DNA from: Myxococcota bacterium
GTDB lineage: Bacteria; Myxococcota_A; UBA9160; UBA6930
Direction: 5' to 3'
Length of the DNA stretch: 64,000 nucleotides
Assembly: GCA_965223415.1 (NCBI GenBank)
Contig: OZ245002.1
Span: 2,816,001 to 2,880,000, forward strand
Part shown: positions 1 to 64,000 of the stretch, one piece after another
How positions within the stretch are numbered: position 1 is the stretch's first letter
Layout: each line of letters begins with the position of its first letter
Notes under the pieces: model-generated
Database searches by the model: none
Seen by the model: only the letters and a program-made list of their open reading frames with translations
Told to the model about the DNA's origin: nothing
Position numbers and translations under genes: made by a program

Positions 1-627
1 CACCACGGCGTCGGTGCACTCACCCTTGACCAGCCCGGCGATGCCCTGGATATCGACCAGGGCGTTCGTCGGGTTGGCCGGCGTCTCGATGATGACGGCG
101 GCGACGCGCTCGCCGGCGATTTTCTCGCGCAGGGCCGGCGCCAGCTCCGCCGTGGGCACGCCGGCCGGGAAGGCGACGCGGCGGATGCCGAACTCGGGAA
201 GCACCACCCGCAGCAGGTGATCCGTGCCGCCGTAGAGCGGCGCGCTGTGCACGACGACGTCGCCGGGCCTCGCGTGGGCCAGCAGGCTGGTGGCGATGGC
301 CGCCATGCCGCTCACGAAGACGACGCCTTCCTCCGCGCCGTCCCAGAGCGTCAGACGATCCTCGAGGATCTCGAGGTCCGGGTTGTTCAGCCGGCTGTAG
401 ATGAGCCCGGGCTCCTCGCCGGGGCCCGGATCTCGCAAGCCGTAGGCCATCTCGAAGAAGGCCTTGCCGGCTTCGGCGCTCTCGAAGACGAAGGTCGACG
501 TCTGGAAGATGGGGCTCTTCAGCGCGCCTTCCGAGAGCCGCGGGTCGTAGCCGTAGCTCATCATCAGGGTTTCGGGGCGGAGCCTGCGCCCGCCGATGCT
601 TCGCTCCCGTTCGCGGTCCCGACTCAT
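1..627 (-). CDS. Cystathionine gamma-synthase / methionine gamma-lyase family PLP enzyme (runs off window start)
   Basis: Not in the ORF track. Hand translation from ATG at 627 gives MSRDRE...PETLMMSYGYDP...KSPIFQTSTFVF...IYSRLNNP...SGMAAI...LYGGT, typical Cys/Met metabolism PLP-family motifs. The ATG overlaps the upstream stop (ATGA). Confidence 0.85.
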   Translation of the reverse strand, partial: MSRDRERERSIGGRRLRPETLMMSYGYDPRLSEGALKSPIFQTSTFVFESAEAGKAFFEMAYGLRDPGPGEEPGLIYSRLNNPDLEILEDRLTLWDGAEEGVVFVSGMAAIATSLLAHARPGDVVVHSAPLYGGTDHLLRVVLPEFGIRRVAFPAGVPTAELAPALREKIAGERVAAVIIETPANPTNALVDIQGIAGLVKGECTDAVV

Positions 628-1247
628 CGATAGGCCCTCCCGATGGGGTTCTCCGCGTCGGAGCGGCGCGCCTGGGCGATGCAGGCCAGCAGCCGCGCCG
701 TCGTTCCCTCGAGTGAGCGCAGCGTGTGGGGGAGACGGGAGTCGTAGTAGATGGCGTCGCCGGGGCCCAGGCGATGGACGTCGCCGCCGACCTCCACCTC
801 GAGCTGACCGGCCAGCAGGAAGAGGAACTCCTCTCCCTCGTGGCTGCTCGGCTGGAGCGGGCGCTCCTGGCCCGGCGGCACCTCGATCAGGAAGGGCGCC
901 ATCAGCTTCTCGGTCAGCCCGTGGGAGAGCGCGTGGTAGCGGTAGCCGAGGCCCGCCGCCGCGTCGCCGCCGGCGCGCACGCTCCAGCGCTGGTCGGCCC
1001 GCACCACCTCGACGCGCTTCTCGGGCAGCGTCGTCTGGAAGAAGTGGCCGACACTCACGTCGAGCACGCCGGCGAAGCGGACCAGCTCGCCGACGGAAGG
1101 TGCGGCGTCGCCGGACTCGAAGGCCCGGAGCTGCGCCTCCTCGATGCCCGCCTTCTCCGCGAGGCGGGCGACGTCGAGGCCCCGGTCTTCCCGCAGGCGG
1201 CGGATCCTCTCGCCGAGGTTCAGCTCGTGGAAGGCGGCTTCGCTCAT
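624..1247 (-). CDS. XRE-family HTH transcriptional regulator with C-terminal cupin domain
   Basis: LGERIRRLRE..LAEKAGI..FESG..PS HTH; cupin HEGEEFLFLLAG...GDAIYYDSRLPH. Confidence 0.9.
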   Translation of the reverse strand: MSEAAFHELNLGERIRRLREDRGLDVARLAEKAGIEEAQLRAFESGDAAPSVGELVRFAGVLDVSVGHFFQTTLPEKRVEVVRADQRWSVRAGGDAAAGLGYRYHALSHGLTEKLMAPFLIEVPPGQERPLQPSSHEGEEFLFLLAGQLEVEVGGDVHRLGPGDAIYYDSRLPHTLRSLEGTTARLLACIAQARRSDAENPIGRAYR

Positions 1248-2587
1248 GCTCCGTCCTCCGCCCCGGCGTCCGGGAAGACGTCGGGGAAGTCGGCCTGCTC
1301 CAGGATGGCGGCCAGGTCGCGCACGAAGAGCGCGGCGTCCTGTCCATCGGCGATGCGGTGGTCGACGCTCACCGAGAGGTTCATCACTTCCCGGGGTTGC
1401 AGCACGTCGCCGACGTAGCGCGGCAGCGTGCGCACGGCGTTCACGCCGAGGATCGCGACCTCCGGGTGGTTCACGATCGGCGTCGAGACGATTCCGCCCA
1501 GCTTCCCGAGGGAGGTGATGGTGAAGGTGCCACCGCGCAGCTGCGCCGGGACGAGCTTGCCCTCTCGTGCGAGGCCCGCGAGGGAGGCGATCTGGCCCGA
1601 GAGGCTGCGCGTGTCGAGGATCTGGGCGTTCGAGATCACCGGCACGACGAGCCCTTCCTCCGCCGCCACGGCGATCCCCAGATGGACGCGGCCCTTCAGC
1701 ACGATCTCGCCGCGCTCGTCGTCGATGCTGGCGTTGAGCCGTGGATAGCCCGGCAGGACGCGCAGCACGGCGCGGGCGATGAAGGCCAGGGGCGAGAGCT
1801 CCGGGCAGGTTCGCCCGCGGCGGCCCATCAGCTCGCTCACGTCGAGCTCCTCGACGTAGGTGAAGTGGGCGGCGCGGCGCCGGGCCTCCTGCATGTGGCG
1901 GGCGATGGCGCGTCGCACGCCACGGAGCGGCTGGCGCTGCCAGTCGCTGGGATCCGCGGACTCGGTCCTTGGCGTGGCGGGCGCCTGCCGAGCGGGTACG
2001 GCCTCGGCGCTCGCCGGCTCCGCGGACGCTCCGGTCGGCCCTGCGGGAGCCGCTGCGGGGCGGGCAGCCGCCGCCTCCACGTCCCGCCGCATGATCCGTC
2101 CGCCCGGTCCACTGCCCTGCACCGCCGACAGGTCGACGCCCGTGCGTTCGGCCAGGGCGCGTACCGCCGGAACGGCCCGCACACCGTCGGCGGTGCCACC
2201 GGTCGCCTTCTGGCCGGAGACGGGACGGGAAGGCATCGCCGGCGGCTCGCTCGCTCCGGCCGGTGCCGCAGCAGGCGCGGGCGGCGTTGCGACCGGCGGC
2301 GGCGCCGCCCGCACGTCATCCGCCGCGGGTGCCGACGCCGCGGCCGGTGCGGCGCCGTCGTCGATCTCGATCAGCACCTCGCCCACGGGCACGATATCGC
2401 CTTCCGCGTAGCAGAGCTTCGCCACGGTGCCGGCGGCCGGCGACGGGATCTCGACGTTCGCCTTGTCGGTCATCAGCTCGACCAGTACCTGGTCGAGGGC
2501 CACGGCCTCGCCCTCCGTCACCTTCCACTCGACCACCTCGGCCTCGACGACACCTTCACCGATGTCCGGGAGCTTGAAACGGAACAT
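1244..2587 (-). CDS. 2-oxoacid dehydrogenase E2, dihydrolipoamide acyltransferase (branched-chain type)
   Basis: Lipoyl domain (MTDKANVE), E3-binding domain (GSGPGGRI), catalytic DHRIADG. Confidence 0.92.
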   Translation of the reverse strand: MFRFKLPDIGEGVVEAEVVEWKVTEGEAVALDQVLVELMTDKANVEIPSPAAGTVAKLCYAEGDIVPVGEVLIEIDDGAAPAAASAPAADDVRAAPPPVATPPAPAAAPAGASEPPAMPSRPVSGQKATGGTADGVRAVPAVRALAERTGVDLSAVQGSGPGGRIMRRDVEAAAARPAAAPAGPTGASAEPASAEAVPARQAPATPRTESADPSDWQRQPLRGVRRAIARHMQEARRRAAHFTYVEELDVSELMGRRGRTCPELSPLAFIARAVLRVLPGYPRLNASIDDERGEIVLKGRVHLGIAVAAEEGLVVPVISNAQILDTRSLSGQIASLAGLAREGKLVPAQLRGGTFTITSLGKLGGIVSTPIVNHPEVAILGVNAVRTLPRYVGDVLQPREVMNLSVSVDHRIADGQDAALFVRDLAAILEQADFPDVFPDAGAEDGA

Positions 2588-2589
2588 GC

Positions 2590-3573
2590 CTAGTACTCGA
2601 TCGTCTGGGTGAGAGCGCGCAGGATGCGCTCGGCGCTCGGCAGGTAGTGATCCTCGAGGGTGTAGGGGAAGGGCGTGTCGAAGCCCGCGACGCGCTGCAG
2701 CGGCGCCCGCAGGTGATCGAAGGCCTCCGCCTGCACCGCCGCCACCAGCTCAGCGCCGAAGCCGCAGGTCATCGGCGCCTCGTGCACGACCAGCATGCGC
2801 CCGGTCTTGCGCACCGAGCGCAGCAGGGCGTGGAGGTCGTAGGGCACGATGCTCTGCAGGTCGACCAGCTCGACGTCGTAGCCCTCGCCCTCGGCCAGCG
2901 CCGCGGCCTCCTGGCAGGTCTGGAGCATCGCGCCCCAGGCGACCAACGTGGCGTCCTCTCCCTTGCGCACGACCTGGGCGCGCTCCAGCGGGAGGGTGTA
3001 GTAGTCGAGCGGGATCTCCCCCTTGGCGGCACGGTAGATGCGCTTCGGCTCGAGGAAGATCACCGGGTCGTCGCATTCCAGGGCGCCGAGCAGGAGACCC
3101 TTCGCCTCGTAGGGCCCGGAAGGGACGACCACCCGCAGCCCGGGCGTGTGAGCGAAATAGGCCTCCGGGCTCTGGGAGTGGTAGTGGCCGCCACGGATGC
3201 CGCCGCCGTAGGGCGTACGGACGAGCACCCGCGGCACGTATTGCCCGCCGCTCCGATAGCGGTACTTGGCCAGCTCGTTCACGATCTGGTCGAAGGCGGG
3301 AAAGATGAAGTCGGCGAACTGGATCTCGACGATGGGGCGCAGGCCACCCAGGCCCATGCCGATCGCCATGCCGACGATGCCCGCCTCGGCGAGGGGCGTG
3401 TCGAAGACCCGCTCCGAGCCGTACTTCTCCTGGAGACCGGAGGTCACGCGGAACACGCCGCCGAAGTGGCCCACGTCCTCGCCGAGGACCACCGCGGACT
3501 CGTCCCGCTCCATGTACTGGCCCAGCGCGTCATTCAGCGCCTGGATCATGTTCAGCGTGCCGGTCTCGGCCAT
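2590..3573 (-). CDS. 2-oxoacid dehydrogenase E1 beta subunit (BCKDH-like)
   Basis: GEDVGHFGGVFR, DTPLAE, EIQFADF, GGHYHSQ motifs. Confidence 0.93.
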   Translation of the reverse strand: MAETGTLNMIQALNDALGQYMERDESAVVLGEDVGHFGGVFRVTSGLQEKYGSERVFDTPLAEAGIVGMAIGMGLGGLRPIVEIQFADFIFPAFDQIVNELAKYRYRSGGQYVPRVLVRTPYGGGIRGGHYHSQSPEAYFAHTPGLRVVVPSGPYEAKGLLLGALECDDPVIFLEPKRIYRAAKGEIPLDYYTLPLERAQVVRKGEDATLVAWGAMLQTCQEAAALAEGEGYDVELVDLQSIVPYDLHALLRSVRKTGRMLVVHEAPMTCGFGAELVAAVQAEAFDHLRAPLQRVAGFDTPFPYTLEDHYLPSAERILRALTQTIEY

Positions 3574-3576
3574 CGC

Positions 3577-4701
3577 CTAGGGAACCTCGTAGTCGCTCTG
3601 CTGGCGGCGCCGGTGCTCGGCGAGGTAGGCGTCGCGCTGGGCCTCGAGCTGGGGGGAGACGGTCTCGAGCACGCCTTCGAAGAGACTCTCCACCCGCGGC
3701 GGCGGATGGCGCTCGCATTCTGCGAGGGTGGCGACGACGCGCTCGTCCCAGCTCGCGTTCGCCGCGGCGGCGTCCTCCTCGCTCCAGATCCCGCGCCAGA
3801 GGGCGTGGCGCTCGAGGCGCAGGTAGGGATCGAGCCGGTTCCAGGCCTCTGCCTCCTCGTCGGAGCGGTAGGCGCTCGGATCGTCGGCGGTGGAGTGGGC
3901 GCCCATGCGATAGGTCATCGCCTCCACCAGGGTCGGCCCGTCGCCAGAGCGCGCGCGGGCCGCGGCCTCGCGCAGCACGTGCACGACGGCCAGCAGGTCG
4001 TTGCCGTCCACCTGGAAGCCGGGCATCCCGTAGCCTTCCGCGCGAGCCGCCAGGCTCTCGGCGGCGGTCTGCACCGACTCCGGTGTCGAGATCGCATAAC
4101 CGTTGTTGCGGATGACGAAGACACTCGGCGTCGCGAACACGCCAGCGAAGTTGAGGGCGGTGTGGAAATCCCCTTGGGAGGCGGTGCCCTCGCCGCAGAA
4201 CGCGAGCGCCACCTGGCCGGTGCCGCGCAGCTTGGCCGCATAGCCGAAGCCCGTCGCGTGGGGAAGCTGGGTGCCGACCGGCGACGAGACCGACGGGATC
4301 GCCCACTCCTTGTAGCAGTAGTGGACGGGCATCTGGCGCCCGAGGCACAGATCGCGGCTGTTGCCGATGAGCTGGTTGAAGATCATCGGCAGCGGGATGC
4401 GGCGCCAGAGCAGGCAGCCCAGCTCCCGGTAGGAGAGGAAGATCGGGTCCTCGGCCTCCAGGGAGGCGGCGGCGCCGAGGATCGTCGCCTCCTCGCCGCG
4501 ACTGGTCATCCAGAAGCCGAGCCGGCCCTGGCGCTGGAGCATCAGGAGGCGCCGATCGAGGATCCGGTTCAGGATCATCGCGTCGAGGGCATGGCGCACC
4601 TCGTCGTCCGTGAGGAGCGCGCGGTACGCGTCCTCGCAGCTCCCATCCTCGTTCAGGATCGAGAACGGCGGCGGCCCGGTCACATGCACCCCCTGAAGCA
4701 C
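3577..4701 (-). CDS. 2-oxoacid dehydrogenase E1 alpha subunit (BCKDH-like)
   Basis: QRQGR, GRQMPVH, TPP motif GEGTASQGDF..NNGYAIST, YRMGAHSTADDP. Confidence 0.92.
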   Translation of the reverse strand: MLQGVHVTGPPPFSILNEDGSCEDAYRALLTDDEVRHALDAMILNRILDRRLLMLQRQGRLGFWMTSRGEEATILGAAASLEAEDPIFLSYRELGCLLWRRIPLPMIFNQLIGNSRDLCLGRQMPVHYCYKEWAIPSVSSPVGTQLPHATGFGYAAKLRGTGQVALAFCGEGTASQGDFHTALNFAGVFATPSVFVIRNNGYAISTPESVQTAAESLAARAEGYGMPGFQVDGNDLLAVVHVLREAAARARSGDGPTLVEAMTYRMGAHSTADDPSAYRSDEEAEAWNRLDPYLRLERHALWRGIWSEEDAAAANASWDERVVATLAECERHPPPRVESLFEGVLETVSPQLEAQRDAYLAEHRRRQQSDYEVP

Positions 4702-4788
4702 CAGCCAGTATAGGAACCGTCTACTAGGACGATCGGACGGTCGCCTGCGTTCCTGAAGCCGGGTGGGTGAATCTCCCCACCTCCCGGA

Positions 4789-5349
4789 TCAGGCTCCGGG
4801 GTCGAGGCTCCACCAGTGGAGCGCGGCGATGACGAGGGCGTGGTCGATCTCGCCGCGGCGCAGGCGATCGGGCACCTCGGCCCGGGGCACGAGCTCGACG
4901 GCCGTCTCCTCGAGGCCCGGGTTCACCACGTCGCCGACCCGGGCGCAGCCTTCCGCCAGGTAGGTGAAGACCCGGTTGCCGAACAGCGCCGGGTTCGGGT
5001 TGACGTCGCCGAGCGGGCGCACGCGGCCGGCCCGGTAGCCCGTCTCCTCGTGGAGCTCGCGGGCCGCCGCTTCCGCCGGCTCCTCCCCGGGATCGACGAC
5101 GCCGCCCGGGATCTCCAGGGTGAAGGTCCGGGAGCCGTGACGGAACTGGCGGATCATCACGACCTCGCCGGCGTTGGTGACCGGCACGACGTTCACCCAG
5201 GCGTCCGCGTCGATCCGGTAGAAGGGATGGGAGCGCCCGTCGGGAACGCGCACCCAGCTCCGGCTCACCTGGAAGACAGCGCAGTCGGCGAGGTGCTCGC
5301 GGCCGAGCTGCGGCCAGTGGCGAAGGCCTTGAGGGGGCTTCTGCGGCAT
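4789..5349 (-). CDS. NUDIX hydrolase (ADP-ribose pyrophosphatase-like)
   Basis: Nudix box GGVVDPGEEPAEAAARELHEETG. Start set at ATG 5349, 6 nt after a TACCCT -10-like box. Confidence 0.88.
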   Translation of the reverse strand: MPQKPPQGLRHWPQLGREHLADCAVFQVSRSWVRVPDGRSHPFYRIDADAWVNVVPVTNAGEVVMIRQFRHGSRTFTLEIPGGVVDPGEEPAEAAARELHEETGYRAGRVRPLGDVNPNPALFGNRVFTYLAEGCARVGDVVNPGLEETAVELVPRAEVPDRLRRGEIDHALVIAALHWWSLDPGA

Positions 5350-5430
5350 CGGCGCAGGGTAGCAATGCACTCCGGTCGCCAGTGGTGCACCGCAGACGCC
5401 GTGCAGTAGGTGCAGTACGCTCCGCGCCCC

Positions 5431-7488
5431 ATGACGGCGCAAGCGGCGGGGATCGAGGGGAAGGGGCGGCGCGGTGGCCAGCTCTTCATGGTGGGCGTCG
5501 CGATCGCTTGCGGCCTGGCCGGCGCACTGGGCGCCGTCGTCTTCCGCCTACTGATCCGGCTGTTCCAGGGCCTGTTCTTCGGCGGGCCAGCGGGCGTGGC
5601 CGAGGTGCTCGAGGAGGGCCTGCTCGCCGAGGCGGGCGATCCCCGCGCCGTCGCGCGGACCCTGGCGCCCCACGTGCTCGTGTGGATCCCGGCCCTCGGC
5701 GGCCTGATCGTCGGGCCGCTCGTCTACTTCCTCGCTCGGGAGGCGAAAGGACACGGCGTCCCGGAGGTGATGCACGCGGTGGCGCTGCGCGGCGGCGTGA
5801 TCCGCACGCGCATCGTCGCCGTGAAGACCGTCGCCTCGGCGATCTCGATCGGCTCCGGCGGGTCGGTGGGGCGCGAGGGACCGATCGTGCAGATCGGCTC
5901 GGCGATCGGCTCGGTCATCGGCCAGGCCCTGAACGTGCCGGCGCGGCAGCTGCGCACCATTGTCGGCTGCGGCGCCGCGGCGGGGATCGCAGCCACCTTC
6001 AACGCGCCGATCGCGGGCGCGCTCTTCGCCGTCGAAGTGATCGTCGGCGACTTCGCCGTCACCCAGTTCAGCCCGATCGTCATCTCGGCGGTGGTCGCCA
6101 CCGTGGCCTCCCGCTATCTGCTCGGGAACCACCCGGCCTTCGTCGTGCCGGAGTTCGAGCTGCAGGGCCCCCTCGAGCTCTTCCCGTGCATGGTGGTCGG
6201 CGTCCTGGCGGGCGTGGTCGGCACCGCCTTCGTGCGCGTGCTCTACTTCACCGACGACGTCTTCGAGCGCGTGCCTGCTCCCGAGTGGACCCGCGCGGCC
6301 ATGGGCGGCCTGATCATCGGGGGCATCGGCGTCTTCTTCCCGCACATCCTGGGAGTCGGCTACAGCACGATCGGCGACGCGCTCACCGGGAGCCTCCCGA
6401 TCGCGATGCTGGGCGTGCTCCTGGGTGTGAAGATCCTCGCCACCTCGATCACCATCGGCTCCGGCGGGTCGGGCGGCGTGTTCGCGCCCTCCCTCTTCCT
6501 CGGGGCCATGACCGGCGGGCTCTTCGGCAAGCTGCTCCAACAATGGTACCCGCTGCAGACCTCCGAATCCGGCGCCTACGCCCTCATCACGATGGGTGCG
6601 ATGGTCGCGGCGACCACCCACGCCCCGTTGTCGGCGATCATCATCATCTTCGAGCTCACCCAGACCATCGACATCATCCCTCCGGTGATGGCCGCCTGTG
6701 TACTCTCGAGCCTGGTGGCAATGTTCCTCTCGAAGGACTCGATCTACACCGCCAAGCTTCGCCGCCGCGGCATCGACCTTCACGAGACCGACGATCCGAA
6801 CGTCCTGAAGAGCCTCTACGTGCGCGACATCGTCGACCGCGAGCCCGGCGTGCTTCCGGTGTCGGCGGGGCTCCAGGAGATCTTGACGATGATCGTCGAG
6901 ACGAACCGCACCGAGATCTTCGTCGTTGACGAGGGCGGAAGACTGATGGGCGCCGTCTACTTCTCCGAGCTCCGGCGGGTGCTCCTCGAGCAGGACCACC
7001 TGCGCGCCCTGGTCGTCGCCGGCGATCTGCTGGAGGCCGGCCGGCCGACGGTCACGCTGGACGACGACCTCGACCGGGTGATGCAGATCCTGACCAGTGA
7101 GCAGGTGGAGGAGATCGCGGTGGTGGAGCGCGACGATCCCCAGCAGCTCGTGGGGAGCGTGGCGCGGCGCGACGTGATGCACGCCTACAACCAGGAGCTG
7201 ATGCGGCGGGACCTGGCCGGCGGCGTGGCGACGACCGTGGGCGTGGTGGATCGCGTGCACCAGGTCGACCTGGGTGGCGGCTACTTCATGAAGGAAGTGC
7301 TGGCGCCGAGCCAGCACCACGGCCGCTCGCTCAAGCAGCTCGACCTGCGCAGCCAGGCGGGCGTCCAGGTGCTCCTGGTACGCTCGTCGGGCGGCGGCGT
7401 GCGTGTGCCGGGCCCGGACGACGTGCTCGAGCCCGGCGACCGCCTGGTGTGCGCGGGCCCGAAGAGCTCGATCGACGCACTCGAATGA
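5431..7488 (+). CDS. ClC-family chloride channel/transporter with two CBS domains and a C-terminal TrkA_C domain
   Basis: GHGVP, GREGP, FNAP, GGVFAP, IYT motifs; CBS pair; TrkA_C-like tail (PGPDDVLEPGDRLV). Confidence 0.9.
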   Translation: MTAQAAGIEGKGRRGGQLFMVGVAIACGLAGALGAVVFRLLIRLFQGLFFGGPAGVAEVLEEGLLAEAGDPRAVARTLAPHVLVWIPALGGLIVGPLVYFLAREAKGHGVPEVMHAVALRGGVIRTRIVAVKTVASAISIGSGGSVGREGPIVQIGSAIGSVIGQALNVPARQLRTIVGCGAAAGIAATFNAPIAGALFAVEVIVGDFAVTQFSPIVISAVVATVASRYLLGNHPAFVVPEFELQGPLELFPCMVVGVLAGVVGTAFVRVLYFTDDVFERVPAPEWTRAAMGGLIIGGIGVFFPHILGVGYSTIGDALTGSLPIAMLGVLLGVKILATSITIGSGGSGGVFAPSLFLGAMTGGLFGKLLQQWYPLQTSESGAYALITMGAMVAATTHAPLSAIIIIFELTQTIDIIPPVMAACVLSSLVAMFLSKDSIYTAKLRRRGIDLHETDDPNVLKSLYVRDIVDREPGVLPVSAGLQEILTMIVETNRTEIFVVDEGGRLMGAVYFSELRRVLLEQDHLRALVVAGDLLEAGRPTVTLDDDLDRVMQILTSEQVEEIAVVERDDPQQLVGSVARRDVMHAYNQELMRRDLAGGVATTVGVVDRVHQVDLGGGYFMKEVLAPSQHHGRSLKQLDLRSQAGVQVLLVRSSGGGVRVPGPDDVLEPGDRLVCAGPKSSIDALE

Positions 7489-7506
7489 CGCGAAGGAGTC
7501 CCGGGC

Positions 7507-9111
7507 ATGATCCACCAGATCCGCGGCTGGGTGATGCCGATCCTCGTGCTCCTGCTGGCGCTCTGCGCGGGCCTCGGCTGGGGCCTCGACTGGCTCGCGG
7601 CGCGGGTGGCGGCGTTTCCGATCGGCGCGCTCGTCCTGCTCGGGACCCACGATCTCGTCCAGGGTCGCCACAGCATCCTGCGCAACTTCCCCGTGCTGGG
7701 CCATCTGCGCTTCCTGCTCGAGGACGTGGGACCGGAGCTCCGGCAGTACGTCGTGGAGCACAACACCGAGGGGCGGCCCTTCAATCGCGACCAGCGGTCG
7801 CTCATCTACCAGCGCTCGAAGGGGCTCCTCGACAAGAAGCCCTTCGGCACGGAGCTGGACGTCTACGAGGAGGGGCACCACTGGCTGACGCATTCGCTCG
7901 CGGCCGTGCCACCGACGCCGAACGCGGAGAAGGCGTTGCGCGTGGAGGTCGGAGGCCCCGCCTGCACGCAGCCCTACTCGGCCTCGTTCTTCAACGTGTC
8001 GGCGATGAGCTTCGGCTCGCTCTCGTCCCGCGCGATTCTCGCGCTGAACGAGGGCGCGCGACGCGGCGGCTTCGCTCACAACACGGGAGAGGGCGGCGTC
8101 AGCCGCTACCACCTGGAGCCGGGCGGCGATCTGGTCTGGCAGGTCGGCACCGGCTATTTCGGCTGCCGCCGCGCCGACGGCCGGTTCGACCCGGAGCGCT
8201 TCCGCGCCGAGGCGGCTCACGAGAGCGTGCGGATGATCGAGCTGAAGCTCTCCCAGGGGGCGAAGCCGGGGCACGGCGGCATCCTGCCCGGTCCGAAGGT
8301 GACGAGGGAGATCGCCGAGGCGCGGGACGTTCCGCCGGGAGTCGACTGCATCTCTCCGCCGAGCCACCCGGCCTTCGACGGACCGACCGGACTGCTCGAG
8401 TTCGTAGCCGAGCTGCGAACCCTCGCGGCGGGCAAGCCCGTGGGCGTCAAGCTGGCGATCGGTCGGCCCGTCGAGTTCATGGCCGTCTGCCGCGCGATCC
8501 ACGAGACCGGCCTCGCCCCGGACTTCGTTGTCGTCGACGGCGGCGAGGGCGGAACCGGCGCGGCGCCGATCGAGTTCTCGGATCACATGGGCATGCCCGT
8601 CCTCGAGGCGATCGTGCTGGTGCACAACGCGCTGGTCGGCATCGGCGCCCGGCGCGACGTGCGGGTGTTCGCGGCCGGCAAGCTCGTCACCTCGATCGGC
8701 CTCGCCCACGCGGCCGCGCTCGGCGCCGACGGCGTCAGCTCGGCGCGCGGCTTCATGCTGGCGCTGGGCTGCATCCAGGCCCAGCGCTGCCACATGAACA
8801 GCTGCCCGGTCGGCGTCGCGACCCAGGATCGCCGCCTCTCCCGCGCCCTCCGGGTCGCCGACAAGGCCCTTCGCGTGGAGCGCTTCCACTCCACCACCCT
8901 GAAGGCGCTGGCCGAGGTCGTCGGCGCCGCCGGCCTCTCGCACCCGAGGGAGCTGCAGCCCGAGCACGTGTACCAGCGCGTCAGCCCCTGGGAGATCCGC
9001 CCCCTCTCCGCCCTCTACCCGTCGCTCCCGGAAGGCGCCCTCGTCCAGGGCAAGGCCCACGGCTTCCTCCGCGAAGCCTGGGACGCGGCCAGCGCCACCT
9101 CCTTCCGATGA
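7507..9111 (+). CDS. FMN-binding glutamate synthase family protein with N-terminal TM segments
   Basis: SAMSFGSLS, NTGEGG, ELKLSQGAKPGHGG, DGGEGGTGAAP, CIQAQRCHMNSCPVG 3Fe-4S motif. Confidence 0.9.
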   Translation: MIHQIRGWVMPILVLLLALCAGLGWGLDWLAARVAAFPIGALVLLGTHDLVQGRHSILRNFPVLGHLRFLLEDVGPELRQYVVEHNTEGRPFNRDQRSLIYQRSKGLLDKKPFGTELDVYEEGHHWLTHSLAAVPPTPNAEKALRVEVGGPACTQPYSASFFNVSAMSFGSLSSRAILALNEGARRGGFAHNTGEGGVSRYHLEPGGDLVWQVGTGYFGCRRADGRFDPERFRAEAAHESVRMIELKLSQGAKPGHGGILPGPKVTREIAEARDVPPGVDCISPPSHPAFDGPTGLLEFVAELRTLAAGKPVGVKLAIGRPVEFMAVCRAIHETGLAPDFVVVDGGEGGTGAAPIEFSDHMGMPVLEAIVLVHNALVGIGARRDVRVFAAGKLVTSIGLAHAAALGADGVSSARGFMLALGCIQAQRCHMNSCPVGVATQDRRLSRALRVADKALRVERFHSTTLKALAEVVGAAGLSHPRELQPEHVYQRVSPWEIRPLSALYPSLPEGALVQGKAHGFLREAWDAASATSFR

Positions 9112-9178
9112 AGAAACGGGGCCAGAGTTAAGAATTCAGTTTCTCCGAAACTGAATTCTTAACTCTGGCCCCGTTTCT
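9112..9178. repeat. Perfect 32-bp inverted repeat (REP-like palindrome, copy 1); probable bidirectional terminator
   Basis: AGAAACGGGGCCAGAGTTAAGAATTCAGTTTC-tcc-GAAACTGAATTCTTAACTCTGGCCCCGTTTCT between convergent genes; a related copy lies at 42046-42129. Confidence 0.9.
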
Positions 9179-9737
9179 AGAGCACCTCGTCGATGAGGAG
9201 GTCGATGTCCTCGGCGCCGGGCTCGTAGCTGCCCAGGGCTTCGCCCTGGAGGTCGCCGGGGTTGCGGGTCATGGCGTTGCGGTCGGCGTCGATGCGAACG
9301 GTGAGCTTGAAGGGGCCGGCGAAGGGAAGGGCCTGGATCATGCGGTCGTCGGGTCCGAGCTCGAAGTCGAGCGGGAAGCTCGGGTCGGGGATGCGCTTGA
9401 CGGCGGTGGGCGGACCGCCGGAGCCGGTGCGCGCGATCAGGAACAGGACGGCGCCGGCGGGCACGCGGCCCTCGAGCTCGTTGGCCAGGCGGATCGTTCC
9501 GCGAAGCGGCTCCGCGTCGCTTTCCGTCGCGCGGGCGCCGGCGGGCGGCGGCGCCGGGGGAAGAGCCGCGGCGGGCCCCGGCATCACCGGCGCGCCTGCC
9601 TCGGCGCGCTCCGCACCCTCTGGGAAAATGCGCGAGAGGTCCGGCGCCTCGACCTTCTCGTCGGGATCGTAGGGCTCGACGTTGCGGTGACACCCCAGGG
9701 CGAGGAGCAGCCCGAGGAGCAGGATGGGGACGCGCAT
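9177..9737 (-). CDS. Lipoprotein with CcmI/CycH-type C-terminal Ig-like domain
   Basis: Lipobox LALGC; VLFLIAR..GGPPTAVKR..FPLDFEL..D.M..VRIDADRNAMT..GDLQG resembles the C-terminal domain of cytochrome c maturation factor CcmI. Confidence 0.65.
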   Translation of the reverse strand: MRVPILLLGLLLALGCHRNVEPYDPDEKVEAPDLSRIFPEGAERAEAGAPVMPGPAAALPPAPPPAGARATESDAEPLRGTIRLANELEGRVPAGAVLFLIARTGSGGPPTAVKRIPDPSFPLDFELGPDDRMIQALPFAGPFKLTVRIDADRNAMTRNPGDLQGEALGSYEPGAEDIDLLIDEVL

Positions 9738-9843
9738 CGCGCGGAAGCTAGAGCCCGTCCCAGAAATATCCAGCGTGCCCGTCCTAGGAAGGCCGGTACG
9801 CGTTTCACATTCCTGAGACCGGCTCTAGCGAACCTGCTACGTT

Positions 9844-9940
9844 GGCTTCGGAGCCTAGGGGTGGCCTGCGCGGCGGGCCTGAGAGAAGACCCTTGGAACC
9901 TGATCTCGTTCGCGCGAGCGTAGGGAAGGCTCGGAAGCCG
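9844..9940 (+). promoter_or_regulatory. TPP riboswitch
   Basis: GGGGTG..CTGAGA..ACCC..GAACCTGATC..GCGTAGGGAA core; P1 arms GGCTTCGGAGCCT / AGGCTCGGAAGCC; directly upstream of thiC. Confidence 0.9.
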
Positions 9941-9982
9941 CCTCGGTCCTCCGGCCCACCTCCTCGAGCAAGGAGCTTCGCC

Positions 9983-11722
9983 ATGGCCGGCTTCCCGCTT
10001 CCTCCGTTGGGGCACAACCCGTCCTCGAGCGCCGCAGGCACCACGCCCGGCAGCTTCGCGAACCCGCCGGACATTGGCGGCCCGCTCGCCTTCAGCTCGC
10101 CGGACACGCCGGGCATGCCGCTTCCCTCGGAGAAGACCGCCTGGGATTTCCTCCCGCCGGGCTGGCGCCGGGACGAGGCCAGCGGCTTCGCCGTCGCGCC
10201 GGAGGGCTTCGAGCCCGTCACCCAGCTCGAGCACGCGCGCCTCGGAACGACGACGCCCGAGATGCGCCGCGTCGCCGAGCGCGAGCCACACCTCACGCCC
10301 GAGCAGGTGCGCGACGAGGTCGCCGCCGGCCGCATGGTCATCCCCGCCAACCGCGTCCACCGCAGCTACCGCCTCGACCCGATGGCCATCGGCCGGGCCA
10401 GCCAGACCAAGGTGAACGCCAACATGGGCGCCTCTCCCATCTCCAGCGGCACCGCCGAGGAGGTGGAGAAGCTGCGTTGGGCCGAGCGCTGGCAGGCCGA
10501 CACGGTGATGGATCTCTCGACCGGCGGCGATCTCGATCGCACCCGCGAGGCGATCATCCAGAGCTCGGAGGTGCCGATCGGCACGGTCCCGATCTACTCG
10601 ATGATCCTCGGCCGCAAGATCGAGGACCTCGACGACGCCACCATCCTCGCCTCCCTCGAGCACCAGGCGCGCCAGGGCGTCGACTACTTCACCATCCACG
10701 CTGGCGTGCTGCAGGAGCACCTGCCCTGGGTGGAGAAGCGCCTGATCGGCATCGTCTCCCGCGGCGGGTCCTTGCTGGCCAAGTGGATGATCCACCACGG
10801 CAAGCAGAACCCGATGTACACGCTGTGGGACGAGATCTGCGAGGTGCTGCGGCGCTGGGACGTCACCTTCTCGATCGGCGATGGCCTGCGCCCCGGCGGC
10901 CTGGCCGACGCCAGCGACGCGGCGCAGCTCGGCGAGCTCGAGACCCTGGGCGAGCTGACCGAGCGCGCTTGGCGCCACGGCTGCCAGGTGATGATCGAAG
11001 GGCCGGGCCACATGCCCTTCGACCAGGTCGAGTACAACATGAAGCTGCAGCGCCGGCTGTGCCACGGCGCGCCCTTCTACGTGCTCGGCCCGCTGGTCAC
11101 CGACATCTTCCCGGGCTACGACCACATCACGAGCTGCATCGGCGCCACGGCGGCGGCCTATCACGGCGCGTCGATGCTCTGCTACGTGACGCCAAAGGAG
11201 CACCTCGGCCTTCCCAAGCGCGACGACGTGAAACAGGGCTGCATCGCCTACAAGATCGCCGCCCATGCCGCCGACGTGGCTCTCGGCATCCCCGGCACCC
11301 GCGATCGCGACGACGAGCTCACCAAGGCCCGCGCCGCGCTGAACTGGGAGAAGCACTTCGAGCTCTCCTTCGACCCGGACACGGCCCGCGCCTACCACGA
11401 CGAGGACCTCGACGTGGACACGGACTTCTGCGCCATGTGCGGCCACGACTGGTGCTCGGTCCGCATCAGCAAGGAGTTCACCCAGTTTGTGAGCGGCAAG
11501 GACGAGAGCTACGCCTGGGACAAGCCGAAGATCACCGAGGCGCTCTCGCCCGAGCAGAAGGCGATCCTCGAGAAGCGCGGTGTGCTCGCGCCGGACGAGC
11601 TGCGCCGGCTCGCGTCGAAGACCCGCCACGCCATGGGCGCCGACGAGGGCAAGGCGGCGTGCCACAGCGACGTCTCCTCGGACGAATCCGCCCAGCATCT
11701 CCAGGACGAAGCGGTCGGGTAG
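9983..11722 (+). CDS. thiC: Phosphomethylpyrimidine synthase ThiC
   Basis: [64 protein letters not shown] before ATG 9983. Confidence 0.96.
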
Positions 11723-11792
11723 GCCCGCCGCGGGGTGTGACGGTGACCGGCACCGGGAAGGCAGCGAACCCCATGGGCGAAGCGCGCCAGCC

Positions 11793-12836
11793 GTGACGTC
11801 GGCGACGGAGCCGATCCTGCGACCGGCCGGGGTGAGCCTCGGCGAGCGACTGTCGGTCGGGCCCCTGCGTCTGTGGCTCGTCCTGGCTGTGATGCTGGTC
11901 GGCGCCTTCCTCCTGGTGGCCGGGCTCAGCGGCAACCTCGTGCGAGTCGCCTCCGGCGAGGCTCCGCCCGAGATGGCCCAGGATTTCCGGGTGGGCATCG
12001 TGCTGGCGCTGATGCTCGCCTTCTTGCCGGCGGGCGAGCTGTTCTCGACCCGGCGCGCTCAGCAGAGCCTGGCGCTGCTGGCGCCGCTCCTGCCCCTGGG
12101 TGCCGACGAGCTCGAGGCCCATCGCCTCCAGCTCGAGCGGACCGGCCGCCGAGGCACGCTCCTCGCTGCGGCGGCCGGCGTCACTTTCGTGATGGTGGGC
12201 GGCTTCCTGCCCGAGGCGATCGCCGAGCGAAGCCTGGGCCTCGACCAGCTGGGCGCCATGCCGGCCGCCCACCGCCTGATGGGCATCGCGCTGGGCATGG
12301 CCGCGGGCAGCTCGATCCGCCTGGCGGTGCGCAACTCCCGCCTGCTCGGCCGCTGGGCCGCCGAGCGCGGCCACCTCGACCTGCTCGAGCCGACCGCCTT
12401 CTCACCGCTGGCGCGGCTCGGGCTCACCAACGCCTACGTGAGCGCCGGCGTGGTCTCCCTGACGCTCCTGCTCCTTCCGGACCGCGAGGCCGGCGTCGGG
12501 CTCGGCGCGATGCTCGCCTTCATGATCGCGGTCTCGGTGGTAATGGGCGCGATCGGCCTGGTCCTGCCGATGCTCCCGCTGCGCGAGCGGATCCGCGCCG
12601 AGCGGCAGGCGGAGCTGACCCGATGCAACCGGCGGGTCGCCGAGCTGCGCCGGGGACCGGCGAGTGCCGGCGAGCTGGCCGACGCCATCGCCTACCGCGG
12701 GCTCGTCGAGGACGTCTCGGAGTGGCCGATCGATCTCCCCCAGCTCGGCCGCTTCGGACTGGTGTTCGGCCTGCCGGTGGCATCGTGGGTGGCGGCGGCC
12801 TTCGTCGAGCGGCTGATCGACGCCGCGATGGGATAG
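11793..12836 (+). CDS. Hypothetical multi-pass membrane protein
   Basis: About 7 hydrophobic segments, C-terminal EWP motif, high-GC3 codon pattern; start uncertain. Confidence 0.7.
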   Translation: MTSATEPILRPAGVSLGERLSVGPLRLWLVLAVMLVGAFLLVAGLSGNLVRVASGEAPPEMAQDFRVGIVLALMLAFLPAGELFSTRRAQQSLALLAPLLPLGADELEAHRLQLERTGRRGTLLAAAAGVTFVMVGGFLPEAIAERSLGLDQLGAMPAAHRLMGIALGMAAGSSIRLAVRNSRLLGRWAAERGHLDLLEPTAFSPLARLGLTNAYVSAGVVSLTLLLLPDREAGVGLGAMLAFMIAVSVVMGAIGLVLPMLPLRERIRAERQAELTRCNRRVAELRRGPASAGELADAIAYRGLVEDVSEWPIDLPQLGRFGLVFGLPVASWVAAAFVERLIDAAMG

Positions 12837-12854
12837 GTCCCCAGAAAGAGAACG

Positions 12855-12878
12855 ACCCCGGGACCTTCGTCCCGGGGT
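12855..12878. terminator. 10-bp GC hairpin, possible terminator
   Basis: ACCCCGGGAC-cttc-GTCCCGGGGT just after the stop at 12836; the U-rich tail is only on the minus strand. Confidence 0.35.
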
Positions 12879-12988
12879 GTCCCTAAGACCTCGAACGTCA
12901 CCCCCCCCTGGTTTCGTTCGGATCTTGGGGAACGTTTCGGCATGATGGCGGGGGCCTTGAGGCCTTTCTGCCGGTGAGGTGCATTTTC

Positions 12989-14026
12989 TTGGGTGAGCAG
13001 CTTCGCCTCAGCGATCGGAACCTTCCGGAGTACCTGGCAAGCCTGGGGGTCTTCGGCCCCGATCAGGAGCTCCAGGTCGAGGCGGCCGGGGACGGGAACA
13101 TCAACTGGGTGCGTCGGGCCTCGGTGCCGGGGGGCACCTCCTACATCGTGAAGCAGGCGCGGCCGGCCCTCGAGAAGTTCCCCGAGTACGAGGTGACGAC
13201 CGAGCGGCTGGTCTTGGAGGCGCGCTACCTGGAGCGGGCCCGACCCGTGGACGAGGACCGGGTTTGCCCGGAGGTCGTCGTCTTCGACAGCGACCAGCGG
13301 GTCCTCGTCTTCGAAGACCTCGGAGCGGCGACCCGGCTGGACGAGGCGCTGGCCGAGGGGCGGGACGTCTCCGCCGCGATGCAGACGGTGGCCCGGTTCC
13401 TCTCCCGCGTGCACAGGGCGACCGAGGGCGATGCCGAGCTCCCGGCTTCCTTCGCGAACGACGCGATGCGCCGCCTCCACGGCGATCACATCTTCGTGCT
13501 GCCGTACGAGGAGGAGTTCCCGGCGCCGCCGGCCACCGCGAGGCGCGCAGCCGAGCTGCGCGGCGACCGGGAGCTCGCGGCCATCGCGCGGCGCGCGTAC
13601 GACGCGTACCTGCGCCCGACGGGCCCGCTCGTGCACGCCGACGTGCAGGCGGGCAACCTGCTCCTCCACTCGAGCGGTCCGAAGCTCCTCGACGCGGAGA
13701 TCGCCCACGCCGGGGACCCGGCCTTCGACGTGGGCACCCTGCTCGCGCACCTGGCGCTGCCGGCGGCGGCGCAGGGAACCCCGGAAGACTCGGCGCCGCT
13801 CCTTCGGGCCGTGTGGAGCGCCTACCGCGACGAGCGGGGGACGGGAGCTCCCGCGGCGTCGGACGTCCTGCGCTACGCGGGCCTCGAGCTGATCCGGCGC
13901 ACGATCGGCGCGGCCCGGGTGCGCTTCGTCGAGGAGGACGACGCCGGCCTCGCGGTTCTCGATCTGGGCCTTCGCTGGGCAAGAACGCAAGACGCAAGGA
14001 ACGTCCCCGATCTTGCGCTCTTCTAG
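12989..14026 (+). CDS. APH/choline-kinase-fold phosphotransferase, 5-methylthioribose kinase (MtnK)-like
   Basis: GDGNINWV, IVKQA, LVHADV..GN, LLDAEIA..GDPAFDVG; start at TTG 12989 or GTG 12974. Confidence 0.75.
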   Translation: MGEQLRLSDRNLPEYLASLGVFGPDQELQVEAAGDGNINWVRRASVPGGTSYIVKQARPALEKFPEYEVTTERLVLEARYLERARPVDEDRVCPEVVVFDSDQRVLVFEDLGAATRLDEALAEGRDVSAAMQTVARFLSRVHRATEGDAELPASFANDAMRRLHGDHIFVLPYEEEFPAPPATARRAAELRGDRELAAIARRAYDAYLRPTGPLVHADVQAGNLLLHSSGPKLLDAEIAHAGDPAFDVGTLLAHLALPAAAQGTPEDSAPLLRAVWSAYRDERGTGAPAASDVLRYAGLELIRRTIGAARVRFVEEDDAGLAVLDLGLRWARTQDARNVPDLALF

Positions 14027-15042
14027 TCCTCGAGGTCTTCTTCGAGGATGCCGTCGTCGGGGTGGACGGGGGGCTGGGCGCCGTAGGGGCGCGGGTGGGG
14101 CTCCTGGGCCTCCGTGTCCTCGTCGACCTGGGCCCAGTGGATGCGCTGGTAGTCGAAGCGACCGTCGGCGATGACGTTGAACTTGACGATCTCGAAGTAG
14201 GGAGAGAGGTCGAAATCCCGGGGCGTGAGCAGCGTGGGGTGGCGCATCTTGAACAGCCCGGTGTAGCCGGCGCTCTCGTAGCCGAAGATGCGGCGCAGGA
14301 TGCGCCTGCCACGGGCCGCCTCGGGCGGCTCGGCGCTGGCGTCGAAGCCCTCGGGGAACTCGACGACGGGCAGGATCGGGAATCGCACCTTGTGGAAGGT
14401 GCGCCCCAGGAGGCTCGAGCAGATCACCTCGGTGGGCATGGAGCTGCCGAAGTGGAGGGCGGTGCGCCGGAAGCGGTCGGGGATGATGCGGACCGGGAAC
14501 AGGTAGCGGCCCAGATCGAGGATGTTGCGCAGGTCGTAGCGCCAGCCGATCGCGTCGATCTGGTCCTCGATGACGATCTTCAGATCCTCGGGACGGATGC
14601 GATGGGGCCGGGCGACGCGGATGTTGTAGTCGATGTACTTGTTGACCGGAGAGGCAACCACGCCGTGGGGCAACGCCTCGACGATCAGCCACTCTGCTTC
14701 GTCGCCGAACTGCTCCCGCGCCCGCTCGGCCAGTGGCCCTCCGCGCCTCACCAGCTCGTCGCCGGCGAAGAGCGCTGCGTGGGACCACGAGCTCTGGGTC
14801 AGGTACTTGATGATGGCCGAGACCCGGTTGTCTCCCTCGACCAGCAGCACGTCGCCCTTGCGCAAATGCCTGCGAAGAGCCTGAGGGTCGTTCCACCCGC
14901 GCCGCTCGTAGGTGGCCAACGGCTCGGTGAGGAACTCGACGATTCGATTCGTGATCCAGCGTCGGAGACCCACGCCTTTCCCAATGCCTCCTGGGACCCT
15001 CATCGGAGCCCGGTCGCGCCGGGAAAAGTCCCGGATTTCCAT
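14023..15042 (-). CDS. Permuted papain-like (YiiX/YebB, NlpC/P60) cysteine hydrolase
   Basis: GDVLLVEG...YLTQSSWSHAAL (His) precedes ICSSL (Cys), the permuted catalytic order. Confidence 0.8.
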   Translation of the reverse strand: MEIRDFSRRDRAPMRVPGGIGKGVGLRRWITNRIVEFLTEPLATYERRGWNDPQALRRHLRKGDVLLVEGDNRVSAIIKYLTQSSWSHAALFAGDELVRRGGPLAERAREQFGDEAEWLIVEALPHGVVASPVNKYIDYNIRVARPHRIRPEDLKIVIEDQIDAIGWRYDLRNILDLGRYLFPVRIIPDRFRRTALHFGSSMPTEVICSSLLGRTFHKVRFPILPVVEFPEGFDASAEPPEAARGRRILRRIFGYESAGYTGLFKMRHPTLLTPRDFDLSPYFEIVKFNVIADGRFDYQRIHWAQVDEDTEAQEPHPRPYGAQPPVHPDDGILEEDLED

Positions 15043-15078
15043 GGTCTTCTGCCAGGGGGTCAGGTATCCTTTGCCCCT

Positions 15079-15105
15079 CCTTGAAAAAGTGCTGATTTTT
15101 CAAGG
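15079..15105. promoter_or_regulatory. AT-rich 10-7-10 palindrome between divergent genes (candidate operator)
   Basis: CCTTGAAAAA-gtgctga-TTTTTCAAGG. Confidence 0.45.
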
Positions 15106-15151
15106 GGTTACGCCGATTTGCGCAGCCAGTCGGCAGTGGAGCCTTGCGCCG

Positions 15152-15352
15152 ATGGATGTCAGGATCAAGCTCAACGTCTCGTTCACCGTCTCGGGGAGCG
15201 GCCTCGAGGACGCCCTCGCCGAGTACGACGAGCTGACGGTCGCCGGGATGGTGAGCGAGATCCTCGACAAGGCCATCGCCTGCGACGAGATCCAGGTTGA
15301 CATCGCCGAGGGCCCGAACACCCTCGAAGAGTACGACCAGCAGAGCGGCTGA
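15152..15352 (+). CDS. Small acidic hypothetical protein (66 aa)
   Basis: MDVRIKLNVSFTVSG...EYDQQSG; strong GC3 bias; GGAG upstream. Confidence 0.75.
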   Translation: MDVRIKLNVSFTVSGSGLEDALAEYDELTVAGMVSEILDKAIACDEIQVDIAEGPNTLEEYDQQSG

Positions 15353-15364
15353 GCGAGGCTCCCG

Positions 15365-15802
15365 TCAGAACAGGCTGAGCTGGCGCGGGCCCTCCGGCTT
15401 CGGTGGGTGCTGAGGTCGCGGTCGTGTCAGCGGTGTGGGCTCGGCGAGGGCCGGCCCGCTGGAGCCGGGCTGGTAGATGCCGTGCCGGCGGGCGAACTCG
15501 AGCAGCGTCTGGTTGAAGCGCCGGAAGCGCGGGCCGTGGTTGAAGTGACGCAGGTGCGCGAGCTCGTGGCACAGGGTGGCGACCAGGCTCGAGTACTTGA
15601 GCGGCCTTCCGGTCGTGACGTGACGCAGACGGATCTTGATCGTGCCGTCGTCGTAGCAGATGCCGTAGCGGTTCTTGACGTTGGCTCGCTCCGCCTCGAT
15701 CGCCCGGTAGCGCAGGCCGAAGTGTGCCGCGATGAACGCACCGTCGCGGTTCAATCGCGCCATCAACTGGCGTTTGGTCTTGTGGTCCAGCGGATCCCCC
15801 AC
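15365..15802 (-). CDS. Zinc metalloprotease, YgjP/M48/SprT/WLM-like
   Basis: YGIC..GTIKIRLR; TLCHELAHL...NHGPRF (HExxH plus third His). Confidence 0.8.
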   Translation of the reverse strand: MGDPLDHKTKRQLMARLNRDGAFIAAHFGLRYRAIEAERANVKNRYGICYDDGTIKIRLRHVTTGRPLKYSSLVATLCHELAHLRHFNHGPRFRRFNQTLLEFARRHGIYQPGSSGPALAEPTPLTRPRPQHPPKPEGPRQLSLF

Positions 15803-15852
15803 GCACCAGGAGCATCTCGGCAGCGTCGGGTGCCGTCAAGTATCCTGCTCAT

Positions 15853-16512
15853 GTGTCGACGCAGCAGGCGCCCCTGTTTCCGCTCTCGAACGTGACACTG
15901 TTCCCGCGGGCCAGCGTTCCGCTGCACCTGTTCGAGCCGCGGTACCGCCAGATGATGGAGGCGGCTCTCGAGGGGAATCGGGTGATCGCCATGGCCACCG
16001 CGCGACCGGAGCATGCGAGCGACATGGCCGGCGACCCTCCCGTCTACCCGATCGCCTGCGCCGGCTTCGTCCAGAGCTACCAGAAGCTCGCCGACGGACG
16101 CTTCAACCTCGTCCTCCAGGGGACCCATCGGGTTCGCATCGTGTCGGAGCAGCCGCCGAAAGGTGAACGCCTCTACCGGGTCGGAGAGCTCGAGCCGCTG
16201 GAGGACTCGGTCGTCGATGCGGGGCGTTGCGCCGAGCTGCGCGAGCGGGTCACCGCACACCTGGCCGATCTCGCACGGCAGGCGACCGGCGTCTCCCTGG
16301 AGCACACGGTCGGCCGTCTCCAGACGATGGACCTCGCCGCGTTCACCGACGGCGTCTGCCAGGCCGTGGCCCTGCCGACGACGGAGAAGCAATCGCTGCT
16401 CGAGGCCGACACCCTGGACGATCGGCTGGTGCGGTTGGAGGGAACCCTGGCGTTCCACCGGGCGATGATGGAGCGCGGAGGGGCCGATTCCGGGCCGGAG
16501 ACCGTGCACTGA
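15853..16512 (+). CDS. Stand-alone LON peptidase substrate-binding (N-terminal) domain protein
   Basis: PLFPL..VTLFP..PLHLFEPRYRQM; DGRFNLVLQG; KQSLLE. Confidence 0.9.
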   Translation: MSTQQAPLFPLSNVTLFPRASVPLHLFEPRYRQMMEAALEGNRVIAMATARPEHASDMAGDPPVYPIACAGFVQSYQKLADGRFNLVLQGTHRVRIVSEQPPKGERLYRVGELEPLEDSVVDAGRCAELRERVTAHLADLARQATGVSLEHTVGRLQTMDLAAFTDGVCQAVALPTTEKQSLLEADTLDDRLVRLEGTLAFHRAMMERGGADSGPETVH

Positions 16513-16586
16513 CAGCGATTCTCTGTGGTCGAGAAAATCGTCGAAAAAGGCAGCTTCATTGAGAATGTCGAAGATATCCTCCTCCC

Positions 16587-16749
16587 CTCCCTGGGCCCGG
16601 TGACACCGCAGGCGGTTCACCCAAGCTTCCTCAAGGAGGGCGCGGAACCCCGCGGAGTTGCGGCCCGTTCCGGTATGCAAACAGCGGTTAGCCGGCTCTT
16701 CTGCGGCCTTTTCGGGTGAACCGCGCGCGTGTAGGCCGCACGGCGGGAA
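16587..16749 (+). ncRNA. Candidate structured ncRNA, 6S RNA-like rod with central bubble
   Basis: GCGGTTCACCC (16612-22) pairs perfectly with GGGTGAACCGC (16714-24). Outer stems ACAC/GTGT, GGCC/GGCC, TCCC/GGGA; a 12/12-nt bubble; inner GGAGGGC/GCTCTTC helix; TATCCT -10 box at 16575-80. Folded by hand. Confidence 0.5.
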
Positions 16750-16879
16750 TCGCGGCGGGGAAGATTGCGAAGCTCCGCGACGCATGCTCTACTCCCGGCT
16801 CTTCTGGGGTGAGCGTTGCCGGGTTCCTCCCTACAACCCGGCGGGACCCCCCGGAAACCCCCGATTTCAGGCTGGTCCC

Positions 16880-18292
16880 ATGCATCACCCCCCCAAGGTG
16901 TGGGACGGCGTTCTGACACGCCTCCGCACCCTGATGGCCCCGCTCGCCCTGGAGGCGTGGATCCTTCCGCTCGCCGTGCGGATGGAGGAAGAAGCGGGAG
17001 AGCTGCATCTCCTGGCGCCCGGCTCCTTTCACGAGGCGCGGGTGCGCAGCCGCTACCTGCACACGATCCGTGAGGCCGTCGACCGGGAGTGCGGTGGAGC
17101 GGTGGAGCTGCGCCTGAGCTCCGCCGAGGCGGAGGCGGCGCCGGGCCCCTGCACCGCGGCTCCCCGCTCTCCGGCGCGCCCCGCACCGGAGGCGGGCGAT
17201 CCCCGGCCGGCGCGACCGGTGCAGGCGGAGCTTCTTCACACCTTCGACAGCTTCGTCGTGGGGCCGGAGAACGCCCTCGCGCGGGAGGCGGTGGTCGCCC
17301 TGGCGGGGCGGCGGCAGGCGGGGATCAGTCCGCTCTTCCTGGCCGGCCCGCCGGGCGTCGGCAAGTCGCACCTGGTGCGAGCGCTGGTCGCCGAGGTGGG
17401 CGGTGTCTACGTCTCCGCCGAGGCGTTCACGAACGCCTTCACCGGCGCCCTCCGCCGGCGTGACACCGACGCCTTCAAGCGGCGGTTCCGGGAGTGCACG
17501 CTCCTCGTCGTCGAGGACGTGCAGTTCCTCGAGGGCAAGAACGCCACTCAGAACGAGCTGCACCACACCCTCGAGCACCTCTCGATGGCCGGGCGTCCCG
17601 TGGTGCTCACCGGCGACCGGCTGCCGCGGGAGATGCGCGGGCTGCAGGAGCGGCTCGTCTCCGAGATGACCCGCGGTCTCGTGGCGGAGATCGAGTCGCC
17701 CGAACGCGAGCTGCGCCGGCGCATCGTGAAGACGAAGGCCTCCCGAGGCGGCGTGCGCCTGCCGGAAGCATGCCTCGACCTGCTGGTCGACCGGGCCAGC
17801 GGAAGCGTGCGCGATCTCGAGGGGGCGCTGATCCAGGTGGTCGCCAGCGCGTCGCTGCTCTCGCGGCCGATCGATCGCACGCTCACCGAGGCGGCGCTCC
17901 GCAAGATCACGCCCGCCGAGGCGAGCCCCCTGCGGCTCGACACGGTGGTCGAGCGCGTGGCGAGCTTCTTCGGCGTGAGCCCCACCGAGCTCTCGGGCCG
18001 CAGCCGGCGCAGGACGGTGCTCGTGCCGCGCCAGATCGCCGTCTACCTCGCCCATCGCTACACGAACGCCACCCTCACCGATATCGGCCGCGCGGTCGGA
18101 CGCGACCTTCCCGCCGTGAAGAACGCCGTCCAGGTGGTCGAGCGCGCCATCCTGGAGAAGGCCCCGCTCCGCTACCAGGTGGAGGCGTTGGTGGAGCGGC
18201 TCGGCGTCCCGGCCGGAAGCGACCCGGCGAAGCCGGCCCGCGTGCCCCTCCGGGTGGTGCGGCCCGCTCCAGACCGGCAGGAGCAGGCGTGA
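16880..18292 (+). CDS. dnaA: DnaA-family AAA+ protein (divergent paralogue with domains I, III and IV)
   Basis: TFDSFVVG, PLFLAGPPGVGKSHL, VEDVQFL, LTGDR, VRDLEGAL, PRQIAVYL..IGR..GRD; no dnaN/recF/gyrB adjacent. Confidence 0.85.
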   Translation: MHHPPKVWDGVLTRLRTLMAPLALEAWILPLAVRMEEEAGELHLLAPGSFHEARVRSRYLHTIREAVDRECGGAVELRLSSAEAEAAPGPCTAAPRSPARPAPEAGDPRPARPVQAELLHTFDSFVVGPENALAREAVVALAGRRQAGISPLFLAGPPGVGKSHLVRALVAEVGGVYVSAEAFTNAFTGALRRRDTDAFKRRFRECTLLVVEDVQFLEGKNATQNELHHTLEHLSMAGRPVVLTGDRLPREMRGLQERLVSEMTRGLVAEIESPERELRRRIVKTKASRGGVRLPEACLDLLVDRASGSVRDLEGALIQVVASASLLSRPIDRTLTEAALRKITPAEASPLRLDTVVERVASFFGVSPTELSGRSRRRTVLVPRQIAVYLAHRYTNATLTDIGRAVGRDLPAVKNAVQVVERAILEKAPLRYQVEALVERLGVPAGSDPAKPARVPLRVVRPAPDRQEQA

Positions 18293-18349
18293 GAGAAGGC
18301 GTCTCCCTCCGGTTGAGGAGACCGTCCGCAGGGGCGGTGCTTCGACGAT

Positions 18350-19597
18350 TCAGTGGCTCGTCTGGGCGGCGCGCTGGAGTCGGGCCTCCCCGGTGCCCTC
18401 GCGCCACCGCGCGGGCCCGGCCAGCTCGGCCCGGTGCTCGGGCTCGAGGGACGGCGGGTCCTTCTCCGGGTCGTCGTAGCGCGCCAGGATCTCGTAGGTC
18501 GTGCTGCGCTGGACCGGCGTACGCCCCATCTCGCGAATCAGCCGCCGCATCTCCTCCGGGGGGAGGTTCTCGCCGAAGTCGGAGCCGCTCTCGCGGCTGA
18601 TGGACTCCTCCATCAGCGTGCCGCCGAAATCGTTGGCTCCGGCTTCGAGGGCGAGCTGGGAGAGCTTCGGGCCCATCTTCACCCACGACATCTGCACGTT
18701 CTGGATCCACGGCCGCAGGAAGAGCCGGCACACCGCGATCAGCCGCAGATCGTCGGCGCCCGAGGGGCCCGGACGCGAGTGCACCCAGTGGCCGAGCACG
18801 TTCTTCTCGTGGATGAAGCCCAGGGGTACGAACTCGGTGAAGCCGCCGGTCTCCTTCTGCAGCTCGCGGATCGCGTCGAGGTGCCTCACCACGTGCGCGG
18901 GCTCCTCGATGTGCCCGTACATGATCGTCGCCGTCGATCGCAGGCCGACGGAGTGGGCCGTACGCACGATCTCCTTCCAGCGCTCGGTCATCAGCTTGTT
19001 CGGCGAGAGCACCTTGCGCACCGAGTCGTCGAGGATCTCCGCCGCGGTACCCGGCATCGTGCCGAGGCCCGCGTCCATGAGCCAGCGCATCTGCTCGTCG
19101 AGGGGCATGCCGCTCTTCTTGGAGATGTGGTCCATCTCCTCCGGCGAGAAGGCGTGGATGTGCAGGTCCGGGAACTCGGCCTTCAGGTGGGTCAGGATGC
19201 CGCGGTAGTGATGGTGGTCCTTCTCCGGATCGATCCCGCCCTGGATGCACACCTCGGTGGCCCCCCGGGCGACGGCGTCCCGCGCCTTGGCGTTGATCTC
19301 CTCGAAGCTGCGGTCGAAGGCGTCGGCCTCGTCCCGGTGCCGGGCGAAGCCGCAGAAGCTGCAACCCACGTAGCAGACGTTGGTGAAGTTGATGTTCCGG
19401 CAGATCACGAAGGAGACGTCGTCGCCGCAATCATCCCCGCGCGCCACGTCCGCGGCCCGCAGCAGCGCGTGGAAGTCCGGCCCCTCCGCGCGCAGCAGCC
19501 GCAGGGCGTCCTCCCGCGAGAGCTCCTTGCCGCCGAGGGACGCATCGAGCAGCGCGGCCACGTCCTTGGAGATGTCCGCGAGCAAGCGTTCCAACAT
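18350..19597 (-). CDS. cofH: F0 synthase subunit CofH (radical SAM)
   Basis: RNINFTNVCYVGCSFC, EVCIQGG, HIHAFSPEE, PGTAAEILDD, GGFTEFVPL, SWVK, DFGGTLMEESISR. Confidence 0.9.
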   Translation of the reverse strand: MLERLLADISKDVAALLDASLGGKELSREDALRLLRAEGPDFHALLRAADVARGDDCGDDVSFVICRNINFTNVCYVGCSFCGFARHRDEADAFDRSFEEINAKARDAVARGATEVCIQGGIDPEKDHHHYRGILTHLKAEFPDLHIHAFSPEEMDHISKKSGMPLDEQMRWLMDAGLGTMPGTAAEILDDSVRKVLSPNKLMTERWKEIVRTAHSVGLRSTATIMYGHIEEPAHVVRHLDAIRELQKETGGFTEFVPLGFIHEKNVLGHWVHSRPGPSGADDLRLIAVCRLFLRPWIQNVQMSWVKMGPKLSQLALEAGANDFGGTLMEESISRESGSDFGENLPPEEMRRLIREMGRTPVQRSTTYEILARYDDPEKDPPSLEPEHRAELAGPARWREGTGEARLQRAAQTSH

Positions 19598-20796
19598 CAG
19601 GCAGCCTCCAGGCTCAGGCGCGGGCGAGCCCAGCCGTCCTCGTTCGCCAGGCCGCGGGTCACCTCCAGGACCTCCGGCTCGAAGAAGGAGGCATCGGCCA
19701 GGTGCCGGGGATACACGGGAAGACGCTCCACCAGCTTCTGGCCGGCCACCTCACAGCGATCCCGCAGCTCCACCAGCGCCGGCCAGGGCGCCTCCGGGTT
19801 GATGTAGTCGACGGTGATCGGTGAGACGCCGCCCCAGTCCGAGACGCCGCCCTTCATCAGCTCGCCCATCACCTCGGGCGCCAGGTTCGGCGGCGCCTGC
19901 ACGTGGATGTCGCGGCCGAGCACGAGACGCGCCAACGCCACCCAGCCGATCACCGCTTCGTCGGGAAGCGGCGACGCCCAGCGCATGCGCGTGCCAGGCT
20001 TCGGGTGGAAGGGCTGGATGATCGCCTCCTGGATGTGACCGTGGCGATCGTGCAGGTCGCGGATCGCGAAGAGCGTGTCGATGCGCTCCTCGTCGTCCTC
20101 GCCGATGCCGAGCAGCATGCCCGTGGTGAACGGGATGCGGAGCTCGCCGGCCTCCTCGTGCATCCGCAGCCGCACCTCCGGATCCTTGTCCGGCGCGTAC
20201 TGGTGGGCCTGGCCCTTGCCGCGCAGCCGCGGGCTCGTCGATTCGAGCATCAGCCCCATCGACGCGTTCCAGCGGCGCAGCGCGGTCATCTCCTCCACCG
20301 TGAGGATGCCGGCGTTGGTGTGGGGCAGCATGCCGCCCTCGAAGGAGACCTTGCAGCCCTCCACCAGGTACTCGGCCGTCGAGCGGTAGCCCTCGCCCGC
20401 CAGCCATTCCTTGAAGGCGCGGTAGGCGATCTCCGGCTTGTCGCCGAGGCAGAAGAGCGCCTCGATGCAGCCCATCTGCACGCCGCCCCGGGTGATGCCG
20501 GCGACCTCGTCCAGCGTGTAGGTCTTGGCCTCGGGGGAGTCGGGCAGCTTGGCGAAGGTGCAGTAGGCACAGCGGTCCCGGCACAGGTTGGTGAGCGGGA
20601 TGAAGACGTTGCGGGAGAAGCTCACCAGATGGCCCTGGGCCCGGGTCTTGCTCTCGTGGGCGCCCTCCTGGACCGCCCGGAGCACGCCCGGCTCGGCCAG
20701 GTGCTCGGCCAGCCAGGCCGCCTCGGCGCGCGGGAGGCGCGCCTCGTCGACCGCCCGCTGGACGATCCGGCTCGCCTGGTCGGCGGTGGGGGTCAC
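19597..20796 (-). CDS. cofG: F0 synthase subunit CofG (radical SAM)
   Basis: SFSRNVFIPLTNLCRDRCAYC, EALFCLGDKPE, LPHTNAG, SMGLMLE, QAPPNL, DWGGVSP..D.INPE.PWP; GTG start 6 nt after TACCCT. Confidence 0.9.
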   Translation of the reverse strand: MTPTADQASRIVQRAVDEARLPRAEAAWLAEHLAEPGVLRAVQEGAHESKTRAQGHLVSFSRNVFIPLTNLCRDRCAYCTFAKLPDSPEAKTYTLDEVAGITRGGVQMGCIEALFCLGDKPEIAYRAFKEWLAGEGYRSTAEYLVEGCKVSFEGGMLPHTNAGILTVEEMTALRRWNASMGLMLESTSPRLRGKGQAHQYAPDKDPEVRLRMHEEAGELRIPFTTGMLLGIGEDDEERIDTLFAIRDLHDRHGHIQEAIIQPFHPKPGTRMRWASPLPDEAVIGWVALARLVLGRDIHVQAPPNLAPEVMGELMKGGVSDWGGVSPITVDYINPEAPWPALVELRDRCEVAGQKLVERLPVYPRHLADASFFEPEVLEVTRGLANEDGWARPRLSLEAA

Positions 20797-20852
20797 GGCC
20801 ACAGGGTAGCGCGACGCGGGCCACGGAACGCAGGACATCCCTCCACGGGCCC

Positions 20853-22529
20853 CTACTCGGCGTCGACGCCGACCCAGCCCCGCAGGGTGGCCGGATCGGT
20901 CTGGTGCAGGAAGTCGCCTGCGGGCACGTCCCCGGCGCGCTCCTTGATCGCGCGGAAGAGCCCGACCAGGGCGGGCGCCATCTTCTCGCCCGAGATCCGC
21001 TCGTAGAGCGGCCGGGCGATGCGGTCCCCGCCCCGGGAGCCGCCCACGAGCACCACGTGGTCGTTCTTCCCGTAGCCATAGATGCCGATCTCGGCGGAGG
21101 GCGGCCGCACGCAGTTGTTCGGACAGCCGGTCATGCGGATGACCACGTCCACGTCGCCGAGCCCCTCGGCCTCGAGGGCGTCGAACCAGCTGGGCAGGAT
21201 GTTCTCGGCGTCGGTCATGGCCAGGCCGCAGGTGGGCTTGGCGGGGCAGGCCATGGCGTTGGCCCGGGCGCGCTGCCCGCGCGCCGGCGCGGCGATGCCG
21301 TGGCGCTCCAGGATCGCGTCCAGGGCGGCGCGATCGGCCACGTCGCACAGGATCAGGTCCTGCTGCGGCGTCAGCACCACCGAGAGGCCGAGCTGCTCCA
21401 CCGCCTCGCGGACGGCGGCGCGCTGGGCGCCCTTGAGGCGACCGGCCTCGACGGAGAGGCCGTAGTAGCTGCCGCCGCCGCGCTGCTCGTGCCAGCCGAG
21501 GTGGAGCTCCATCGGCGGCAGCGTCGCGGGCTCGGCGGCGTCCTCGAGCTCGATCCCGAAGCGCTCGCGCAGGGCGGCCTTCACTGCGTCCACGCCGAGA
21601 CGCCGGATCGTGTACTTCCAGCGAGCCTGCTTGCGGTCCTTCCGATCGCCGTTCTCCTTCTGCAGGAGCACGATCGCCCGGCAGACGTCCGCCACCTGCT
21701 CGCGGCGGATGCGGCCCAGGTGGAGGCCCAGCAGCGCCGCGGTCTTCGGGTTGTTGTGGGAGAGCCCGAGCCCACCCCCGGTGTAGAGCTCCCAGACCGC
21801 TCCCTCCGGGTCGACGGGCACCAGGCCCACGTCCTGGGTGCGCACGTCGACCGAGTTGTCGCTCGGGTGCGCGAGGCCGATCTTGAACTTGCGCGGCAGG
21901 TAGTGCTCGCCGTAGATCGGCTCGTCGGGGGTGACCCGCCCGGCCGTCGCCCCGTCCTCGTCGGTGAGGAAGATCTCGAAGTAGCTCGTCGTGCGCGGCG
22001 CCAGCTCCGTAGCGATCGCGTGGGAGAGCTCGAGCGCACCGCAGGCGTTGTCCGGATCGAGGGTGTCGATGGGCGAGCCCATGACGTTGCGATTCACGTC
22101 ACCGCACGCGCCGAGCGTGCCGTGATCCAGGTAGCCCCGATTCAGGTGCCGGACCATGACGCCGAGCTTGTCGCCGTACACCCGGTGGTACTGGATCGCC
22201 TGGCGGGAGGTGATGCGCAGGGTGCCGTCGGCGTAGGCGTCCGCCGCCTCGTCGAGGGCGATCCACTGCCTGGCCGTCAGCCGCCCGCCCGCCGGATTCT
22301 TGATCCGGATCATGAAGAAGTAGTCCTGGGTCTTCTTCCCGCGTTCACCCCGGCCCTGCTGCTTGTAGATCCCGAAGAACTTGGAGAGCTCCTTCGCCGT
22401 GCCCGAGATCGTCTGGCGCTCACCCCGGGTCATCTGGTCGAGCTCGTCCCGGAAGCTGTGGGGCTCCTTCGGGTCCGAGACGTAGAAGAGCCCCTTGCTC
22501 TCGACCTTGATCCGCTCGTTCTTGGACAT
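20853..22529 (-). CDS. Siroheme-[4Fe-4S] sulfite/nitrite reductase hemoprotein (CysI/Sir-like)
   Basis: KFFGIYKQ, LRITSRQ, ACGDVNRN, YLPRKFKIG, RKQARWKY, CPAKPTC...TGCPNNC. Confidence 0.88.
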   Translation of the reverse strand: MSKNERIKVESKGLFYVSDPKEPHSFRDELDQMTRGERQTISGTAKELSKFFGIYKQQGRGERGKKTQDYFFMIRIKNPAGGRLTARQWIALDEAADAYADGTLRITSRQAIQYHRVYGDKLGVMVRHLNRGYLDHGTLGACGDVNRNVMGSPIDTLDPDNACGALELSHAIATELAPRTTSYFEIFLTDEDGATAGRVTPDEPIYGEHYLPRKFKIGLAHPSDNSVDVRTQDVGLVPVDPEGAVWELYTGGGLGLSHNNPKTAALLGLHLGRIRREQVADVCRAIVLLQKENGDRKDRKQARWKYTIRRLGVDAVKAALRERFGIELEDAAEPATLPPMELHLGWHEQRGGGSYYGLSVEAGRLKGAQRAAVREAVEQLGLSVVLTPQQDLILCDVADRAALDAILERHGIAAPARGQRARANAMACPAKPTCGLAMTDAENILPSWFDALEAEGLGDVDVVIRMTGCPNNCVRPPSAEIGIYGYGKNDHVVLVGGSRGGDRIARPLYERISGEKMAPALVGLFRAIKERAGDVPAGDFLHQTDPATLRGWVGVDAE

Positions 22530-22806
22530 GTCCGCGAGCGAGCCGGTCTCGAGGGTGACAGCCGGGCCGGGGGGGGCTTCGCGAGCCACTTGGGTCTCCT
22601 GGGGGCGGCGGGGAGGACCGGGGGCGGTGTCGGGCCCCCGGGGAAGGAAGACGCAGAGGCTACCCCACGGCCAATTGGGGAGGAAGTCCCAGGAGATCTC
22701 ATCCCCTGGGGGATTCCTGTGCCCCTCCGCGGGTCACCTACTTCCAGGCACCGGTCAAGACCCGACTTCCCCGGACCGATGCCCGGACCTGGAGACCGCT
22801 CGCCAT

Positions 22807-23685
22807 ATGAAGCTGCCGTGGGCCAACCTTCGCCAAAGGCCGAACCTGAGCCTTCGCCTGGGGCTCTTCACCCTCGCCGCCTGCCTGCTCACGATGGGAG
22901 CGGGTGCCATGGAGCCCGTCCTCGGGTGGGAGTACGCCGGCTGGATGGTCGCCGCCGTGGCGGGCGCCGGGGCGGCCCTGTGGGCGCGCCCCCTCCAGGC
23001 CGTGCTGGACGCCGCCCACCGGCTGGTCGCCGGCGAGGACGTGACCGTCCCGGACGACTGGAGCGAGGGCGAGCTCCGTTTCCTCGCTCGCGCCGTCCAG
23101 GAGCTCGGCCGGAAGCTCGACCAGAGCCGCCGCGACCTCGAAGCCCGCAACCACGAGCTCGAGCGTGCGAACGACGTGCTGGAGCAGCTCTCCATCACCG
23201 ACGGGCTCACCCGCCTCCACAACCACCGCCACTTCCAGGACCGCTACCACAGCGAGGCCCGGCGCTCGGAGCGCACCGCCCAGCCTCTCTGCCTGGTCCT
23301 GATCGACATCGACGATTTCAAGCGCCTGAACGACGTCCACGGCCACAGTGCGGGGGACAAGGTCCTGGCCGGCGTCGCCGAAGTGATGAACGCACAGGTG
23401 CGCGAGACCGACTACCTCGCGCGCTACGGCGGTGAAGAGTTCGCGATGCTGCTCCCGGAGACGGACCTGACGGGTACCATGCAGCTCATCGAGAAGCTCC
23501 GCTTCGCGGTGGCCGAGGCCCGCTTCGACGTGGGTGGCGCGGAGGCGCCGATCGGCGTCACCGTCTCGGCGGGCGTGGCGATCTTCTCGGGCGACGCGGA
23601 CGAGGCCTTCGACGCTGCGGATCGGGCGCTCTACGAGGCGAAGGCGGGCGGAAAGGACTGCGTGGTGGCGGCCGCCAGCCGCTAG
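22807..23685 (+). CDS. Membrane-anchored diguanylate cyclase (HAMP-like + GGDEF)
   Basis: TDGLT, DIDDFKRLND..GH..GD, I-site RETD, RYGGEEF, ADRALYEAK. Confidence 0.92.
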   Translation: MKLPWANLRQRPNLSLRLGLFTLAACLLTMGAGAMEPVLGWEYAGWMVAAVAGAGAALWARPLQAVLDAAHRLVAGEDVTVPDDWSEGELRFLARAVQELGRKLDQSRRDLEARNHELERANDVLEQLSITDGLTRLHNHRHFQDRYHSEARRSERTAQPLCLVLIDIDDFKRLNDVHGHSAGDKVLAGVAEVMNAQVRETDYLARYGGEEFAMLLPETDLTGTMQLIEKLRFAVAEARFDVGGAEAPIGVTVSAGVAIFSGDADEAFDAADRALYEAKAGGKDCVVAAASR

Positions 23686-23700
23686 GCTGCTGCTACCACC

Positions 23701-24405
23701 GTGCCGAACCCCTATCAGCCCCCGAGGTCGCGGGTCTGGTCGGAGGATCCCGCGCCGCCTTCCTTCGCCCGCGCGTTGGACGCGGCCGTCGGGGCGGTCA
23801 ATGGGCCCTTCCTCCTCCTGATCCTGCCGGTCGCGACGCTCGATCACTTCCTCATCGCGGTCGAGGCCCCGCTTCCCGTGGAGCTCGCGCTCTTCGTCGT
23901 GAGCGGATTCCTCATCGCGCCCCTGCAGGCCTGCCTGTGCATCGCGTCGGCCCGCGCGGCGCGTCGCGGGACGGCGGCCGCCCCAGGGCCGTTGCTTCGG
24001 TCGGCAATCGGGGCCTGGCCTCGGGTCACGATCGCGCTACTCCTCCCGACGCTGCTGATCTTCGTCGGCTTCGTGCTCCTCATCGTCCCGGGAATCGTCC
24101 TCATGGTCCGCTATGCATTCGTCGACGCCATGGCGTTCGAAGGCGAGGCTGAGCCGGCCGACTGCGGAAAGGCGAGTGCCGCGATCGCTCGCGGCCGCGC
24201 CGGCCTCGTGACCGCCGTCCTGCTGGCGTTCCTCGCCCCGTCGATAGCGCTCTCGGGAGTTTCGCCCTTCCTGAGCGAGCTCGATGGCTTCCCACTGGAG
24301 ACGCTGGTGCCGGTCTTCGACGTTTCGTGCGCGGTCTGGCTGACGCTCTCTTCCTCCGCGTGCTGGGCCATCTACGTCGACCTTCGCGGGGATCCCCGCC
24401 CCTGA
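23701..24405 (+). CDS. Hypothetical membrane protein
   Basis: NPYQPP N-terminus, several TM segments, LLIVPGI motif. Confidence 0.7.
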   Translation: MPNPYQPPRSRVWSEDPAPPSFARALDAAVGAVNGPFLLLILPVATLDHFLIAVEAPLPVELALFVVSGFLIAPLQACLCIASARAARRGTAAAPGPLLRSAIGAWPRVTIALLLPTLLIFVGFVLLIVPGIVLMVRYAFVDAMAFEGEAEPADCGKASAAIARGRAGLVTAVLLAFLAPSIALSGVSPFLSELDGFPLETLVPVFDVSCAVWLTLSSSACWAIYVDLRGDPRP

Positions 24406-24425
24406 GACGCGCCTACACTCGCGGG

Positions 24426-24869
24426 ATGCTCTACTTCGAAGACGTCGCCGCGGGTCGGGAGCGGGAGCTCGGGAGCCACCGGGTGTCGCGCGAGGAGATC
24501 GTGCGCTTCGCGACCGAGTGGGATCCGCAGCCGTTCCACATCGACGAGGAGGCGGCGGGCCGCTCGGTCTTCGGCGGCCTCACCGCGTCCTCCTGTCACA
24601 CCTACGCGATCTCCTCCCTCGTCTTCTCGCGCCACCCCGAGCGGCTGGCCACGGCGGCGATGCTGGGCCTCTCGCTCCGGTTCCCCGCTCCGGTCCGGCC
24701 CGGGGACGAGCTGCGGCTGCTGGACGAGTGCCTCGAGAAGCGCCTCTCGGACTCCCGGCCCGGGCTCGGGATCGTGAAGTCCCGGACGGCGCTCGTGAAC
24801 CAGGCGGAGGAGGAGGTCTTCGTGATGGAGTCGAGCTACCTGGTGCGGTGCCGCGACGCCCCCGCCTAG
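24426..24869 (+). CDS. MaoC-family (hotdog) dehydratase
   Basis: LYFED, FA.EWDPQPFHIDEEAA..S.FGGL.AS, PVRPGD. Confidence 0.88.
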   Translation: MLYFEDVAAGRERELGSHRVSREEIVRFATEWDPQPFHIDEEAAGRSVFGGLTASSCHTYAISSLVFSRHPERLATAAMLGLSLRFPAPVRPGDELRLLDECLEKRLSDSRPGLGIVKSRTALVNQAEEEVFVMESSYLVRCRDAPA

Positions 24870-25720
24870 CGACGGCCTCGTAGGATCGCGAGGACGAGCA
24901 CCAGCGGAAAGCCGCTCATCGAGTAGGCGCCGGCGAAGAGCCCCAGGTCGAGCCGGCCGAGGGAGCCGACCGCCACGATGATGGTGAGCGCCAGGTTGCG
25001 CGCTCCGAACTCGATCAGGAAGGTGAAGCGATCGTGGGGGTCGAGGGCCAGGGCGTTGCCGAGGCCCCAGCCGATGGCCATCGCGCACACCGTCCATGCG
25101 ACGGCCGCCAGGACCGCCCAGGCGAACTCGGCGCCGGTGGGCAGGAGGTCGTTGCCGGAGGCGGCGCCCAGCACCGTGGCGATCAGGATCGCGATCACGG
25201 CGAACCGGTTGGCCCGGGAGACGTAGGCCTTCGAGGCCTCGGGCCGCCTGGAGCGCACCCACATGCCGATGCCGATCGGGATCGCGAGGAAGAAGACGAG
25301 CTGGGAGACGAGGAAGCCGACCGGCACGTCGACGTCGACACCGTCCTCGAGGAACATCCGGATCCCGACCGCTGCGAGCAGCGGCAGGCTCACCACCGCG
25401 AGCAGCGACGCGACCGCCGTCAGCGTGACCGAGAGTGCCACGTTGGCGCCGGCCACCGCAGCCATCACGTTCGACATCCCCGCGCCGGGCGTCGCCGCCA
25501 GCAGGATCGCGCCCACGGCGAAGGCGGGCGAGATGTCGATCAGCGTGACGATGCCCCAGGTCATGAGGGGCAGGAGCAGGAGCTGGCCGAGCGTCCCTCC
25601 GATGACGGCGCGGGGCGCAGCCACGACCCGACGGAAATCGTCGGGCACGAGCTGCAGCCCCACGACGAACATCAGGGGCACCAGGATCAGGGGCCCGAGG
25701 AGCTGCTCGGGGTTCTCCAG
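24866..25720 (-). CDS. Bile acid:sodium symporter (BASS) family transporter
   Basis: MFVVGL, Q.LLLP, PGAGMSN, A.ANVALSV.LT, IEFGARN; start ambiguous (CTG 25720 or GTG 25681). Confidence 0.85.
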   Translation of the reverse strand: MENPEQLLGPLILVPLMFVVGLQLVPDDFRRVVAAPRAVIGGTLGQLLLLPLMTWGIVTLIDISPAFAVGAILLAATPGAGMSNVMAAVAGANVALSVTLTAVASLLAVVSLPLLAAVGIRMFLEDGVDVDVPVGFLVSQLVFFLAIPIGIGMWVRSRRPEASKAYVSRANRFAVIAILIATVLGAASGNDLLPTGAEFAWAVLAAVAWTVCAMAIGWGLGNALALDPHDRFTFLIEFGARNLALTIIVAVGSLGRLDLGLFAGAYSMSGFPLVLVLAILRGRR

Positions 25721-25723
25721 GCG

Positions 25724-26143
25724 TCAGCTCGCGGCGGGGGATCCGGGCCCCTGCTCGAAGGCCGGAATGCCCTCGGGCTTCGGGTGGAAGGGCTGTGCGT
25801 CGCACAGGAAGATCGCCATCTCGGGCTTGAAGATGCTGGGATCGTCGAAGACGCCGACCTTGGTCATCAGCACCCCCGGCATCGTGGGCACGCGGGTCGT
25901 GATGTGGGTGCCGCACTCGGCGCAGAATTCGCGGGTCACGGCGTTCTCGATGTCGGTGCGGGTGAAGCCCTTCGGCGTTCCCTTCGTGTACTTGAAGCTG
26001 GCCTCGGGCAGCGCCATCACGTAGTTCGGCCCGCCGCCCGAGGCGTACTGGCACTCTCGGCAGTGGCATTGGCCCTGGAACATCGGATCGCCTTCGGACA
26101 CGAACTGCACGGCGCCGCAGTAGCAGTGGCCTTCGATCTTCAT
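25724..26143 (-). CDS. GFA (glutathione-dependent formaldehyde-activating / CENP-V) family protein
   Basis: GHCYCG, CHCRECQ, FCAECGT Zn motifs; GGAGG SD. Confidence 0.92.
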   Translation of the reverse strand: MKIEGHCYCGAVQFVSEGDPMFQGQCHCRECQYASGGGPNYVMALPEASFKYTKGTPKGFTRTDIENAVTREFCAECGTHITTRVPTMPGVLMTKVGVFDDPSIFKPEMAIFLCDAQPFHPKPEGIPAFEQGPGSPAAS

Positions 26144-26279
26144 CGGGGGTTCCTCCTTCGGGGTTCCGGGAAGCTACCACGGAGCCCGAACCCCCAGGGG
26201 GCCGAATCGCCTTCGTTGACGGTGGAAGTCCTGGGCTCTACAGAGTCGGACCCGGCCGGCCGACGACGAAGGCGCCGCA

Positions 26280-27899
26280 ATGACCACGCCCAGTCCCAAC
26301 GACGAGCCCCGAGCGCGGAGCGGGGTGCGCGCCCTCGCCGCCCTGCTCTTCGGCATCGGCCTGGTGAGCCGCCTCGTCCCCTTCCGCGACCAGGGGGGCC
26401 GCCTGCTTCGCCAGTTCCCGACCGAGGACGGCTACCTGATGCTCACGATGGCCCGGAACCTGGGCATCGGAAACGGGATGAGCATCGCCGACGGCACGAT
26501 CCCGACGAACGGGACCCAGCCCCTCGCGACGATGCTCTGGAGCGTGGTCTTCGCCCTGGTGGACGGCGACAAGCGGGCCGGCGTGGCGGGGGTGTTGGCC
26601 CTCGAGGTCGTGATCTCCCTCGCCGCCGCCGGCATGCTCTTCCTTCTCGCCCGGCGTGTCCTGGCCGGCGTTCGCGAGGGAACGGCCGTGGCGTTGCTCG
26701 CTTCGTCCGCCTGGTTCGCGAGCGCCCAGACCGCCCGCCACGCGATGAACTGCCTCGAGACCGGCCTGGCCGTGCTGGTGGTCACGACCTTCTTCTGGGC
26801 CCTGCTGCGCCTGGCCGAAGACGCCCCGGCCCGTCCGGCCCTCGGCCGCTGGGCGGCCCTCGGCGCTTTGCTAGGCGTCTCCTTCTGGGCCCGCATCGAC
26901 GCCGTGCTGCTGTGCGTAGCGCTGGGCGTGGCCCACCTGGCGGGCTGGCTGCCGATCTGGCGGTCCGGCTTCCGCGACCGCTTCCTCGAGCTGGGCGCGG
27001 CGGGCACCGCCACCGCCGTGATCGCCTCGCCCTGGCTCGTGCACAACCTGGTGCGCTTCGGCAGCATCATGCCGGTGAGCGGCCAGTCCGAGGGCTTCCG
27101 GGTCGCCCTGGGGCGGGAGCTTCCCTACGTGCCCGCCAAGCTCGTCGAGTACCTGTCGGTGATCCTCCAGCTCCCGAGCCGCCTCGAGACCCATCCCGCG
27201 TTCATCTCGGCGGCCGTCGCGGCACTCGGGCTCGCCGGCTACGCCCTCGCGCGCCGCTTCCCGGGCTGGTCGGCACCCGCGCGGAGTCTGGCCACCCTCG
27301 GGCTGCTGCTCGGCGCGGGCCTCGTCCTGTGGTACGGCCTGGTCTTCGGCGCCGGCCACTTCATGTCCCGCTACCTGTTCCCGCTGAGCCCGCTGCTCGC
27401 GATCCTGACCACAGCAGCCGTCTTCGGCTGCGTCCATCGCCGCGGCCAGGCCGCCCTCGGCTGGGCCGCCGCCGCGGCGGTCGTCGTCACGGTGGCGGGC
27501 CTCAACGCTCGCCTCTACGCCGGCGGCACCGACCACGCCCACTTCCACGTCGTGGCCTGGGTCGACGAGCACGTCCCCGAGAACGTCTGGGTCGGTGCCA
27601 TCCAGACCGGCACCCTGGGCTTCTTCCACGACCGCACCATCAATCTCGACGGCAAGGTCAACCCCCACGCGATGGAGGCTCGTCGCAGTCACACCATCCC
27701 TGCCTACGTCGAGCGCTCGGACATCCAGTACCTCGCCGACTGGAAGGGCATCACCTTCTGGGCGAACCACTACCCGGAGATCTGGGAGAACTTCGAGGTG
27801 CTGATCGCGGAGGACGACCCGAGCTTCGGTGTGCTGATGCGACACGGGGCGCCGCGGAAGGAGCGGCGGACCCGGGCGGACGCGGCGGCCCGTCCCTAG
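26280..27899 (+). CDS. Multi-pass membrane GT-C-like glycosyltransferase / hypothetical
   Basis: EDGYL..ARNL..G.G..NGTQPL, LET, ARID, RYL, NLDG.VN pattern of ArnT/arabinofuranosyltransferase-like proteins. Confidence 0.6.
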   Translation: MTTPSPNDEPRARSGVRALAALLFGIGLVSRLVPFRDQGGRLLRQFPTEDGYLMLTMARNLGIGNGMSIADGTIPTNGTQPLATMLWSVVFALVDGDKRAGVAGVLALEVVISLAAAGMLFLLARRVLAGVREGTAVALLASSAWFASAQTARHAMNCLETGLAVLVVTTFFWALLRLAEDAPARPALGRWAALGALLGVSFWARIDAVLLCVALGVAHLAGWLPIWRSGFRDRFLELGAAGTATAVIASPWLVHNLVRFGSIMPVSGQSEGFRVALGRELPYVPAKLVEYLSVILQLPSRLETHPAFISAAVAALGLAGYALARRFPGWSAPARSLATLGLLLGAGLVLWYGLVFGAGHFMSRYLFPLSPLLAILTTAAVFGCVHRRGQAALGWAAAAAVVVTVAGLNARLYAGGTDHAHFHVVAWVDEHVPENVWVGAIQTGTLGFFHDRTINLDGKVNPHAMEARRSHTIPAYVERSDIQYLADWKGITFWANHYPEIWENFEVLIAEDDPSFGVLMRHGAPRKERRTRADAAARP

Positions 27900-28966
27900 A
27901 AGAACACCTTCGCCAGCCGCAGGATCCCCTGGTCCCACGGCACCCGGTGCGACACGCCGGACGCCCCTTCGAAGCTCTCCAGGTTCGCCAGGTACCAGTC
28001 GTAGTTCCGCACCATGGCGTCGATATTCGAGTACTTCGGGGCGTAGCCGAGCTTCTCTTCCGCCTTCTCGATGCTGACGAAGGAGTCCTTCGAAGCGGTC
28101 TCGTAGACCCACTTGTAGAGGGGCGAGAGCTTGAGCGCTTCGAGGATGCGCAGGGCCCAGATGACCGGGGCGGCCGGGAAGCCGCGGACCCTCTTGCCGA
28201 AGCCCGCGCGGTCGAGGACGGCCTGGTAGTCGTCCCGCATCGTCGTGAACTCCTTCGAGCCGATGTTGAAGGTGTCGTCGGCGAGCTCGGCGGGCTTCGT
28301 CAGGCACAGGTGGATGGCCTGGCAGAGGTCCTCGACGTCGAGGAGCTGGTATCGGTTCCTGCCGTTGCCGATCATCGGGAAGCCGTGGCCGTCCTTCGCC
28401 CAGTCGAAGAGCAGGGCGAAGACACCGAGGCGCTCCGGACCGACGAAGGACTTCGGGCGGATGATGGGCACGCACATGCCCTTCTCGCGGAAGCCGGCGC
28501 AGACCTCCTCGGCTTGCACCTTGGCGATGCCGTAGGGGCCGACGCCGTGGAGGTGATCGTCCTCGCGCAGGGGATGGTGGTCGGGGATGCCGTAGACCGC
28601 GGTCGAGGAGATGTGGACGGCCCGCTCTACACCGTGGGCGTGGGCGGACTCGAAGACCGTCCGCGAGCCGTCGATGTCCGTGGAGAAGATGTCCTCCTCC
28701 GTGTAGAGGGGCAGCGCCGCCGCGGTGTGGACCACCAGGTCGGCGCCCTCCATGGCCCGGTCGACGTCGGCGCGGCTCCGGATGTCGCCGGTCACCTCGC
28801 GGATGCGGTCCCGGCAGTCCACGTAGTCGAAGGGCGCGACGTCGAGGGAGGTCACCTCATAGCCACGCTCGAGCAGGTAACGGGTGAGGTTGATGCCGAG
28901 GAAGCCGGCACCGCCGGTGATCATCACCCGGGCGCCCGCGGTCGGGCCTGCGTTGGCGTCAGTCAT
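27896..28966 (-). CDS. NAD-dependent epimerase/dehydratase (extended SDR)
   Basis: TGGAGFLG, ISSTAVYG, YGIAK. Confidence 0.9.
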   Translation of the reverse strand: MTDANAGPTAGARVMITGGAGFLGINLTRYLLERGYEVTSLDVAPFDYVDCRDRIREVTGDIRSRADVDRAMEGADLVVHTAAALPLYTEEDIFSTDIDGSRTVFESAHAHGVERAVHISSTAVYGIPDHHPLREDDHLHGVGPYGIAKVQAEEVCAGFREKGMCVPIIRPKSFVGPERLGVFALLFDWAKDGHGFPMIGNGRNRYQLLDVEDLCQAIHLCLTKPAELADDTFNIGSKEFTTMRDDYQAVLDRAGFGKRVRGFPAAPVIWALRILEALKLSPLYKWVYETASKDSFVSIEKAEEKLGYAPKYSNIDAMVRNYDWYLANLESFEGASGVSHRVPWDQGILRLAKVFF

Positions 28967-29174
28967 GGTCCTTGGGGGTTCCTCTGGGCGGCCCTGTGGC
29001 GGGGCGGGCCAACATACGGGGGCCCTTCGACGTGTCAACGGACGCGCTTGAGCCGGCGCTGCGATCCGCGCCGGCGGCGCCCGCGCCCGGCTCCTCCCTG
29101 CTCCCCCGGCTACATTCGCGCCCCCGCCCCGCCGATGGGTACGGGGCCGGCGTCCGGGAGGGCGGCACCACACG

Positions 29175-30644
29175 ATGCGCGGCTATCCCACGGTCTACCT
29201 GATGCTCTCCCTGTGGGTCCCCATCAGCGTGGCCTTCTTCGCCTTCATGCGGCCGCAGCGGGCGCTCCTGTGTGCGCTCCTCGGCGGCATCCTGGTGTTG
29301 CCGGAGAACCGCGGCTTCGACGTTTCGGGACTGCCCGCGATCGGCAAGCTCGAGATCGCGAGCATCGGGGCGCTGTTCGGAGCCTTCGTGTTCCGGGCCC
29401 GGGAGCTGACCCGGAACCGCATCGGCTTCGGGCTCGAAGCGCTGTTCCTCCTGGCGATCCCCTTCGCCCTCGGCACGGTCCTGACCAACCAGGACCCGAC
29501 GGGCGGGGCCTTCCGTTGGTTCCCGGGCCTGCGGCCCTACGACGCGGCCAGCCCGATCTTCCGCGACCTCCTGATGCTGGGGATCCCGTTCGTGCTGGGC
29601 CGGGCGTTCTTCCGCACGCCCGCGGCGATCCGGGAGCTCTTCGTCGGGCTCCTGGTCGCGGCCCTGATCTACTCCCTCGGAGCGCTCTGGGAAGCGCGCA
29701 TGAGCCCTCATCTCAACTTCTACACGTACGGCTTCATGCAGCACTCCTTCGCCCAAACCTACCGCGAGGGAGGTTGGCGCCCGATGGTGTTCATGGCCCA
29801 TGGGCTGGCCCTCTCCCTCTTCCTCTGCGTGGGGTTCCTGACGTCGATCGGCGCCTACCGGGGCCGGCTCCGGGCGCTGGGCCTGCCCTCGGTCGCCGCC
29901 GTGCCGTACCTGGCGGTCGTGCTGCTCCTGTGCCGCAGCTTCGCCGCGATCGTGTACGGCCTCGGCGTGGCGCCGATCCTGCTGTGGGGGCGCGCGCGGC
30001 TGGTCGGCCTGGTGGCCGTCGGCCTGACGGCACTCGTGATCACATACCCGCTCCTGCGCGCCGCCGATCTCTTCCCGACCGGAGCCCTCGTCGAGCTCGC
30101 CGCCTCGGTGAGCGAGGATCGGGCGAAATCCCTGGAAGTGCGCTTCGAGAACGAGGACGGCCTGATCGACCGGGCGAGTGAGCGGATCTGGTTCGGCTGG
30201 GGAGGGTTCGGGCGCAGCACCTACAGCGGCGAGATGAAGCCCCTGGTCACCGACGGCTACTGGATCCTGCGCATGAGCGAGCGGGGAATCCTCGGCCTGG
30301 GGCTGTTCTACACCTTCATGCTGGTTCCGATCTTCCGGAGCTGGCGGGCGATCCCACGCTGCCGAAACCGCCAGGACGCCCACCTGTTGGCAGCCCTGGC
30401 GCTGATCGTGGCGGTCCAGGCGGTCGATACGCTCCCGAACGGCTTGTTCCACCACCTGCCGCTGCTGCTCGCCGGCGCGGTGCACGGCCTCGCGACGACC
30501 CTGCCGAGGCGGGCAAAGCAGCCGGAGCGGGCGGTCGCGCCGGCGCCCCCGGAGCACACGCCGCTGGCCCGCCCGGCCTCCACCACGACCGCCGGGCTGG
30601 CGAAGGGCCGACGGCTCGCTGGGCCCGGCGAAGGGCACCGATGA
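29175..30644 (+). CDS. O-antigen ligase / Wzy-like polysaccharide polymerase
   Basis: About 12 TM segments, R.GGWRP, SL..RF, ER.WFGWGG.GR, TDG.WI. Confidence 0.75.
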   Translation: MRGYPTVYLMLSLWVPISVAFFAFMRPQRALLCALLGGILVLPENRGFDVSGLPAIGKLEIASIGALFGAFVFRARELTRNRIGFGLEALFLLAIPFALGTVLTNQDPTGGAFRWFPGLRPYDAASPIFRDLLMLGIPFVLGRAFFRTPAAIRELFVGLLVAALIYSLGALWEARMSPHLNFYTYGFMQHSFAQTYREGGWRPMVFMAHGLALSLFLCVGFLTSIGAYRGRLRALGLPSVAAVPYLAVVLLLCRSFAAIVYGLGVAPILLWGRARLVGLVAVGLTALVITYPLLRAADLFPTGALVELAASVSEDRAKSLEVRFENEDGLIDRASERIWFGWGGFGRSTYSGEMKPLVTDGYWILRMSERGILGLGLFYTFMLVPIFRSWRAIPRCRNRQDAHLLAALALIVAVQAVDTLPNGLFHHLPLLLAGAVHGLATTLPRRAKQPERAVAPAPPEHTPLARPASTTTAGLAKGRRLAGPGEGHR

Positions 30645-31594
30645 AGCTCCTCTGCGTCACGGTCAATTTCCGCACTCCGGAGCTGACCCTCCGGCTGCTG
30701 GAGAGCCTGACCGAAGCCCTGGATGGGCTCGATGCCGCGATCACCGTGGTCGAGAACCACTCCGGAGACCACTCGGAAGCGACCCTGCGCCGCGGGATCG
30801 GAGCCCTGCGAGGCGGGGCACCGGTGCGGCTGCTCTGCAGCGACCGCAACCTCGGCTTCGGAGGCGGGAACAACCTCGCCATCCGCGCCGCCCTCGCCGA
30901 GCCCGAGCTGCCGGACGTCATCCACCTGATCAACCCGGACGCGGTGCCCGAGCCGGACGCCCTGCACAACATGCTGGCGTTCCTCGAGAGCCACCCCCGC
31001 GTCGGAGTCGCGGGCAGCGCCGTCATCGACGGGACGGGCGCGCTCCACAGCTCGGCCTTTCGCTTCCCCAGCCCGCTGGGAGAGCTGGAGGGCCGCTTCC
31101 GACTCGGCCCCGTCTCGCGCCTTCTCGAGCCCTGGCGCGTCCCCCTGACGCCGGGAGGTGTCGCTCGTCCGGTCGACTGGGTGTCCGGCTCGAGCTGCGC
31201 GCTCACGAGGGAGATGCTGGAGCGCATCGGCCTCTTCGACGAGGGGTTCTTCCTCTACTTCGAGGAGACCGATCTCTGCCGCCGGGCCAGGGCGGCGGGC
31301 TACGAAGTCTGGACGGTGCCGGAGAGCCTGGTGCATCACACCGGGGCGGTGGCCACCGGCCTCAACGAGCACACGAGCCGGCGGCCTCCCTACTGGTTCG
31401 CTTCCCGCCGCAGGTACTTCCGCAAGCACCACGGGCGATGGGTCGCGGCGCTCGCCGATGCCGCCTGGCTGCTCGGGAGCCTTGGCTTCGGCGCCAAGCG
31501 CCTGCTCACCCGCGAGCCCCAGAACGAGCCGCCCAAGCTCGTGTCCGACTTCCTCCGTCACAGCCTCGGTCTCTTGGACGGAGAGAGCCATTGA
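30641..31594 (+). CDS. Glycosyltransferase family 2
   Basis: VENHSGD, NLGFGGGNN, INPD, FDEGFFLYFEETD. Confidence 0.92.
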   Translation: MKLLCVTVNFRTPELTLRLLESLTEALDGLDAAITVVENHSGDHSEATLRRGIGALRGGAPVRLLCSDRNLGFGGGNNLAIRAALAEPELPDVIHLINPDAVPEPDALHNMLAFLESHPRVGVAGSAVIDGTGALHSSAFRFPSPLGELEGRFRLGPVSRLLEPWRVPLTPGGVARPVDWVSGSSCALTREMLERIGLFDEGFFLYFEETDLCRRARAAGYEVWTVPESLVHHTGAVATGLNEHTSRRPPYWFASRRRYFRKHHGRWVAALADAAWLLGSLGFGAKRLLTREPQNEPPKLVSDFLRHSLGLLDGESH

Positions 31595-31637
31595 TCGTTC
31601 ACCCCACAGGGCGGGAATCCACGGAGGAGGACCGCCG

Positions 31638-32786
31638 TTGACGGGATCCGAATCGGGTGAACCTCGCCAGGCGAAGCCCTCGCTCGCCACCGGGCTCCTG
31701 GCGCTCGTGATCGGGCTGCTGCTCGCCGCGTTGCTGACGGAGCTCGTGGTCCTGATCGTCTTCGGGGAGCAGCCGAAGTTCCCGAGGCACGTCGTCGGCG
31801 CACCCTGGGGCCTGCGGTACAACGAGCCCGACAGCCACTATCGCCACAAGTCCGGGGACGGGACCTTCTGGTTCCGCATCAACGGGCAGGGAATGCGGTC
31901 CGAGCGCGACTTCGCGTACGAGAAGCCCGAGGGTACCGCCCGCATCGTGTCCCTCGGGGATTCCTTCACCGTGGGATACGAAGTGGCTGCGGAGGAGTGC
32001 TTCTCGTCCGTCCTCGAGCGGGAGCTCTTGCGGCGGGGGTACGGCGTCGAAGTGCTCAACGCGGGCGTCTCCGGGTTCTCGAACGCCGAAGAGCTGCTCT
32101 ACCTGGAACGTGAGCTGATCAAGTACGACCCGGACCTGGTCGTGCTGAGCTTCTTCACGAACGATCTGGTCGACAACGTGCGATCGGGCCTCCTCGTCCT
32201 CGAGGACGGAAGGCTCGAGCCGCGCAGCCAGAGCTACGTGCCCGCAGGGCGGCTCGGGGATCTCTTGAACAGCAGCCCCCTCTTCAACTTCCTCTCCGGG
32301 TACTCGAACGCCTTCGCGCTGATCAAGGAACGGGCCACCACGATCGTGAAGCGCAGGATGATCGCCCAGAACGAAGCCAACGAGTCACGGGCCGCAGGGC
32401 GGAGAGAGGAGACGCCGCAAGAGCTCGACGCGCGCCCCGGGCCCGACCGCGGGGACGCCCAGGGCCGACTCGCCGCGGCCATCCTGGAACGCCTGTACGA
32501 CTTCGCCCGGGAGCGAAGCATCCCGGTCGTGATCCAGAGCATCCCGTCCGGCGGGTATGCGGTGCCCGTCGGTGACCGTCCCCTCCTCGACCTCTTTCCC
32601 TACGAGCACTTCGACGGGAACCGTCCGGGGCTGGCCGTGCTCCCGATGATCGACCTGCTCAAGCCGCACGTCGGAGAGACGCCCCTCACGAACCTCCGCT
32701 CGCACTTCCACTGGACGGCGTTCGCCCATGGGCTCTCGGGGCGAGCCCTGGCGAAACGGATCGTGGAGAACGGCTTCCTGGACTGA
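31638..32786 (+). CDS. SGNH/GDSL hydrolase family protein (polysaccharide O-acetylation-associated type)
   Basis: N-terminal TM, GDSFT, NAGVSG, ND, HW; TTG start after GGAGGAGG. Confidence 0.8.
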   Translation: MTGSESGEPRQAKPSLATGLLALVIGLLLAALLTELVVLIVFGEQPKFPRHVVGAPWGLRYNEPDSHYRHKSGDGTFWFRINGQGMRSERDFAYEKPEGTARIVSLGDSFTVGYEVAAEECFSSVLERELLRRGYGVEVLNAGVSGFSNAEELLYLERELIKYDPDLVVLSFFTNDLVDNVRSGLLVLEDGRLEPRSQSYVPAGRLGDLLNSSPLFNFLSGYSNAFALIKERATTIVKRRMIAQNEANESRAAGRREETPQELDARPGPDRGDAQGRLAAAILERLYDFARERSIPVVIQSIPSGGYAVPVGDRPLLDLFPYEHFDGNRPGLAVLPMIDLLKPHVGETPLTNLRSHFHWTAFAHGLSGRALAKRIVENGFLD

Positions 32787-32837
32787 CCGGGCGCCGCCCC
32801 GCGGCCACCTCACTCGGCGACGAATGTCGGATGAGGG

Positions 32838-34766
32838 CTAGGGGAGCAGGAACGGAGCCGCCGGAGCGCCGCCCGAGCCCGATCCGCCTCCCGAGCCCGA
32901 TCCGCCGCCCGAGGACGCCTCGACCGCGCCGAGGTCCGGAGCCGCGTCCTGCTGGCGAGAGGTCAGGAAGAAATCGGTCGAGTTCCCCGGCACGCGGACG
33001 CCGGCGTCGACCAGCGGCCCGCCGGGGGCGGGCATCACGTCGCCGGGCCCCTGCGGGTTCTGCGAGACGAACGGGCTCGTGGTGGTCACGAAGTCGTTCG
33101 GGCCTGCGCCGGCGGCGTTGGTGGCGGTGCCCGCCGTGGCGTAGAGCACGTTGTAGTCGGTGGTCGTGGCGATGCCGCCGACGCAGCGGATCCGCTTGTC
33201 GAAGGAGTCGTGCCCGCCCAGGCACGTGTTGTAGTACATCTCGAGGTTGGCCAGGTTGCTGTTGGCGTGGGTCGTGGCGCCGTTGCGGAGCTGCTGCCAG
33301 TCCTGCATGGCGAACACGTTGCTGCGAACGCTGACACCCCTCAGGTAGGAGCCGGCCGTTCCGTCGCCGGCGTTGAGGTAGATGCCGCTCCGGATACCGA
33401 TGCCGATCTGGTTGCCGCTGCGGAAGTGGTTCCGCTCGATGATGATGTCCTCGCCGCCGACCACCCGACCGACGCTCCCGCCTCCGACCAAGGACACACC
33501 GCCGTTCAGCTGGGAGATGCGGAACTCGTTGTCCGAGATCACGTGCTCCTTCATGGGGGTCATGCAGCCCGCGTGCTGCCCCTGGCAGGTGAGGAGCTCC
33601 GCGGCCCGCAGGTTGAGCGTCGCCTTCCCGGGCGCCGGCTCGCCCATGATGTTGCTCTGGAAGACGCCCTTGTTGCAGTGCTGACAACGCAGGATGTGCT
33701 CGGACATCCCTCCCCGCCCGTTCACCGGCGGGCTCTGGGTGTCCATCCACGTGTTGCCCATGACGCCGAGCTTGTCGGCGGCGAGGAACGCGATGTTGCT
33801 GCCGCCCGGCTTGGTGTACAGCCCCAGGTCCTGCCAGTCGTTCTCGACGAAGAAGATCTCCTGGTGGAGCGGGGTCGTCGGAGCGAGGCTGTTGTTCGCG
33901 AACAGGGCGCCACCGGAGATCGTCCCGGGGACGGCACTCGTGCGCAGGACGAGCAGACGGTGGAAGGGCGTGTTGCCGCGGGCGGCCACGATGATCGAGG
34001 AGGTATTCCCCGTCGTTCCCGGGCCCTCCATCTGGACGTCCGCGATCCGCCAGTCGTTGCCGGAGGCATGGGCGACGAAGATGTTCGTGTTGAGTCCGCT
34101 GCGGAACTTCGGCGGCGCTCCGTTGCCGTAGGCGCCGACCATCGAGGGGCCGCGCGTCGACATCACGAGCGAGGCGTTCGCGTCGAAGGTCTCGCCGCGG
34201 TGGAACAGGCAGCGCACCTGGGGGCCGGCGACGCACTGGGTCCACGCCTGGTTGGCCTCGCCGGGCCCGGCCTGGAGGTGGATCTGACGCACGCCCGGAT
34301 GGACGGACGGATCGCACTCGGAGCCGGCCTCGAAGGTTCCGGTCAACGAGAAGCACACGGTCTGGGATGCGGCCCAGCTGATCTTCGGGTCCACGACGTC
34401 GATCACGATCGTCCGCGTGCTGGTCCCGGTGAGGTCGGAAGCGCGCAGGGTGACCGTGTGGCGGCCGGGGGTCTCGAACACGTGGGCCGCGATCGGGCCG
34501 GTGGCGACGTTGCGCGACTTGCCGTTCGTGGACCAGTTGCCGCTCGTGGGATCGCCGAAGTCCCACTCGTAGGAGACGTGGTGGAACGCGTCCTGGCAGC
34601 CCGAGCAGCTCGTGCCCGTGGCATCGAAGTGCACCGCCAGGGGCGCCGGACCGTTGGTACGGCTCGCCGACAGCTGGGCGTTCGGCGCCGCCGAGGCCGT
34701 GCCGGCCAGCGCGCCGATCGCGACCGTGAGCAGGGCTCGCGCCCATCGGTACGAAAGGTTCGACAT
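32838..34766 (-). CDS. Secreted PKD-domain protein with probable parallel beta-helix region
   Basis: Signal peptide, APLAVHFDA..YEWDFGD..HVFETPG PKD, Asn-rich repeats, PDLGAVE, Gly/Ser linker and PAAPFLLP end. Confidence 0.75.
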   Translation of the reverse strand: MSNLSYRWARALLTVAIGALAGTASAAPNAQLSASRTNGPAPLAVHFDATGTSCSGCQDAFHHVSYEWDFGDPTSGNWSTNGKSRNVATGPIAAHVFETPGRHTVTLRASDLTGTSTRTIVIDVVDPKISWAASQTVCFSLTGTFEAGSECDPSVHPGVRQIHLQAGPGEANQAWTQCVAGPQVRCLFHRGETFDANASLVMSTRGPSMVGAYGNGAPPKFRSGLNTNIFVAHASGNDWRIADVQMEGPGTTGNTSSIIVAARGNTPFHRLLVLRTSAVPGTISGGALFANNSLAPTTPLHQEIFFVENDWQDLGLYTKPGGSNIAFLAADKLGVMGNTWMDTQSPPVNGRGGMSEHILRCQHCNKGVFQSNIMGEPAPGKATLNLRAAELLTCQGQHAGCMTPMKEHVISDNEFRISQLNGGVSLVGGGSVGRVVGGEDIIIERNHFRSGNQIGIGIRSGIYLNAGDGTAGSYLRGVSVRSNVFAMQDWQQLRNGATTHANSNLANLEMYYNTCLGGHDSFDKRIRCVGGIATTTDYNVLYATAGTATNAAGAGPNDFVTTTSPFVSQNPQGPGDVMPAPGGPLVDAGVRVPGNSTDFFLTSRQQDAAPDLGAVEASSGGGSGSGGGSGSGGAPAAPFLLP

Positions 34767-34870
34767 CTCCCTGCCCTCCTCAGTGGAGGCCCAGCAGCCG
34801 GGCCCGATCGGGGCTGCCTACTGGACGAGCCCCTCAGCCCACGTCGATCGACGCGGTCGGGCATCCGGTG

Positions 34871-34886
34871 TGTGACAGGTCTCACC
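34871..34886. promoter_or_regulatory. CRP/FNR-family-like site in divergent promoter region
   Basis: TGTGA-caggtc-TCACC (9/10 match to TGTGA-N6-TCACA). Confidence 0.35.
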
Positions 34887-35029
34887 CGAGGGTGATTCGA
34901 CACCATCTGGTCGAGTGCCCCACGGGGATTCCCGCTCCGGGGCTGGGTGGACCGTAGCCGGCGGCAGAGCCCAATGCCTGGAGCCCGCCCCCGCTCGACG
35001 TTCCCGAGACCGGCTCTAGTCTCTCGCCG

Positions 35030-37672
35030 ATGGGCGCGCTCTCGCTCCGGTGGGCCATCGCTGCGGCCCTGCTCCTCCTCTGCCTCCTCGCCGAGAGGAC
35101 CCGGGCCGCCGTCCTCTGGCGCGAAGGGGAGAGCGCCGCGGGAGCCGCTGTCCGCCCGGCACCGCCCGGCGACCTGGTCGGGCGCCTCTCCGGAGGCAAT
35201 TGGCTGGCCTTCGGGGACGACCTCGAGGGGCGAAGCACCGCGCAGTGGAGCCTCGTGGTGGAGGAGTCGGGCCGATACCGGGTGTGGCTGCGCAAGGCGT
35301 GGCGCCGGGGGCGGTTCCGATGGCGCATCGCCGGGAGCCGCTGGCGGCTGGCCGGCCACATCCCGGCGGAGAACGTCGACTTCGGCAAGAAGCGGGGCTT
35401 CGCCCTGGCCTGGTACTACCTCGGAAGCGTCGAGCTCGACGCCGGGCTGCACGAGCTCGAGCTGGAGCGGCTCGACCCGCCGGGCCGCCGGCGCTTCGCG
35501 GCCGTCGACGCCTTCTACCTCACGACCGACGACCTGCGGGTCCCGGCCGGGGCTTCGCCCCCGGAGACGGTCCGCTCCGAGCGCCGCGAGGACTCGTGGT
35601 TCCCGGTGGCCTTCTACGAGGACCCCCTGGAGCCCACGGCGGCGACCGACGTCAGTCGCCTCGTCCCGGCCCCGGCCGGGCAGCGGGGCCGGGTGCGCGT
35701 GAAGGAGGACCAGCTCGTCGTGTCCTCGGAAGAGGAGCCGATCCGCTTCTGGGGCGCCACGGCCCGGGTGATCGACGTGGACCCGGAGGTCGCCACCCAT
35801 CGGGCGCGCTACCTGCGCAAGCACGGCATCAACGCGGTCCGCCACCACCCGCTCGAGCAGGTGCTCGGCCTCCTCGACGAGGAGGGCCGCTTCGACCCGG
35901 AGGCCCTCGCGCGCTTCGACTGGTGGTTCGCGGAGCTGAAACGCAACGGCATCTACTCCATCTGGTGCCCGTTCTTCCCCCACCACATCCGGCCCTCGGA
36001 GGGCTACCCGCGCTTCGCCGAGCTCCCGGGCAAGGCCTACTGGACCCAGGAGCGAGGTGTGCGCAGCGTCGGCGCCTTGTCGCTGCTCGAGCCGGAGCTC
36101 CAGGACTCGGAGTGGAGGTGGCTCCGCACCCTGCTCGAGCACCGCAATCCCCACACGGGCCTCCGCTACGTCGACGATCCCGCGTTGGCCATCGTCCAGA
36201 TCCGGAACGAGGCCAGCCTCTTCTGGCACGATCCGCTGAACGCGCTCGCCGCGGGGGAGATGCCCGAGCACGCTCGCCGGCTCCGCCGGCGCTGGGCCGC
36301 CTGGGTGCACGAGCGCTACACCGACGACGCCGCGCTGGCCGCCGCCTGGAAGCGCGACCGGCGCCAGGACGACCTCTGGGGAAGCGAGGAGCTGGCCGTG
36401 CCCGCGGCACACGAGCTGCGCGGCGTAGAGGGTGGCCAGCTTCGCCACGGCGACTTCCTCCGCTTCCTCGGAGAGATCCAGCGGGGCGCCTATCGGCGCC
36501 GCTCGGAGCGCCTGCGTGCGCTGGGCTACGACGGCATCATCACGACGAGCGCCTGGAAGGCCGCGAGCCGCACCGCCTCGGCGGCGAACCTCTGGACGGA
36601 CGCGGTCGGTGACATGGTGGTGCGACACGAGTACTCCGGCGGGAGCCTCGAGGGCAAGCGCAGCTCCCACCGCATCCTCGAGGGCCCGTACCGGCCGGTT
36701 CGCCCGCTGGCGCACCCCGGTGGCGGCCTGCTGCGCGCGGGGAGGGAGCAGCTCTCGGGCCGGCCGTTCGGGCTGATGGAGTGGACGACCCGTCCTCCGT
36801 CGCCGTGGAAGTTCGTCTCGGCGCCGCTGATCGCCTTCTACGGCGTGGGGCTCCAGGGCTGGGACGCCGCCCTCCACTTCGACAACACGGCCGATCGCAT
36901 GCGCAACGGCTGGCCCGAGTCCTCGTCGTACGTGACGGACACGCCCCACTACATGGGCCAGTACCCGGCGTTGGCACTCGCCGTCCATCGGGGCGACCTG
37001 GCGGCCGGGCCCGACCTGGAGCTCCCGGTCCTCGGTGCCCCCACGCTGTTCGGGGCGCGGGCGGGCCTCGCGCTCACGTGGAAGCTCCCGACCTGGCTGC
37101 TCGCGAAGGGCCGCGTGGCGTGGCGGCTCGCGCCCGAGCGGACGGGCCCGCCTGCGGCGCTGCCGGAGGAGCCTTCCGCGCCGGTCGCCGCTCCGGGGGC
37201 CCAGCTGCACTGGGACGCGGCCCGGCCCCTCGTGCGCATCGACACGCCGCGCACCCGCGGCGTGCTCGGCACGGGCGCCGCCCGACTGTCGGGGCTTCGG
37301 CTGGACGTCGCGACCCCGGGCGTCTCGCTCCTGGTCTCCTCCCTCGACGACCAGCCCCTCGAGAGCGCCACCCGCATCCTCGTCACCGCGTTGGCGCGCG
37401 ATCGCGCCCACGGCGCCCGCTACGACGAGGAGCGCGGGGAGCTCACGCGGAGTGGCGGCGGCGTGCTGTGGCTCGAGCCGGTGCGGGCCGCGATCACCCT
37501 CCCGGGCACGCGCCCCACGCGGGTCTTCGTGCTGGACCCCTACGGCCGGCGCACCGGGGCGGAGGTCGCGATCGAAGAGGACGGCGCCTTCCGGATCGAC
37601 GGGCGGTACGCGACCTACCTCTACGAGGTGGTCCGGAGCGCGCCGCAACGCACCGGAGCAGCCCTTCAGTAG
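35030..37672 (+). CDS. Secreted clan-A (GH5-like) glycoside hydrolase
   Basis: Signal peptide, IRFWG, GINAVRHH, NPHTG.RY.DDPA..IRNE (acid/base), PFGLMEW (nucleophile), LQGWD. Confidence 0.7.
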   Translation: MGALSLRWAIAAALLLLCLLAERTRAAVLWREGESAAGAAVRPAPPGDLVGRLSGGNWLAFGDDLEGRSTAQWSLVVEESGRYRVWLRKAWRRGRFRWRIAGSRWRLAGHIPAENVDFGKKRGFALAWYYLGSVELDAGLHELELERLDPPGRRRFAAVDAFYLTTDDLRVPAGASPPETVRSERREDSWFPVAFYEDPLEPTAATDVSRLVPAPAGQRGRVRVKEDQLVVSSEEEPIRFWGATARVIDVDPEVATHRARYLRKHGINAVRHHPLEQVLGLLDEEGRFDPEALARFDWWFAELKRNGIYSIWCPFFPHHIRPSEGYPRFAELPGKAYWTQERGVRSVGALSLLEPELQDSEWRWLRTLLEHRNPHTGLRYVDDPALAIVQIRNEASLFWHDPLNALAAGEMPEHARRLRRRWAAWVHERYTDDAALAAAWKRDRRQDDLWGSEELAVPAAHELRGVEGGQLRHGDFLRFLGEIQRGAYRRRSERLRALGYDGIITTSAWKAASRTASAANLWTDAVGDMVVRHEYSGGSLEGKRSSHRILEGPYRPVRPLAHPGGGLLRAGREQLSGRPFGLMEWTTRPPSPWKFVSAPLIAFYGVGLQGWDAALHFDNTADRMRNGWPESSSYVTDTPHYMGQYPALALAVHRGDLAAGPDLELPVLGAPTLFGARAGLALTWKLPTWLLAKGRVAWRLAPERTGPPAALPEEPSAPVAAPGAQLHWDAARPLVRIDTPRTRGVLGTGAARLSGLRLDVATPGVSLLVSSLDDQPLESATRILVTALARDRAHGARYDEERGELTRSGGGVLWLEPVRAAITLPGTRPTRVFVLDPYGRRTGAEVAIEEDGAFRIDGRYATYLYEVVRSAPQRTGAALQ

Positions 37673-38634
37673 GGATGGCGCTCGCCCTCGGGCTGGGTGC
37701 GCCAGCGGCGGTGGATCCAGATCCAGTGGTCCGGCGCCTCGCGAATGGCGTCCTCGATCGCGCGGGTCATGCGCAGGGCGTTCTCGCGCAGGGCCGCCTC
37801 CCGGTCGTCGCTCTCGGGCACCAGCTCGATCGGCGGGCCGAATCGCGCAACGTGGTGGACGCCGTCGGGCTGGCGGAAGAGGAAGACGGGAACGACCGGA
37901 GAGCCCGTACGCATGGCGATGCGCGGCGGACCGTCGCGGGTGCAGGCCAGGCGGCCGAAGAAGGGGACGAAGACGCCCTCCCGGCGGCGGCAGTTCTGGT
38001 CGTAGGGCATGGCGAGCACCCAGCCGCGCTTCAGGCCGGCCAGGGCCGCGCGGGCCGCGTTGCCCCGGGCCAGGAGCTCGGCGCCTGCGGCGCCACGCAT
38101 GCGGCCCAGCAGACCGTCGAGAATCGGGTTGTCGCGGGGGCGGTGGACCACCGCCGCGGGAACGCCCCGGGCGACCATCGCGGCAGCCAGCACCTCCCAG
38201 GAGCCGAAGTGCCCGGTGAGGATCACGACACCCCCGCTGGCCGACGCCCTGCGCGCGGCCTCCAGGTGCTCGAAGCCCTCCACGGCGATGCGCTCCCGCA
38301 GCTGCTCCGGGGTCATCAGGCCGAGGCGGGCGAACTCGGCCAGGCCGCGGCCCAGGTTCGCGAAGGAGCGCACCATCACCGCGCGGCGACGCTCGTCGCT
38401 CCAATCGGGGAAGGCGATGCGTAGGTTGGTGAGGGCATCGCCGGTGCGCGGGCCGCGCAGCCGCGCGTAGGCCGCACCGAGGCCCGAGCCGATCGCGAGG
38501 GCTCTGCTCTCGGGCATCAGGCGCAGCAACGCGAGGAACAGCTTCACCAACCCGCCGGCCAGGCGATCCGGAAGGCCGGGGCGGCCGTCTCCCGGATCGG
38601 GGCGCGTATGGCGCCCCTCGCCGGCTGGGCTCAC
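37666..38634 (-). CDS. Lipid A lauroyl/myristoyl acyltransferase (LpxL/HtrB) family
   Basis: NLRIAFP, TGHFGSWE, DQ..VPFFG, PDHWIWIHRRW; GTG start overlaps the upstream stop. Confidence 0.88.
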   Translation of the reverse strand: MSPAGEGRHTRPDPGDGRPGLPDRLAGGLVKLFLALLRLMPESRALAIGSGLGAAYARLRGPRTGDALTNLRIAFPDWSDERRRAVMVRSFANLGRGLAEFARLGLMTPEQLRERIAVEGFEHLEAARRASASGGVVILTGHFGSWEVLAAAMVARGVPAAVVHRPRDNPILDGLLGRMRGAAGAELLARGNAARAALAGLKRGWVLAMPYDQNCRRREGVFVPFFGRLACTRDGPPRIAMRTGSPVVPVFLFRQPDGVHHVARFGPPIELVPESDDREAALRENALRMTRAIEDAIREAPDHWIWIHRRWRTQPEGERHPY

Positions 38635-39212
38635 AGCGCCTCCAGCCAGCCGTTCTCCACGTCCTCGAGCTCGGCCCACACCTCGCGGTCGATGGCGCGG
38701 AAGCGATCGAGGGCCTCGTCGAAGCGGTCCGGCGCGCCCTGGGCGGCGGCGATCTCCCGGGCCTTCTGGCGCACCCAGTCGATGTGCCAGCCCTCGTCCT
38801 TGGTGACCGAGCGGAGGACCTCGAGGGTGCGCTCAGGAACCAGGTCGCGCTTCAGGTGCTCCTGGTAGCGCTTCAGGGCGCGCTGCTCGACCACCACGGT
38901 GAGGGCGAGCAGGTCGACCGGATGCCGCGGCACGCCGGCGCGCTTGCCGATGCGTACCTGGTAGCCGTCGGTGATGGGAACCGGCGCCCGGCCCAGCTCC
39001 TTGATGCGCTCGGTCCACAGCCAGGCGTGACGGGTCTCGTCGGCCAGGTGCTCCGAGAGCAGCATCTGGGACTCGTCGTCCTTCAGGATGCGCATCAAGC
39101 GGTAGATCAGGTTGGAGCCGCGCAGCTCCGCGTCCCGGTAGTAGGAGTAGACGAGGACCTCCATGTCCACGGGGTCCTGGGGCGCCTCGGGAGTCTCGAT
39201 CGATGCCGCCAT
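38631..39212 (-). CDS. Ferritin-like diiron domain protein
   Basis: E..(DAEL), DETRH, VVE, DEGWH diiron carboxylate pattern. Confidence 0.8.
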   Translation of the reverse strand: MAASIETPEAPQDPVDMEVLVYSYYRDAELRGSNLIYRLMRILKDDESQMLLSEHLADETRHAWLWTERIKELGRAPVPITDGYQVRIGKRAGVPRHPVDLLALTVVVEQRALKRYQEHLKRDLVPERTLEVLRSVTKDEGWHIDWVRQKAREIAAAQGAPDRFDEALDRFRAIDREVWAELEDVENGWLEAL

Positions 39213-39332
39213 GGTTGTCGCCTGCCTCGTGTGCCGGTCGTTCCCGTCGGGCCCTGGGGGATGCCGGCCGGCCCCGGCGTGGCAGGACGATAGCCGGCGC
39301 CGGAACACCAGTCGAAGGTCGATGAGGTGTTT

Positions 39333-39779
39333 TCACATCGATAAGAAGCGCTCCATCACGACATGAGGTCCCAGGTCCGGAAGCTCGAACTCCTCGCTCA
39401 CGACGTCGAAGCCGTGACGGGCGTAGAAGCCGGCTGCCGAGCTTCGGGCGTTGCACCAGACCCGCTCGCCGCCGGCCCGGACCATGCGCCGGATCGCCTC
39501 CACCAGGAGCCGGGTGCCGAGTCCGGTGCCGCGGAGGTCCGGGTGGGTGGCCATGCCGCGCAGCCGATAGGCGCGGCCTTCGCCGGGGCCGCCCTCCCGC
39601 CCCTCGAGGGAGAGGGAGATCGTGCCGACCAGCCGTTCCCCCTCGTAGGCGGCGAGGTGGAAGCTCCCCGCCGCGTCGTCGCCGGGGTAGACGAGCTCCT
39701 CAGGCGACTGGTGCGGGCGCAGCACCTGTTGGCGAAGCGGGCGGGTGGCCGCTGCGGCCACGGCGCGGATCTCGGTCAC
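39333..39779 (-). CDS. GNAT N-acetyltransferase
   Basis: LRQQVLRP, LRGMATHPDLRGTGLG, WCNAR, FY...GF. Confidence 0.9.
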   Translation of the reverse strand: MTEIRAVAAAATRPLRQQVLRPHQSPEELVYPGDDAAGSFHLAAYEGERLVGTISLSLEGREGGPGEGRAYRLRGMATHPDLRGTGLGTRLLVEAIRRMVRAGGERVWCNARSSAAGFYARHGFDVVSEEFELPDLGPHVVMERFLSM

Positions 39780-40144
39780 TCGCGCTCGCGCCGGATCCTG
39801 ACGCCCGCGTGCTCGAGCACGCCGGCGATCGGCGAGGGCTTGCGGACGGTGATCGTCACCGCGTCCACGCCGAACTTCGCGAGCACCGCATCGGCGATCC
39901 GCTGGCCCAGAGCCTCGACCAGCTTGTGCTCCTGGTTGGAGGCGACGTCCGCGGCGATCTCGAAGATGCGCTTGTAGTGGATGGTCTGCTGGATGCGATC
40001 GCTGGCGCCGGCGGCGCGCAGATCCGTCTCGACCTCGATGTCCAGGCGCACGGGCCGGCGCATCCTGCGCTCGGCGGCGGTGACACCGAGGGCGGCGGGC
40101 ACCTGGATGCCCTCCAGCAGGATGGTGTCGCGGTGGTCGGCCAT
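39776..40144 (-). CDS. folB: Dihydroneopterin aldolase
   Basis: DTILLEGI...GV..AER..., DRI..TIHY, KLVEAL, VRKP. Confidence 0.85.
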   Translation of the reverse strand: MADHRDTILLEGIQVPAALGVTAAERRMRRPVRLDIEVETDLRAAGASDRIQQTIHYKRIFEIAADVASNQEHKLVEALGQRIADAVLAKFGVDAVTITVRKPSPIAGVLEHAGVRIRRERE

Positions 40145-40187
40145 GGGGGGTAAACATACCTCCTTTCCCTGGCCCCAGGAGCACCCC

Positions 40188-41372
40188 ATGAGCTTCGACG
40201 AGATCCAGCGGCGAGAGGCGCGCCACTTCCTCCCCGTCGTGAACCGCATGCCGGTCGCGCTGGTGGAAGGCCGCGGCTCCCGCGTGGTGGACGTGGAGGG
40301 CCGGGAGTACGTCGACCTCACGGCGGGCTGGGGCGTGTGCTCGATCGGCCACTGCCACCCGGCCCTCGTGGAGGCGATAAGCGAGCAGGCGGGGCGGCTG
40401 ATGCAGACGACGAACCTGTTCTACACCCTGCCCCAGCTCGACGCCGCCGAGACCCTGGCGGCGGTCTCCCCGGACGAGCTCACGCGGGTCTTCTTCGTGA
40501 ACTCGGGCACCGAGGCGGTGGAGGGCGCCCTCAAGCTCGCCCACCGGGCGACCGGGCGCAGCCACTTCGTCTCCACCGCCCAGTCGTTCCACGGCCGCAC
40601 CCTGGGCGCGCTCTCGGTGATCGGCCAGGCGAAGCACCGGGATCCCTACCGGGACCTGCTGCCCGAACCGGTCGTCGTGCCCTTCGGCGACGCCGACGCG
40701 GCCGTCGCCGCCATCGACGAGCAGACCGCGGCGGTGATCGTCGAGCCAGTGCAGGGCGAGGGCGGCGTGAACGTCGCGCCCGAGGGCTACCTGACGCGGC
40801 TGCGCGAGCGCTGCACCGAGACCGGCGCGCTGCTGATCCTCGACGAGGTGCAGACGGGCATCGGCCGCACGGGCAAGATGCTCGCCCTCGAGCACGACGG
40901 CGTCGTGCCCGACGTGCTCACCCTCGGCAAGGGCCTGGGCGGCGGCTTCCCCGTCGCCGCGTTCCTGTGCAGCGAGGGCGTGGCCGAGACGGTGACCCCC
41001 GGCGACCACGGCGGCACCTACATCGGGAGCCCGCTGGCGACGGCGGCGGTGAACGCGGTGCTAAAGGTGGTGCAGGAGGACAAGCTCGTGCAGCGCTCCG
41101 CGGAGGTGGGGGAGAAGCTGGCGGCACGGCTGCGCGCCTACGCCGAGGCGAATCCGGACAAGGCGGAAGGCGAACGGGGCCGGGGACTGCTGCGCGGCCT
41201 CGTGCTGCGCGACGCCGAGGCCGCCGCGACGATCCCGCGTCGCGCCCTCGAGAAGGGCATCCTCGTGAACGTCACCGCCGGCAACGTGATGCGCTTCTTC
41301 CCGGCGCTGAACGTCCCGGAGGACGATCTCTTCGACTCGGTGGAGACGCTGCTCGGGCTGGTGGACGCGTGA
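40188..41372 (+). CDS. argD: Acetylornithine aminotransferase (class III PLP)
   Basis: FFVNSGTEAVE, SFHGRT, EPVQGEGG, DEVQTGIGRTG, LGKGLGGG, DHGGT; AGGAG SD. Confidence 0.82.
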   Translation: MSFDEIQRREARHFLPVVNRMPVALVEGRGSRVVDVEGREYVDLTAGWGVCSIGHCHPALVEAISEQAGRLMQTTNLFYTLPQLDAAETLAAVSPDELTRVFFVNSGTEAVEGALKLAHRATGRSHFVSTAQSFHGRTLGALSVIGQAKHRDPYRDLLPEPVVVPFGDADAAVAAIDEQTAAVIVEPVQGEGGVNVAPEGYLTRLRERCTETGALLILDEVQTGIGRTGKMLALEHDGVVPDVLTLGKGLGGGFPVAAFLCSEGVAETVTPGDHGGTYIGSPLATAAVNAVLKVVQEDKLVQRSAEVGEKLAARLRAYAEANPDKAEGERGRGLLRGLVLRDAEAAATIPRRALEKGILVNVTAGNVMRFFPALNVPEDDLFDSVETLLGLVDA

Positions 41373-42106
41373 AGCGCTTCCTGATCGGGCTCTCCGTCAC
41401 GGTCAACCTGCTGGTGCTGGCCGGTGCGATCTGGGTCGCGACGGGCGCGCCCCTGCGCGCCGCGGTCCGCGCCTTCGTCCAGCCCGCCCACGACCGCTGG
41501 GTGAGCCAGTTCGCCGTGCTCCCCGTGCAGCCCGGCGACGTCGTCTTCCTCGGCGACTCCATCACAGAGGGCGGCGCCTGGGAGGAGCTCTTTCCGGACG
41601 TCCCCGTCCGCAACCGCGGCATCGGAGGCGACCGCACGCCGGGCGCGCTCGAGCGCCTCGATCAGGTGACGAAGGGCCAGCCGGCCAAGGTCTTCCTGAA
41701 GATCGGCACGAACGACCTCTTCGTCGGCACGCCGGAGGAGGAGATCGCCGCCAACATCGGAACGATCCTCGAGCGCATCGCCAGCGAGTCCCCCGAAACG
41801 AGGGCCTACGTCCAGAGCGTGCTCCCCCGCCAGGCCGAGTGGCGCGAGGCCGTCGAGTCCCTGAACCGCCGCCTCGAAGCCGTCGCCGGCGAGCACGGCG
41901 CCACCTGGGTCGACCTCTACCCCCTCTTCCTCGACCCCGACGACGGCTCGATCCGGGACGACCTCGCCAACGACGAGCTGCACCTGCTGGGCAAGGGCTA
42001 CCTGGTCTGGCGCGACCACATCGACGAGTTGGTCACGAAACGGGGCGAGTTAAGAAGCGGGGCCAGAGTTAAGAATTCAGTTCCCCTTGGGGAACTGAAT
42101 TCTTAA
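41369..42106 (+). CDS. GDSL/SGNH lipase-esterase
   Basis: GDSIT, NRGIGGD, IGTND, DELH; C-terminus runs into the palindromic repeat. Confidence 0.88.
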   Translation: MKRFLIGLSVTVNLLVLAGAIWVATGAPLRAAVRAFVQPAHDRWVSQFAVLPVQPGDVVFLGDSITEGGAWEELFPDVPVRNRGIGGDRTPGALERLDQVTKGQPAKVFLKIGTNDLFVGTPEEEIAANIGTILERIASESPETRAYVQSVLPRQAEWREAVESLNRRLEAVAGEHGATWVDLYPLFLDPDDGSIRDDLANDELHLLGKGYLVWRDHIDELVTKRGELRSGARVKNSVPLGELNS

Positions 42107-42129
42107 CTCTGGCCCCGCTTCTTAACTCG
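42046..42129. repeat. Perfect 41-bp inverted repeat (REP-like palindrome, copy 2)
   Basis: CGAGTTAAGAAGCGGGGCCAGAGTTAAGAATTCAGTTCCCC-tt-reverse complement; shares its core with 9112-9178. Confidence 0.9.
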
Positions 42130-42955
42130 GTGGGGTCTCGTGCTTGCCGAGGGTCAGGACTTCGGGGCCGTCCTCGGTCACGAGGATGGTGTGCTCCCAC
42201 TGAGCGGAGAGCTTCCCGTCGACGGTGACAGCGGTCCAACCGTCGTCCAGGACCTCGGTCTTCCAGTGGCCCAGGTTGATCATCGGTTCGATCGTGAAGG
42301 TCATGCCGGCGCGCAGGCGGGGGCCGCTGCCGGGGGTGCCGTAGTGGAGCACCGAGGGCGGGCCGTGGAAGTGGCGGCCGATGCCGTGGCCGGTGAACTC
42401 GCGGACCACCTGGTAGCCCTGGGCCTCGGCGAAGCTCTGGATGGCGTGACCGATGTCGCCGACGTAGCTGCCGTCCTTCACGCTGCGGATGCCGAGCCAC
42501 ATGGAGTGCCAGGTGTCCTTCACGAGCTGGCGGGCCACGGGCGAGACGTCACCGATCAGGAAGGTGCGGGAGGAATCGCCGTGCCAGCCCTCCAGCCTGG
42601 GCGTGACGTCGACGTTGACGATATCGCCTTCGCGCAGCACCCGACCCTCGTCCGGGATGCCGTGGCACACCACGTCGTTGACCGAGGTGCAGCAGTGGCC
42701 GGGGAAGGGCGGCGTGCCGTGGTTCACGTACTGGTAGGGCGCGCTGACGGCGCCTGCGGAGCGGGTCATCTCGTCCACGGCGCGGTCGACGGCGGCGGTG
42801 GTGACGCCGGGGCCGATCATGTCCGCTACCGCGTCCAGGATCTCGCTGGCCAGGCGGCCGGCGGCCCGCATACCGCCCGCCTCCTCCGGCGAGAGGAGCG
42901 GCGAGATCGACTTCGGGCGTCCGCTCTGCCGACTCTTCTTCTTGTTCTTCTTCAT
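42122..42955 (-). CDS. map: Methionine aminopeptidase type I
   Basis: CTSVNDVVCHGIP, GDIVNVD, HGD.SRT, FTGHGIG, FTIEPM, SAQWEHT. Confidence 0.95.
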   Translation of the reverse strand: MKKNKKKSRQSGRPKSISPLLSPEEAGGMRAAGRLASEILDAVADMIGPGVTTAAVDRAVDEMTRSAGAVSAPYQYVNHGTPPFPGHCCTSVNDVVCHGIPDEGRVLREGDIVNVDVTPRLEGWHGDSSRTFLIGDVSPVARQLVKDTWHSMWLGIRSVKDGSYVGDIGHAIQSFAEAQGYQVVREFTGHGIGRHFHGPPSVLHYGTPGSGPRLRAGMTFTIEPMINLGHWKTEVLDDGWTAVTVDGKLSAQWEHTILVTEDGPEVLTLGKHETPPS

Positions 42956-42981
42956 CCGCACGAGACCCAGGAGGATATCGG

Positions 42982-45900
42982 CTACACGGCGCCGTCGCTC
43001 AACTCCTCCCGGAGGAGCCCGATCAGGTAGGGCCGCATGCGGGAGGGCTCGACGATCTCCTCCAGGGAGCCCACCTCGAGGGCGCGCTGCACAGAGTGGA
43101 TCTCGTCGAACTCCTGGGCCAGCTCGGCCTGCTTCTCGAGGGTGACGTCGGCCAGCACCTGCTCGTAGGCGGCCCGCCCGTTCTCTCGGCCCCGCGGGCG
43201 CGCGGCAAGCACCCGCTCGTCGGCGGCGGCCCGGGCCCGCACCTCCCGGGGGAACACCACCGCCGCGGCGGGCCCGCCGCCGATCACCGAGGCGTAGGAG
43301 CCGGAGAGGGCGGCGGCCCGCAGGCGCGGGTTCAGCTCGCGGGAGAACACCACGTAGGCGCCGCCGTGATAGCGGGACACGACGAGGAAGAGGATCGGCC
43401 CGTCGAAGTTCACGACGGCGCGCGCGATCTCGGCGCCGTACTCGAGCTGGAGCTTGCGCATCGATTCCGGCGAGCCGTCGAAGCCCGAGAGGTTGGCGAG
43501 GATCACCGCCGGCCGGTTGCCGCTGGCCGCGTTGAGCGCCCGTGCCACCTTCTTGGACGAGAGGGGGAAGAGCGTCCCGCCGGTCCAGGCGTTCGGCCCG
43601 TCCGCCGGGTGGTAGCCTTCTCGCGCCATGCTCTGGCTCTCGATGCCGATCAGCGTGACCGGCGTGCCGCCCAGGTGCGCGTCCCACACGATCGCCATCT
43701 CGGCGCCGACCCAGCCGCGCCAGCGCTCGAGCTGGCCGCCGTCCCGGTCGACCACCGCCTCCATCAGCGGGCGCATCGGGAAGGGGCGCTTGCGGCCCGG
43801 GTTGGTGGCGTCGTCGAAGATCTCTCCGACGCTCGCGAACCCGCCACTCGCCGGATCGAGCGTGACGTCCCGCGCGTCGGTGTCTGTCGTCTCCAGCGGG
43901 CGCGGACGCGCCTCCCCGGGCACGATGTAGCTGTAGCGGTAGTGGTCGTAGAGGATGCGGTAGGCGTCGCCCAGATCGTTGGCGAAGTACTGGGCCTCGC
44001 CGTTGGGGCCCATGATGCGCTCGAAGCCGCCGATCGCCGCCTCGTCCTCGGCGGAGACGGCGCCGGACGCCTCCAGCGCCGCGCGACCGGTGAGCACCAT
44101 CGAGGCGCCCTGGGTCATGATCAGCACGCCCTTGGTGTGCATCAGCATCGTCGCGAGGGAGTCCCAGTAGCTCTGGGCGCCCACGTTCACGCCGGCGACG
44201 ATCACGTGGATCGTGCCGCCGGCTTGGGTGAAGCGGATGATGCGCCGCACCACGCGGGCGGTGGCGTCCAGGTTCTCGGTGCCGCTGTCCATGGCGATGC
44301 GGGCGCCGCTCGAAACCGGGATCCACTCTACGGGGACGCGCAGCTCACAGGCCAGGTCGATGGCCGCCTCGATCCGGGCACACTCGGCGTCGGCCAGGGA
44401 GCCCATGCCCTGGGTGGGATCCGAGAGCACGACCACGCGCTTCATGCCCTCGGGCACCTTCTCGGTGGGCGTCGTCATCACGCCGAACACCACCGAGCAC
44501 TCGTTGCGCCCGTAGGGACGGCCGGAGCAGGGGAGTGCCCGGGGCGCCTCCGCCTGGGGGTCCAGGTCGTACTCGACGAAGCTCCCGGCCGGCAGCCGCG
44601 TGTCCGGATCGCTGCCGTCGCCCTGGCTGCCGGACAGCATGCGGATGATCTCGTAGGGGTAGACGAGTCGGCGGCGGCGGGCCTCGACGACGCGCCGCTC
44701 GTACTCGCTGCGCGGAGAGAGTGCGCCCTCCCGCGGCTTTCGCCACTGGATCGTCATGTTGGCGCCGGTGATGTCGGAGATGACGATCTCGGTCGGTCGC
44801 GAGGGCGCCTCCGGTGCTGCGCGATCCAGGAGCCGCAGGCGCACCACGACCTTCTCGAGCCCGAGGTTGCGGGTGGCCGGCGCGAGCCTGCGGGAGAGCC
44901 GCTCGGCGATCTCGGGATCGAGGAAGACCTCCGGCGCCACGTACACCTGGATGCGGTTCCACTGCAGCCGGCGCTTGGGATCGCGATCGGCGAGCATGCC
45001 GCGGAGCGAGCGCGTCGCCTCGAAGAAGGTGTGCTCGAAGGCGGCCACGTGCAGCGCCGCTTCGCGGCGATCGTCCGGCGAGCGGCTGCGCATGTCGGCC
45101 AGCACGAGGAGCCGCTCGTCGCCCTCCACCTCGCGGCTTCGCCCGTGGAAGCAGTAGACATCCTCGGGGCCCGGCACCCGCTCCAGCTCGAAGTTCCCCA
45201 GCCGGTCGAGATCGATGCGCGCCGCCGCCTCGGGATGGATGCCCAGGTAGGAATCGTCGGCGCGGAAGCCCGTCGGCGTCGGCGCCCAGGTGCGGTGCAG
45301 CGGCGCGCCCTCGCCGCGGATGCCGCTCAGCGTGAGCCGGCCGGCGGGAAGACCGTGACCCAGCACGTCCTCCGCTGCGCGGCCCACCTCCTCGAAAACC
45401 TCTTCCTCGTCGCCACCGGCGAGGGGCACGAAGAGCTCGATCGCGTACACGGCGGGCCACTCGTGGCTGTCCCGCGCAGCGGACGCAGCCTTGACGAGCT
45501 CGCTGGCGATTTCGCCAGTGCGCTCGGGCAGGGCAGTGCCCGCCAGCACGACGCGGCCGCCGGGGAACTCGACGCGCTCCACCCAGTGATCCGCGGCCCG
45601 CTGCGATGCCTGGGCCAGCGGCGAGGCGGGCGAGTAGACCCGACGCAGGTGGCTCGCCAGGGCGATCGAGCGGCGGCGCGGGTCGGGATCGCCGAGCCAC
45701 CGGCCGACCCGGTCGAAGACGGCGCGGGGCGCGTCGGCCAGGTGGAAGAGCACCTCCTCCGGCGGCGCAGTCGGGGCCGACTCGGCCGCCTCGAGCCAGG
45801 CCGTCACCTCCTTGGTGGTGCTCTCGGCCAGACGCTCGATCTCCGGGCGCTCGAAGATCTGGTAGCGGGCGAGGGTCGCGGCGTCGGCCACGGCGTGGGA

Positions 45901-48570
45901 GACGAGGCCGCGCATGCCGGCGATGGTGTCGAGGGCGTCCGCCAGCGCGCGGTCGCCGCCCAGGTGAACGCCCTGTTGGGCGAGCAGCGATGCCCGGCGC
46001 AGGAGGGCCAGCACCAGACGGTCCCGGTGCTCGGGCTCGAGCTGGCTCGCCAGCAGCCGCAGCACGGCGCGCTCGAGGGCGTCGCTGGGCTCCAGCGTCG
46101 CGATGCCGTAGTGGGCGAGGGCGCGCCGCACCAGGTCCAGGTAGTCCTCGGCGAGGCCGGCGCCTGCGGCCCGCAGTCGGCGCACGAACATCCGAAGCCG
46201 CGCGGCGTTGGAGGGGCCCTGATCGCCGGAGACCGAAGCGGCCGGCGAGCGGATGAAGAGCGTCGCCACGTCGGCAAAAGTCACGAGCTCGTTGCGCAGA
46301 TCGGCCAGCTCCCAGCGGAAGCCCTCGCTGAGCCCTTCGGGCAGCGGCGCCTCGAGGAAGGCGGCCAGGCGGTCGGCCCGCTCGGGATTGGCGTCGTAGC
46401 CGAGCAGCACGCGGCGCACCTCGTCGCGCACCGCGAGGGTGGCAGCCCGGCGGATCGCCCGCGGCGTGGCGTCGGCGGCGACGAGATCCGGCCGGCCGAG
46501 CCTCAGCTCCCCCTCGGCAGCGAAGAGCGGCTCGAGCGGATCCGGCAGCTCCTCGAGGGCAATGCGCGTCGAGACGTGCTCCCCGTCTTCGCTCTCGGCG
46601 GACGCGTCGATCACCAGGATCACGTCGCCGGCGGCCACCTGCTCGCCCTTGCGGACGCGCACCTCGCTGACGACGCCGGCGACCGGCGCCTCGAAGGAGA
46701 CCTCCATCTTCATCGCCTCGAGGAGGCCCAGGGGCTGGCCGGCCCGCACGCTCTCGCCGGGCTCCACGTGCACCGCCACCACCATCGCCGGCGCCGCCGC
46801 CCGCACCTGGCCGGCGGTCTGGGAGCCGAAGCGGTGGGTGCGGCCCTCGACCTCGACGCGCAGGCCCGTCTCGGTGACGTCGTAGAGCAGGCGATAGGTG
46901 CGACGCCCGATCTGGAGCCGCGCCGTGTGCTCGCCCTCCTCGCGCAGGGTGGCGGCCACGACGCGGCCGTCGAGGTGCACCCGGTAGCGCCAGCCGCCCA
47001 CCGCGAAGACACCCAGCCGGTACTGGTCGCCTTCGTGGGTGAGAAGGGTTTCCTGGCCCTGGGAGGCGGGGACCCGACCCGGCGCGAGGTTCCCCGGATC
47101 CGCGAACACGTTGAGCCTCGCGATCGCCCGGTTGCGCTGGTAGGAGAGGATCGACGCGGCGACCAGCGCCGGCACCGCATGTTCGCGCTCGGCCTTCGCG
47201 GCGACCAGGCGATCGAGCCAGGTCGTATCGACGCCGCCGGCGCGGAAGTCCTCGTGCTCGAGGATCTCCAGCAGGTAGCCCTTGTTGGTCGTCCCGCCCT
47301 CGATCACCAGGTCGAAGTCCGAGAGCGCCGAGGCCAACCGCGCCCGCGCCTCCTCGCGGGTCGCGCCGGTCGCGATGACCTTCGCGACGAGGGAGTCGAA
47401 GGCCGGGGGCACCTCGCTCCCGGCGGCGACGCCGGAATCGAGCCGCACCCGCGGGCCCAGGGCGGGATCGAAGCGGGCGATGCGGCCGGGGGCCGGCAGG
47501 AAGCCGGCGTCCGGATCCTCCGCGCACACCCGCGCCTCGATCGCCGCTCCGTCCTTCCGGATCTCGAGGTGCGCGATCGTTTCGCCACGGGCGATGCGGA
47601 TCTGCGTCTGGACCAGGTCGACGCCGGCGATCTCCTCGGTGATCCCGTGCTCGACCTGCAGGCGCGGGTTCATCTCGAGGAAGAAGAGATCGTCCCCGGA
47701 GACCAGGAACTCGACGGTGCCGACGCCCTCGTAGCCCACGCGCTCGGCCAGGCGCACGGCGTCGGCCTCGAGGCGCTCGACCTGGGCGTCGGTCAGGTGG
47801 GGCGGCGGCCCCTCCTCGATCACCTTCTGGTGGCGGCGCTGGACCGAGCAGTCGCGGCAGCCGATCGCACGCACCACGCCGTCGCGATCGGCCGCGATCT
47901 GCACCTCGATGTGGCGGCCGCCTTCGACCTTCTTCTCCAGGAAGAGCCGGCCGTCTCCGAAGGCGCTCTCGGCTTCGGCGGCGGCGGATCGGTAGGCCTC
48001 GGCCAGCTGGTCCGGGGTGTCGACGACGCGGATGCCGCGGCCGCCGCCGCCGGCGGACGCCTTGATCACCAGCGGGTAGCCGATGCGCTCGGCGTGCTGC
48101 TCCGCGTCCTCCAGGGCGGCGAGCTCGCCGCCGCTCCAGGCGGTCACCGGCACGCCGGCGCGCTCCGCCAGACGCTTCGAGCCGATCTTGTCGCCGAGGG
48201 CGCGCATGGCGTCCGCACCAGGGCCGAGGAAGCGGATGCCCTCCGCCGCCAGACGCTCGACGAAGCGGGGATGCTCCGCAACGAAGCCCCAGCCCGGCCA
48301 GACGGCGTCGGCCTGGGCCTTGCGCAGGGCGGCCACGAGCCCGTCGTGGTCGAGGTAGGCGGCGACCTCGCCGTTCGGCGAAGGCAGGAGCACCGCGTCG
48401 TCGGCGTGACGGACGAAGGGCGCGTCTCGGTCGATCTCGGTGTAGAGGGCGACGGCACGCAGCTCCGACGCCTCCTCGCTGCGCAGCGCCTTGATGGCGC
48501 GGATGCAGCGCATCGCTGCCTCGCCCCGGTTCACGATGGCGATCCGCTCGATGGGCTCGAAGCGGTTCAC
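42982..48570 (-). CDS. Single-chain multidomain acyl-CoA carboxylase (BC-BCCP-central region-CT), ~1862 aa
   Basis: BC motifs NRGE, KASAGGGGRG, RDCSVQRRHQK, EMNPRLQVEH; biotinylation EAMKM; CT motifs SSGARI, ANLSGFDGS, GGAYVV; GTG start overlaps the PPTase stop. Confidence 0.9.
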   Translation of the reverse strand: MNRFEPIERIAIVNRGEAAMRCIRAIKALRSEEASELRAVALYTEIDRDAPFVRHADDAVLLPSPNGEVAAYLDHDGLVAALRKAQADAVWPGWGFVAEHPRFVERLAAEGIRFLGPGADAMRALGDKIGSKRLAERAGVPVTAWSGGELAALEDAEQHAERIGYPLVIKASAGGGGRGIRVVDTPDQLAEAYRSAAAEAESAFGDGRLFLEKKVEGGRHIEVQIAADRDGVVRAIGCRDCSVQRRHQKVIEEGPPPHLTDAQVERLEADAVRLAERVGYEGVGTVEFLVSGDDLFFLEMNPRLQVEHGITEEIAGVDLVQTQIRIARGETIAHLEIRKDGAAIEARVCAEDPDAGFLPAPGRIARFDPALGPRVRLDSGVAAGSEVPPAFDSLVAKVIATGATREEARARLASALSDFDLVIEGGTTNKGYLLEILEHEDFRAGGVDTTWLDRLVAAKAEREHAVPALVAASILSYQRNRAIARLNVFADPGNLAPGRVPASQGQETLLTHEGDQYRLGVFAVGGWRYRVHLDGRVVAATLREEGEHTARLQIGRRTYRLLYDVTETGLRVEVEGRTHRFGSQTAGQVRAAAPAMVVAVHVEPGESVRAGQPLGLLEAMKMEVSFEAPVAGVVSEVRVRKGEQVAAGDVILVIDASAESEDGEHVSTRIALEELPDPLEPLFAAEGELRLGRPDLVAADATPRAIRRAATLAVRDEVRRVLLGYDANPERADRLAAFLEAPLPEGLSEGFRWELADLRNELVTFADVATLFIRSPAASVSGDQGPSNAARLRMFVRRLRAAGAGLAEDYLDLVRRALAHYGIATLEPSDALERAVLRLLASQLEPEHRDRLVLALLRRASLLAQQGVHLGGDRALADALDTIAGMRGLVSHAVADAATLARYQIFERPEIERLAESTTKEVTAWLEAAESAPTAPPEEVLFHLADAPRAVFDRVGRWLGDPDPRRRSIALASHLRRVYSPASPLAQASQRAADHWVERVEFPGGRVVLAGTALPERTGEIASELVKAASAARDSHEWPAVYAIELFVPLAGGDEEEVFEEVGRAAEDVLGHGLPAGRLTLSGIRGEGAPLHRTWAPTPTGFRADDSYLGIHPEAAARIDLDRLGNFELERVPGPEDVYCFHGRSREVEGDERLLVLADMRSRSPDDRREAALHVAAFEHTFFEATRSLRGMLADRDPKRRLQWNRIQVYVAPEVFLDPEIAERLSRRLAPATRNLGLEKVVVRLRLLDRAAPEAPSRPTEIVISDITGANMTIQWRKPREGALSPRSEYERRVVEARRRRLVYPYEIIRMLSGSQGDGSDPDTRLPAGSFVEYDLDPQAEAPRALPCSGRPYGRNECSVVFGVMTTPTEKVPEGMKRVVVLSDPTQGMGSLADAECARIEAAIDLACELRVPVEWIPVSSGARIAMDSGTENLDATARVVRRIIRFTQAGGTIHVIVAGVNVGAQSYWDSLATMLMHTKGVLIMTQGASMVLTGRAALEASGAVSAEDEAAIGGFERIMGPNGEAQYFANDLGDAYRILYDHYRYSYIVPGEARPRPLETTDTDARDVTLDPASGGFASVGEIFDDATNPGRKRPFPMRPLMEAVVDRDGGQLERWRGWVGAEMAIVWDAHLGGTPVTLIGIESQSMAREGYHPADGPNAWTGGTLFPLSSKKVARALNAASGNRPAVILANLSGFDGSPESMRKLQLEYGAEIARAVVNFDGPILFLVVSRYHGGAYVVFSRELNPRLRAAALSGSYASVIGGGPAAAVVFPREVRARAAADERVLAARPRGRENGRAAYEQVLADVTLEKQAELAQEFDEIHSVQRALEVGSLEEIVEPSRMRPYLIGLLREELSDGAV

Positions 48571-49184
48571 GCGCGGGCCTCCCGCCACCAGGCGCCCGCG
48601 CCCTGGCGCAGGTCGGCGGCGAAGGCCACGAAACCGCCGTGGTGGGAGAGGGAGAGGTCCACGTCCACGGGCTCGCCGGCGGCCAGGACGACCGGGATGC
48701 GTCCGACCCGGTCGATCTCGAGCTCCTCGGCGGGAAGCTCGAGCCGGGTCGCGAGCTCCCGGCGCACCCGGGCGCGCAGGGCCTTGCCCGCGAGCGCTTC
48801 GCCGCCGTCCCAGGCCACGACCTGCAGCAGCACTTCGCCCCCGTCGGGCTCCTCGTCGCTGGCGATCGCGTGGAGGCGACCCTGCGCTTCGTCGACCGTC
48901 ACGGGCAGGGTGCCCCCCGGATGACGGACGACTCCACGCAGGGTCGCATCCAAATCGACTTCGAATCGCGGCGGCGAGAACACGGCGCGGCGATCGAGCT
49001 TGCGAGCCACTTTGTAGGCCGCCTCCTTCGCGGCCCAGAAGATCCAGCGCAGCCGCTCCGGCGCGCCGCTCGCGCGGAGCGACTCGAGCTCGGCGGGCGA
49101 GAAGACGCGGGCGTCCCAACGCGGATGCCGACCCGGAGCGTGCACCTCCGGGTCCCCGAGATCGACGACGTCATTGCCGATCAT
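48567..49184 (-). CDS. 4'-phosphopantetheinyl transferase superfamily protein
   Basis: MIGNDVVDL, WAAKEAAYK, SLSHHG. Confidence 0.85.
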   Translation of the reverse strand: MIGNDVVDLGDPEVHAPGRHPRWDARVFSPAELESLRASGAPERLRWIFWAAKEAAYKVARKLDRRAVFSPPRFEVDLDATLRGVVRHPGGTLPVTVDEAQGRLHAIASDEEPDGGEVLLQVVAWDGGEALAGKALRARVRRELATRLELPAEELEIDRVGRIPVVLAAGEPVDVDLSLSHHGGFVAFAADLRQGAGAWWREARA

Positions 49185-49923
49185 CGAAGTGCCTCGCTTC
49201 CATCTCGGCCAGCTGGCCGACGATTTGGCGCGCCAGGTCGACGGAGCCCCGCAACCCCTTGTGGTCGGTCTTCGGCTCGAGCACGCTCGAGGTGACGTCG
49301 AAGACGTCGCCCCGGGCCGGCGAATCCGTCCACGTCTCCTGACGCCGTCCGCGCAGGTAGACGCAGAGGACGCGGCACCCAGGAACCGTGCTCACGAGGC
49401 GCCCGACACCGTAGGCCGCTCCCTCATGGTCGACGCGTCCCGTGCGGCTCCTGCCGCCTTCCGGGAAGATCAGCACCGATTCGCCTCGGCCGAGCAGGAA
49501 GCCGACCTTCTCGAGCGTCTTCGCCACCTCGGCGCGATCGGAGCCACGCTTCACGGGCACGCACTTGAGCAGGTAGACCAGCGCCCGCTTCCACCAGGTG
49601 GAGGCGAAGTTCAGCTCCTCCGGCGTGTTCCAGGGCAGCCAGTGGAAGTGGCGCAGAAAGGTGCCCATCCCTCCGAGTGCCCAGGCGATGGCGAAGGAAT
49701 CGAACATCGTCAGGTGGTTCGCGCACACGAGAACCGGCGCGTCCGACTCGCTGCGGAGTCGGGCGTACTCCCGCCGCACGCGATCCGCTCCCTCCAGCCG
49801 CCACCGCATCACGAAGACCATGATGGCGGTGAACGCCGGGATCCACAGGAGCGAGAGCCCCCGACTGATCCGGAGCTGGAGGAGCAGCGCGCGACGATCC
49901 CTCGCCTCGAGCGCGTTCGCCAC
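49171..49923 (-). CDS. Lysophospholipid acyltransferase (PlsC family)
   Basis: NHLTMFD (HX4D), IFPEGGRSRTG. Confidence 0.88.
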   Translation of the reverse strand: MANALEARDRRALLLQLRISRGLSLLWIPAFTAIMVFVMRWRLEGADRVRREYARLRSESDAPVLVCANHLTMFDSFAIAWALGGMGTFLRHFHWLPWNTPEELNFASTWWKRALVYLLKCVPVKRGSDRAEVAKTLEKVGFLLGRGESVLIFPEGGRSRTGRVDHEGAAYGVGRLVSTVPGCRVLCVYLRGRRQETWTDSPARGDVFDVTSSVLEPKTDHKGLRGSVDLARQIVGQLAEMEARHFDDRQ

Positions 49924-49934
49924 GAAGGGATGCT

Positions 49935-50180
49935 CTAGAGCTTCTCGGCGATCAGCCCGACGCAGTCACCGACGGTGTTCACCGCGTCGACGTCCTCGTC
50001 GGCGATCTCGATGTCGAACTCGTCCTCGAAGGCGAGCACCACGTCGACCAGCCGGGCCGAGTTGACCTTCAGGTCCTCGAGGATGTTCGTGGCGCCGGAC
50101 ACGCTGGCCAGGGCGTCCTGGTCCTTCACATAGGGCGTCAGGATCTTCACCACGCGTTCCTGGATCTCGGTCGTTTCCAT
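49935..50180 (-). CDS. Acyl carrier protein (atypical NSA motif)
   Basis: 81 aa, acidic; DLKVNSARLVDVVLAFEDEFDIEI..TVGD. Confidence 0.9.
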   Translation of the reverse strand: METTEIQERVVKILTPYVKDQDALASVSGATNILEDLKVNSARLVDVVLAFEDEFDIEIADEDVDAVNTVGDCVGLIAEKL

Positions 50181-50197
50181 CGTTCTTCTCCTTGGTG

Positions 50198-51481
50198 TCA
50201 GCTCTCGTAACGACGCAGCACCAATGCCGCGTTCACGTCGCCGAAGCCGAAGCCCGCCTTCACGAGGGTTCGCAGGTCCGGCGTGTCGAGGGTCTCGTGG
50301 GGAATCGAGGCCGCGTAGGGCTCGATCTCCGGGTGGACGTCCTCGCAGTTGATCGAAGGGTGCACGAAGCCACCGCGCAGCATCTGGATGGCCGCAATGG
50401 ATTCGATCGCGCCGGCGGCGCCGAGGGCGTGCCCGATCATCGACTTGGTCGAGGTGATGGTCGGCAGGTCGTCGGGCTCGCGCTCGAGGGCGGCGGCCCA
50501 GGAGCCGACCTCCTTCGGGTCGGCGCCGGTGGCGGTCAGGTGGCCGCTGATCGCGTCGACCTCGGCCGGCGCTACGCCGCCGTCGTCCAGGGCGCCGCGA
50601 ATGCAGCGGCGCACGCTCTCCGGGTTCGGCGCCGTCATGCTACCGCCCATGCGATGGCCGCCGCAGTTCGTGGCGCCGCCGAGCAGCTCGGCGTGGATGG
50701 TCGCGCCCCGCTCCTGGGCGCTCTCGAGGCTCTCGAGCACGACCATTCCCGCCCCGGCGCCGGGGATGAAGCCACCGGCCGAGGCGCTCATGGGCCGGGA
50801 GGCCTTCTCGGGCTCGTCGTTGAAGCCGCGACAGAGCACGCGCATCGCGTCGAAGCCCGCCCAGATGTAGATGCTCGCACCCTCGACTCCGCCGCAGACC
50901 ATGCGCTTCGCCAGCCCGCGCCGGATGCGATCGAAGCCCATCACGATCGCCTCGACGCCGGTGGCGCAGGCGGTGGAGTTCGTCGTGACGGAGCCTCCCA
51001 GGGCGAGGATGCCGGAGACCCGCGCCGAGACGCCGCTGGCCATCACCTGCTCCACCCCCGTGGAGCCGATCCGTCGGACCTTCTTCGCCTCCACCAGCGG
51101 CACGACGCGCTCGGCCATGGTGTCGATGCCGCCCACCCCGGTGCCGATCACGGCGCCGGTGTCCCAGTCGACCGCGTCGTCCGCCGCGTCGGGCACGGCG
51201 AAGCCCGCGTCCTGCCACGCCTCGACCGACGCCAGGGCGGCGAAGCGATGGGAGCTGTTCATGGCCAGCTGGAGCTCCTCGTCGAAGGTCGCGGCGACGA
51301 GCTCGTCGGTGCCTTGGGGTGCCCCGGAGACGTGACAGGCCAGCTTCGCCTCGATCATCGTCTCATCGACCCGCAGGCCGCTCTTGCCCTTGCGCAGGGC
51401 GAGCTCGAACTCCCGCGCCCCGTTGCCGTTCGGCGCCACGACGCCCAGGCCCGTGACGACCACCCGATGACGTTCACTCAT
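50198..51481 (-). CDS. fabF: Beta-ketoacyl-ACP synthase, FabF/KAS II-like
   Basis: RVVVTGLG, TACATG (Cys), SGHLTAT (His), TKSMIGH (Lys/His), GFGFG. Confidence 0.85.
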   Translation of the reverse strand: MSERHRVVVTGLGVVAPNGNGAREFELALRKGKSGLRVDETMIEAKLACHVSGAPQGTDELVAATFDEELQLAMNSSHRFAALASVEAWQDAGFAVPDAADDAVDWDTGAVIGTGVGGIDTMAERVVPLVEAKKVRRIGSTGVEQVMASGVSARVSGILALGGSVTTNSTACATGVEAIVMGFDRIRRGLAKRMVCGGVEGASIYIWAGFDAMRVLCRGFNDEPEKASRPMSASAGGFIPGAGAGMVVLESLESAQERGATIHAELLGGATNCGGHRMGGSMTAPNPESVRRCIRGALDDGGVAPAEVDAISGHLTATGADPKEVGSWAAALEREPDDLPTITSTKSMIGHALGAAGAIESIAAIQMLRGGFVHPSINCEDVHPEIEPYAASIPHETLDTPDLRTLVKAGFGFGDVNAALVLRRYES

Positions 51482-51939
51482 TTCGGCACTCCGATGCCGG
51501 CGAGCTGGCCCGAGCACACGACCGTGCCGTCCTCGAGCCGCATCTCGACCTCGGCCTTCAGCTTCTTACGCCGCCAGAAGACCGGCTTCGTGAGCGTGAG
51601 CGTACGGTCTCCGGGCCGCACCATGCCCGAGTATTCGACGTTGCATTCGGTAAAGATCGTGTGAAATTTTGCCGCCTCGTCCTCACCGAAGTCGCGATAG
51701 GTGAGGTACATGGCGTACGGCACCATCCCGCACTGGGCCATCGACTCCACCAGCAGCACACCCGGCGTGACCGGATCGCCCGGGAAGTGGCCCTTGTAGA
51801 AGTCGCTCTCGGGATCCCAGCGGTAAGCGGAGAGGATGTGCTCGTCGTCCATCTCGAGGATCTCGTCGATGAACCGGAAGGGGTGCTGCTGGGGGATCAG
51901 CGCCAGTGCCTCCGCAGGAGTGAGGATCCTACCCGCCAT
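51478..51939 (-). CDS. fabZ: 3-hydroxyacyl-ACP dehydratase, FabZ-like
   Basis: [30 protein letters not shown]. Confidence 0.85.
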
Positions 51940-52660
51940 ACATGCCTCCGTTCACGTGGAGGACGGTTCCGTTCACGTAGGTCGCCCGGGTCGCGAGCCA
52001 GGCGACGGCATCGGCCACCTCCTCCGGCGCACCCATGCGACCCTGCGGGATCTTGTCGAGAATGCCCTGCCGGATCTCGTCCGGCAGCTGGTCGGTCATC
52101 TCGGTGGCGATGAAGCCCGGCGCCACCGAGTTGACCAGGATCGGTCGGCCCGCCAGCTCCTGGGCGATCGACTTGGTGAACGCGTCGAGCCCTGCCTTCA
52201 CCATCGTGTAGGCGGACTGGCCGCGGTTGCCCGTGTGCCCCACGACGCTCGAGATGTTGACGATGCGGCCGGACTTCTGACGCAGCATGAAACGGCGGAT
52301 CACACACTTGGTGAGGTACCAGGTGCCCCGCGCCATCGCGGCCACGGCGTCGTAGTCCTCGAGCTTCATCGCCGGGAGCGGCGCGTTGCGGTTGTAGCCG
52401 GCGTTGTTCACGAGCACGTCCACCCGGCCGGCCCGCTCCTTCAGCTCGGCGACCAGGCCGTCCACCTCCTCCGGGACGGTGATGTCGGCGCGCACAAGGA
52501 AGGCATCGGGCAGCTTCTCCGCCACCTCCTTCGCCTGGGCCTCGCTGGAGCGGTAGTGCACCGCCACGCGAAAGCCCTCGTCGGCCAGGACCCGGGCGCA
52601 GGCCGCACCGATGCCCGTCCCGGCGCCGGTGACCAGGGCGATCTTCGTCTCGTCGCTCAC
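51929..52660 (-). CDS. fabG: 3-oxoacyl-ACP reductase, FabG-like
   Basis: TGAGTGIG, NNAG, SSVVG..GN.GQSAY...K, VAPGFI.TEMT, VNGGM. Confidence 0.85.
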   Translation of the reverse strand: MSDETKIALVTGAGTGIGAACARVLADEGFRVAVHYRSSEAQAKEVAEKLPDAFLVRADITVPEEVDGLVAELKERAGRVDVLVNNAGYNRNAPLPAMKLEDYDAVAAMARGTWYLTKCVIRRFMLRQKSGRIVNISSVVGHTGNRGQSAYTMVKAGLDAFTKSIAQELAGRPILVNSVAPGFIATEMTDQLPDEIRQGILDKIPQGRMGAPEEVADAVAWLATRATYVNGTVLHVNGGMYGG

Positions 52661-53652
52661 GATCCCTCCTCGAAGCGGAGCAGGGCGCGACCCCAGGTGA
52701 GGCCGCCGCCCACGGCGACCATGGCGACGTCGTCGCGGGGACCGAACTTCTCCCAGCTCATGGAGACGGCCGCGGGGCAGCTGGCCGAGCCCGTGTTGCC
52801 GCGCAGCTCGACGTTGTGGTGGTGCCGGTCGGGGGCCACGTCGCAGCGCTGGCACACCTGCTCGAGCACCCGCATGTTGGCCTGGTGGCCGGCAAAGTGC
52901 AGATCGCGGCTCGCGTCGGTGAACTCCGCCTTCAGCTCCTCGAGGCCGTCGCGGGTCTTCTTGATGGCGAACATCTGCACCGCGCGGCCGTCCTGCTCGA
53001 AGAAGTCGGTGCGCGGGATCGTCACCTTGTCCGCGTTGCCCGGGTTCGAGTCCATGGCGACGCCGAGCAGACGGGCGGGCCCTGGCACGCGCGGTGAGAG
53101 CACGGCGGCGGCGGAGCCGTCGCCGAAGAGGACCGCGCTCGCCCGATCCTCGTAGCTCAGGGTCTTCGTCAGGGACTCGTTCGCGATGGCCAGCACGAAG
53201 TCCGGCAGGGCGTCCGAACGCATCGAGGCGACGAACCACAGCTGGGCCAGGAAGCTCGTGCACGCGGAGTTCACGTCGAAGACCGGCGCTTCGATCCCGA
53301 GCTCCTTGGCGACGAAGCCTGCCTCGGCGGGACACACCAGGTCCGGGGACGAGCTACCGGAGAGCACCATGCCCACCTGCTCGGGGCCGATGCCCGCGCG
53401 CTGCATGGCGAGCCGCGCCGAGCGAGCGCCGAGCTGCCAGCTCGTGAGCTCCGCCGCCTCGTCGGCGGCGCGCAGATCCCGGTTCCGGGTCTCGCGGATG
53501 TAGTCGAGGGACAGGACCGTGCGCCGGGAGCGGATCCCGACCCGCTCGACGATCCAGTCGTCGTTCGTCCCGATGTCGAGCTCCTCGAGGAAGCCGTTCG
53601 AGATCTCGTTCTCGGGATGGAAGTGTCCGAACCCGTGGACCCACACGTTCAC
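52657..53652 (-). CDS. fabH: Beta-ketoacyl-ACP synthase III, FabH-like
   Basis: WIVERVGI..RR, SACTSF (Cys), LFGDG, HQAN (His), GNT (Asn), GGGLTWG. Confidence 0.85.
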   Translation of the reverse strand: MNVWVHGFGHFHPENEISNGFLEELDIGTNDDWIVERVGIRSRRTVLSLDYIRETRNRDLRAADEAAELTSWQLGARSARLAMQRAGIGPEQVGMVLSGSSSPDLVCPAEAGFVAKELGIEAPVFDVNSACTSFLAQLWFVASMRSDALPDFVLAIANESLTKTLSYEDRASAVLFGDGSAAAVLSPRVPGPARLLGVAMDSNPGNADKVTIPRTDFFEQDGRAVQMFAIKKTRDGLEELKAEFTDASRDLHFAGHQANMRVLEQVCQRCDVAPDRHHHNVELRGNTGSASCPAAVSMSWEKFGPRDDVAMVAVGGGLTWGRALLRFEEGS

Positions 53653-54605
53653 GCGGTGCCTCCGGAGATGTGCTCGCCGCCGTCGATGCGGATCACCTCG
53701 CCGTTGATCCAGGCGGCCTCGGGCTGACACATCAGGTAGACCACGTTGGCCACGTCCTGGGGCGTCGTGAGCCGGCGGTAGGGGTTGCGAAGCCGGGCAT
53801 GGGCGCGCATGTGCGCGTCGCCGGGAATCGCGGCCTGGGCCGGGGTGTGGGTCACGCCGGGCTGGAGCACGTTGCAGCGCACGCCGTAGGCCGCGTACTC
53901 CACCGCCACCGACCGTGCGACCGACTCGAGAGCCACCTTGGCCGCCGCCACCGCAGCGTAGCCCTTCCACGCCGTGACGTTGCCTTCACTCGTCAGCCCG
54001 AAGACCCGCGCGTCGTCGGCGAAGAGCTGCCGTTCGTGCAGCGCCTGCACCCAGTCGATCAGGCTCGTGCCCATGCTGTGGATGGTGCGGGTGAAGTCCT
54101 CGCTGTCTAGGTACCAGCGGTCGGAGTACTCGGGAGCCGAGGCGATCTCCGCCATCTCGTCGACGCCGTCCTCGAAGAGCCGGTCCGCCGCCTCGCGCAG
54201 CTTCGCCTCGTCCACGCCCAGGGCTTCCGCCAGCCGCGCCGTCGCGGGATTCGGCGGTTTTCGCTCGGGGACCAGCAGCTTCAGGTTCCCGAAGGCGATC
54301 GAGTGGAGGAGCATGCGCACGCGCCCGGTCTCGCCCATGGCGGAGGCCAGCTCTGCGATCAGCTCCGCCTGCTTCTCGGCGGAGAGAGCGTCGGCGTTGC
54401 GCGCGACCAGCTGCACGCCGTGGCCGCGGATCTTCTCGAACTCGGGCTCGATGCGCGCCATTGCGCCACGGCGATCGCGATGGATCACGCACAGGTTCAT
54501 GCCGTGGGCGGCGAGCTTCTGGGCTGTCGCCAGGCCGAAGCCGCTCGATCCGCCGAGGATCACTCCCCAGTCGTCGGCGCTGAACTGGTTTTCGGGATTG
54601 CTCAC
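53649..54605 (-). CDS. Enoyl-ACP reductase-like SDR (FabI/FabL type) with internal insertion
   Basis: GGSSGFG, LHSIA, TSEG..YAAVAAAK (YX6K), INGEVIRIDGG. Confidence 0.78.
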   Translation of the reverse strand: MSNPENQFSADDWGVILGGSSGFGLATAQKLAAHGMNLCVIHRDRRGAMARIEPEFEKIRGHGVQLVARNADALSAEKQAELIAELASAMGETGRVRMLLHSIAFGNLKLLVPERKPPNPATARLAEALGVDEAKLREAADRLFEDGVDEMAEIASAPEYSDRWYLDSEDFTRTIHSMGTSLIDWVQALHERQLFADDARVFGLTSEGNVTAWKGYAAVAAAKVALESVARSVAVEYAAYGVRCNVLQPGVTHTPAQAAIPGDAHMRAHARLRNPYRRLTTPQDVANVVYLMCQPEAAWINGEVIRIDGGEHISGGTA

Positions 54606-54675
54606 CCCATTCCTCCTGAGCTGGAACCGGAGTCGCGTCGCGCGCCGAACCTAACGCATTGCGTTATCGGCGTCA

Positions 54676-54720
54676 TGACTGCCGGTCACCCCCTCCGGCC
54701 AGGAGGATGACTGAGAGTCA
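54676..54720. promoter_or_regulatory. Pair of TGAC-N5-GTCA palindromes (candidate repressor operators of the lipid operon)
   Basis: TGACTGCCGGTCA at 54676 and TGACTGAGAGTCA at 54708, 32 bp apart. Confidence 0.5.
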
Positions 54721-54886
54721 ATCGATGTCAACGGCGCTTCGGTGACTCCTCGCAGACCGATCGAGCAAGCCGTGTGCCGCTCTTCACGAATGCGAACTCA
54801 TCCCCTCCAAGTACCGGATTCTAGGCACCTTTCCGTGATGCCGGTATGAATGCCGTCCCCACGGGACCCCGACGTTCCATGCAGGC

Positions 54887-55657
54887 TCAGCCCATCCAGG
54901 CGCCATTGTTCGGATCGAGGGCCTGGCCGGTGAATCCGACGCCGGCCGGCGAGAGCAGGAAGGCCACCAGACCGGCGATCTCCTGGGGCTCGCTGATGCG
55001 CTGGAGGGGCACGTCGTCGAGCAGCTGCCGGCGCATGTCCGCATAGGGCCGCCCCTCCAGGTCGCCGAGCTCGGTCATTCGGTCCACCGCCATCCGGGTC
55101 TCCACCCAGCCGGGACAGATCGCGTTGACCCGCACCTGCTTCGGCGCGAGCTCCGCGGCCAGGGAACGCACGAGGCCGAGCTGGCCGGCCTTCGCTGCGC
55201 TGTAGGCGGAGATGCCGGGGACGCCGAAGCGCGCCACGCACGACGAGATCACGATCGCGTGCTTCGGCCCGTCGCCGGGCGCCAGGTGGTCCTCGAAGGC
55301 GCGAAGCGTGAAGTAGGCGCCGTCGAGGTTCGTGCGCACGATCGCGTCCCAGCGGTCCTCCCCGCCGTCGACGTCGTTGGGGCCACCGATGCCCGCGTTG
55401 GCCACCACGGCATGGAGCGGGCCGAGCTGCTCGCGGATGGCGGCGAAGGCCGCGTCGACGGCGCCGCGGTCCGCGACGTCGGCGGGAGCGACGAAGGCCG
55501 CGCCCTTCGCCTCGGCGGCCACCGCCTCGAGAGTCGCCCGGGTCCGCCCGATCAGGCCGAGCGCCGCGCCGTCCGCTGCGAGCCGGAGGGCGATGGCCCG
55601 ACCGATGCCGCTTCCGGCGCCGGTCACCACCGCCACCCGCCCGCGCTGGTCGACCAT
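54887..55657 (-). CDS. SDR family oxidoreductase
   Basis: TGAGSGIG, ANAG, YSAAK, CPGWVET. Confidence 0.9.
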   Translation of the reverse strand: MVDQRGRVAVVTGAGSGIGRAIALRLAADGAALGLIGRTRATLEAVAAEAKGAAFVAPADVADRGAVDAAFAAIREQLGPLHAVVANAGIGGPNDVDGGEDRWDAIVRTNLDGAYFTLRAFEDHLAPGDGPKHAIVISSCVARFGVPGISAYSAAKAGQLGLVRSLAAELAPKQVRVNAICPGWVETRMAVDRMTELGDLEGRPYADMRRQLLDDVPLQRISEPQEIAGLVAFLLSPAGVGFTGQALDPNNGAWMG

Positions 55658-55666
55658 GAGGCGAGG

Positions 55667-58441
55667 TTAGCCCGCATCCTCCGGGAGACCGACCTCGGCG
55701 AGGACGGAGACGAGCTCGGTGGAGCGCACCACCCGCACCTCGCAGCCGGGCGGTACCGCCTCGTTCAGCCTCGCGAAGTAGCGCTTCTCCGAGCGGCCCT
55801 CGACGATGACGACGATGCCCCGGTCCTCCTCGGTGCGGATCAAGCGGCCGGCCATCTGCTTCAGATTCAGCAGCATCTTGCCCAGCGACGACTTCTGGAA
55901 GGGCGAGATGCCGCGGGCCTTGAGCCGCTGCTCCCGGCGCTGGCGCAGCTCGGTCGGCACCTCGAAGGGCAGCTTCTCGATCACCACCGCCTGCAGCGCG
56001 TCGCCGGGGATGTCGATGCCCTGCCAGAAACGCCGGGCGCCGAGCAGCACCGCGGCACCGTTCGCGAAACGGCTCACCAGAGCGGCCGGGTCGTCGGAGC
56101 CGCGGCGCGGCGTGATCACGTCGATGCCCTCGGGACGCAGGCGCGCCGAGAGCTCGTCGCCCACCTCGTTCATGCGCTTCAGGCTGGTGAAGAGGCCGAG
56201 GCAACGACCGCCGAGCTCCTTGGCCAGGATCTCCAGGACGAGGGAGGTCTCGGCGACCAGATCCTGACCGCCGCGCATGGCGACCACGCGCATGTGTCGG
56301 TCGTAGGGGAACGGGCTGGGCACCGAGCCGCGCTGCAGGCGCTCTCCGGCCCGCTCCTCCAGCTCGAGCTCGCCCAGGGAGGCGAACGCGTCGCCTTCGA
56401 CGAACAGGCTCGCCGAGACGCCGGCAAAGGAGCGCAGCTCGTCCATCAACCCGGCGTGGAACGGAACGGCCGGCGAGACCTGACGCACGACCAGGCGCCA
56501 GCGATCGAAGGGCGGCAACACGCCTTCGAAGGCGGAGACGGAATCGGGCTGGGCCTCGTCGAAGGCGAGGCGCAGCCCGTGGGCCGACTGACGGAGGTCG
56601 TCGACGGCGCGCTCGAGCGCCGGCTCCGGCTCCTCCTCCATGGGAACGCGGTCGACAATCGCATCGAGGCGGTCCGCGGTGGTCGCGGCGACACGGCGTG
56701 CGGCCGCGAACTCGTCACCGGGGCTCTCGGGGATCTGCACCTCCCCGAATTCCCCGGCCAGCTCGGAGACGGCGCGGCCCAGGGCGCGGAAGTCCTGGTC
56801 GAGCTCGCGGCGCCAGGCCCGGGAGTCCTTGTCGAGGCGCGAGCGGGCCGCGCGAGCCAGGAGCGACTCGCCGCGCCGCTGCCGCGGTCCGACCGGCCGG
56901 CCGAAGATCTCGTCGAGGCGCTCGAGAGCCGCCTCCGGCCTCACCTCGAGGGCATAGGCCTCGTCCGCCACGAGGGCCAGCTCGTGGGCCTCGTCGGCGA
57001 TGACGTGCTGGAACTTCGGGTAGTCCGGCGGCCAGCGCAGCAGGAGGTCGTGGTTGGCGATGACGAGGTGGGCCTTGGCCAGGGCGGCGCGGCGCCGCCC
57101 GAAGGGGCAATCGCGCGCCTTCGCGCACTGCTCGCGCGTGCACTGGTCGGCGCGGGCGGCCACCGAGCGGCGCAGCAGGTCGCGCAAGGGGCCGTATCGG
57201 CGGAGCAGCGCCGCGGGCACGGCGCCGATCTCGCCGTAGCGACGCGTGCGCGCGCAGGCCTCGAGCACGGCGTAGGCGAGGCGGTCCTCGGGGAAGATGC
57301 TCTGCTCGCGCCCCTCGGCCAGCGCCACCTGGAGCCGGCGGGCGCAGGCATAGTTCGCTCGCCCTTTGATCGAGAGGGCCTGGAGGTCCGGGTAGCCGAG
57401 GAAGCGCGCGGTGGCGCCGATGTCGCGCTCGAGCAGCTGGTCCTGCAGGAGCTTGGTGCGGGTCGAGACGACGATCGGCATGCCCTCGCCGCGCTCGAGG
57501 GCGAAGGGGATCGCCGCGGCCAGGTAGGCGAGGGACTTGCCGACGCCGGTACCGCCTTCGATCAGCAGCACCTCGTCGTCGCCCAGGTTGCGGGCGAAGC
57601 GGCGGGCGAGCTCGGTCTGCTCCGGACGCACGCGGTAGCCGGGGAAATGGCGGAGCCCGCGGGCCTCGTCGGCCAGGGCGGCGGCGATCGCGTCCTCGTC
57701 GAAGGGCACCCGCGGCTCGTCGGTCCCGCCGATCGGCACATAGGCGGAGGTCTCCTCCTCGGCCGCTCCGTCCGTCGCCAGCGGCTTCTCGAGCAGGCCG
57801 AGCCACGGTGAGTCCGGCGCATAGGCCTCGAGGGCGCGGCGCGCCGTCGCATAACGAAGCTCTCCGCGCAGGGCGCCGCGGCCCGCCTGGGACATGACCC
57901 GCGCCGTGTCGAGGGCGTCGTCGAGGGCTCGGTGCTTCTCCTCCGTGTCCATCAGCATCCGGGTGAAGGACTCGAGGCGCAGGTCCGGCGCGTCCGGGTG
58001 GGTCAGGGCGAGGAGGTCGAGGGTGTCGAGGTAGTGGGCGTCGGCCAGGCCGGCGTGGAGCTGTCGCGAGAGGAAGGCGCGCTCGAACTCGGCGTTGTGG
58101 GCGACGATCGTGCGGCCGGCCAACGCCTCCGCGAAGGCGGGGGCGACCTCCGCCAGGGGCGGTGCGCTCTCGACGTCGGCGTCGTCGAGACCCGTGAGCC
58201 GCTTCACCGCCCGCGGCAGCGGGCCCCGCGGCTTCACCAGGGCCTGGAGGGTCTCGACCGACGACGGGTCGCTCCCGACCAGGAGCACCCCGAGCTCGAG
58301 GATCTCGGCCTCCGGGTCGTCCATCAGGCCGGTGGTCTCGAGGTCGACCACCGCCAGGGGACCGACACGCCCGGCGAAGCGGGCGAGCACGGCTCCGTCG
58401 AGTCCGATCTCCGCGGGCGCGGCCCCCCGCCGCCTGGTCAC
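55667..58441 (-). CDS. dinG: DinG-family helicase fused to an N-terminal DEDDh 3'-5' exonuclease
   Basis: DLETTG, AHNA, HRALDDA; GTGVGKS, Fe-S Cys cluster, DEAH, GIDIPG, Q..GRLIR. Confidence 0.88.
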   Translation of the reverse strand: MTRRRGAAPAEIGLDGAVLARFAGRVGPLAVVDLETTGLMDDPEAEILELGVLLVGSDPSSVETLQALVKPRGPLPRAVKRLTGLDDADVESAPPLAEVAPAFAEALAGRTIVAHNAEFERAFLSRQLHAGLADAHYLDTLDLLALTHPDAPDLRLESFTRMLMDTEEKHRALDDALDTARVMSQAGRGALRGELRYATARRALEAYAPDSPWLGLLEKPLATDGAAEEETSAYVPIGGTDEPRVPFDEDAIAAALADEARGLRHFPGYRVRPEQTELARRFARNLGDDEVLLIEGGTGVGKSLAYLAAAIPFALERGEGMPIVVSTRTKLLQDQLLERDIGATARFLGYPDLQALSIKGRANYACARRLQVALAEGREQSIFPEDRLAYAVLEACARTRRYGEIGAVPAALLRRYGPLRDLLRRSVAARADQCTREQCAKARDCPFGRRRAALAKAHLVIANHDLLLRWPPDYPKFQHVIADEAHELALVADEAYALEVRPEAALERLDEIFGRPVGPRQRRGESLLARAARSRLDKDSRAWRRELDQDFRALGRAVSELAGEFGEVQIPESPGDEFAAARRVAATTADRLDAIVDRVPMEEEPEPALERAVDDLRQSAHGLRLAFDEAQPDSVSAFEGVLPPFDRWRLVVRQVSPAVPFHAGLMDELRSFAGVSASLFVEGDAFASLGELELEERAGERLQRGSVPSPFPYDRHMRVVAMRGGQDLVAETSLVLEILAKELGGRCLGLFTSLKRMNEVGDELSARLRPEGIDVITPRRGSDDPAALVSRFANGAAVLLGARRFWQGIDIPGDALQAVVIEKLPFEVPTELRQRREQRLKARGISPFQKSSLGKMLLNLKQMAGRLIRTEEDRGIVVIVEGRSEKRYFARLNEAVPPGCEVRVVRSTELVSVLAEVGLPEDAG

Positions 58442-58454
58442 ACCGGGACCCCCG

Positions 58455-60101
58455 CTAGACGTAGATGCCGCCCTTGTACTCCCGGTCCTGGCGGATCTCG
58501 ATGTTGACGAGGGAGGGCTTGCCCGAGGCCACGCAGCGATCGAGGGCCGCGCGGATCTCGCCGGGCTCGGTCACGTGCTCGCCGTGGCCGCCGAGGGCCT
58601 CGACCACCTTGTCGTAGCGTGTGCGCTCGAGCAGCACGCCCTCGAGACGGTCCCAGCCGTAGATCGAGCCCTGGGGCCGCATCATCTGCCCCCAGGCCGC
58701 GTCGTTGCCGACGATGCCGATGATCGGCAGGCCGAAGCGGACGGCGGTGTCGTACTCCATGCCGTTGAAGCCGAAGGAGCCGTCGCCGTAGACGATGACG
58801 ACCGGGCGGTCCGGGTGCGCCAGCTTGGCGGCGATCGCGAAGGGCATGCCCACGCCGAGGGTGCCGAGCGGGCCCGGATCCATCCAGGCGCCGCGGCCCT
58901 TCACCGGGATGATCTTCGCGGCAGTAGCCACGATGTCGCCGCCGTCGCCGATCACGATCGGATCGCCCTGGGTGTCGAGCCAGTCGCGCACCTCGCGACA
59001 CATGCGCTGGGGATCGACCGGCACCTCGTCGCTGTCGAGGGCCGCCTGCACCTTGGCCTCGGCCTCGGTCTCGACGGCGCGGAGCTGGTCGCGCCAGCCG
59101 GAGTAGTCGAGCTGGATTCCACCGTTCTTCATCTCCTCGAGCAGCAGCTCGAAGGAGCAGGCCAGGTTGCCGACGAGAGGCACGTCGGTCTGCCGGTTCT
59201 GGCCGATCAGCGTGTTGTCCATCTCGAGCTGGATGATCTTCGCGTCGGCGGGGATGCTCTGGCCGAAGCGCATGCGGAAATCGAGCAGCGTGCCGGCGAG
59301 CAGGATGCAGTCGATCTGCTTGAGCGCGTCGCGGCGCGACCGGTTCAGGAACTCCGGGGAATCCGGCGGAACGCTGCCGCGGCCCATGCCGTTCGTGTAG
59401 GTGGGGATGTGGGTCTCGGAGATGAAGCGGTTCATCTCGTCGTAGGCCTCGGACCACTTCACGCTCGTGCCCGCCATGAGCATCGGGCGCTGGGCGTCCT
59501 TCAGGATCTCGATGGCGTTACGCACCTCGCTGCGATCCGGCGAGATGCGCGGCGCCTGGGTGCGAATCTTCGGCACGGGAGCCTGCTCCCACTCGGCCTG
59601 GCCCATGAAGATGTCCATCGGGATCTCGAGGTAGGCGGGGCCGGGGATGCCGGAGACGGCGTGGCGGATCGCCAGCTCGATGTACTCCGGGATGCGGTGG
59701 GTCTGGTAGATGGCGTCGCAGTACTTCGTGATGGGACGGACCACGCCGAGGTGATCCATCTCCTGGAGCGAGCCGCGGCGCAGGTTGTCGAAGGGCCCCT
59801 GGCCGCCGAAGACGAGGATGGGAGAATTGGCGCGCCACGCGTTGGCGATGCCGGTGACACCGTCGGTGACGCCCGGGCCGGCGGTGATGGCGGCGACCCC
59901 GATCTTGCCGGGGTTGCAGCGCGCCCAGGAGTCGGCGGCGTGGACCGCGGCCTGCTCGTGACGGACGTCGACGACCTTGATGCCCTCGTCGATGCAGCCG
60001 TCGTAGATGGGCATGATGTGGCCGCCCGAGAGCGTGAAGATCACCTCGACGCCGGCCTCCTTGAGGGCGCGGGCCGCGAGCTTTCCGCCGTGGACGGGCA
60101 T
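58455..60101 (-). CDS. TPP-dependent enzyme, acetolactate synthase / 2-hydroxyacyl-CoA lyase-like
   Basis: LSGGHI, RHEQAA, TAGPG, GDGSFG...NDAAWG. Confidence 0.85.
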   Translation of the reverse strand: MPVHGGKLAARALKEAGVEVIFTLSGGHIMPIYDGCIDEGIKVVDVRHEQAAVHAADSWARCNPGKIGVAAITAGPGVTDGVTGIANAWRANSPILVFGGQGPFDNLRRGSLQEMDHLGVVRPITKYCDAIYQTHRIPEYIELAIRHAVSGIPGPAYLEIPMDIFMGQAEWEQAPVPKIRTQAPRISPDRSEVRNAIEILKDAQRPMLMAGTSVKWSEAYDEMNRFISETHIPTYTNGMGRGSVPPDSPEFLNRSRRDALKQIDCILLAGTLLDFRMRFGQSIPADAKIIQLEMDNTLIGQNRQTDVPLVGNLACSFELLLEEMKNGGIQLDYSGWRDQLRAVETEAEAKVQAALDSDEVPVDPQRMCREVRDWLDTQGDPIVIGDGGDIVATAAKIIPVKGRGAWMDPGPLGTLGVGMPFAIAAKLAHPDRPVVIVYGDGSFGFNGMEYDTAVRFGLPIIGIVGNDAAWGQMMRPQGSIYGWDRLEGVLLERTRYDKVVEALGGHGEHVTEPGEIRAALDRCVASGKPSLVNIEIRQDREYKGGIYV

Positions 60102-60218
60102 AGGGGGGTCCTCCTCTGGTGGAGCGCAGACGGTACCAGAAACGCAGACGGGCAGGGGCCTGGGCCCCCGCCCGTCCGAAGATCGCATTGCGGGCCGCGA
60201 GGGCCCGCTCCGACGTCG

Positions 60219-60770
60219 CTACTGGATGACGCGGAACTCGGCGCGCCGGTTCCAGCGCCAGGCCGACTCGTCGTGGCCCTGCACCGCCGGCTTGCTCTCG
60301 CCGAAGCTCACGGTATCGACGCGGCCACCTTCGACGCCCGAGTCCGTGAGGTAGCGCTTCACCGCGTTGGCGCGGCGCTCGCCCAGCGCGAGGTTGTACT
60401 CCTCGCTGCCGCGCTCGTCGCAGTAGCCCTCGACGATGATCGTGCGCCACTCGGCGTTGCGAGCCGCCGCGTCCGCGTTGGCGCGCAGCGTCGGCCGCTG
60501 GTCGCCGCGGATCGCCGACTGGTCGTAGTCGAAGTAGACGGTCTCGAGCTCGGCCACACGCACGCCCTCGCCGCCCATACCGCCGGAGCTCATGTCGCCG
60601 CCACCGCCGATGCCGCCGTCACCGGCATCGAATTCACTGCCCGCTCCGCCGCCGCCGTCGGCGCCGGCCTCGTCGTCGCCACCGAACAGTGCACAGCCGC
60701 TGCTCAGGGCACCGGCCAGCAGCACGGTCAGGACCGTCGTCGTCACCTGTCCGAAGAGTCGTCGCTGCAT
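60219..60770 (-). CDS. pal: Peptidoglycan-associated lipoprotein (OmpA family)
   Basis: Lipobox LSSGC, VYFDYD, EGYCDERGSEEYNLALGERRA, SFGE.KP, NRR. Confidence 0.9.
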   Translation of the reverse strand: MQRRLFGQVTTTVLTVLLAGALSSGCALFGGDDEAGADGGGGAGSEFDAGDGGIGGGGDMSSGGMGGEGVRVAELETVYFDYDQSAIRGDQRPTLRANADAAARNAEWRTIIVEGYCDERGSEEYNLALGERRANAVKRYLTDSGVEGGRVDTVSFGESKPAVQGHDESAWRWNRRAEFRVIQ

Positions 60771-60965
60771 AGAGACTTCCACCCCCAAGGAATCCATGGA
60801 GTCCGCGCCCGCCCGTCCAGGACGCGGCCACGACCCCACCTTCGCCGCGGAGTGTCGGAACTCGGGAAGGAGCACGCAAGGGAACGGCGATGGAATTCCG
60901 ACTCACCTTTCGGGAGGTTGGGCAGGGCCGTGGCGATTTCCCATCGCCTCGCCGCGGGTCGGGCG

Positions 60966-61751
60966 CTAGCTGCCGCGGAAGGCGGGCTTCCGCTTCTCCA
61001 GGAACGCGCGCACGCCTTCCTTGTAGTCGTCGCTCTCGAAGCAGCGGGTGATGGAGGCGGCGACAGCCTCCCGGTCGCGCTCCGCCGGGTCCCGGACGAG
61101 CTCGCGGACGATCAGCTTGACGCTGCGCAGGGTGAGCGGTGCGTTGCCGGCGATGGCGAGGGCGCGCTTGCGCACGTGCTCCTCGAGGCGCGCCTTGGGC
61201 ACCACCTCGCTCAGGATGCCGAGCCGCAAGGCCTCCTCCGCGCTGAAGCGGCGGGCGGTGAAGAAGATCTCCTTGGCGGTGGCGGGACCCACCAGATCGA
61301 CGAGCGCCTTCAGGCCCGACTCGTGGTAGCCCAGGCCGAGCCGCGCGGCGGGAATGGCGAACACGCCGTCGTCGGCGCTGTAGCGGAGGTCGGCGGCCAG
61401 GGCCGTCGCCATGCCGCCGCCGACGCAGAAGCCGTGGATCATGGCGATGACGGGCTTGCCGATTTGGAGCAGCGCCCCGAAGGCGCGGCCCGTATCGCCC
61501 TCGTAGGCGATTGCCCTGGTGGCTCCGGTGCGCTTCTCCTCGAACTCGGAGATGTCCGCGCCGGACACGAAAGCCACGTCGCCGGAGCCGCGCAGCAGGA
61601 CGACCCGCACCTCCGGGTCCGCATCGAGCTCCTTCGCCGCCTCCGGGATCGCCGCCCACATCTCCGACGAGATCGCGTTGCGCCGCTCCGGATGATCGAA
61701 CACCAACCACCCGAGGGGCCCTTCCCTCTCGACCAAGATCCTGCCGCCCAT
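60966..61751 (-). CDS. Enoyl-CoA hydratase/isomerase (crotonase) family
   Basis: RRNAI, FVSGADI, KPVIA.I.GFC.GGG, EG.RAF.EKRKP.F. Confidence 0.9.
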   Translation of the reverse strand: MGGRILVEREGPLGWLVFDHPERRNAISSEMWAAIPEAAKELDADPEVRVVLLRGSGDVAFVSGADISEFEEKRTGATRAIAYEGDTGRAFGALLQIGKPVIAMIHGFCVGGGMATALAADLRYSADDGVFAIPAARLGLGYHESGLKALVDLVGPATAKEIFFTARRFSAEEALRLGILSEVVPKARLEEHVRKRALAIAGNAPLTLRSVKLIVRELVRDPAERDREAVAASITRCFESDDYKEGVRAFLEKRKPAFRGS

Positions 61752-61851
61752 CCACCGACCATAACCCAATACGGGAACGTCCCCGGTGTTGCATGCTGTC
61801 CGGATGGCGTTGCCTCCTCTTTCGACGCGGCGGGGACGGGCTGGGGACGGC

Positions 61852-63465
61852 GTGCGGAGCGAGAGGTCGTGCGTGCTGTCCCGGGGCGGGATGGTGTGCA
61901 CGAGCGTTCCGGCGGCCTCGGCAGCGGGGGCGGCGGCGCTCCGGCGGGGCGGCAATGCGATCGATGCAGCGATCGCGGCAGCGGCGGCGCTGTGTGTGGT
62001 CGAGCCCCAGTCGACGGGGATCGGGGGCGACGCCTTCGCGCTGCTGTGGTCGGCGCGGGAGGGGCGGCTACTCGGCCTGAACGGCAGCGGACGCGCCCCA
62101 GCGGCGGCGACCCTCGAGGCCTACCGGGCGCGAGGCCACGAGACCGTGCCGGGCCTCGGGATCCTGGCGGCGACGGTGCCCGGCGCCGTCGACGCCTGGG
62201 AGGCCCTCCACCGGCGCCTGGGCCGGCTTCCCTTCGGCGACCTGCTCGAGCCCGCCATCCGCCTGGCCAGGGACGGCTTCGCGGTAAGCGAGCTGGTCGG
62301 CCACTACTGGTTCGGCCTCTCCCGCATGGGCGTGCTCCAGAACGACGCGGCCCGCGCCTGCTGGACCCCGCGCGGGGAGGCGCCGCGGCCCGGCAGCTGG
62401 TTCCGGGTGCCCGCCCTGGCGACGAGCCTGGAGCGCATCGCCGCGAAGGGCCGCGCCGGCTTCTACGGGGGCCCCACCGCCGACGCCATCGTCGCCACCT
62501 CCCGGGAAGAGGACGGCTTCTTCGCCCACGAGGACCTGGAAGCCCACACCAGCCGCTGGGTCGAGCCCCTCGAGACGACCTACCGCGGCGTGCGGGTCGC
62601 CGAGCTTCCGCCGAACGGCCAGGGCCTCGCCGCCCTGATCGGACTGAACGTGCTGGAGGCGCTCGGCGCACCGCCGGACCTGGACGCGGACCCGTGCGAC
62701 TCCGCCCTGGCATGGCACTGGCGCATCGAGGCAATCAAGCTGGCCTTCGCCGATCGCGACGCCTACGTCGCCGACCCGGAGCACGCCGACGTCCCGGTCG
62801 AAGCGCTGCTCTCCCGCGAATACGCGCGGCGGCGCGCAGCCCTCGTCGGGGAACGGGCGCTGAACGCCGCGGCCCCAGGCCTCGCGGGCGACACGGTCTA
62901 CCTCTGCACCGCCGACGCCGAGGGAAACCTGGTCTCCTTCATCCAGAGCCTGTTCACCGGCTTCGGCAGCGGTGTGGGCTGCGGCGATACCGGCGTCGTG
63001 CTCCAGAGCCGCGGTGCCGGCTTCCGCCTCGACCCCGCCCACCCGAACGCCCTCGCGCCGGGCAAGCGCCCCTTCCACACCATCATTCCCGGCATGCTGC
63101 TGCGCGGCAACGAGCCCTGGATGGCCTTCGGCGTGATGGGCGGACACGTCCAGCCCCAGGGCCACCTGTGCTTCGTCTCCAATGTCGTCGACCACGGGCT
63201 CAACCCGCAGGAGGCCCTCGACCGCCCGCGCTTCCGCTTCGAGCAGGGGCGCAGCGTCAGGGTGGAGCAGCCGGAGCGGCCGGCCCGGGAGGGCGGCTCC
63301 CTGGGCGAGGCGCTCCTCGCGCGCGGACACGACGTGCAGGGCCCCGGCGACTGGATGGCCGACGTCTTCGGCGGCGGTCAGGCGATCCAGCGCCTTCCCG
63401 ACGGCGTGTGGGCCGGGGCCAGCGACCGGCGCAAGGACGGCTGCGCCCTCGGTCCCGACGACTGA
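61852..63465 (+). CDS. ggt: Gamma-glutamyltransferase family protein
   Basis: GGNAIDAAIA, GIGGD, TVPG, PPNGQG, DT nucleophile, PGKRPFHT, GVMGG..QPQ, SD.RKDG. Confidence 0.9.
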   Translation: MRSERSCVLSRGGMVCTSVPAASAAGAAALRRGGNAIDAAIAAAAALCVVEPQSTGIGGDAFALLWSAREGRLLGLNGSGRAPAAATLEAYRARGHETVPGLGILAATVPGAVDAWEALHRRLGRLPFGDLLEPAIRLARDGFAVSELVGHYWFGLSRMGVLQNDAARACWTPRGEAPRPGSWFRVPALATSLERIAAKGRAGFYGGPTADAIVATSREEDGFFAHEDLEAHTSRWVEPLETTYRGVRVAELPPNGQGLAALIGLNVLEALGAPPDLDADPCDSALAWHWRIEAIKLAFADRDAYVADPEHADVPVEALLSREYARRRAALVGERALNAAAPGLAGDTVYLCTADAEGNLVSFIQSLFTGFGSGVGCGDTGVVLQSRGAGFRLDPAHPNALAPGKRPFHTIIPGMLLRGNEPWMAFGVMGGHVQPQGHLCFVSNVVDHGLNPQEALDRPRFRFEQGRSVRVEQPERPAREGGSLGEALLARGHDVQGPGDWMADVFGGGQAIQRLPDGVWAGASDRRKDGCALGPDD

Positions 63466-63527
63466 ACCAGCGTTCCAGCCGAAACTGGAACTAGCGTTCC
63501 GCTGGAGACTGGAACTAGCGTTCCGCT
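63461..63527. repeat. Three ~24-bp tandem copies, each with a GGAAC/GTTCC mini-hairpin
   Basis: ACTGGAACTAGCGTTCCGCT exact at 63484 and 63508; degenerate copy at 63461. Confidence 0.75.
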
Positions 63528-64000
63528 CGCCGCCGCCACGTGAGGGCGAGTGCCGCCGCCCCGCCGAGCACGAACAGGCTGGGCTCGGGAACCCCGCCGA
63601 CCGTCTCGGACCCGTTCGGCGTCGAGGTGCCCTGGATGTGAAGGGCCATCTGCGCCTCGATCCCGCCGCTGGTGAAGCTGCTCAGGAGCAGGTCGGCGAC
63701 GGCCAGGGGCTCGTTGGCCGAGAGCGTGAAGCTGGCCGTCTGGAGGACGCCGTTGCCCTGGGGGCCGCCCCCGTTGCCGAAGCTCACGCCGTGGGTGAAG
63801 GAGCTGCCCGCAGCGCCCGCCACCGAAGGGCTGGTCAACAGGGTGTAGGCGCTGTTGGGCGCGTCGTCCGCCGTGATGGCAAGCCCGGTGAAGCTCCCCA
63901 CCAGGTTGAAGTAGAGCTCGTGGAGATCCTCGCCGGCGCCGAGCAGGCCACCGAGAGTGATCGTGAAGTCCAGGTCCCCACCGTTCTCGACGACGTCGAC
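63515..64000 (-). CDS. PEP-CTERM sorting-domain protein (5' part beyond window)
   Basis: C-terminal VPEPSLFVLGGAAALALTWRRRAER; frame open to position 64000. Confidence 0.85.
   Translation of the reverse strand, partial: VDVVENGGDLDFTITLGGLLGAGEDLHELYFNLVGSFTGLAITADDAPNSAYTLLTSPSVAGAAGSSFTHGVSFGNGGGPQGNGVLQTASFTLSANEPLAVADLLLSSFTSGGIEAQMALHIQGTSTPNGSETVGGVPEPSLFVLGGAAALALTWRRRAER

Follow-up and report, generated by a model that had tools for sequence, protein, structure and literature searches.

On the minus strand of the window (the 64,000-nucleotide stretch of Myxococcota DNA that was analysed), nine genes at positions 42982-54605 form an operon which, on balance, we take to encode an accessory type II fatty acid synthase (FAS) with a private carrier protein and an off-loading acyltransferase, co-transcribed here with the cell's eukaryote-type acetyl-CoA carboxylase. 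This reading builds on the gene content, the intact catalytic residues, the tight coupling of the genes, the synteny conserved among relatives, and the coexistence with canonical FabH, FabD, AcpP and FabF.

A sequence-only reading of this DNA had listed nine co-oriented genes that overlap or nearly touch. All are present in the order first read, and each protein matches a Pfam family above cut-off in a profile search. Six of the eight junctions are overlaps (four of the GTGA/ATGA type, one of 11 nt and one of 14 nt), and the remaining two are gaps of 17 and 11 nt. Start codons were refined for KS3', FabG' and the carboxylase. A gene for methionine aminopeptidase lies 26 nt downstream of the operon.

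A protein was to count as an orthologue of a housekeeping Fab protein if its score exceeded the NCBIfam equivalog cut-off; every cassette protein falls below, and none is assigned as such an orthologue. Residue conservation was counted over between 95 and 235 relatives for each enzyme, except the carboxylase with 64. The first gene (ER_SDR, 53649-54605) codes for a putative enoyl-ACP' reductase, an SDR protein of 318 residues with the Rossmann motif GGSSGFG, which matches adh_short_C2 (138.6 bits) and, above cut-off, Enoyl_reductase PF12241 (30 bits, cut-off 22.1); among NCBIfam equivalog-type models, FabL matches it best (103 bits, cut-off 328). A Y-x6-K spacing is the enoyl-ACP reductase signature of FabI and FabL, and such a predicted signature is found as Y216-AAVAAA-K223, with Y conserved in 93 and K in 94 of 95 relatives. 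KS3' (52657-53652), a FabH-like initiating ketosynthase with an ACP_syn_III and a C-terminal domain, has a GTG start that overlaps the stop codon of ER_SDR (GTGA). It reaches 152.9 bits against TIGR00747 (149.2 bits in the genome scan; cut-off 292.1) and keeps the Cys-His-Asn triad (Cys 180/180, His 186/186, Asn 186/186). FabG' (51929-52660), which has a GTGA overlap with the stop of KS3', is a 3-oxoacyl-ACP reductase-like SDR protein with 253.3 bits against TIGR01830 (cut-off 297.75), and the Y and K of its YxxxK motif are each found in 147 of 147 relatives. FabZ' (51478-51939) is a divergent 3-hydroxyacyl-ACP dehydratase of the FabA/FabZ hotdog family (PF07977, 65.5 bits) that scores 67.1 bits against TIGR01750 (cut-off 155.15). 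It carries the motifs GHFPG and LVESMAQ, with the His conserved in 222 of 223 and the Glu in all 223 relatives, and was aligned to the FabZ structure 6n3p.

The elongating ketosynthase KS' (50198-51481; N- and C-terminal ketoacyl-synt domains) scores 280.7 bits against the fabF model (cut-off 493.75) and 249.9 bits against the FabB model (cut-off 630). Its matches to solved structures of FabB (about 184-190 bits) and FabF (about 165-191 bits) are about equal, and in a tree it belongs to a clade of its own, separated by a long branch from the FabF of the same genome. The triad C172, H314 and H351 is kept among relatives (Cys 230/231, His 235/235, His 234/234). ACP' (49935-50180) is a carrier protein of 81 residues (PP-binding, 26.3 bits; 46.2 bits against TIGR00517, cut-off 70.45) with the motif DLKVNSARLVD, in which N-S replaces D-S; 230 loci with 198 distinct sequences show this motif to be conserved. 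AT' (49171-49923) is an acyltransferase of the LPLAT/PlsC family (PF01553, 52.1 bits) with an N-terminal hydrophobic helix and the motifs NHLTMFD (HX4D) and FPEGGRS, the H, D and R being found in 197 of 197 relatives each. With AT' included, PF01553 has 15 matches above cut-off in this genome (16 at E<=0.001); relatives of AT' at E<=1e-10 number 2342. As it matches PlsC models weakly (34.8 bits against AGP_acyltrn TIGR00530, cut-off 102.95), a glycerolipid acceptor is a guess. PPT' (48567-49184) is a 4'-phosphopantetheinyl transferase of 205 residues (PF01648, 39.6 bits, cut-off 25), one of two such enzymes in the genome, with conserved GNDxxD and KEA motifs; it matched no family in the NCBIfam profile search.

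That this is a second FAS-like system beside an ordinary one, as had been proposed, is supported by the set of canonical genes elsewhere in the genome: a fabH (343.8 bits, above cut-off), and fabD, acpP and fabF (552.5 bits) together at 132.7-135.1 kb. Five other carrier genomes were inspected; a canonical FabF scores above cut-off in four of them, and four have a canonical AcpP. The operon had been noted to contain no malonyl-CoA:ACP transacylase, and indeed none is found there; the single fabD match of the whole genome (349.4 bits) is located at 134257-135123. Of the two explanations offered for this, supply in trans agrees with the lone FabD and with the Syntrophales cassettes that have a MAT of their own (32 of 80 loci, many of them truncated by the 6-kb flank). 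An unusual loading route (PPTase-mediated, by self-malonylation, or by carboxylation of ACP-bound groups) is not needed with a FabD encoded elsewhere. Most simply, the lone FabD would account for the missing transacylase, and gene content suggests that it loads ACP' in trans.

We infer the following scheme, in which the loading by FabD, the primer, the type of chain, the acceptor and the physiological role are proposals. The carboxylase would provide malonyl-CoA, PPT' would convert apo-ACP' (VNSARL) to the holo form, and the single FabD would place malonate on it. KS3' would then condense an acyl-CoA primer with malonyl-ACP' by means of its Cys-His-Asn triad, and the elongation cycle would proceed on ACP' through FabG' (YxxxK), FabZ' (His/Glu), the Y-x6-K SDR reductase and KS' (Cys-His-His). 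Cycling on ACP' would separate the chain from the AcpP pool, and AT' (HX4D, LPLAT) would finally transfer the finished acyl chain from ACP' to a membrane acceptor of the lyso-glycerolipid type.

The cassette recurs, in the form KS3-FabA-(FabG)-FabZ'-KS'-ACP'-AT-PPT, in loci labelled as several phyla. Synteny was seen in two sets of 80 loci and in most of 78 loci listed from a motif scan, and across these sets the arrangement is not due to chance. ORF clustering of the first 80 loci, many of which are cut by contig ends, gave KS in 80, FabZ' in 78, KS3 and AT in 73 each, FabA-like in 67, PPT in 61, FabG in 54, and ER and ACC in 38 each. In the second set, AT was found in 77, PPT in 73 and FabA in 67 of the 80 loci. 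Among the carriers are soil and marine Myxococcota, as well as Gemmatimonadota, Acidobacteriota and strict syntrophic anaerobes (Syntrophus, Smithella). In Bacteroidota, 23 of 25 loci combine the FabZ'-KS'-ACP' trio with a type III PKS in place of AT', in keeping with a module whose segregated acyl-ACP' goes to a dedicated off-loader.

Several observations would also fit a cassette that is itself the primary FAS or an indispensable part of it, with FabZ', the carboxylase and possibly the SDR reductase serving bulk synthesis, and with ACP', KS3' and KS' being either the main proteins or interchangeable with AcpP, FabH and FabF. FabZ' is the only FabZ-like protein of the genome, and it shares the family PF07977 with just one other protein, an unlinked FabA. 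Searches for a canonical FabZ found none in the sampled genomes of the order, and none in Syntrophus buswellii or two further carriers. AccA and AccD have no match above cut-off in the genome, and neither a FabI orthologue nor FabV was found. With no other dehydratase of the FabZ/FabA family, no AccA/AccD, no FabI and no FabV, the cassette could also serve bulk synthesis. The operon is shared with a carboxylase that is likely the general one (see below), and lies close upstream of the methionine aminopeptidase gene. The cassette is present in all eight sampled genomes of the window's family, which resembles a core function more than an accessory one. However, the genome has its canonical FabH, FabD, AcpP and FabF, at least eight NMO/FabK-family proteins could act as reductase, a Longimicrobiales carrier has a canonical FabZ in addition, and within the phylum the cassette has a patchy occurrence (35 of 201 genomes). 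Moreover, the cassette and PF07977 proteins are both absent from five genomes of this order (completeness 92-97%), in which a canonical FabF is nonetheless retained. The housekeeping FAS of the order thus needs neither FabZ' nor FabA, and some other dehydratase must serve bulk synthesis there. We therefore regard a primary role of the cassette as unlikely. As a side question, it may be asked which enzyme dehydrates 3-hydroxyacyl-ACP in an order that has FabF without FabZ or FabA.

FabA is a usual member of the cassette, which the sequence-only reading had missed; here it is unlinked. The only FabA of the genome stands alone at 769211-769852 (206 bits, cut-off 124), outside the operon. In relatives, FabA lies within the cassette (67 of 80 loci in each of the two sets), and reaches 200-208 bits against the NCBIfam bifunctional dehydratase/isomerase model (cut-off 124); its alignment to E. 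coli FabA extends across the active-site region with CHF and GCLG-D. Among 201 genomes of the phylum, FabA above cut-off was found in 29, all of which are cassette genomes: it occurs in 29 of the 35 with a FabZ' orthologue and in none of the 166 without one. As FabA belongs to the cassette of most relatives, the ancestral product was probably a cis-unsaturated chain made independently of oxygen.

It might hence be argued that the cassette is solely an oxygen-independent, FabA/FabB-type pathway to unsaturated fatty acids for phospholipids, a function that would suit strict anaerobes such as the Syntrophus and Smithella carriers. The same has been inferred in print, by annotation, for an operon of Coxiella burnetii (CBU_0034-CBU_0038) that codes for ACP, FabB, FabZ and FabA along with FabH, and whose origin is given as horizontal acquisition from a deltaproteobacterium or a spirochaete (PMC5423948). 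Judged by gene order, the FabH-FabA-FabZ-KS-ACP arrangement printed there equals the cassette core of most relatives; this operon, too, stands beside a canonical fab cluster that was inherited vertically, and the donor groups suggested are the same. It differs in that the five genes printed include no acyltransferase, PPTase, reductases or carboxylase, whereas the window operon has no FabA. No Coxiella record was among the 80 motif-scan matches listed. In the literature covered, this five-gene core was the only part of the cassette to be found, and so the earlier claim of an undescribed system has to be narrowed: the core order is in print for Coxiella (PMC5423948), while the rest of the cassette was not found there.

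An exclusive role in unsaturated fatty acid synthesis is likewise improbable in our view. FabA is absent from the window operon and was not found in five of the eight sampled genomes of the family, all of which keep the cassette, and it is missing from Smithella-type and Bacteroidota loci. With FabA unlinked here and missing from most sampled genomes of the family, the product in this lineage may be saturated, or FabA may act in trans. The KS' cannot be assigned as FabB, given its equal scores against FabB and FabF, and a classical FabA/FabB branch needs no private ACP, PPTase or KSIII. The E. coli-type FAS II with such a branch resembles the cassette in enzyme families and catalytic residues, and the FabA of relatives exceeds the equivalog cut-off; it differs in that the cassette proteins score below the housekeeping cut-offs, that the KS' is neither clearly FabB nor FabF, and that an N-S type ACP, its own PPTase and an LPLAT off-loader are joined in one operon.

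That the cassette provides a specialised acyl starter unit to secondary metabolism (for a phenolic lipid, say, or a pigment resembling a polyene), with AT' tethering or transferring the product, is very improbable: the Bacteroidota relatives (ER-FabZ'-KS'-ACP') are joined to a type III PKS, a methyltransferase and a FAD oxidoreductase, and LPLAT off-loaders occur in aryl-polyene clusters, but the window operon has no PKS, tailoring or export genes in or beside it, its reducing set (KR, DH, ER) is complete, and the aryl-polyene-like clusters of the genome are located elsewhere. Myxobacterial PUFA synthases have a terminal AGPAT domain, and aryl-polyene clusters have an LPLAT. Both resemble the proposed accessory FAS in the use of a dedicated ACP, an Sfp-type PPTase, FabA-/FabZ-like dehydratases and an LPLAT-family enzyme that acylates a lysolipid directly. 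They differ in using multidomain Pfa proteins or a KS/CLF pair with aryl starters, whereas the enzymes of the window operon are discrete and comprise one KS besides the KSIII, and their reducing set is complete. Of the hallmarks of aryl-polyene clusters (KS/CLF pair, activation of an aryl starter, glycosyltransferase, LolA/MMPL export genes), none was found in the operon or its flanks; clusters with such genes exist elsewhere in the genome. In the rhizobial acpXL-fabZXL-fabF2XL-fabF1XL-lpxXL cluster, too, a private ACP has a FabZ and a KS to itself, and a special chain is handed to a dedicated acyltransferase, which however belongs to the lipid A late-acyltransferase family and not to PF01553; neither this family nor the two FabF paralogues are found in the window operon.

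Going further than the accessory FAS proposed above, we tentatively suggest, as a possibility on the doubtful side, that FabZ'-KS'-ACP'(VNSARL)-PPT' is a portable orthogonal module. It would keep an acyl pool closed to housekeeping enzymes, with a fate set by the off-loader: an LPLAT would lead to a defined membrane glycerolipid (Myxococcota, Gemmatimonadota, Acidobacteriota, Syntrophales) and a type III PKS to a phenolic lipid (Bacteroidota). The form with FabA might then be a hitherto unrecognised oxygen-independent route to unsaturated phospholipids outside the alpha- and gammaproteobacteria, in which a separate carrier would take the chain from acetyl-CoA as far as the membrane. If the accessory FAS is real, two fatty acid assembly lines run separately in many uncultured bacteria that bear the labels of several phyla, and the second line has a carrier protein to itself as well as a lipid-attaching enzyme of its own. 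This would explain how particular membrane lipids could be made in lineages that lack the classical FabA/FabB in the main pathway; where FabA is present, the products could be unsaturated chains formed without oxygen. A compact orthogonal FAS cassette for engineering would be a further gain.

The last gene of the operon (42982-48570; GTG start overlapping the stop of PPT') codes for a single-chain carboxylase of about 1860 residues. Its domains are, in order, BC (residues 1-442), the biotinyl domain (580-643), a central part (ACC_central, 20.6 bits, slightly below the cut-off of 23.2) and CT (1363-1839), with Pfam matches to Biotin_carb_N/CPSase_L_D2/Biotin_carb_C, Biotin_lipoyl and Carboxyl_trans. 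The biotin site reads AMKM, and its Lys is conserved in 64 of 64 relatives. The solved structures nearest to CT are those of yeast and human ACC (71.1 bits, 3tv5), while bacterial beta subunits score at most 40 bits. The sequence-only reading had considered this to be the cassette's own carboxylase, which was not borne out: of the 41 genomes of the order, 36 have the same eukaryote-type enzyme. Among these are all five genomes of one family (f6), in which no KS'-type match is seen; one of the five (G088) additionally lacks FabZ' and any PF07977 protein. With this spread, and with no AccA or AccD, the enzyme is more likely the general acetyl-CoA carboxylase of the cell, located in the cassette operon, and probably not private. 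A comparable enzyme is SACE_4237, an essential eukaryote-type multidomain acyl-CoA carboxylase of Saccharopolyspora erythraea, which by its published description (PMC6491548) is also a chain of about 200 kDa with BC, BCCP, central and CT parts, has a CT that groups with eukaryotic ACCs, and is the likely main malonyl-CoA source in a genome without AccA/AccD. The window enzyme differs in belonging to an order of Myxococcota type rather than to Actinobacteria, and in being encoded in one operon with a FAS cassette. The presence of a eukaryote-type acetyl-CoA carboxylase across this order raises the question of where the eukaryotic enzyme originated.

The nine genes lie on the minus strand between window positions 42982 and 54605, and in a Pfam search of the ORFs each of the nine frames matches a Pfam family above the cut-off. 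The sequence-only reading, which had described nine co-oriented genes without a FabD at this place, was correct in this respect, and no transacylase gene was found within the nine-gene block. As the G+C content of the window is 70-73%, raw ORF lists are crowded by false frames. The genes code for an SDR that also matches the catalytic region of trans-2-enoyl reductases (ER_SDR), a KSIII, an SDR of the FabG type, a hotdog protein of the FabA/FabZ family, a ketosynthase with two domains, a PP-binding carrier protein, an acyltransferase (PF01553), a phosphopantetheinyl transferase (PF01648) and a single-chain carboxylase (42982-48570) with biotin carboxylase, biotinyl and carboxyltransferase (CT) domains. 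After refinement of start codons, neighbouring genes overlap at six of the eight junctions (four as GTGA or ATGA, two by 11 and 14 nt) and are 17 and 11 nt apart at the other two. Scans of 41800-56000 returned no promoter-like site and a single terminator-like hairpin, inside the carboxylase gene, against 3.1 expected from shuffles, but such scans are uninformative in DNA of 70% G+C.

All cassette proteins (marked by a prime) score below the NCBIfam equivalog cut-off of their housekeeping counterparts: KS' reaches 280.7 bits with the fabF model (cut-off 493.75), KSIII 152.9 bits with fabH (292.1), FabZ' 67.1 bits with fabZ (155.15) and ACP' 46.2 bits with the ACP model (70.45). Active-site residues are conserved among the relatives. 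This holds for Cys-His-His of KS' (230 of 231, 235 of 235 and 234 of 234), Cys-His-Asn of KSIII (180 of 180, 186 of 186 and 186 of 186), His and Glu of FabZ' (222 of 223 and 223 of 223), Tyr and Lys of the YxxxK motif of FabG' (147 of 147 each), the HX4D and FPEGxRS motifs of the acyltransferase (197 of 197) and the AMKM biotin site of the carboxylase (64 of 64). In ER_SDR, the first SDR of the cassette, Tyr and Lys are spaced as Y-x6-K (93 and 94 of 95 relatives), which we take to be the spacing of FabI/FabL-type enoyl reductases. The carrier protein has Asn-Ser where AcpP has Asp-Ser, and its motif DLKVNSARLVD is kept across the family in 198 distinct sequences. Names on homologues of the acyltransferase are generic, as are those of ESM Atlas clusters. 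The cassette enzymes thus look active from their sequences, yet they differ from the housekeeping set.

The genome of the window is a single contig of 5.83 Mb and is 97% complete. It codes for one FabD (349.4 bits), adjoining AcpP and FabF (552.5 bits) at 132.7-135.1 kb, for a canonical FabH at 1.499 Mb (343.8 bits), for two PPTases and for 15 PF01553 acyltransferase matches above cut-off. Since these genes are found elsewhere in the genome, the cassette is a second ACP/KS/KSIII/AT/PPT set. The single FabD would also be the simplest source of malonyl-ACP', in agreement with the first of the two routes suggested earlier, supply of the missing transacylase in trans or an unusual loading route. 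Whether the cassette is a dedicated second fatty-acid synthase or an alternative primary one had been left undecided; the canonical FabH, FabD, AcpP and FabF favour a dedicated second line, and we consider a primary synthase unlikely, though far from negligible.

What speaks for a primary synthase is the list of housekeeping enzymes that were not found in this genome: AccA and AccD above cut-off, a canonical FabZ, a FabI orthologue (the best matches, at about 31% identity, are SDRs with a YxxxK motif) and FabV. In addition, FabZ' and a lone FabA are its only two PF07977 proteins. As at least eight proteins of the NMO/FabK family are encoded, ER_SDR need not be the only reductase of the cell, and there may be another, housekeeping, enoyl reductase.

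Further evidence on this question comes from relatives. Of 201 sampled genomes of the phylum, 35 code for a FabZ' orthologue (at least 128 bits), among them all eight of the window's family, and 33 for a canonical FabZ above cut-off; the window's order is not represented among these 33. Five genomes of this order, 92-97% complete, have neither the cassette nor any PF07977 protein but retain a canonical FabF above cut-off. Bulk fatty-acid synthesis in this order therefore depends on a dehydratase of another, unrecognised, type, and neither FabZ' nor FabA has to be a housekeeping enzyme. Among five other carriers of the cassette, including Syntrophus buswellii, FabF and AcpP are each above cut-off in four, and a canonical FabZ is present as well in one, from Longimicrobiales. 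These comparisons argue for the cassette as a second, dedicated line; on account of the missing dehydratase of the order, the primary synthase is retained as the lesser alternative.

The lone FabA (G000:C1:769211-769852, in the window's genome) is encoded 2.1 Mb from the cassette and is the only one in the genome. With 206 bits it passes the cut-off of 124 for the NCBIfam bifunctional dehydratase/isomerase, and it can be aligned to E. coli FabA across the active-site region. FabA was found in three of eight sampled genomes of the window's family and is unlinked to the cassette in all three. In the phylum, 29 of the 201 genomes have a FabA above cut-off; every one of them belongs to the 35 cassette carriers, and the other 166 genomes have no such FabA.

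We used KS' as query in a scan with one genome per species, which gave 560 relatives, and compared the best 80 loci. Their genes are arranged as (ER_SDR)-KS3-FabA-(FabG)-FabZ'-KS'-ACP'-AT-PPT-(carboxylase), where an NCBIfam search identified the 200-aa gene between KS3 and FabG as FabA. ORF clustering of these best 80 of 560 loci, many of which are cut by contig ends, detected KS in all 80, FabZ' in 78, KS3 and AT in 73 each, FabA in 67, PPT in 61, FabG in 54, ER_SDR and the carboxylase in 38 each, a FabD paralogue in 16 and an acyl-CoA-dehydrogenase-type gene in 12. A second scan with KS' from S. buswellii gave 80 loci, mostly from Syntrophales, with the order MAT-ACAD-KS3-FabA-FabG-FabZ'-KS'-ACP'-AT-PPT. 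The full cassette is present in the cultivable S. buswellii DM-2. AT was found in 77 of these, PPT in 73, FabA in 67, ACAD in 55 and MAT in 32, the last two counts being limited by the 6-kb flanks. ACAD is an acyl-CoA-dehydrogenase-type flavoprotein which occupies the place of the SDR reductase of Myxococcota (e.g. locus L072, 4834-12980). The MAT ahead of it is a FabD paralogue that in locus L065 scores 221.6 bits, below the cut-off of 260.9. The cassette in the window, with FabG, SDR reductase and carboxylase and without FabA and MAT, is a derived form of this widespread cassette, which is real and conserved and composed entirely of known kinds of enzymes. Mla lipid-transport genes, which follow the cassette in Syntrophus, were rejected as part of the system, as they occur in only 5 of the 80 Syntrophales-scan loci; the same applies to DegT and sugar-transferase genes, which follow it in one Longimicrobiales locus and are outside the gene groups common to at least five of the best 80 KS' loci.

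According to submitter labels, some of them doubtful, the KS' loci come from Myxococcota, Gemmatimonadota/Longimicrobiales, Acidobacteriota, Binatia, Thermodesulfobacteriota and others. The KS' tree has three clades, from Bacteroidota, from Syntrophales and mixed; in the mixed clade, Gemmatimonadota- and Acidobacteriota-labelled loci are interleaved beside Myxococcota-type loci. Several Spirochaetaceae-labelled records are placed at near identity among Myxococcota MAGs, and thus some labels are probably wrong. Transfer between phyla is likely.

When DNA was scanned for the KS' motif NCEDVHPE in degenerate form, the 80 matches listed also included cultured Flavobacteriia (Maribacter, Polaribacter, Psychroserpens and Tenacibaculum). 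Their module consists of ER_SDR-FabZ'-KS'-ACP', often with a PPTase, and has neither KSIII nor LPLAT; an example is locus L249 (5576-11306) from Maribacter stanieri DSM 19891. Directly ahead of it, in 23 of 25 Bacteroidota-labelled loci among the matches listed, are genes for an FAD oxidoreductase, a methyltransferase and a type III PKS. Psychroserpens burtonensis DSM 12212 is another cultivable carrier of this variant, beside M. stanieri. The locus looks like a phenolic-lipid cluster of the alkylresorcinol type with its own acyl-ACP supply. As the module is found behind a type III PKS and not with an LPLAT, the off-loader differs by phylum, and one private-ACP module would therefore be wired to different off-loaders in different phyla. 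This fits a unit whose acyl-ACP' is kept apart and serves a dedicated lipid. Literature searches returned nothing specific on the type III PKS variant from Bacteroidota.

The carboxylase had been considered to be the operon's own, and this was rejected in view of its distribution. Of 41 genomes of the order searched with the region from residue 650 to the end, 36 have an orthologue, and some of them have two copies. Among the carriers are all five genomes of another family of the order, none of which shows a KS'-type match; one of them (G088) is also without FabZ' and any PF07977 protein. Because of these carriers, the best reading of the carboxylase is a general source of malonyl-CoA for the order, co-transcribed with the cassette by happenstance. 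Among solved structures, its CT domain is closest to those of yeast and human acetyl-CoA carboxylase; none of the bacterial NCBIfam CT families fits, and the ACC central region is matched weakly, just below the cut-off. The closest characterised enzyme is SACE_4237 from Saccharopolyspora erythraea, an essential 200-kDa homodimeric acetyl/propionyl-CoA carboxylase (PMC6491548), and the eukaryote-type single-chain enzyme is described there for Actinobacteria. Complementation of E. coli accB(Ts) L8 is a test to which SACE_4237 has been put. The spread of this type of enzyme in a Myxococcota-type order is relevant to the question where the eukaryotic enzyme came from.

The operon had also been proposed as an undescribed system. 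This stands for the full cassette, for which full-text literature searches returned no paper, but the core order is already in print at the level of annotation. PMC5423948 describes CBU_0034-0038 from Coxiella burnetii as a block of genes taken up together from a deltaproteobacterium or a spirochaete and assigns them by homology to unsaturated fatty-acid synthesis; transposon mutants in two of these genes are cited there as growing more poorly in Vero cells. The likeness to the cassette core is one of gene order, and the 80 loci listed from the NCEDVHPE scan include no Coxiella record. What our analysis adds is the context of the whole genome, the co-occurrence with FabA, the spread of the carboxylase across the order and the variant with a type III PKS. 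For the cassette itself, the product, the primer, the acceptor and the role in the cell are what we infer from sequence.

Two more KS-containing regions of this genome, at about 3.493-3.510 Mb and 4.938-4.946 Mb, look like aryl-polyene-type clusters from ORF N-termini and from PF01553 and KS matches. They carry LPLAT-family genes, a large membrane protein and, with mostly putative labels, a likely glycosyltransferase, lipoprotein carrier, FAD-dependent oxidoreductase and AMP-ligase. Upstream of the operon, the same strand codes for another FabG-like SDR (54887-55657, at 281 nt), a fusion of a DinG-type helicase with an RNase T-like exonuclease (55667-58441) and a TPP enzyme (58455-60188). A methionine aminopeptidase (42122-42955, same strand) follows 26 nt downstream. 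It adjoins the cassette in 22 and the TPP enzyme in 20 of the best 80 of 560 loci in the ORF clustering, which is probably lineage synteny. Beyond it, two long ORFs overlap each other, with approximate gene limits: 39333-41009 (minus strand) has a C-terminal GNAT domain with a weak match to FeeM (N-acyl amino acid synthase; 22.7 bits, cut-off 27), and 40337-42106 (plus strand) has a C-terminal GDSL lipase domain.
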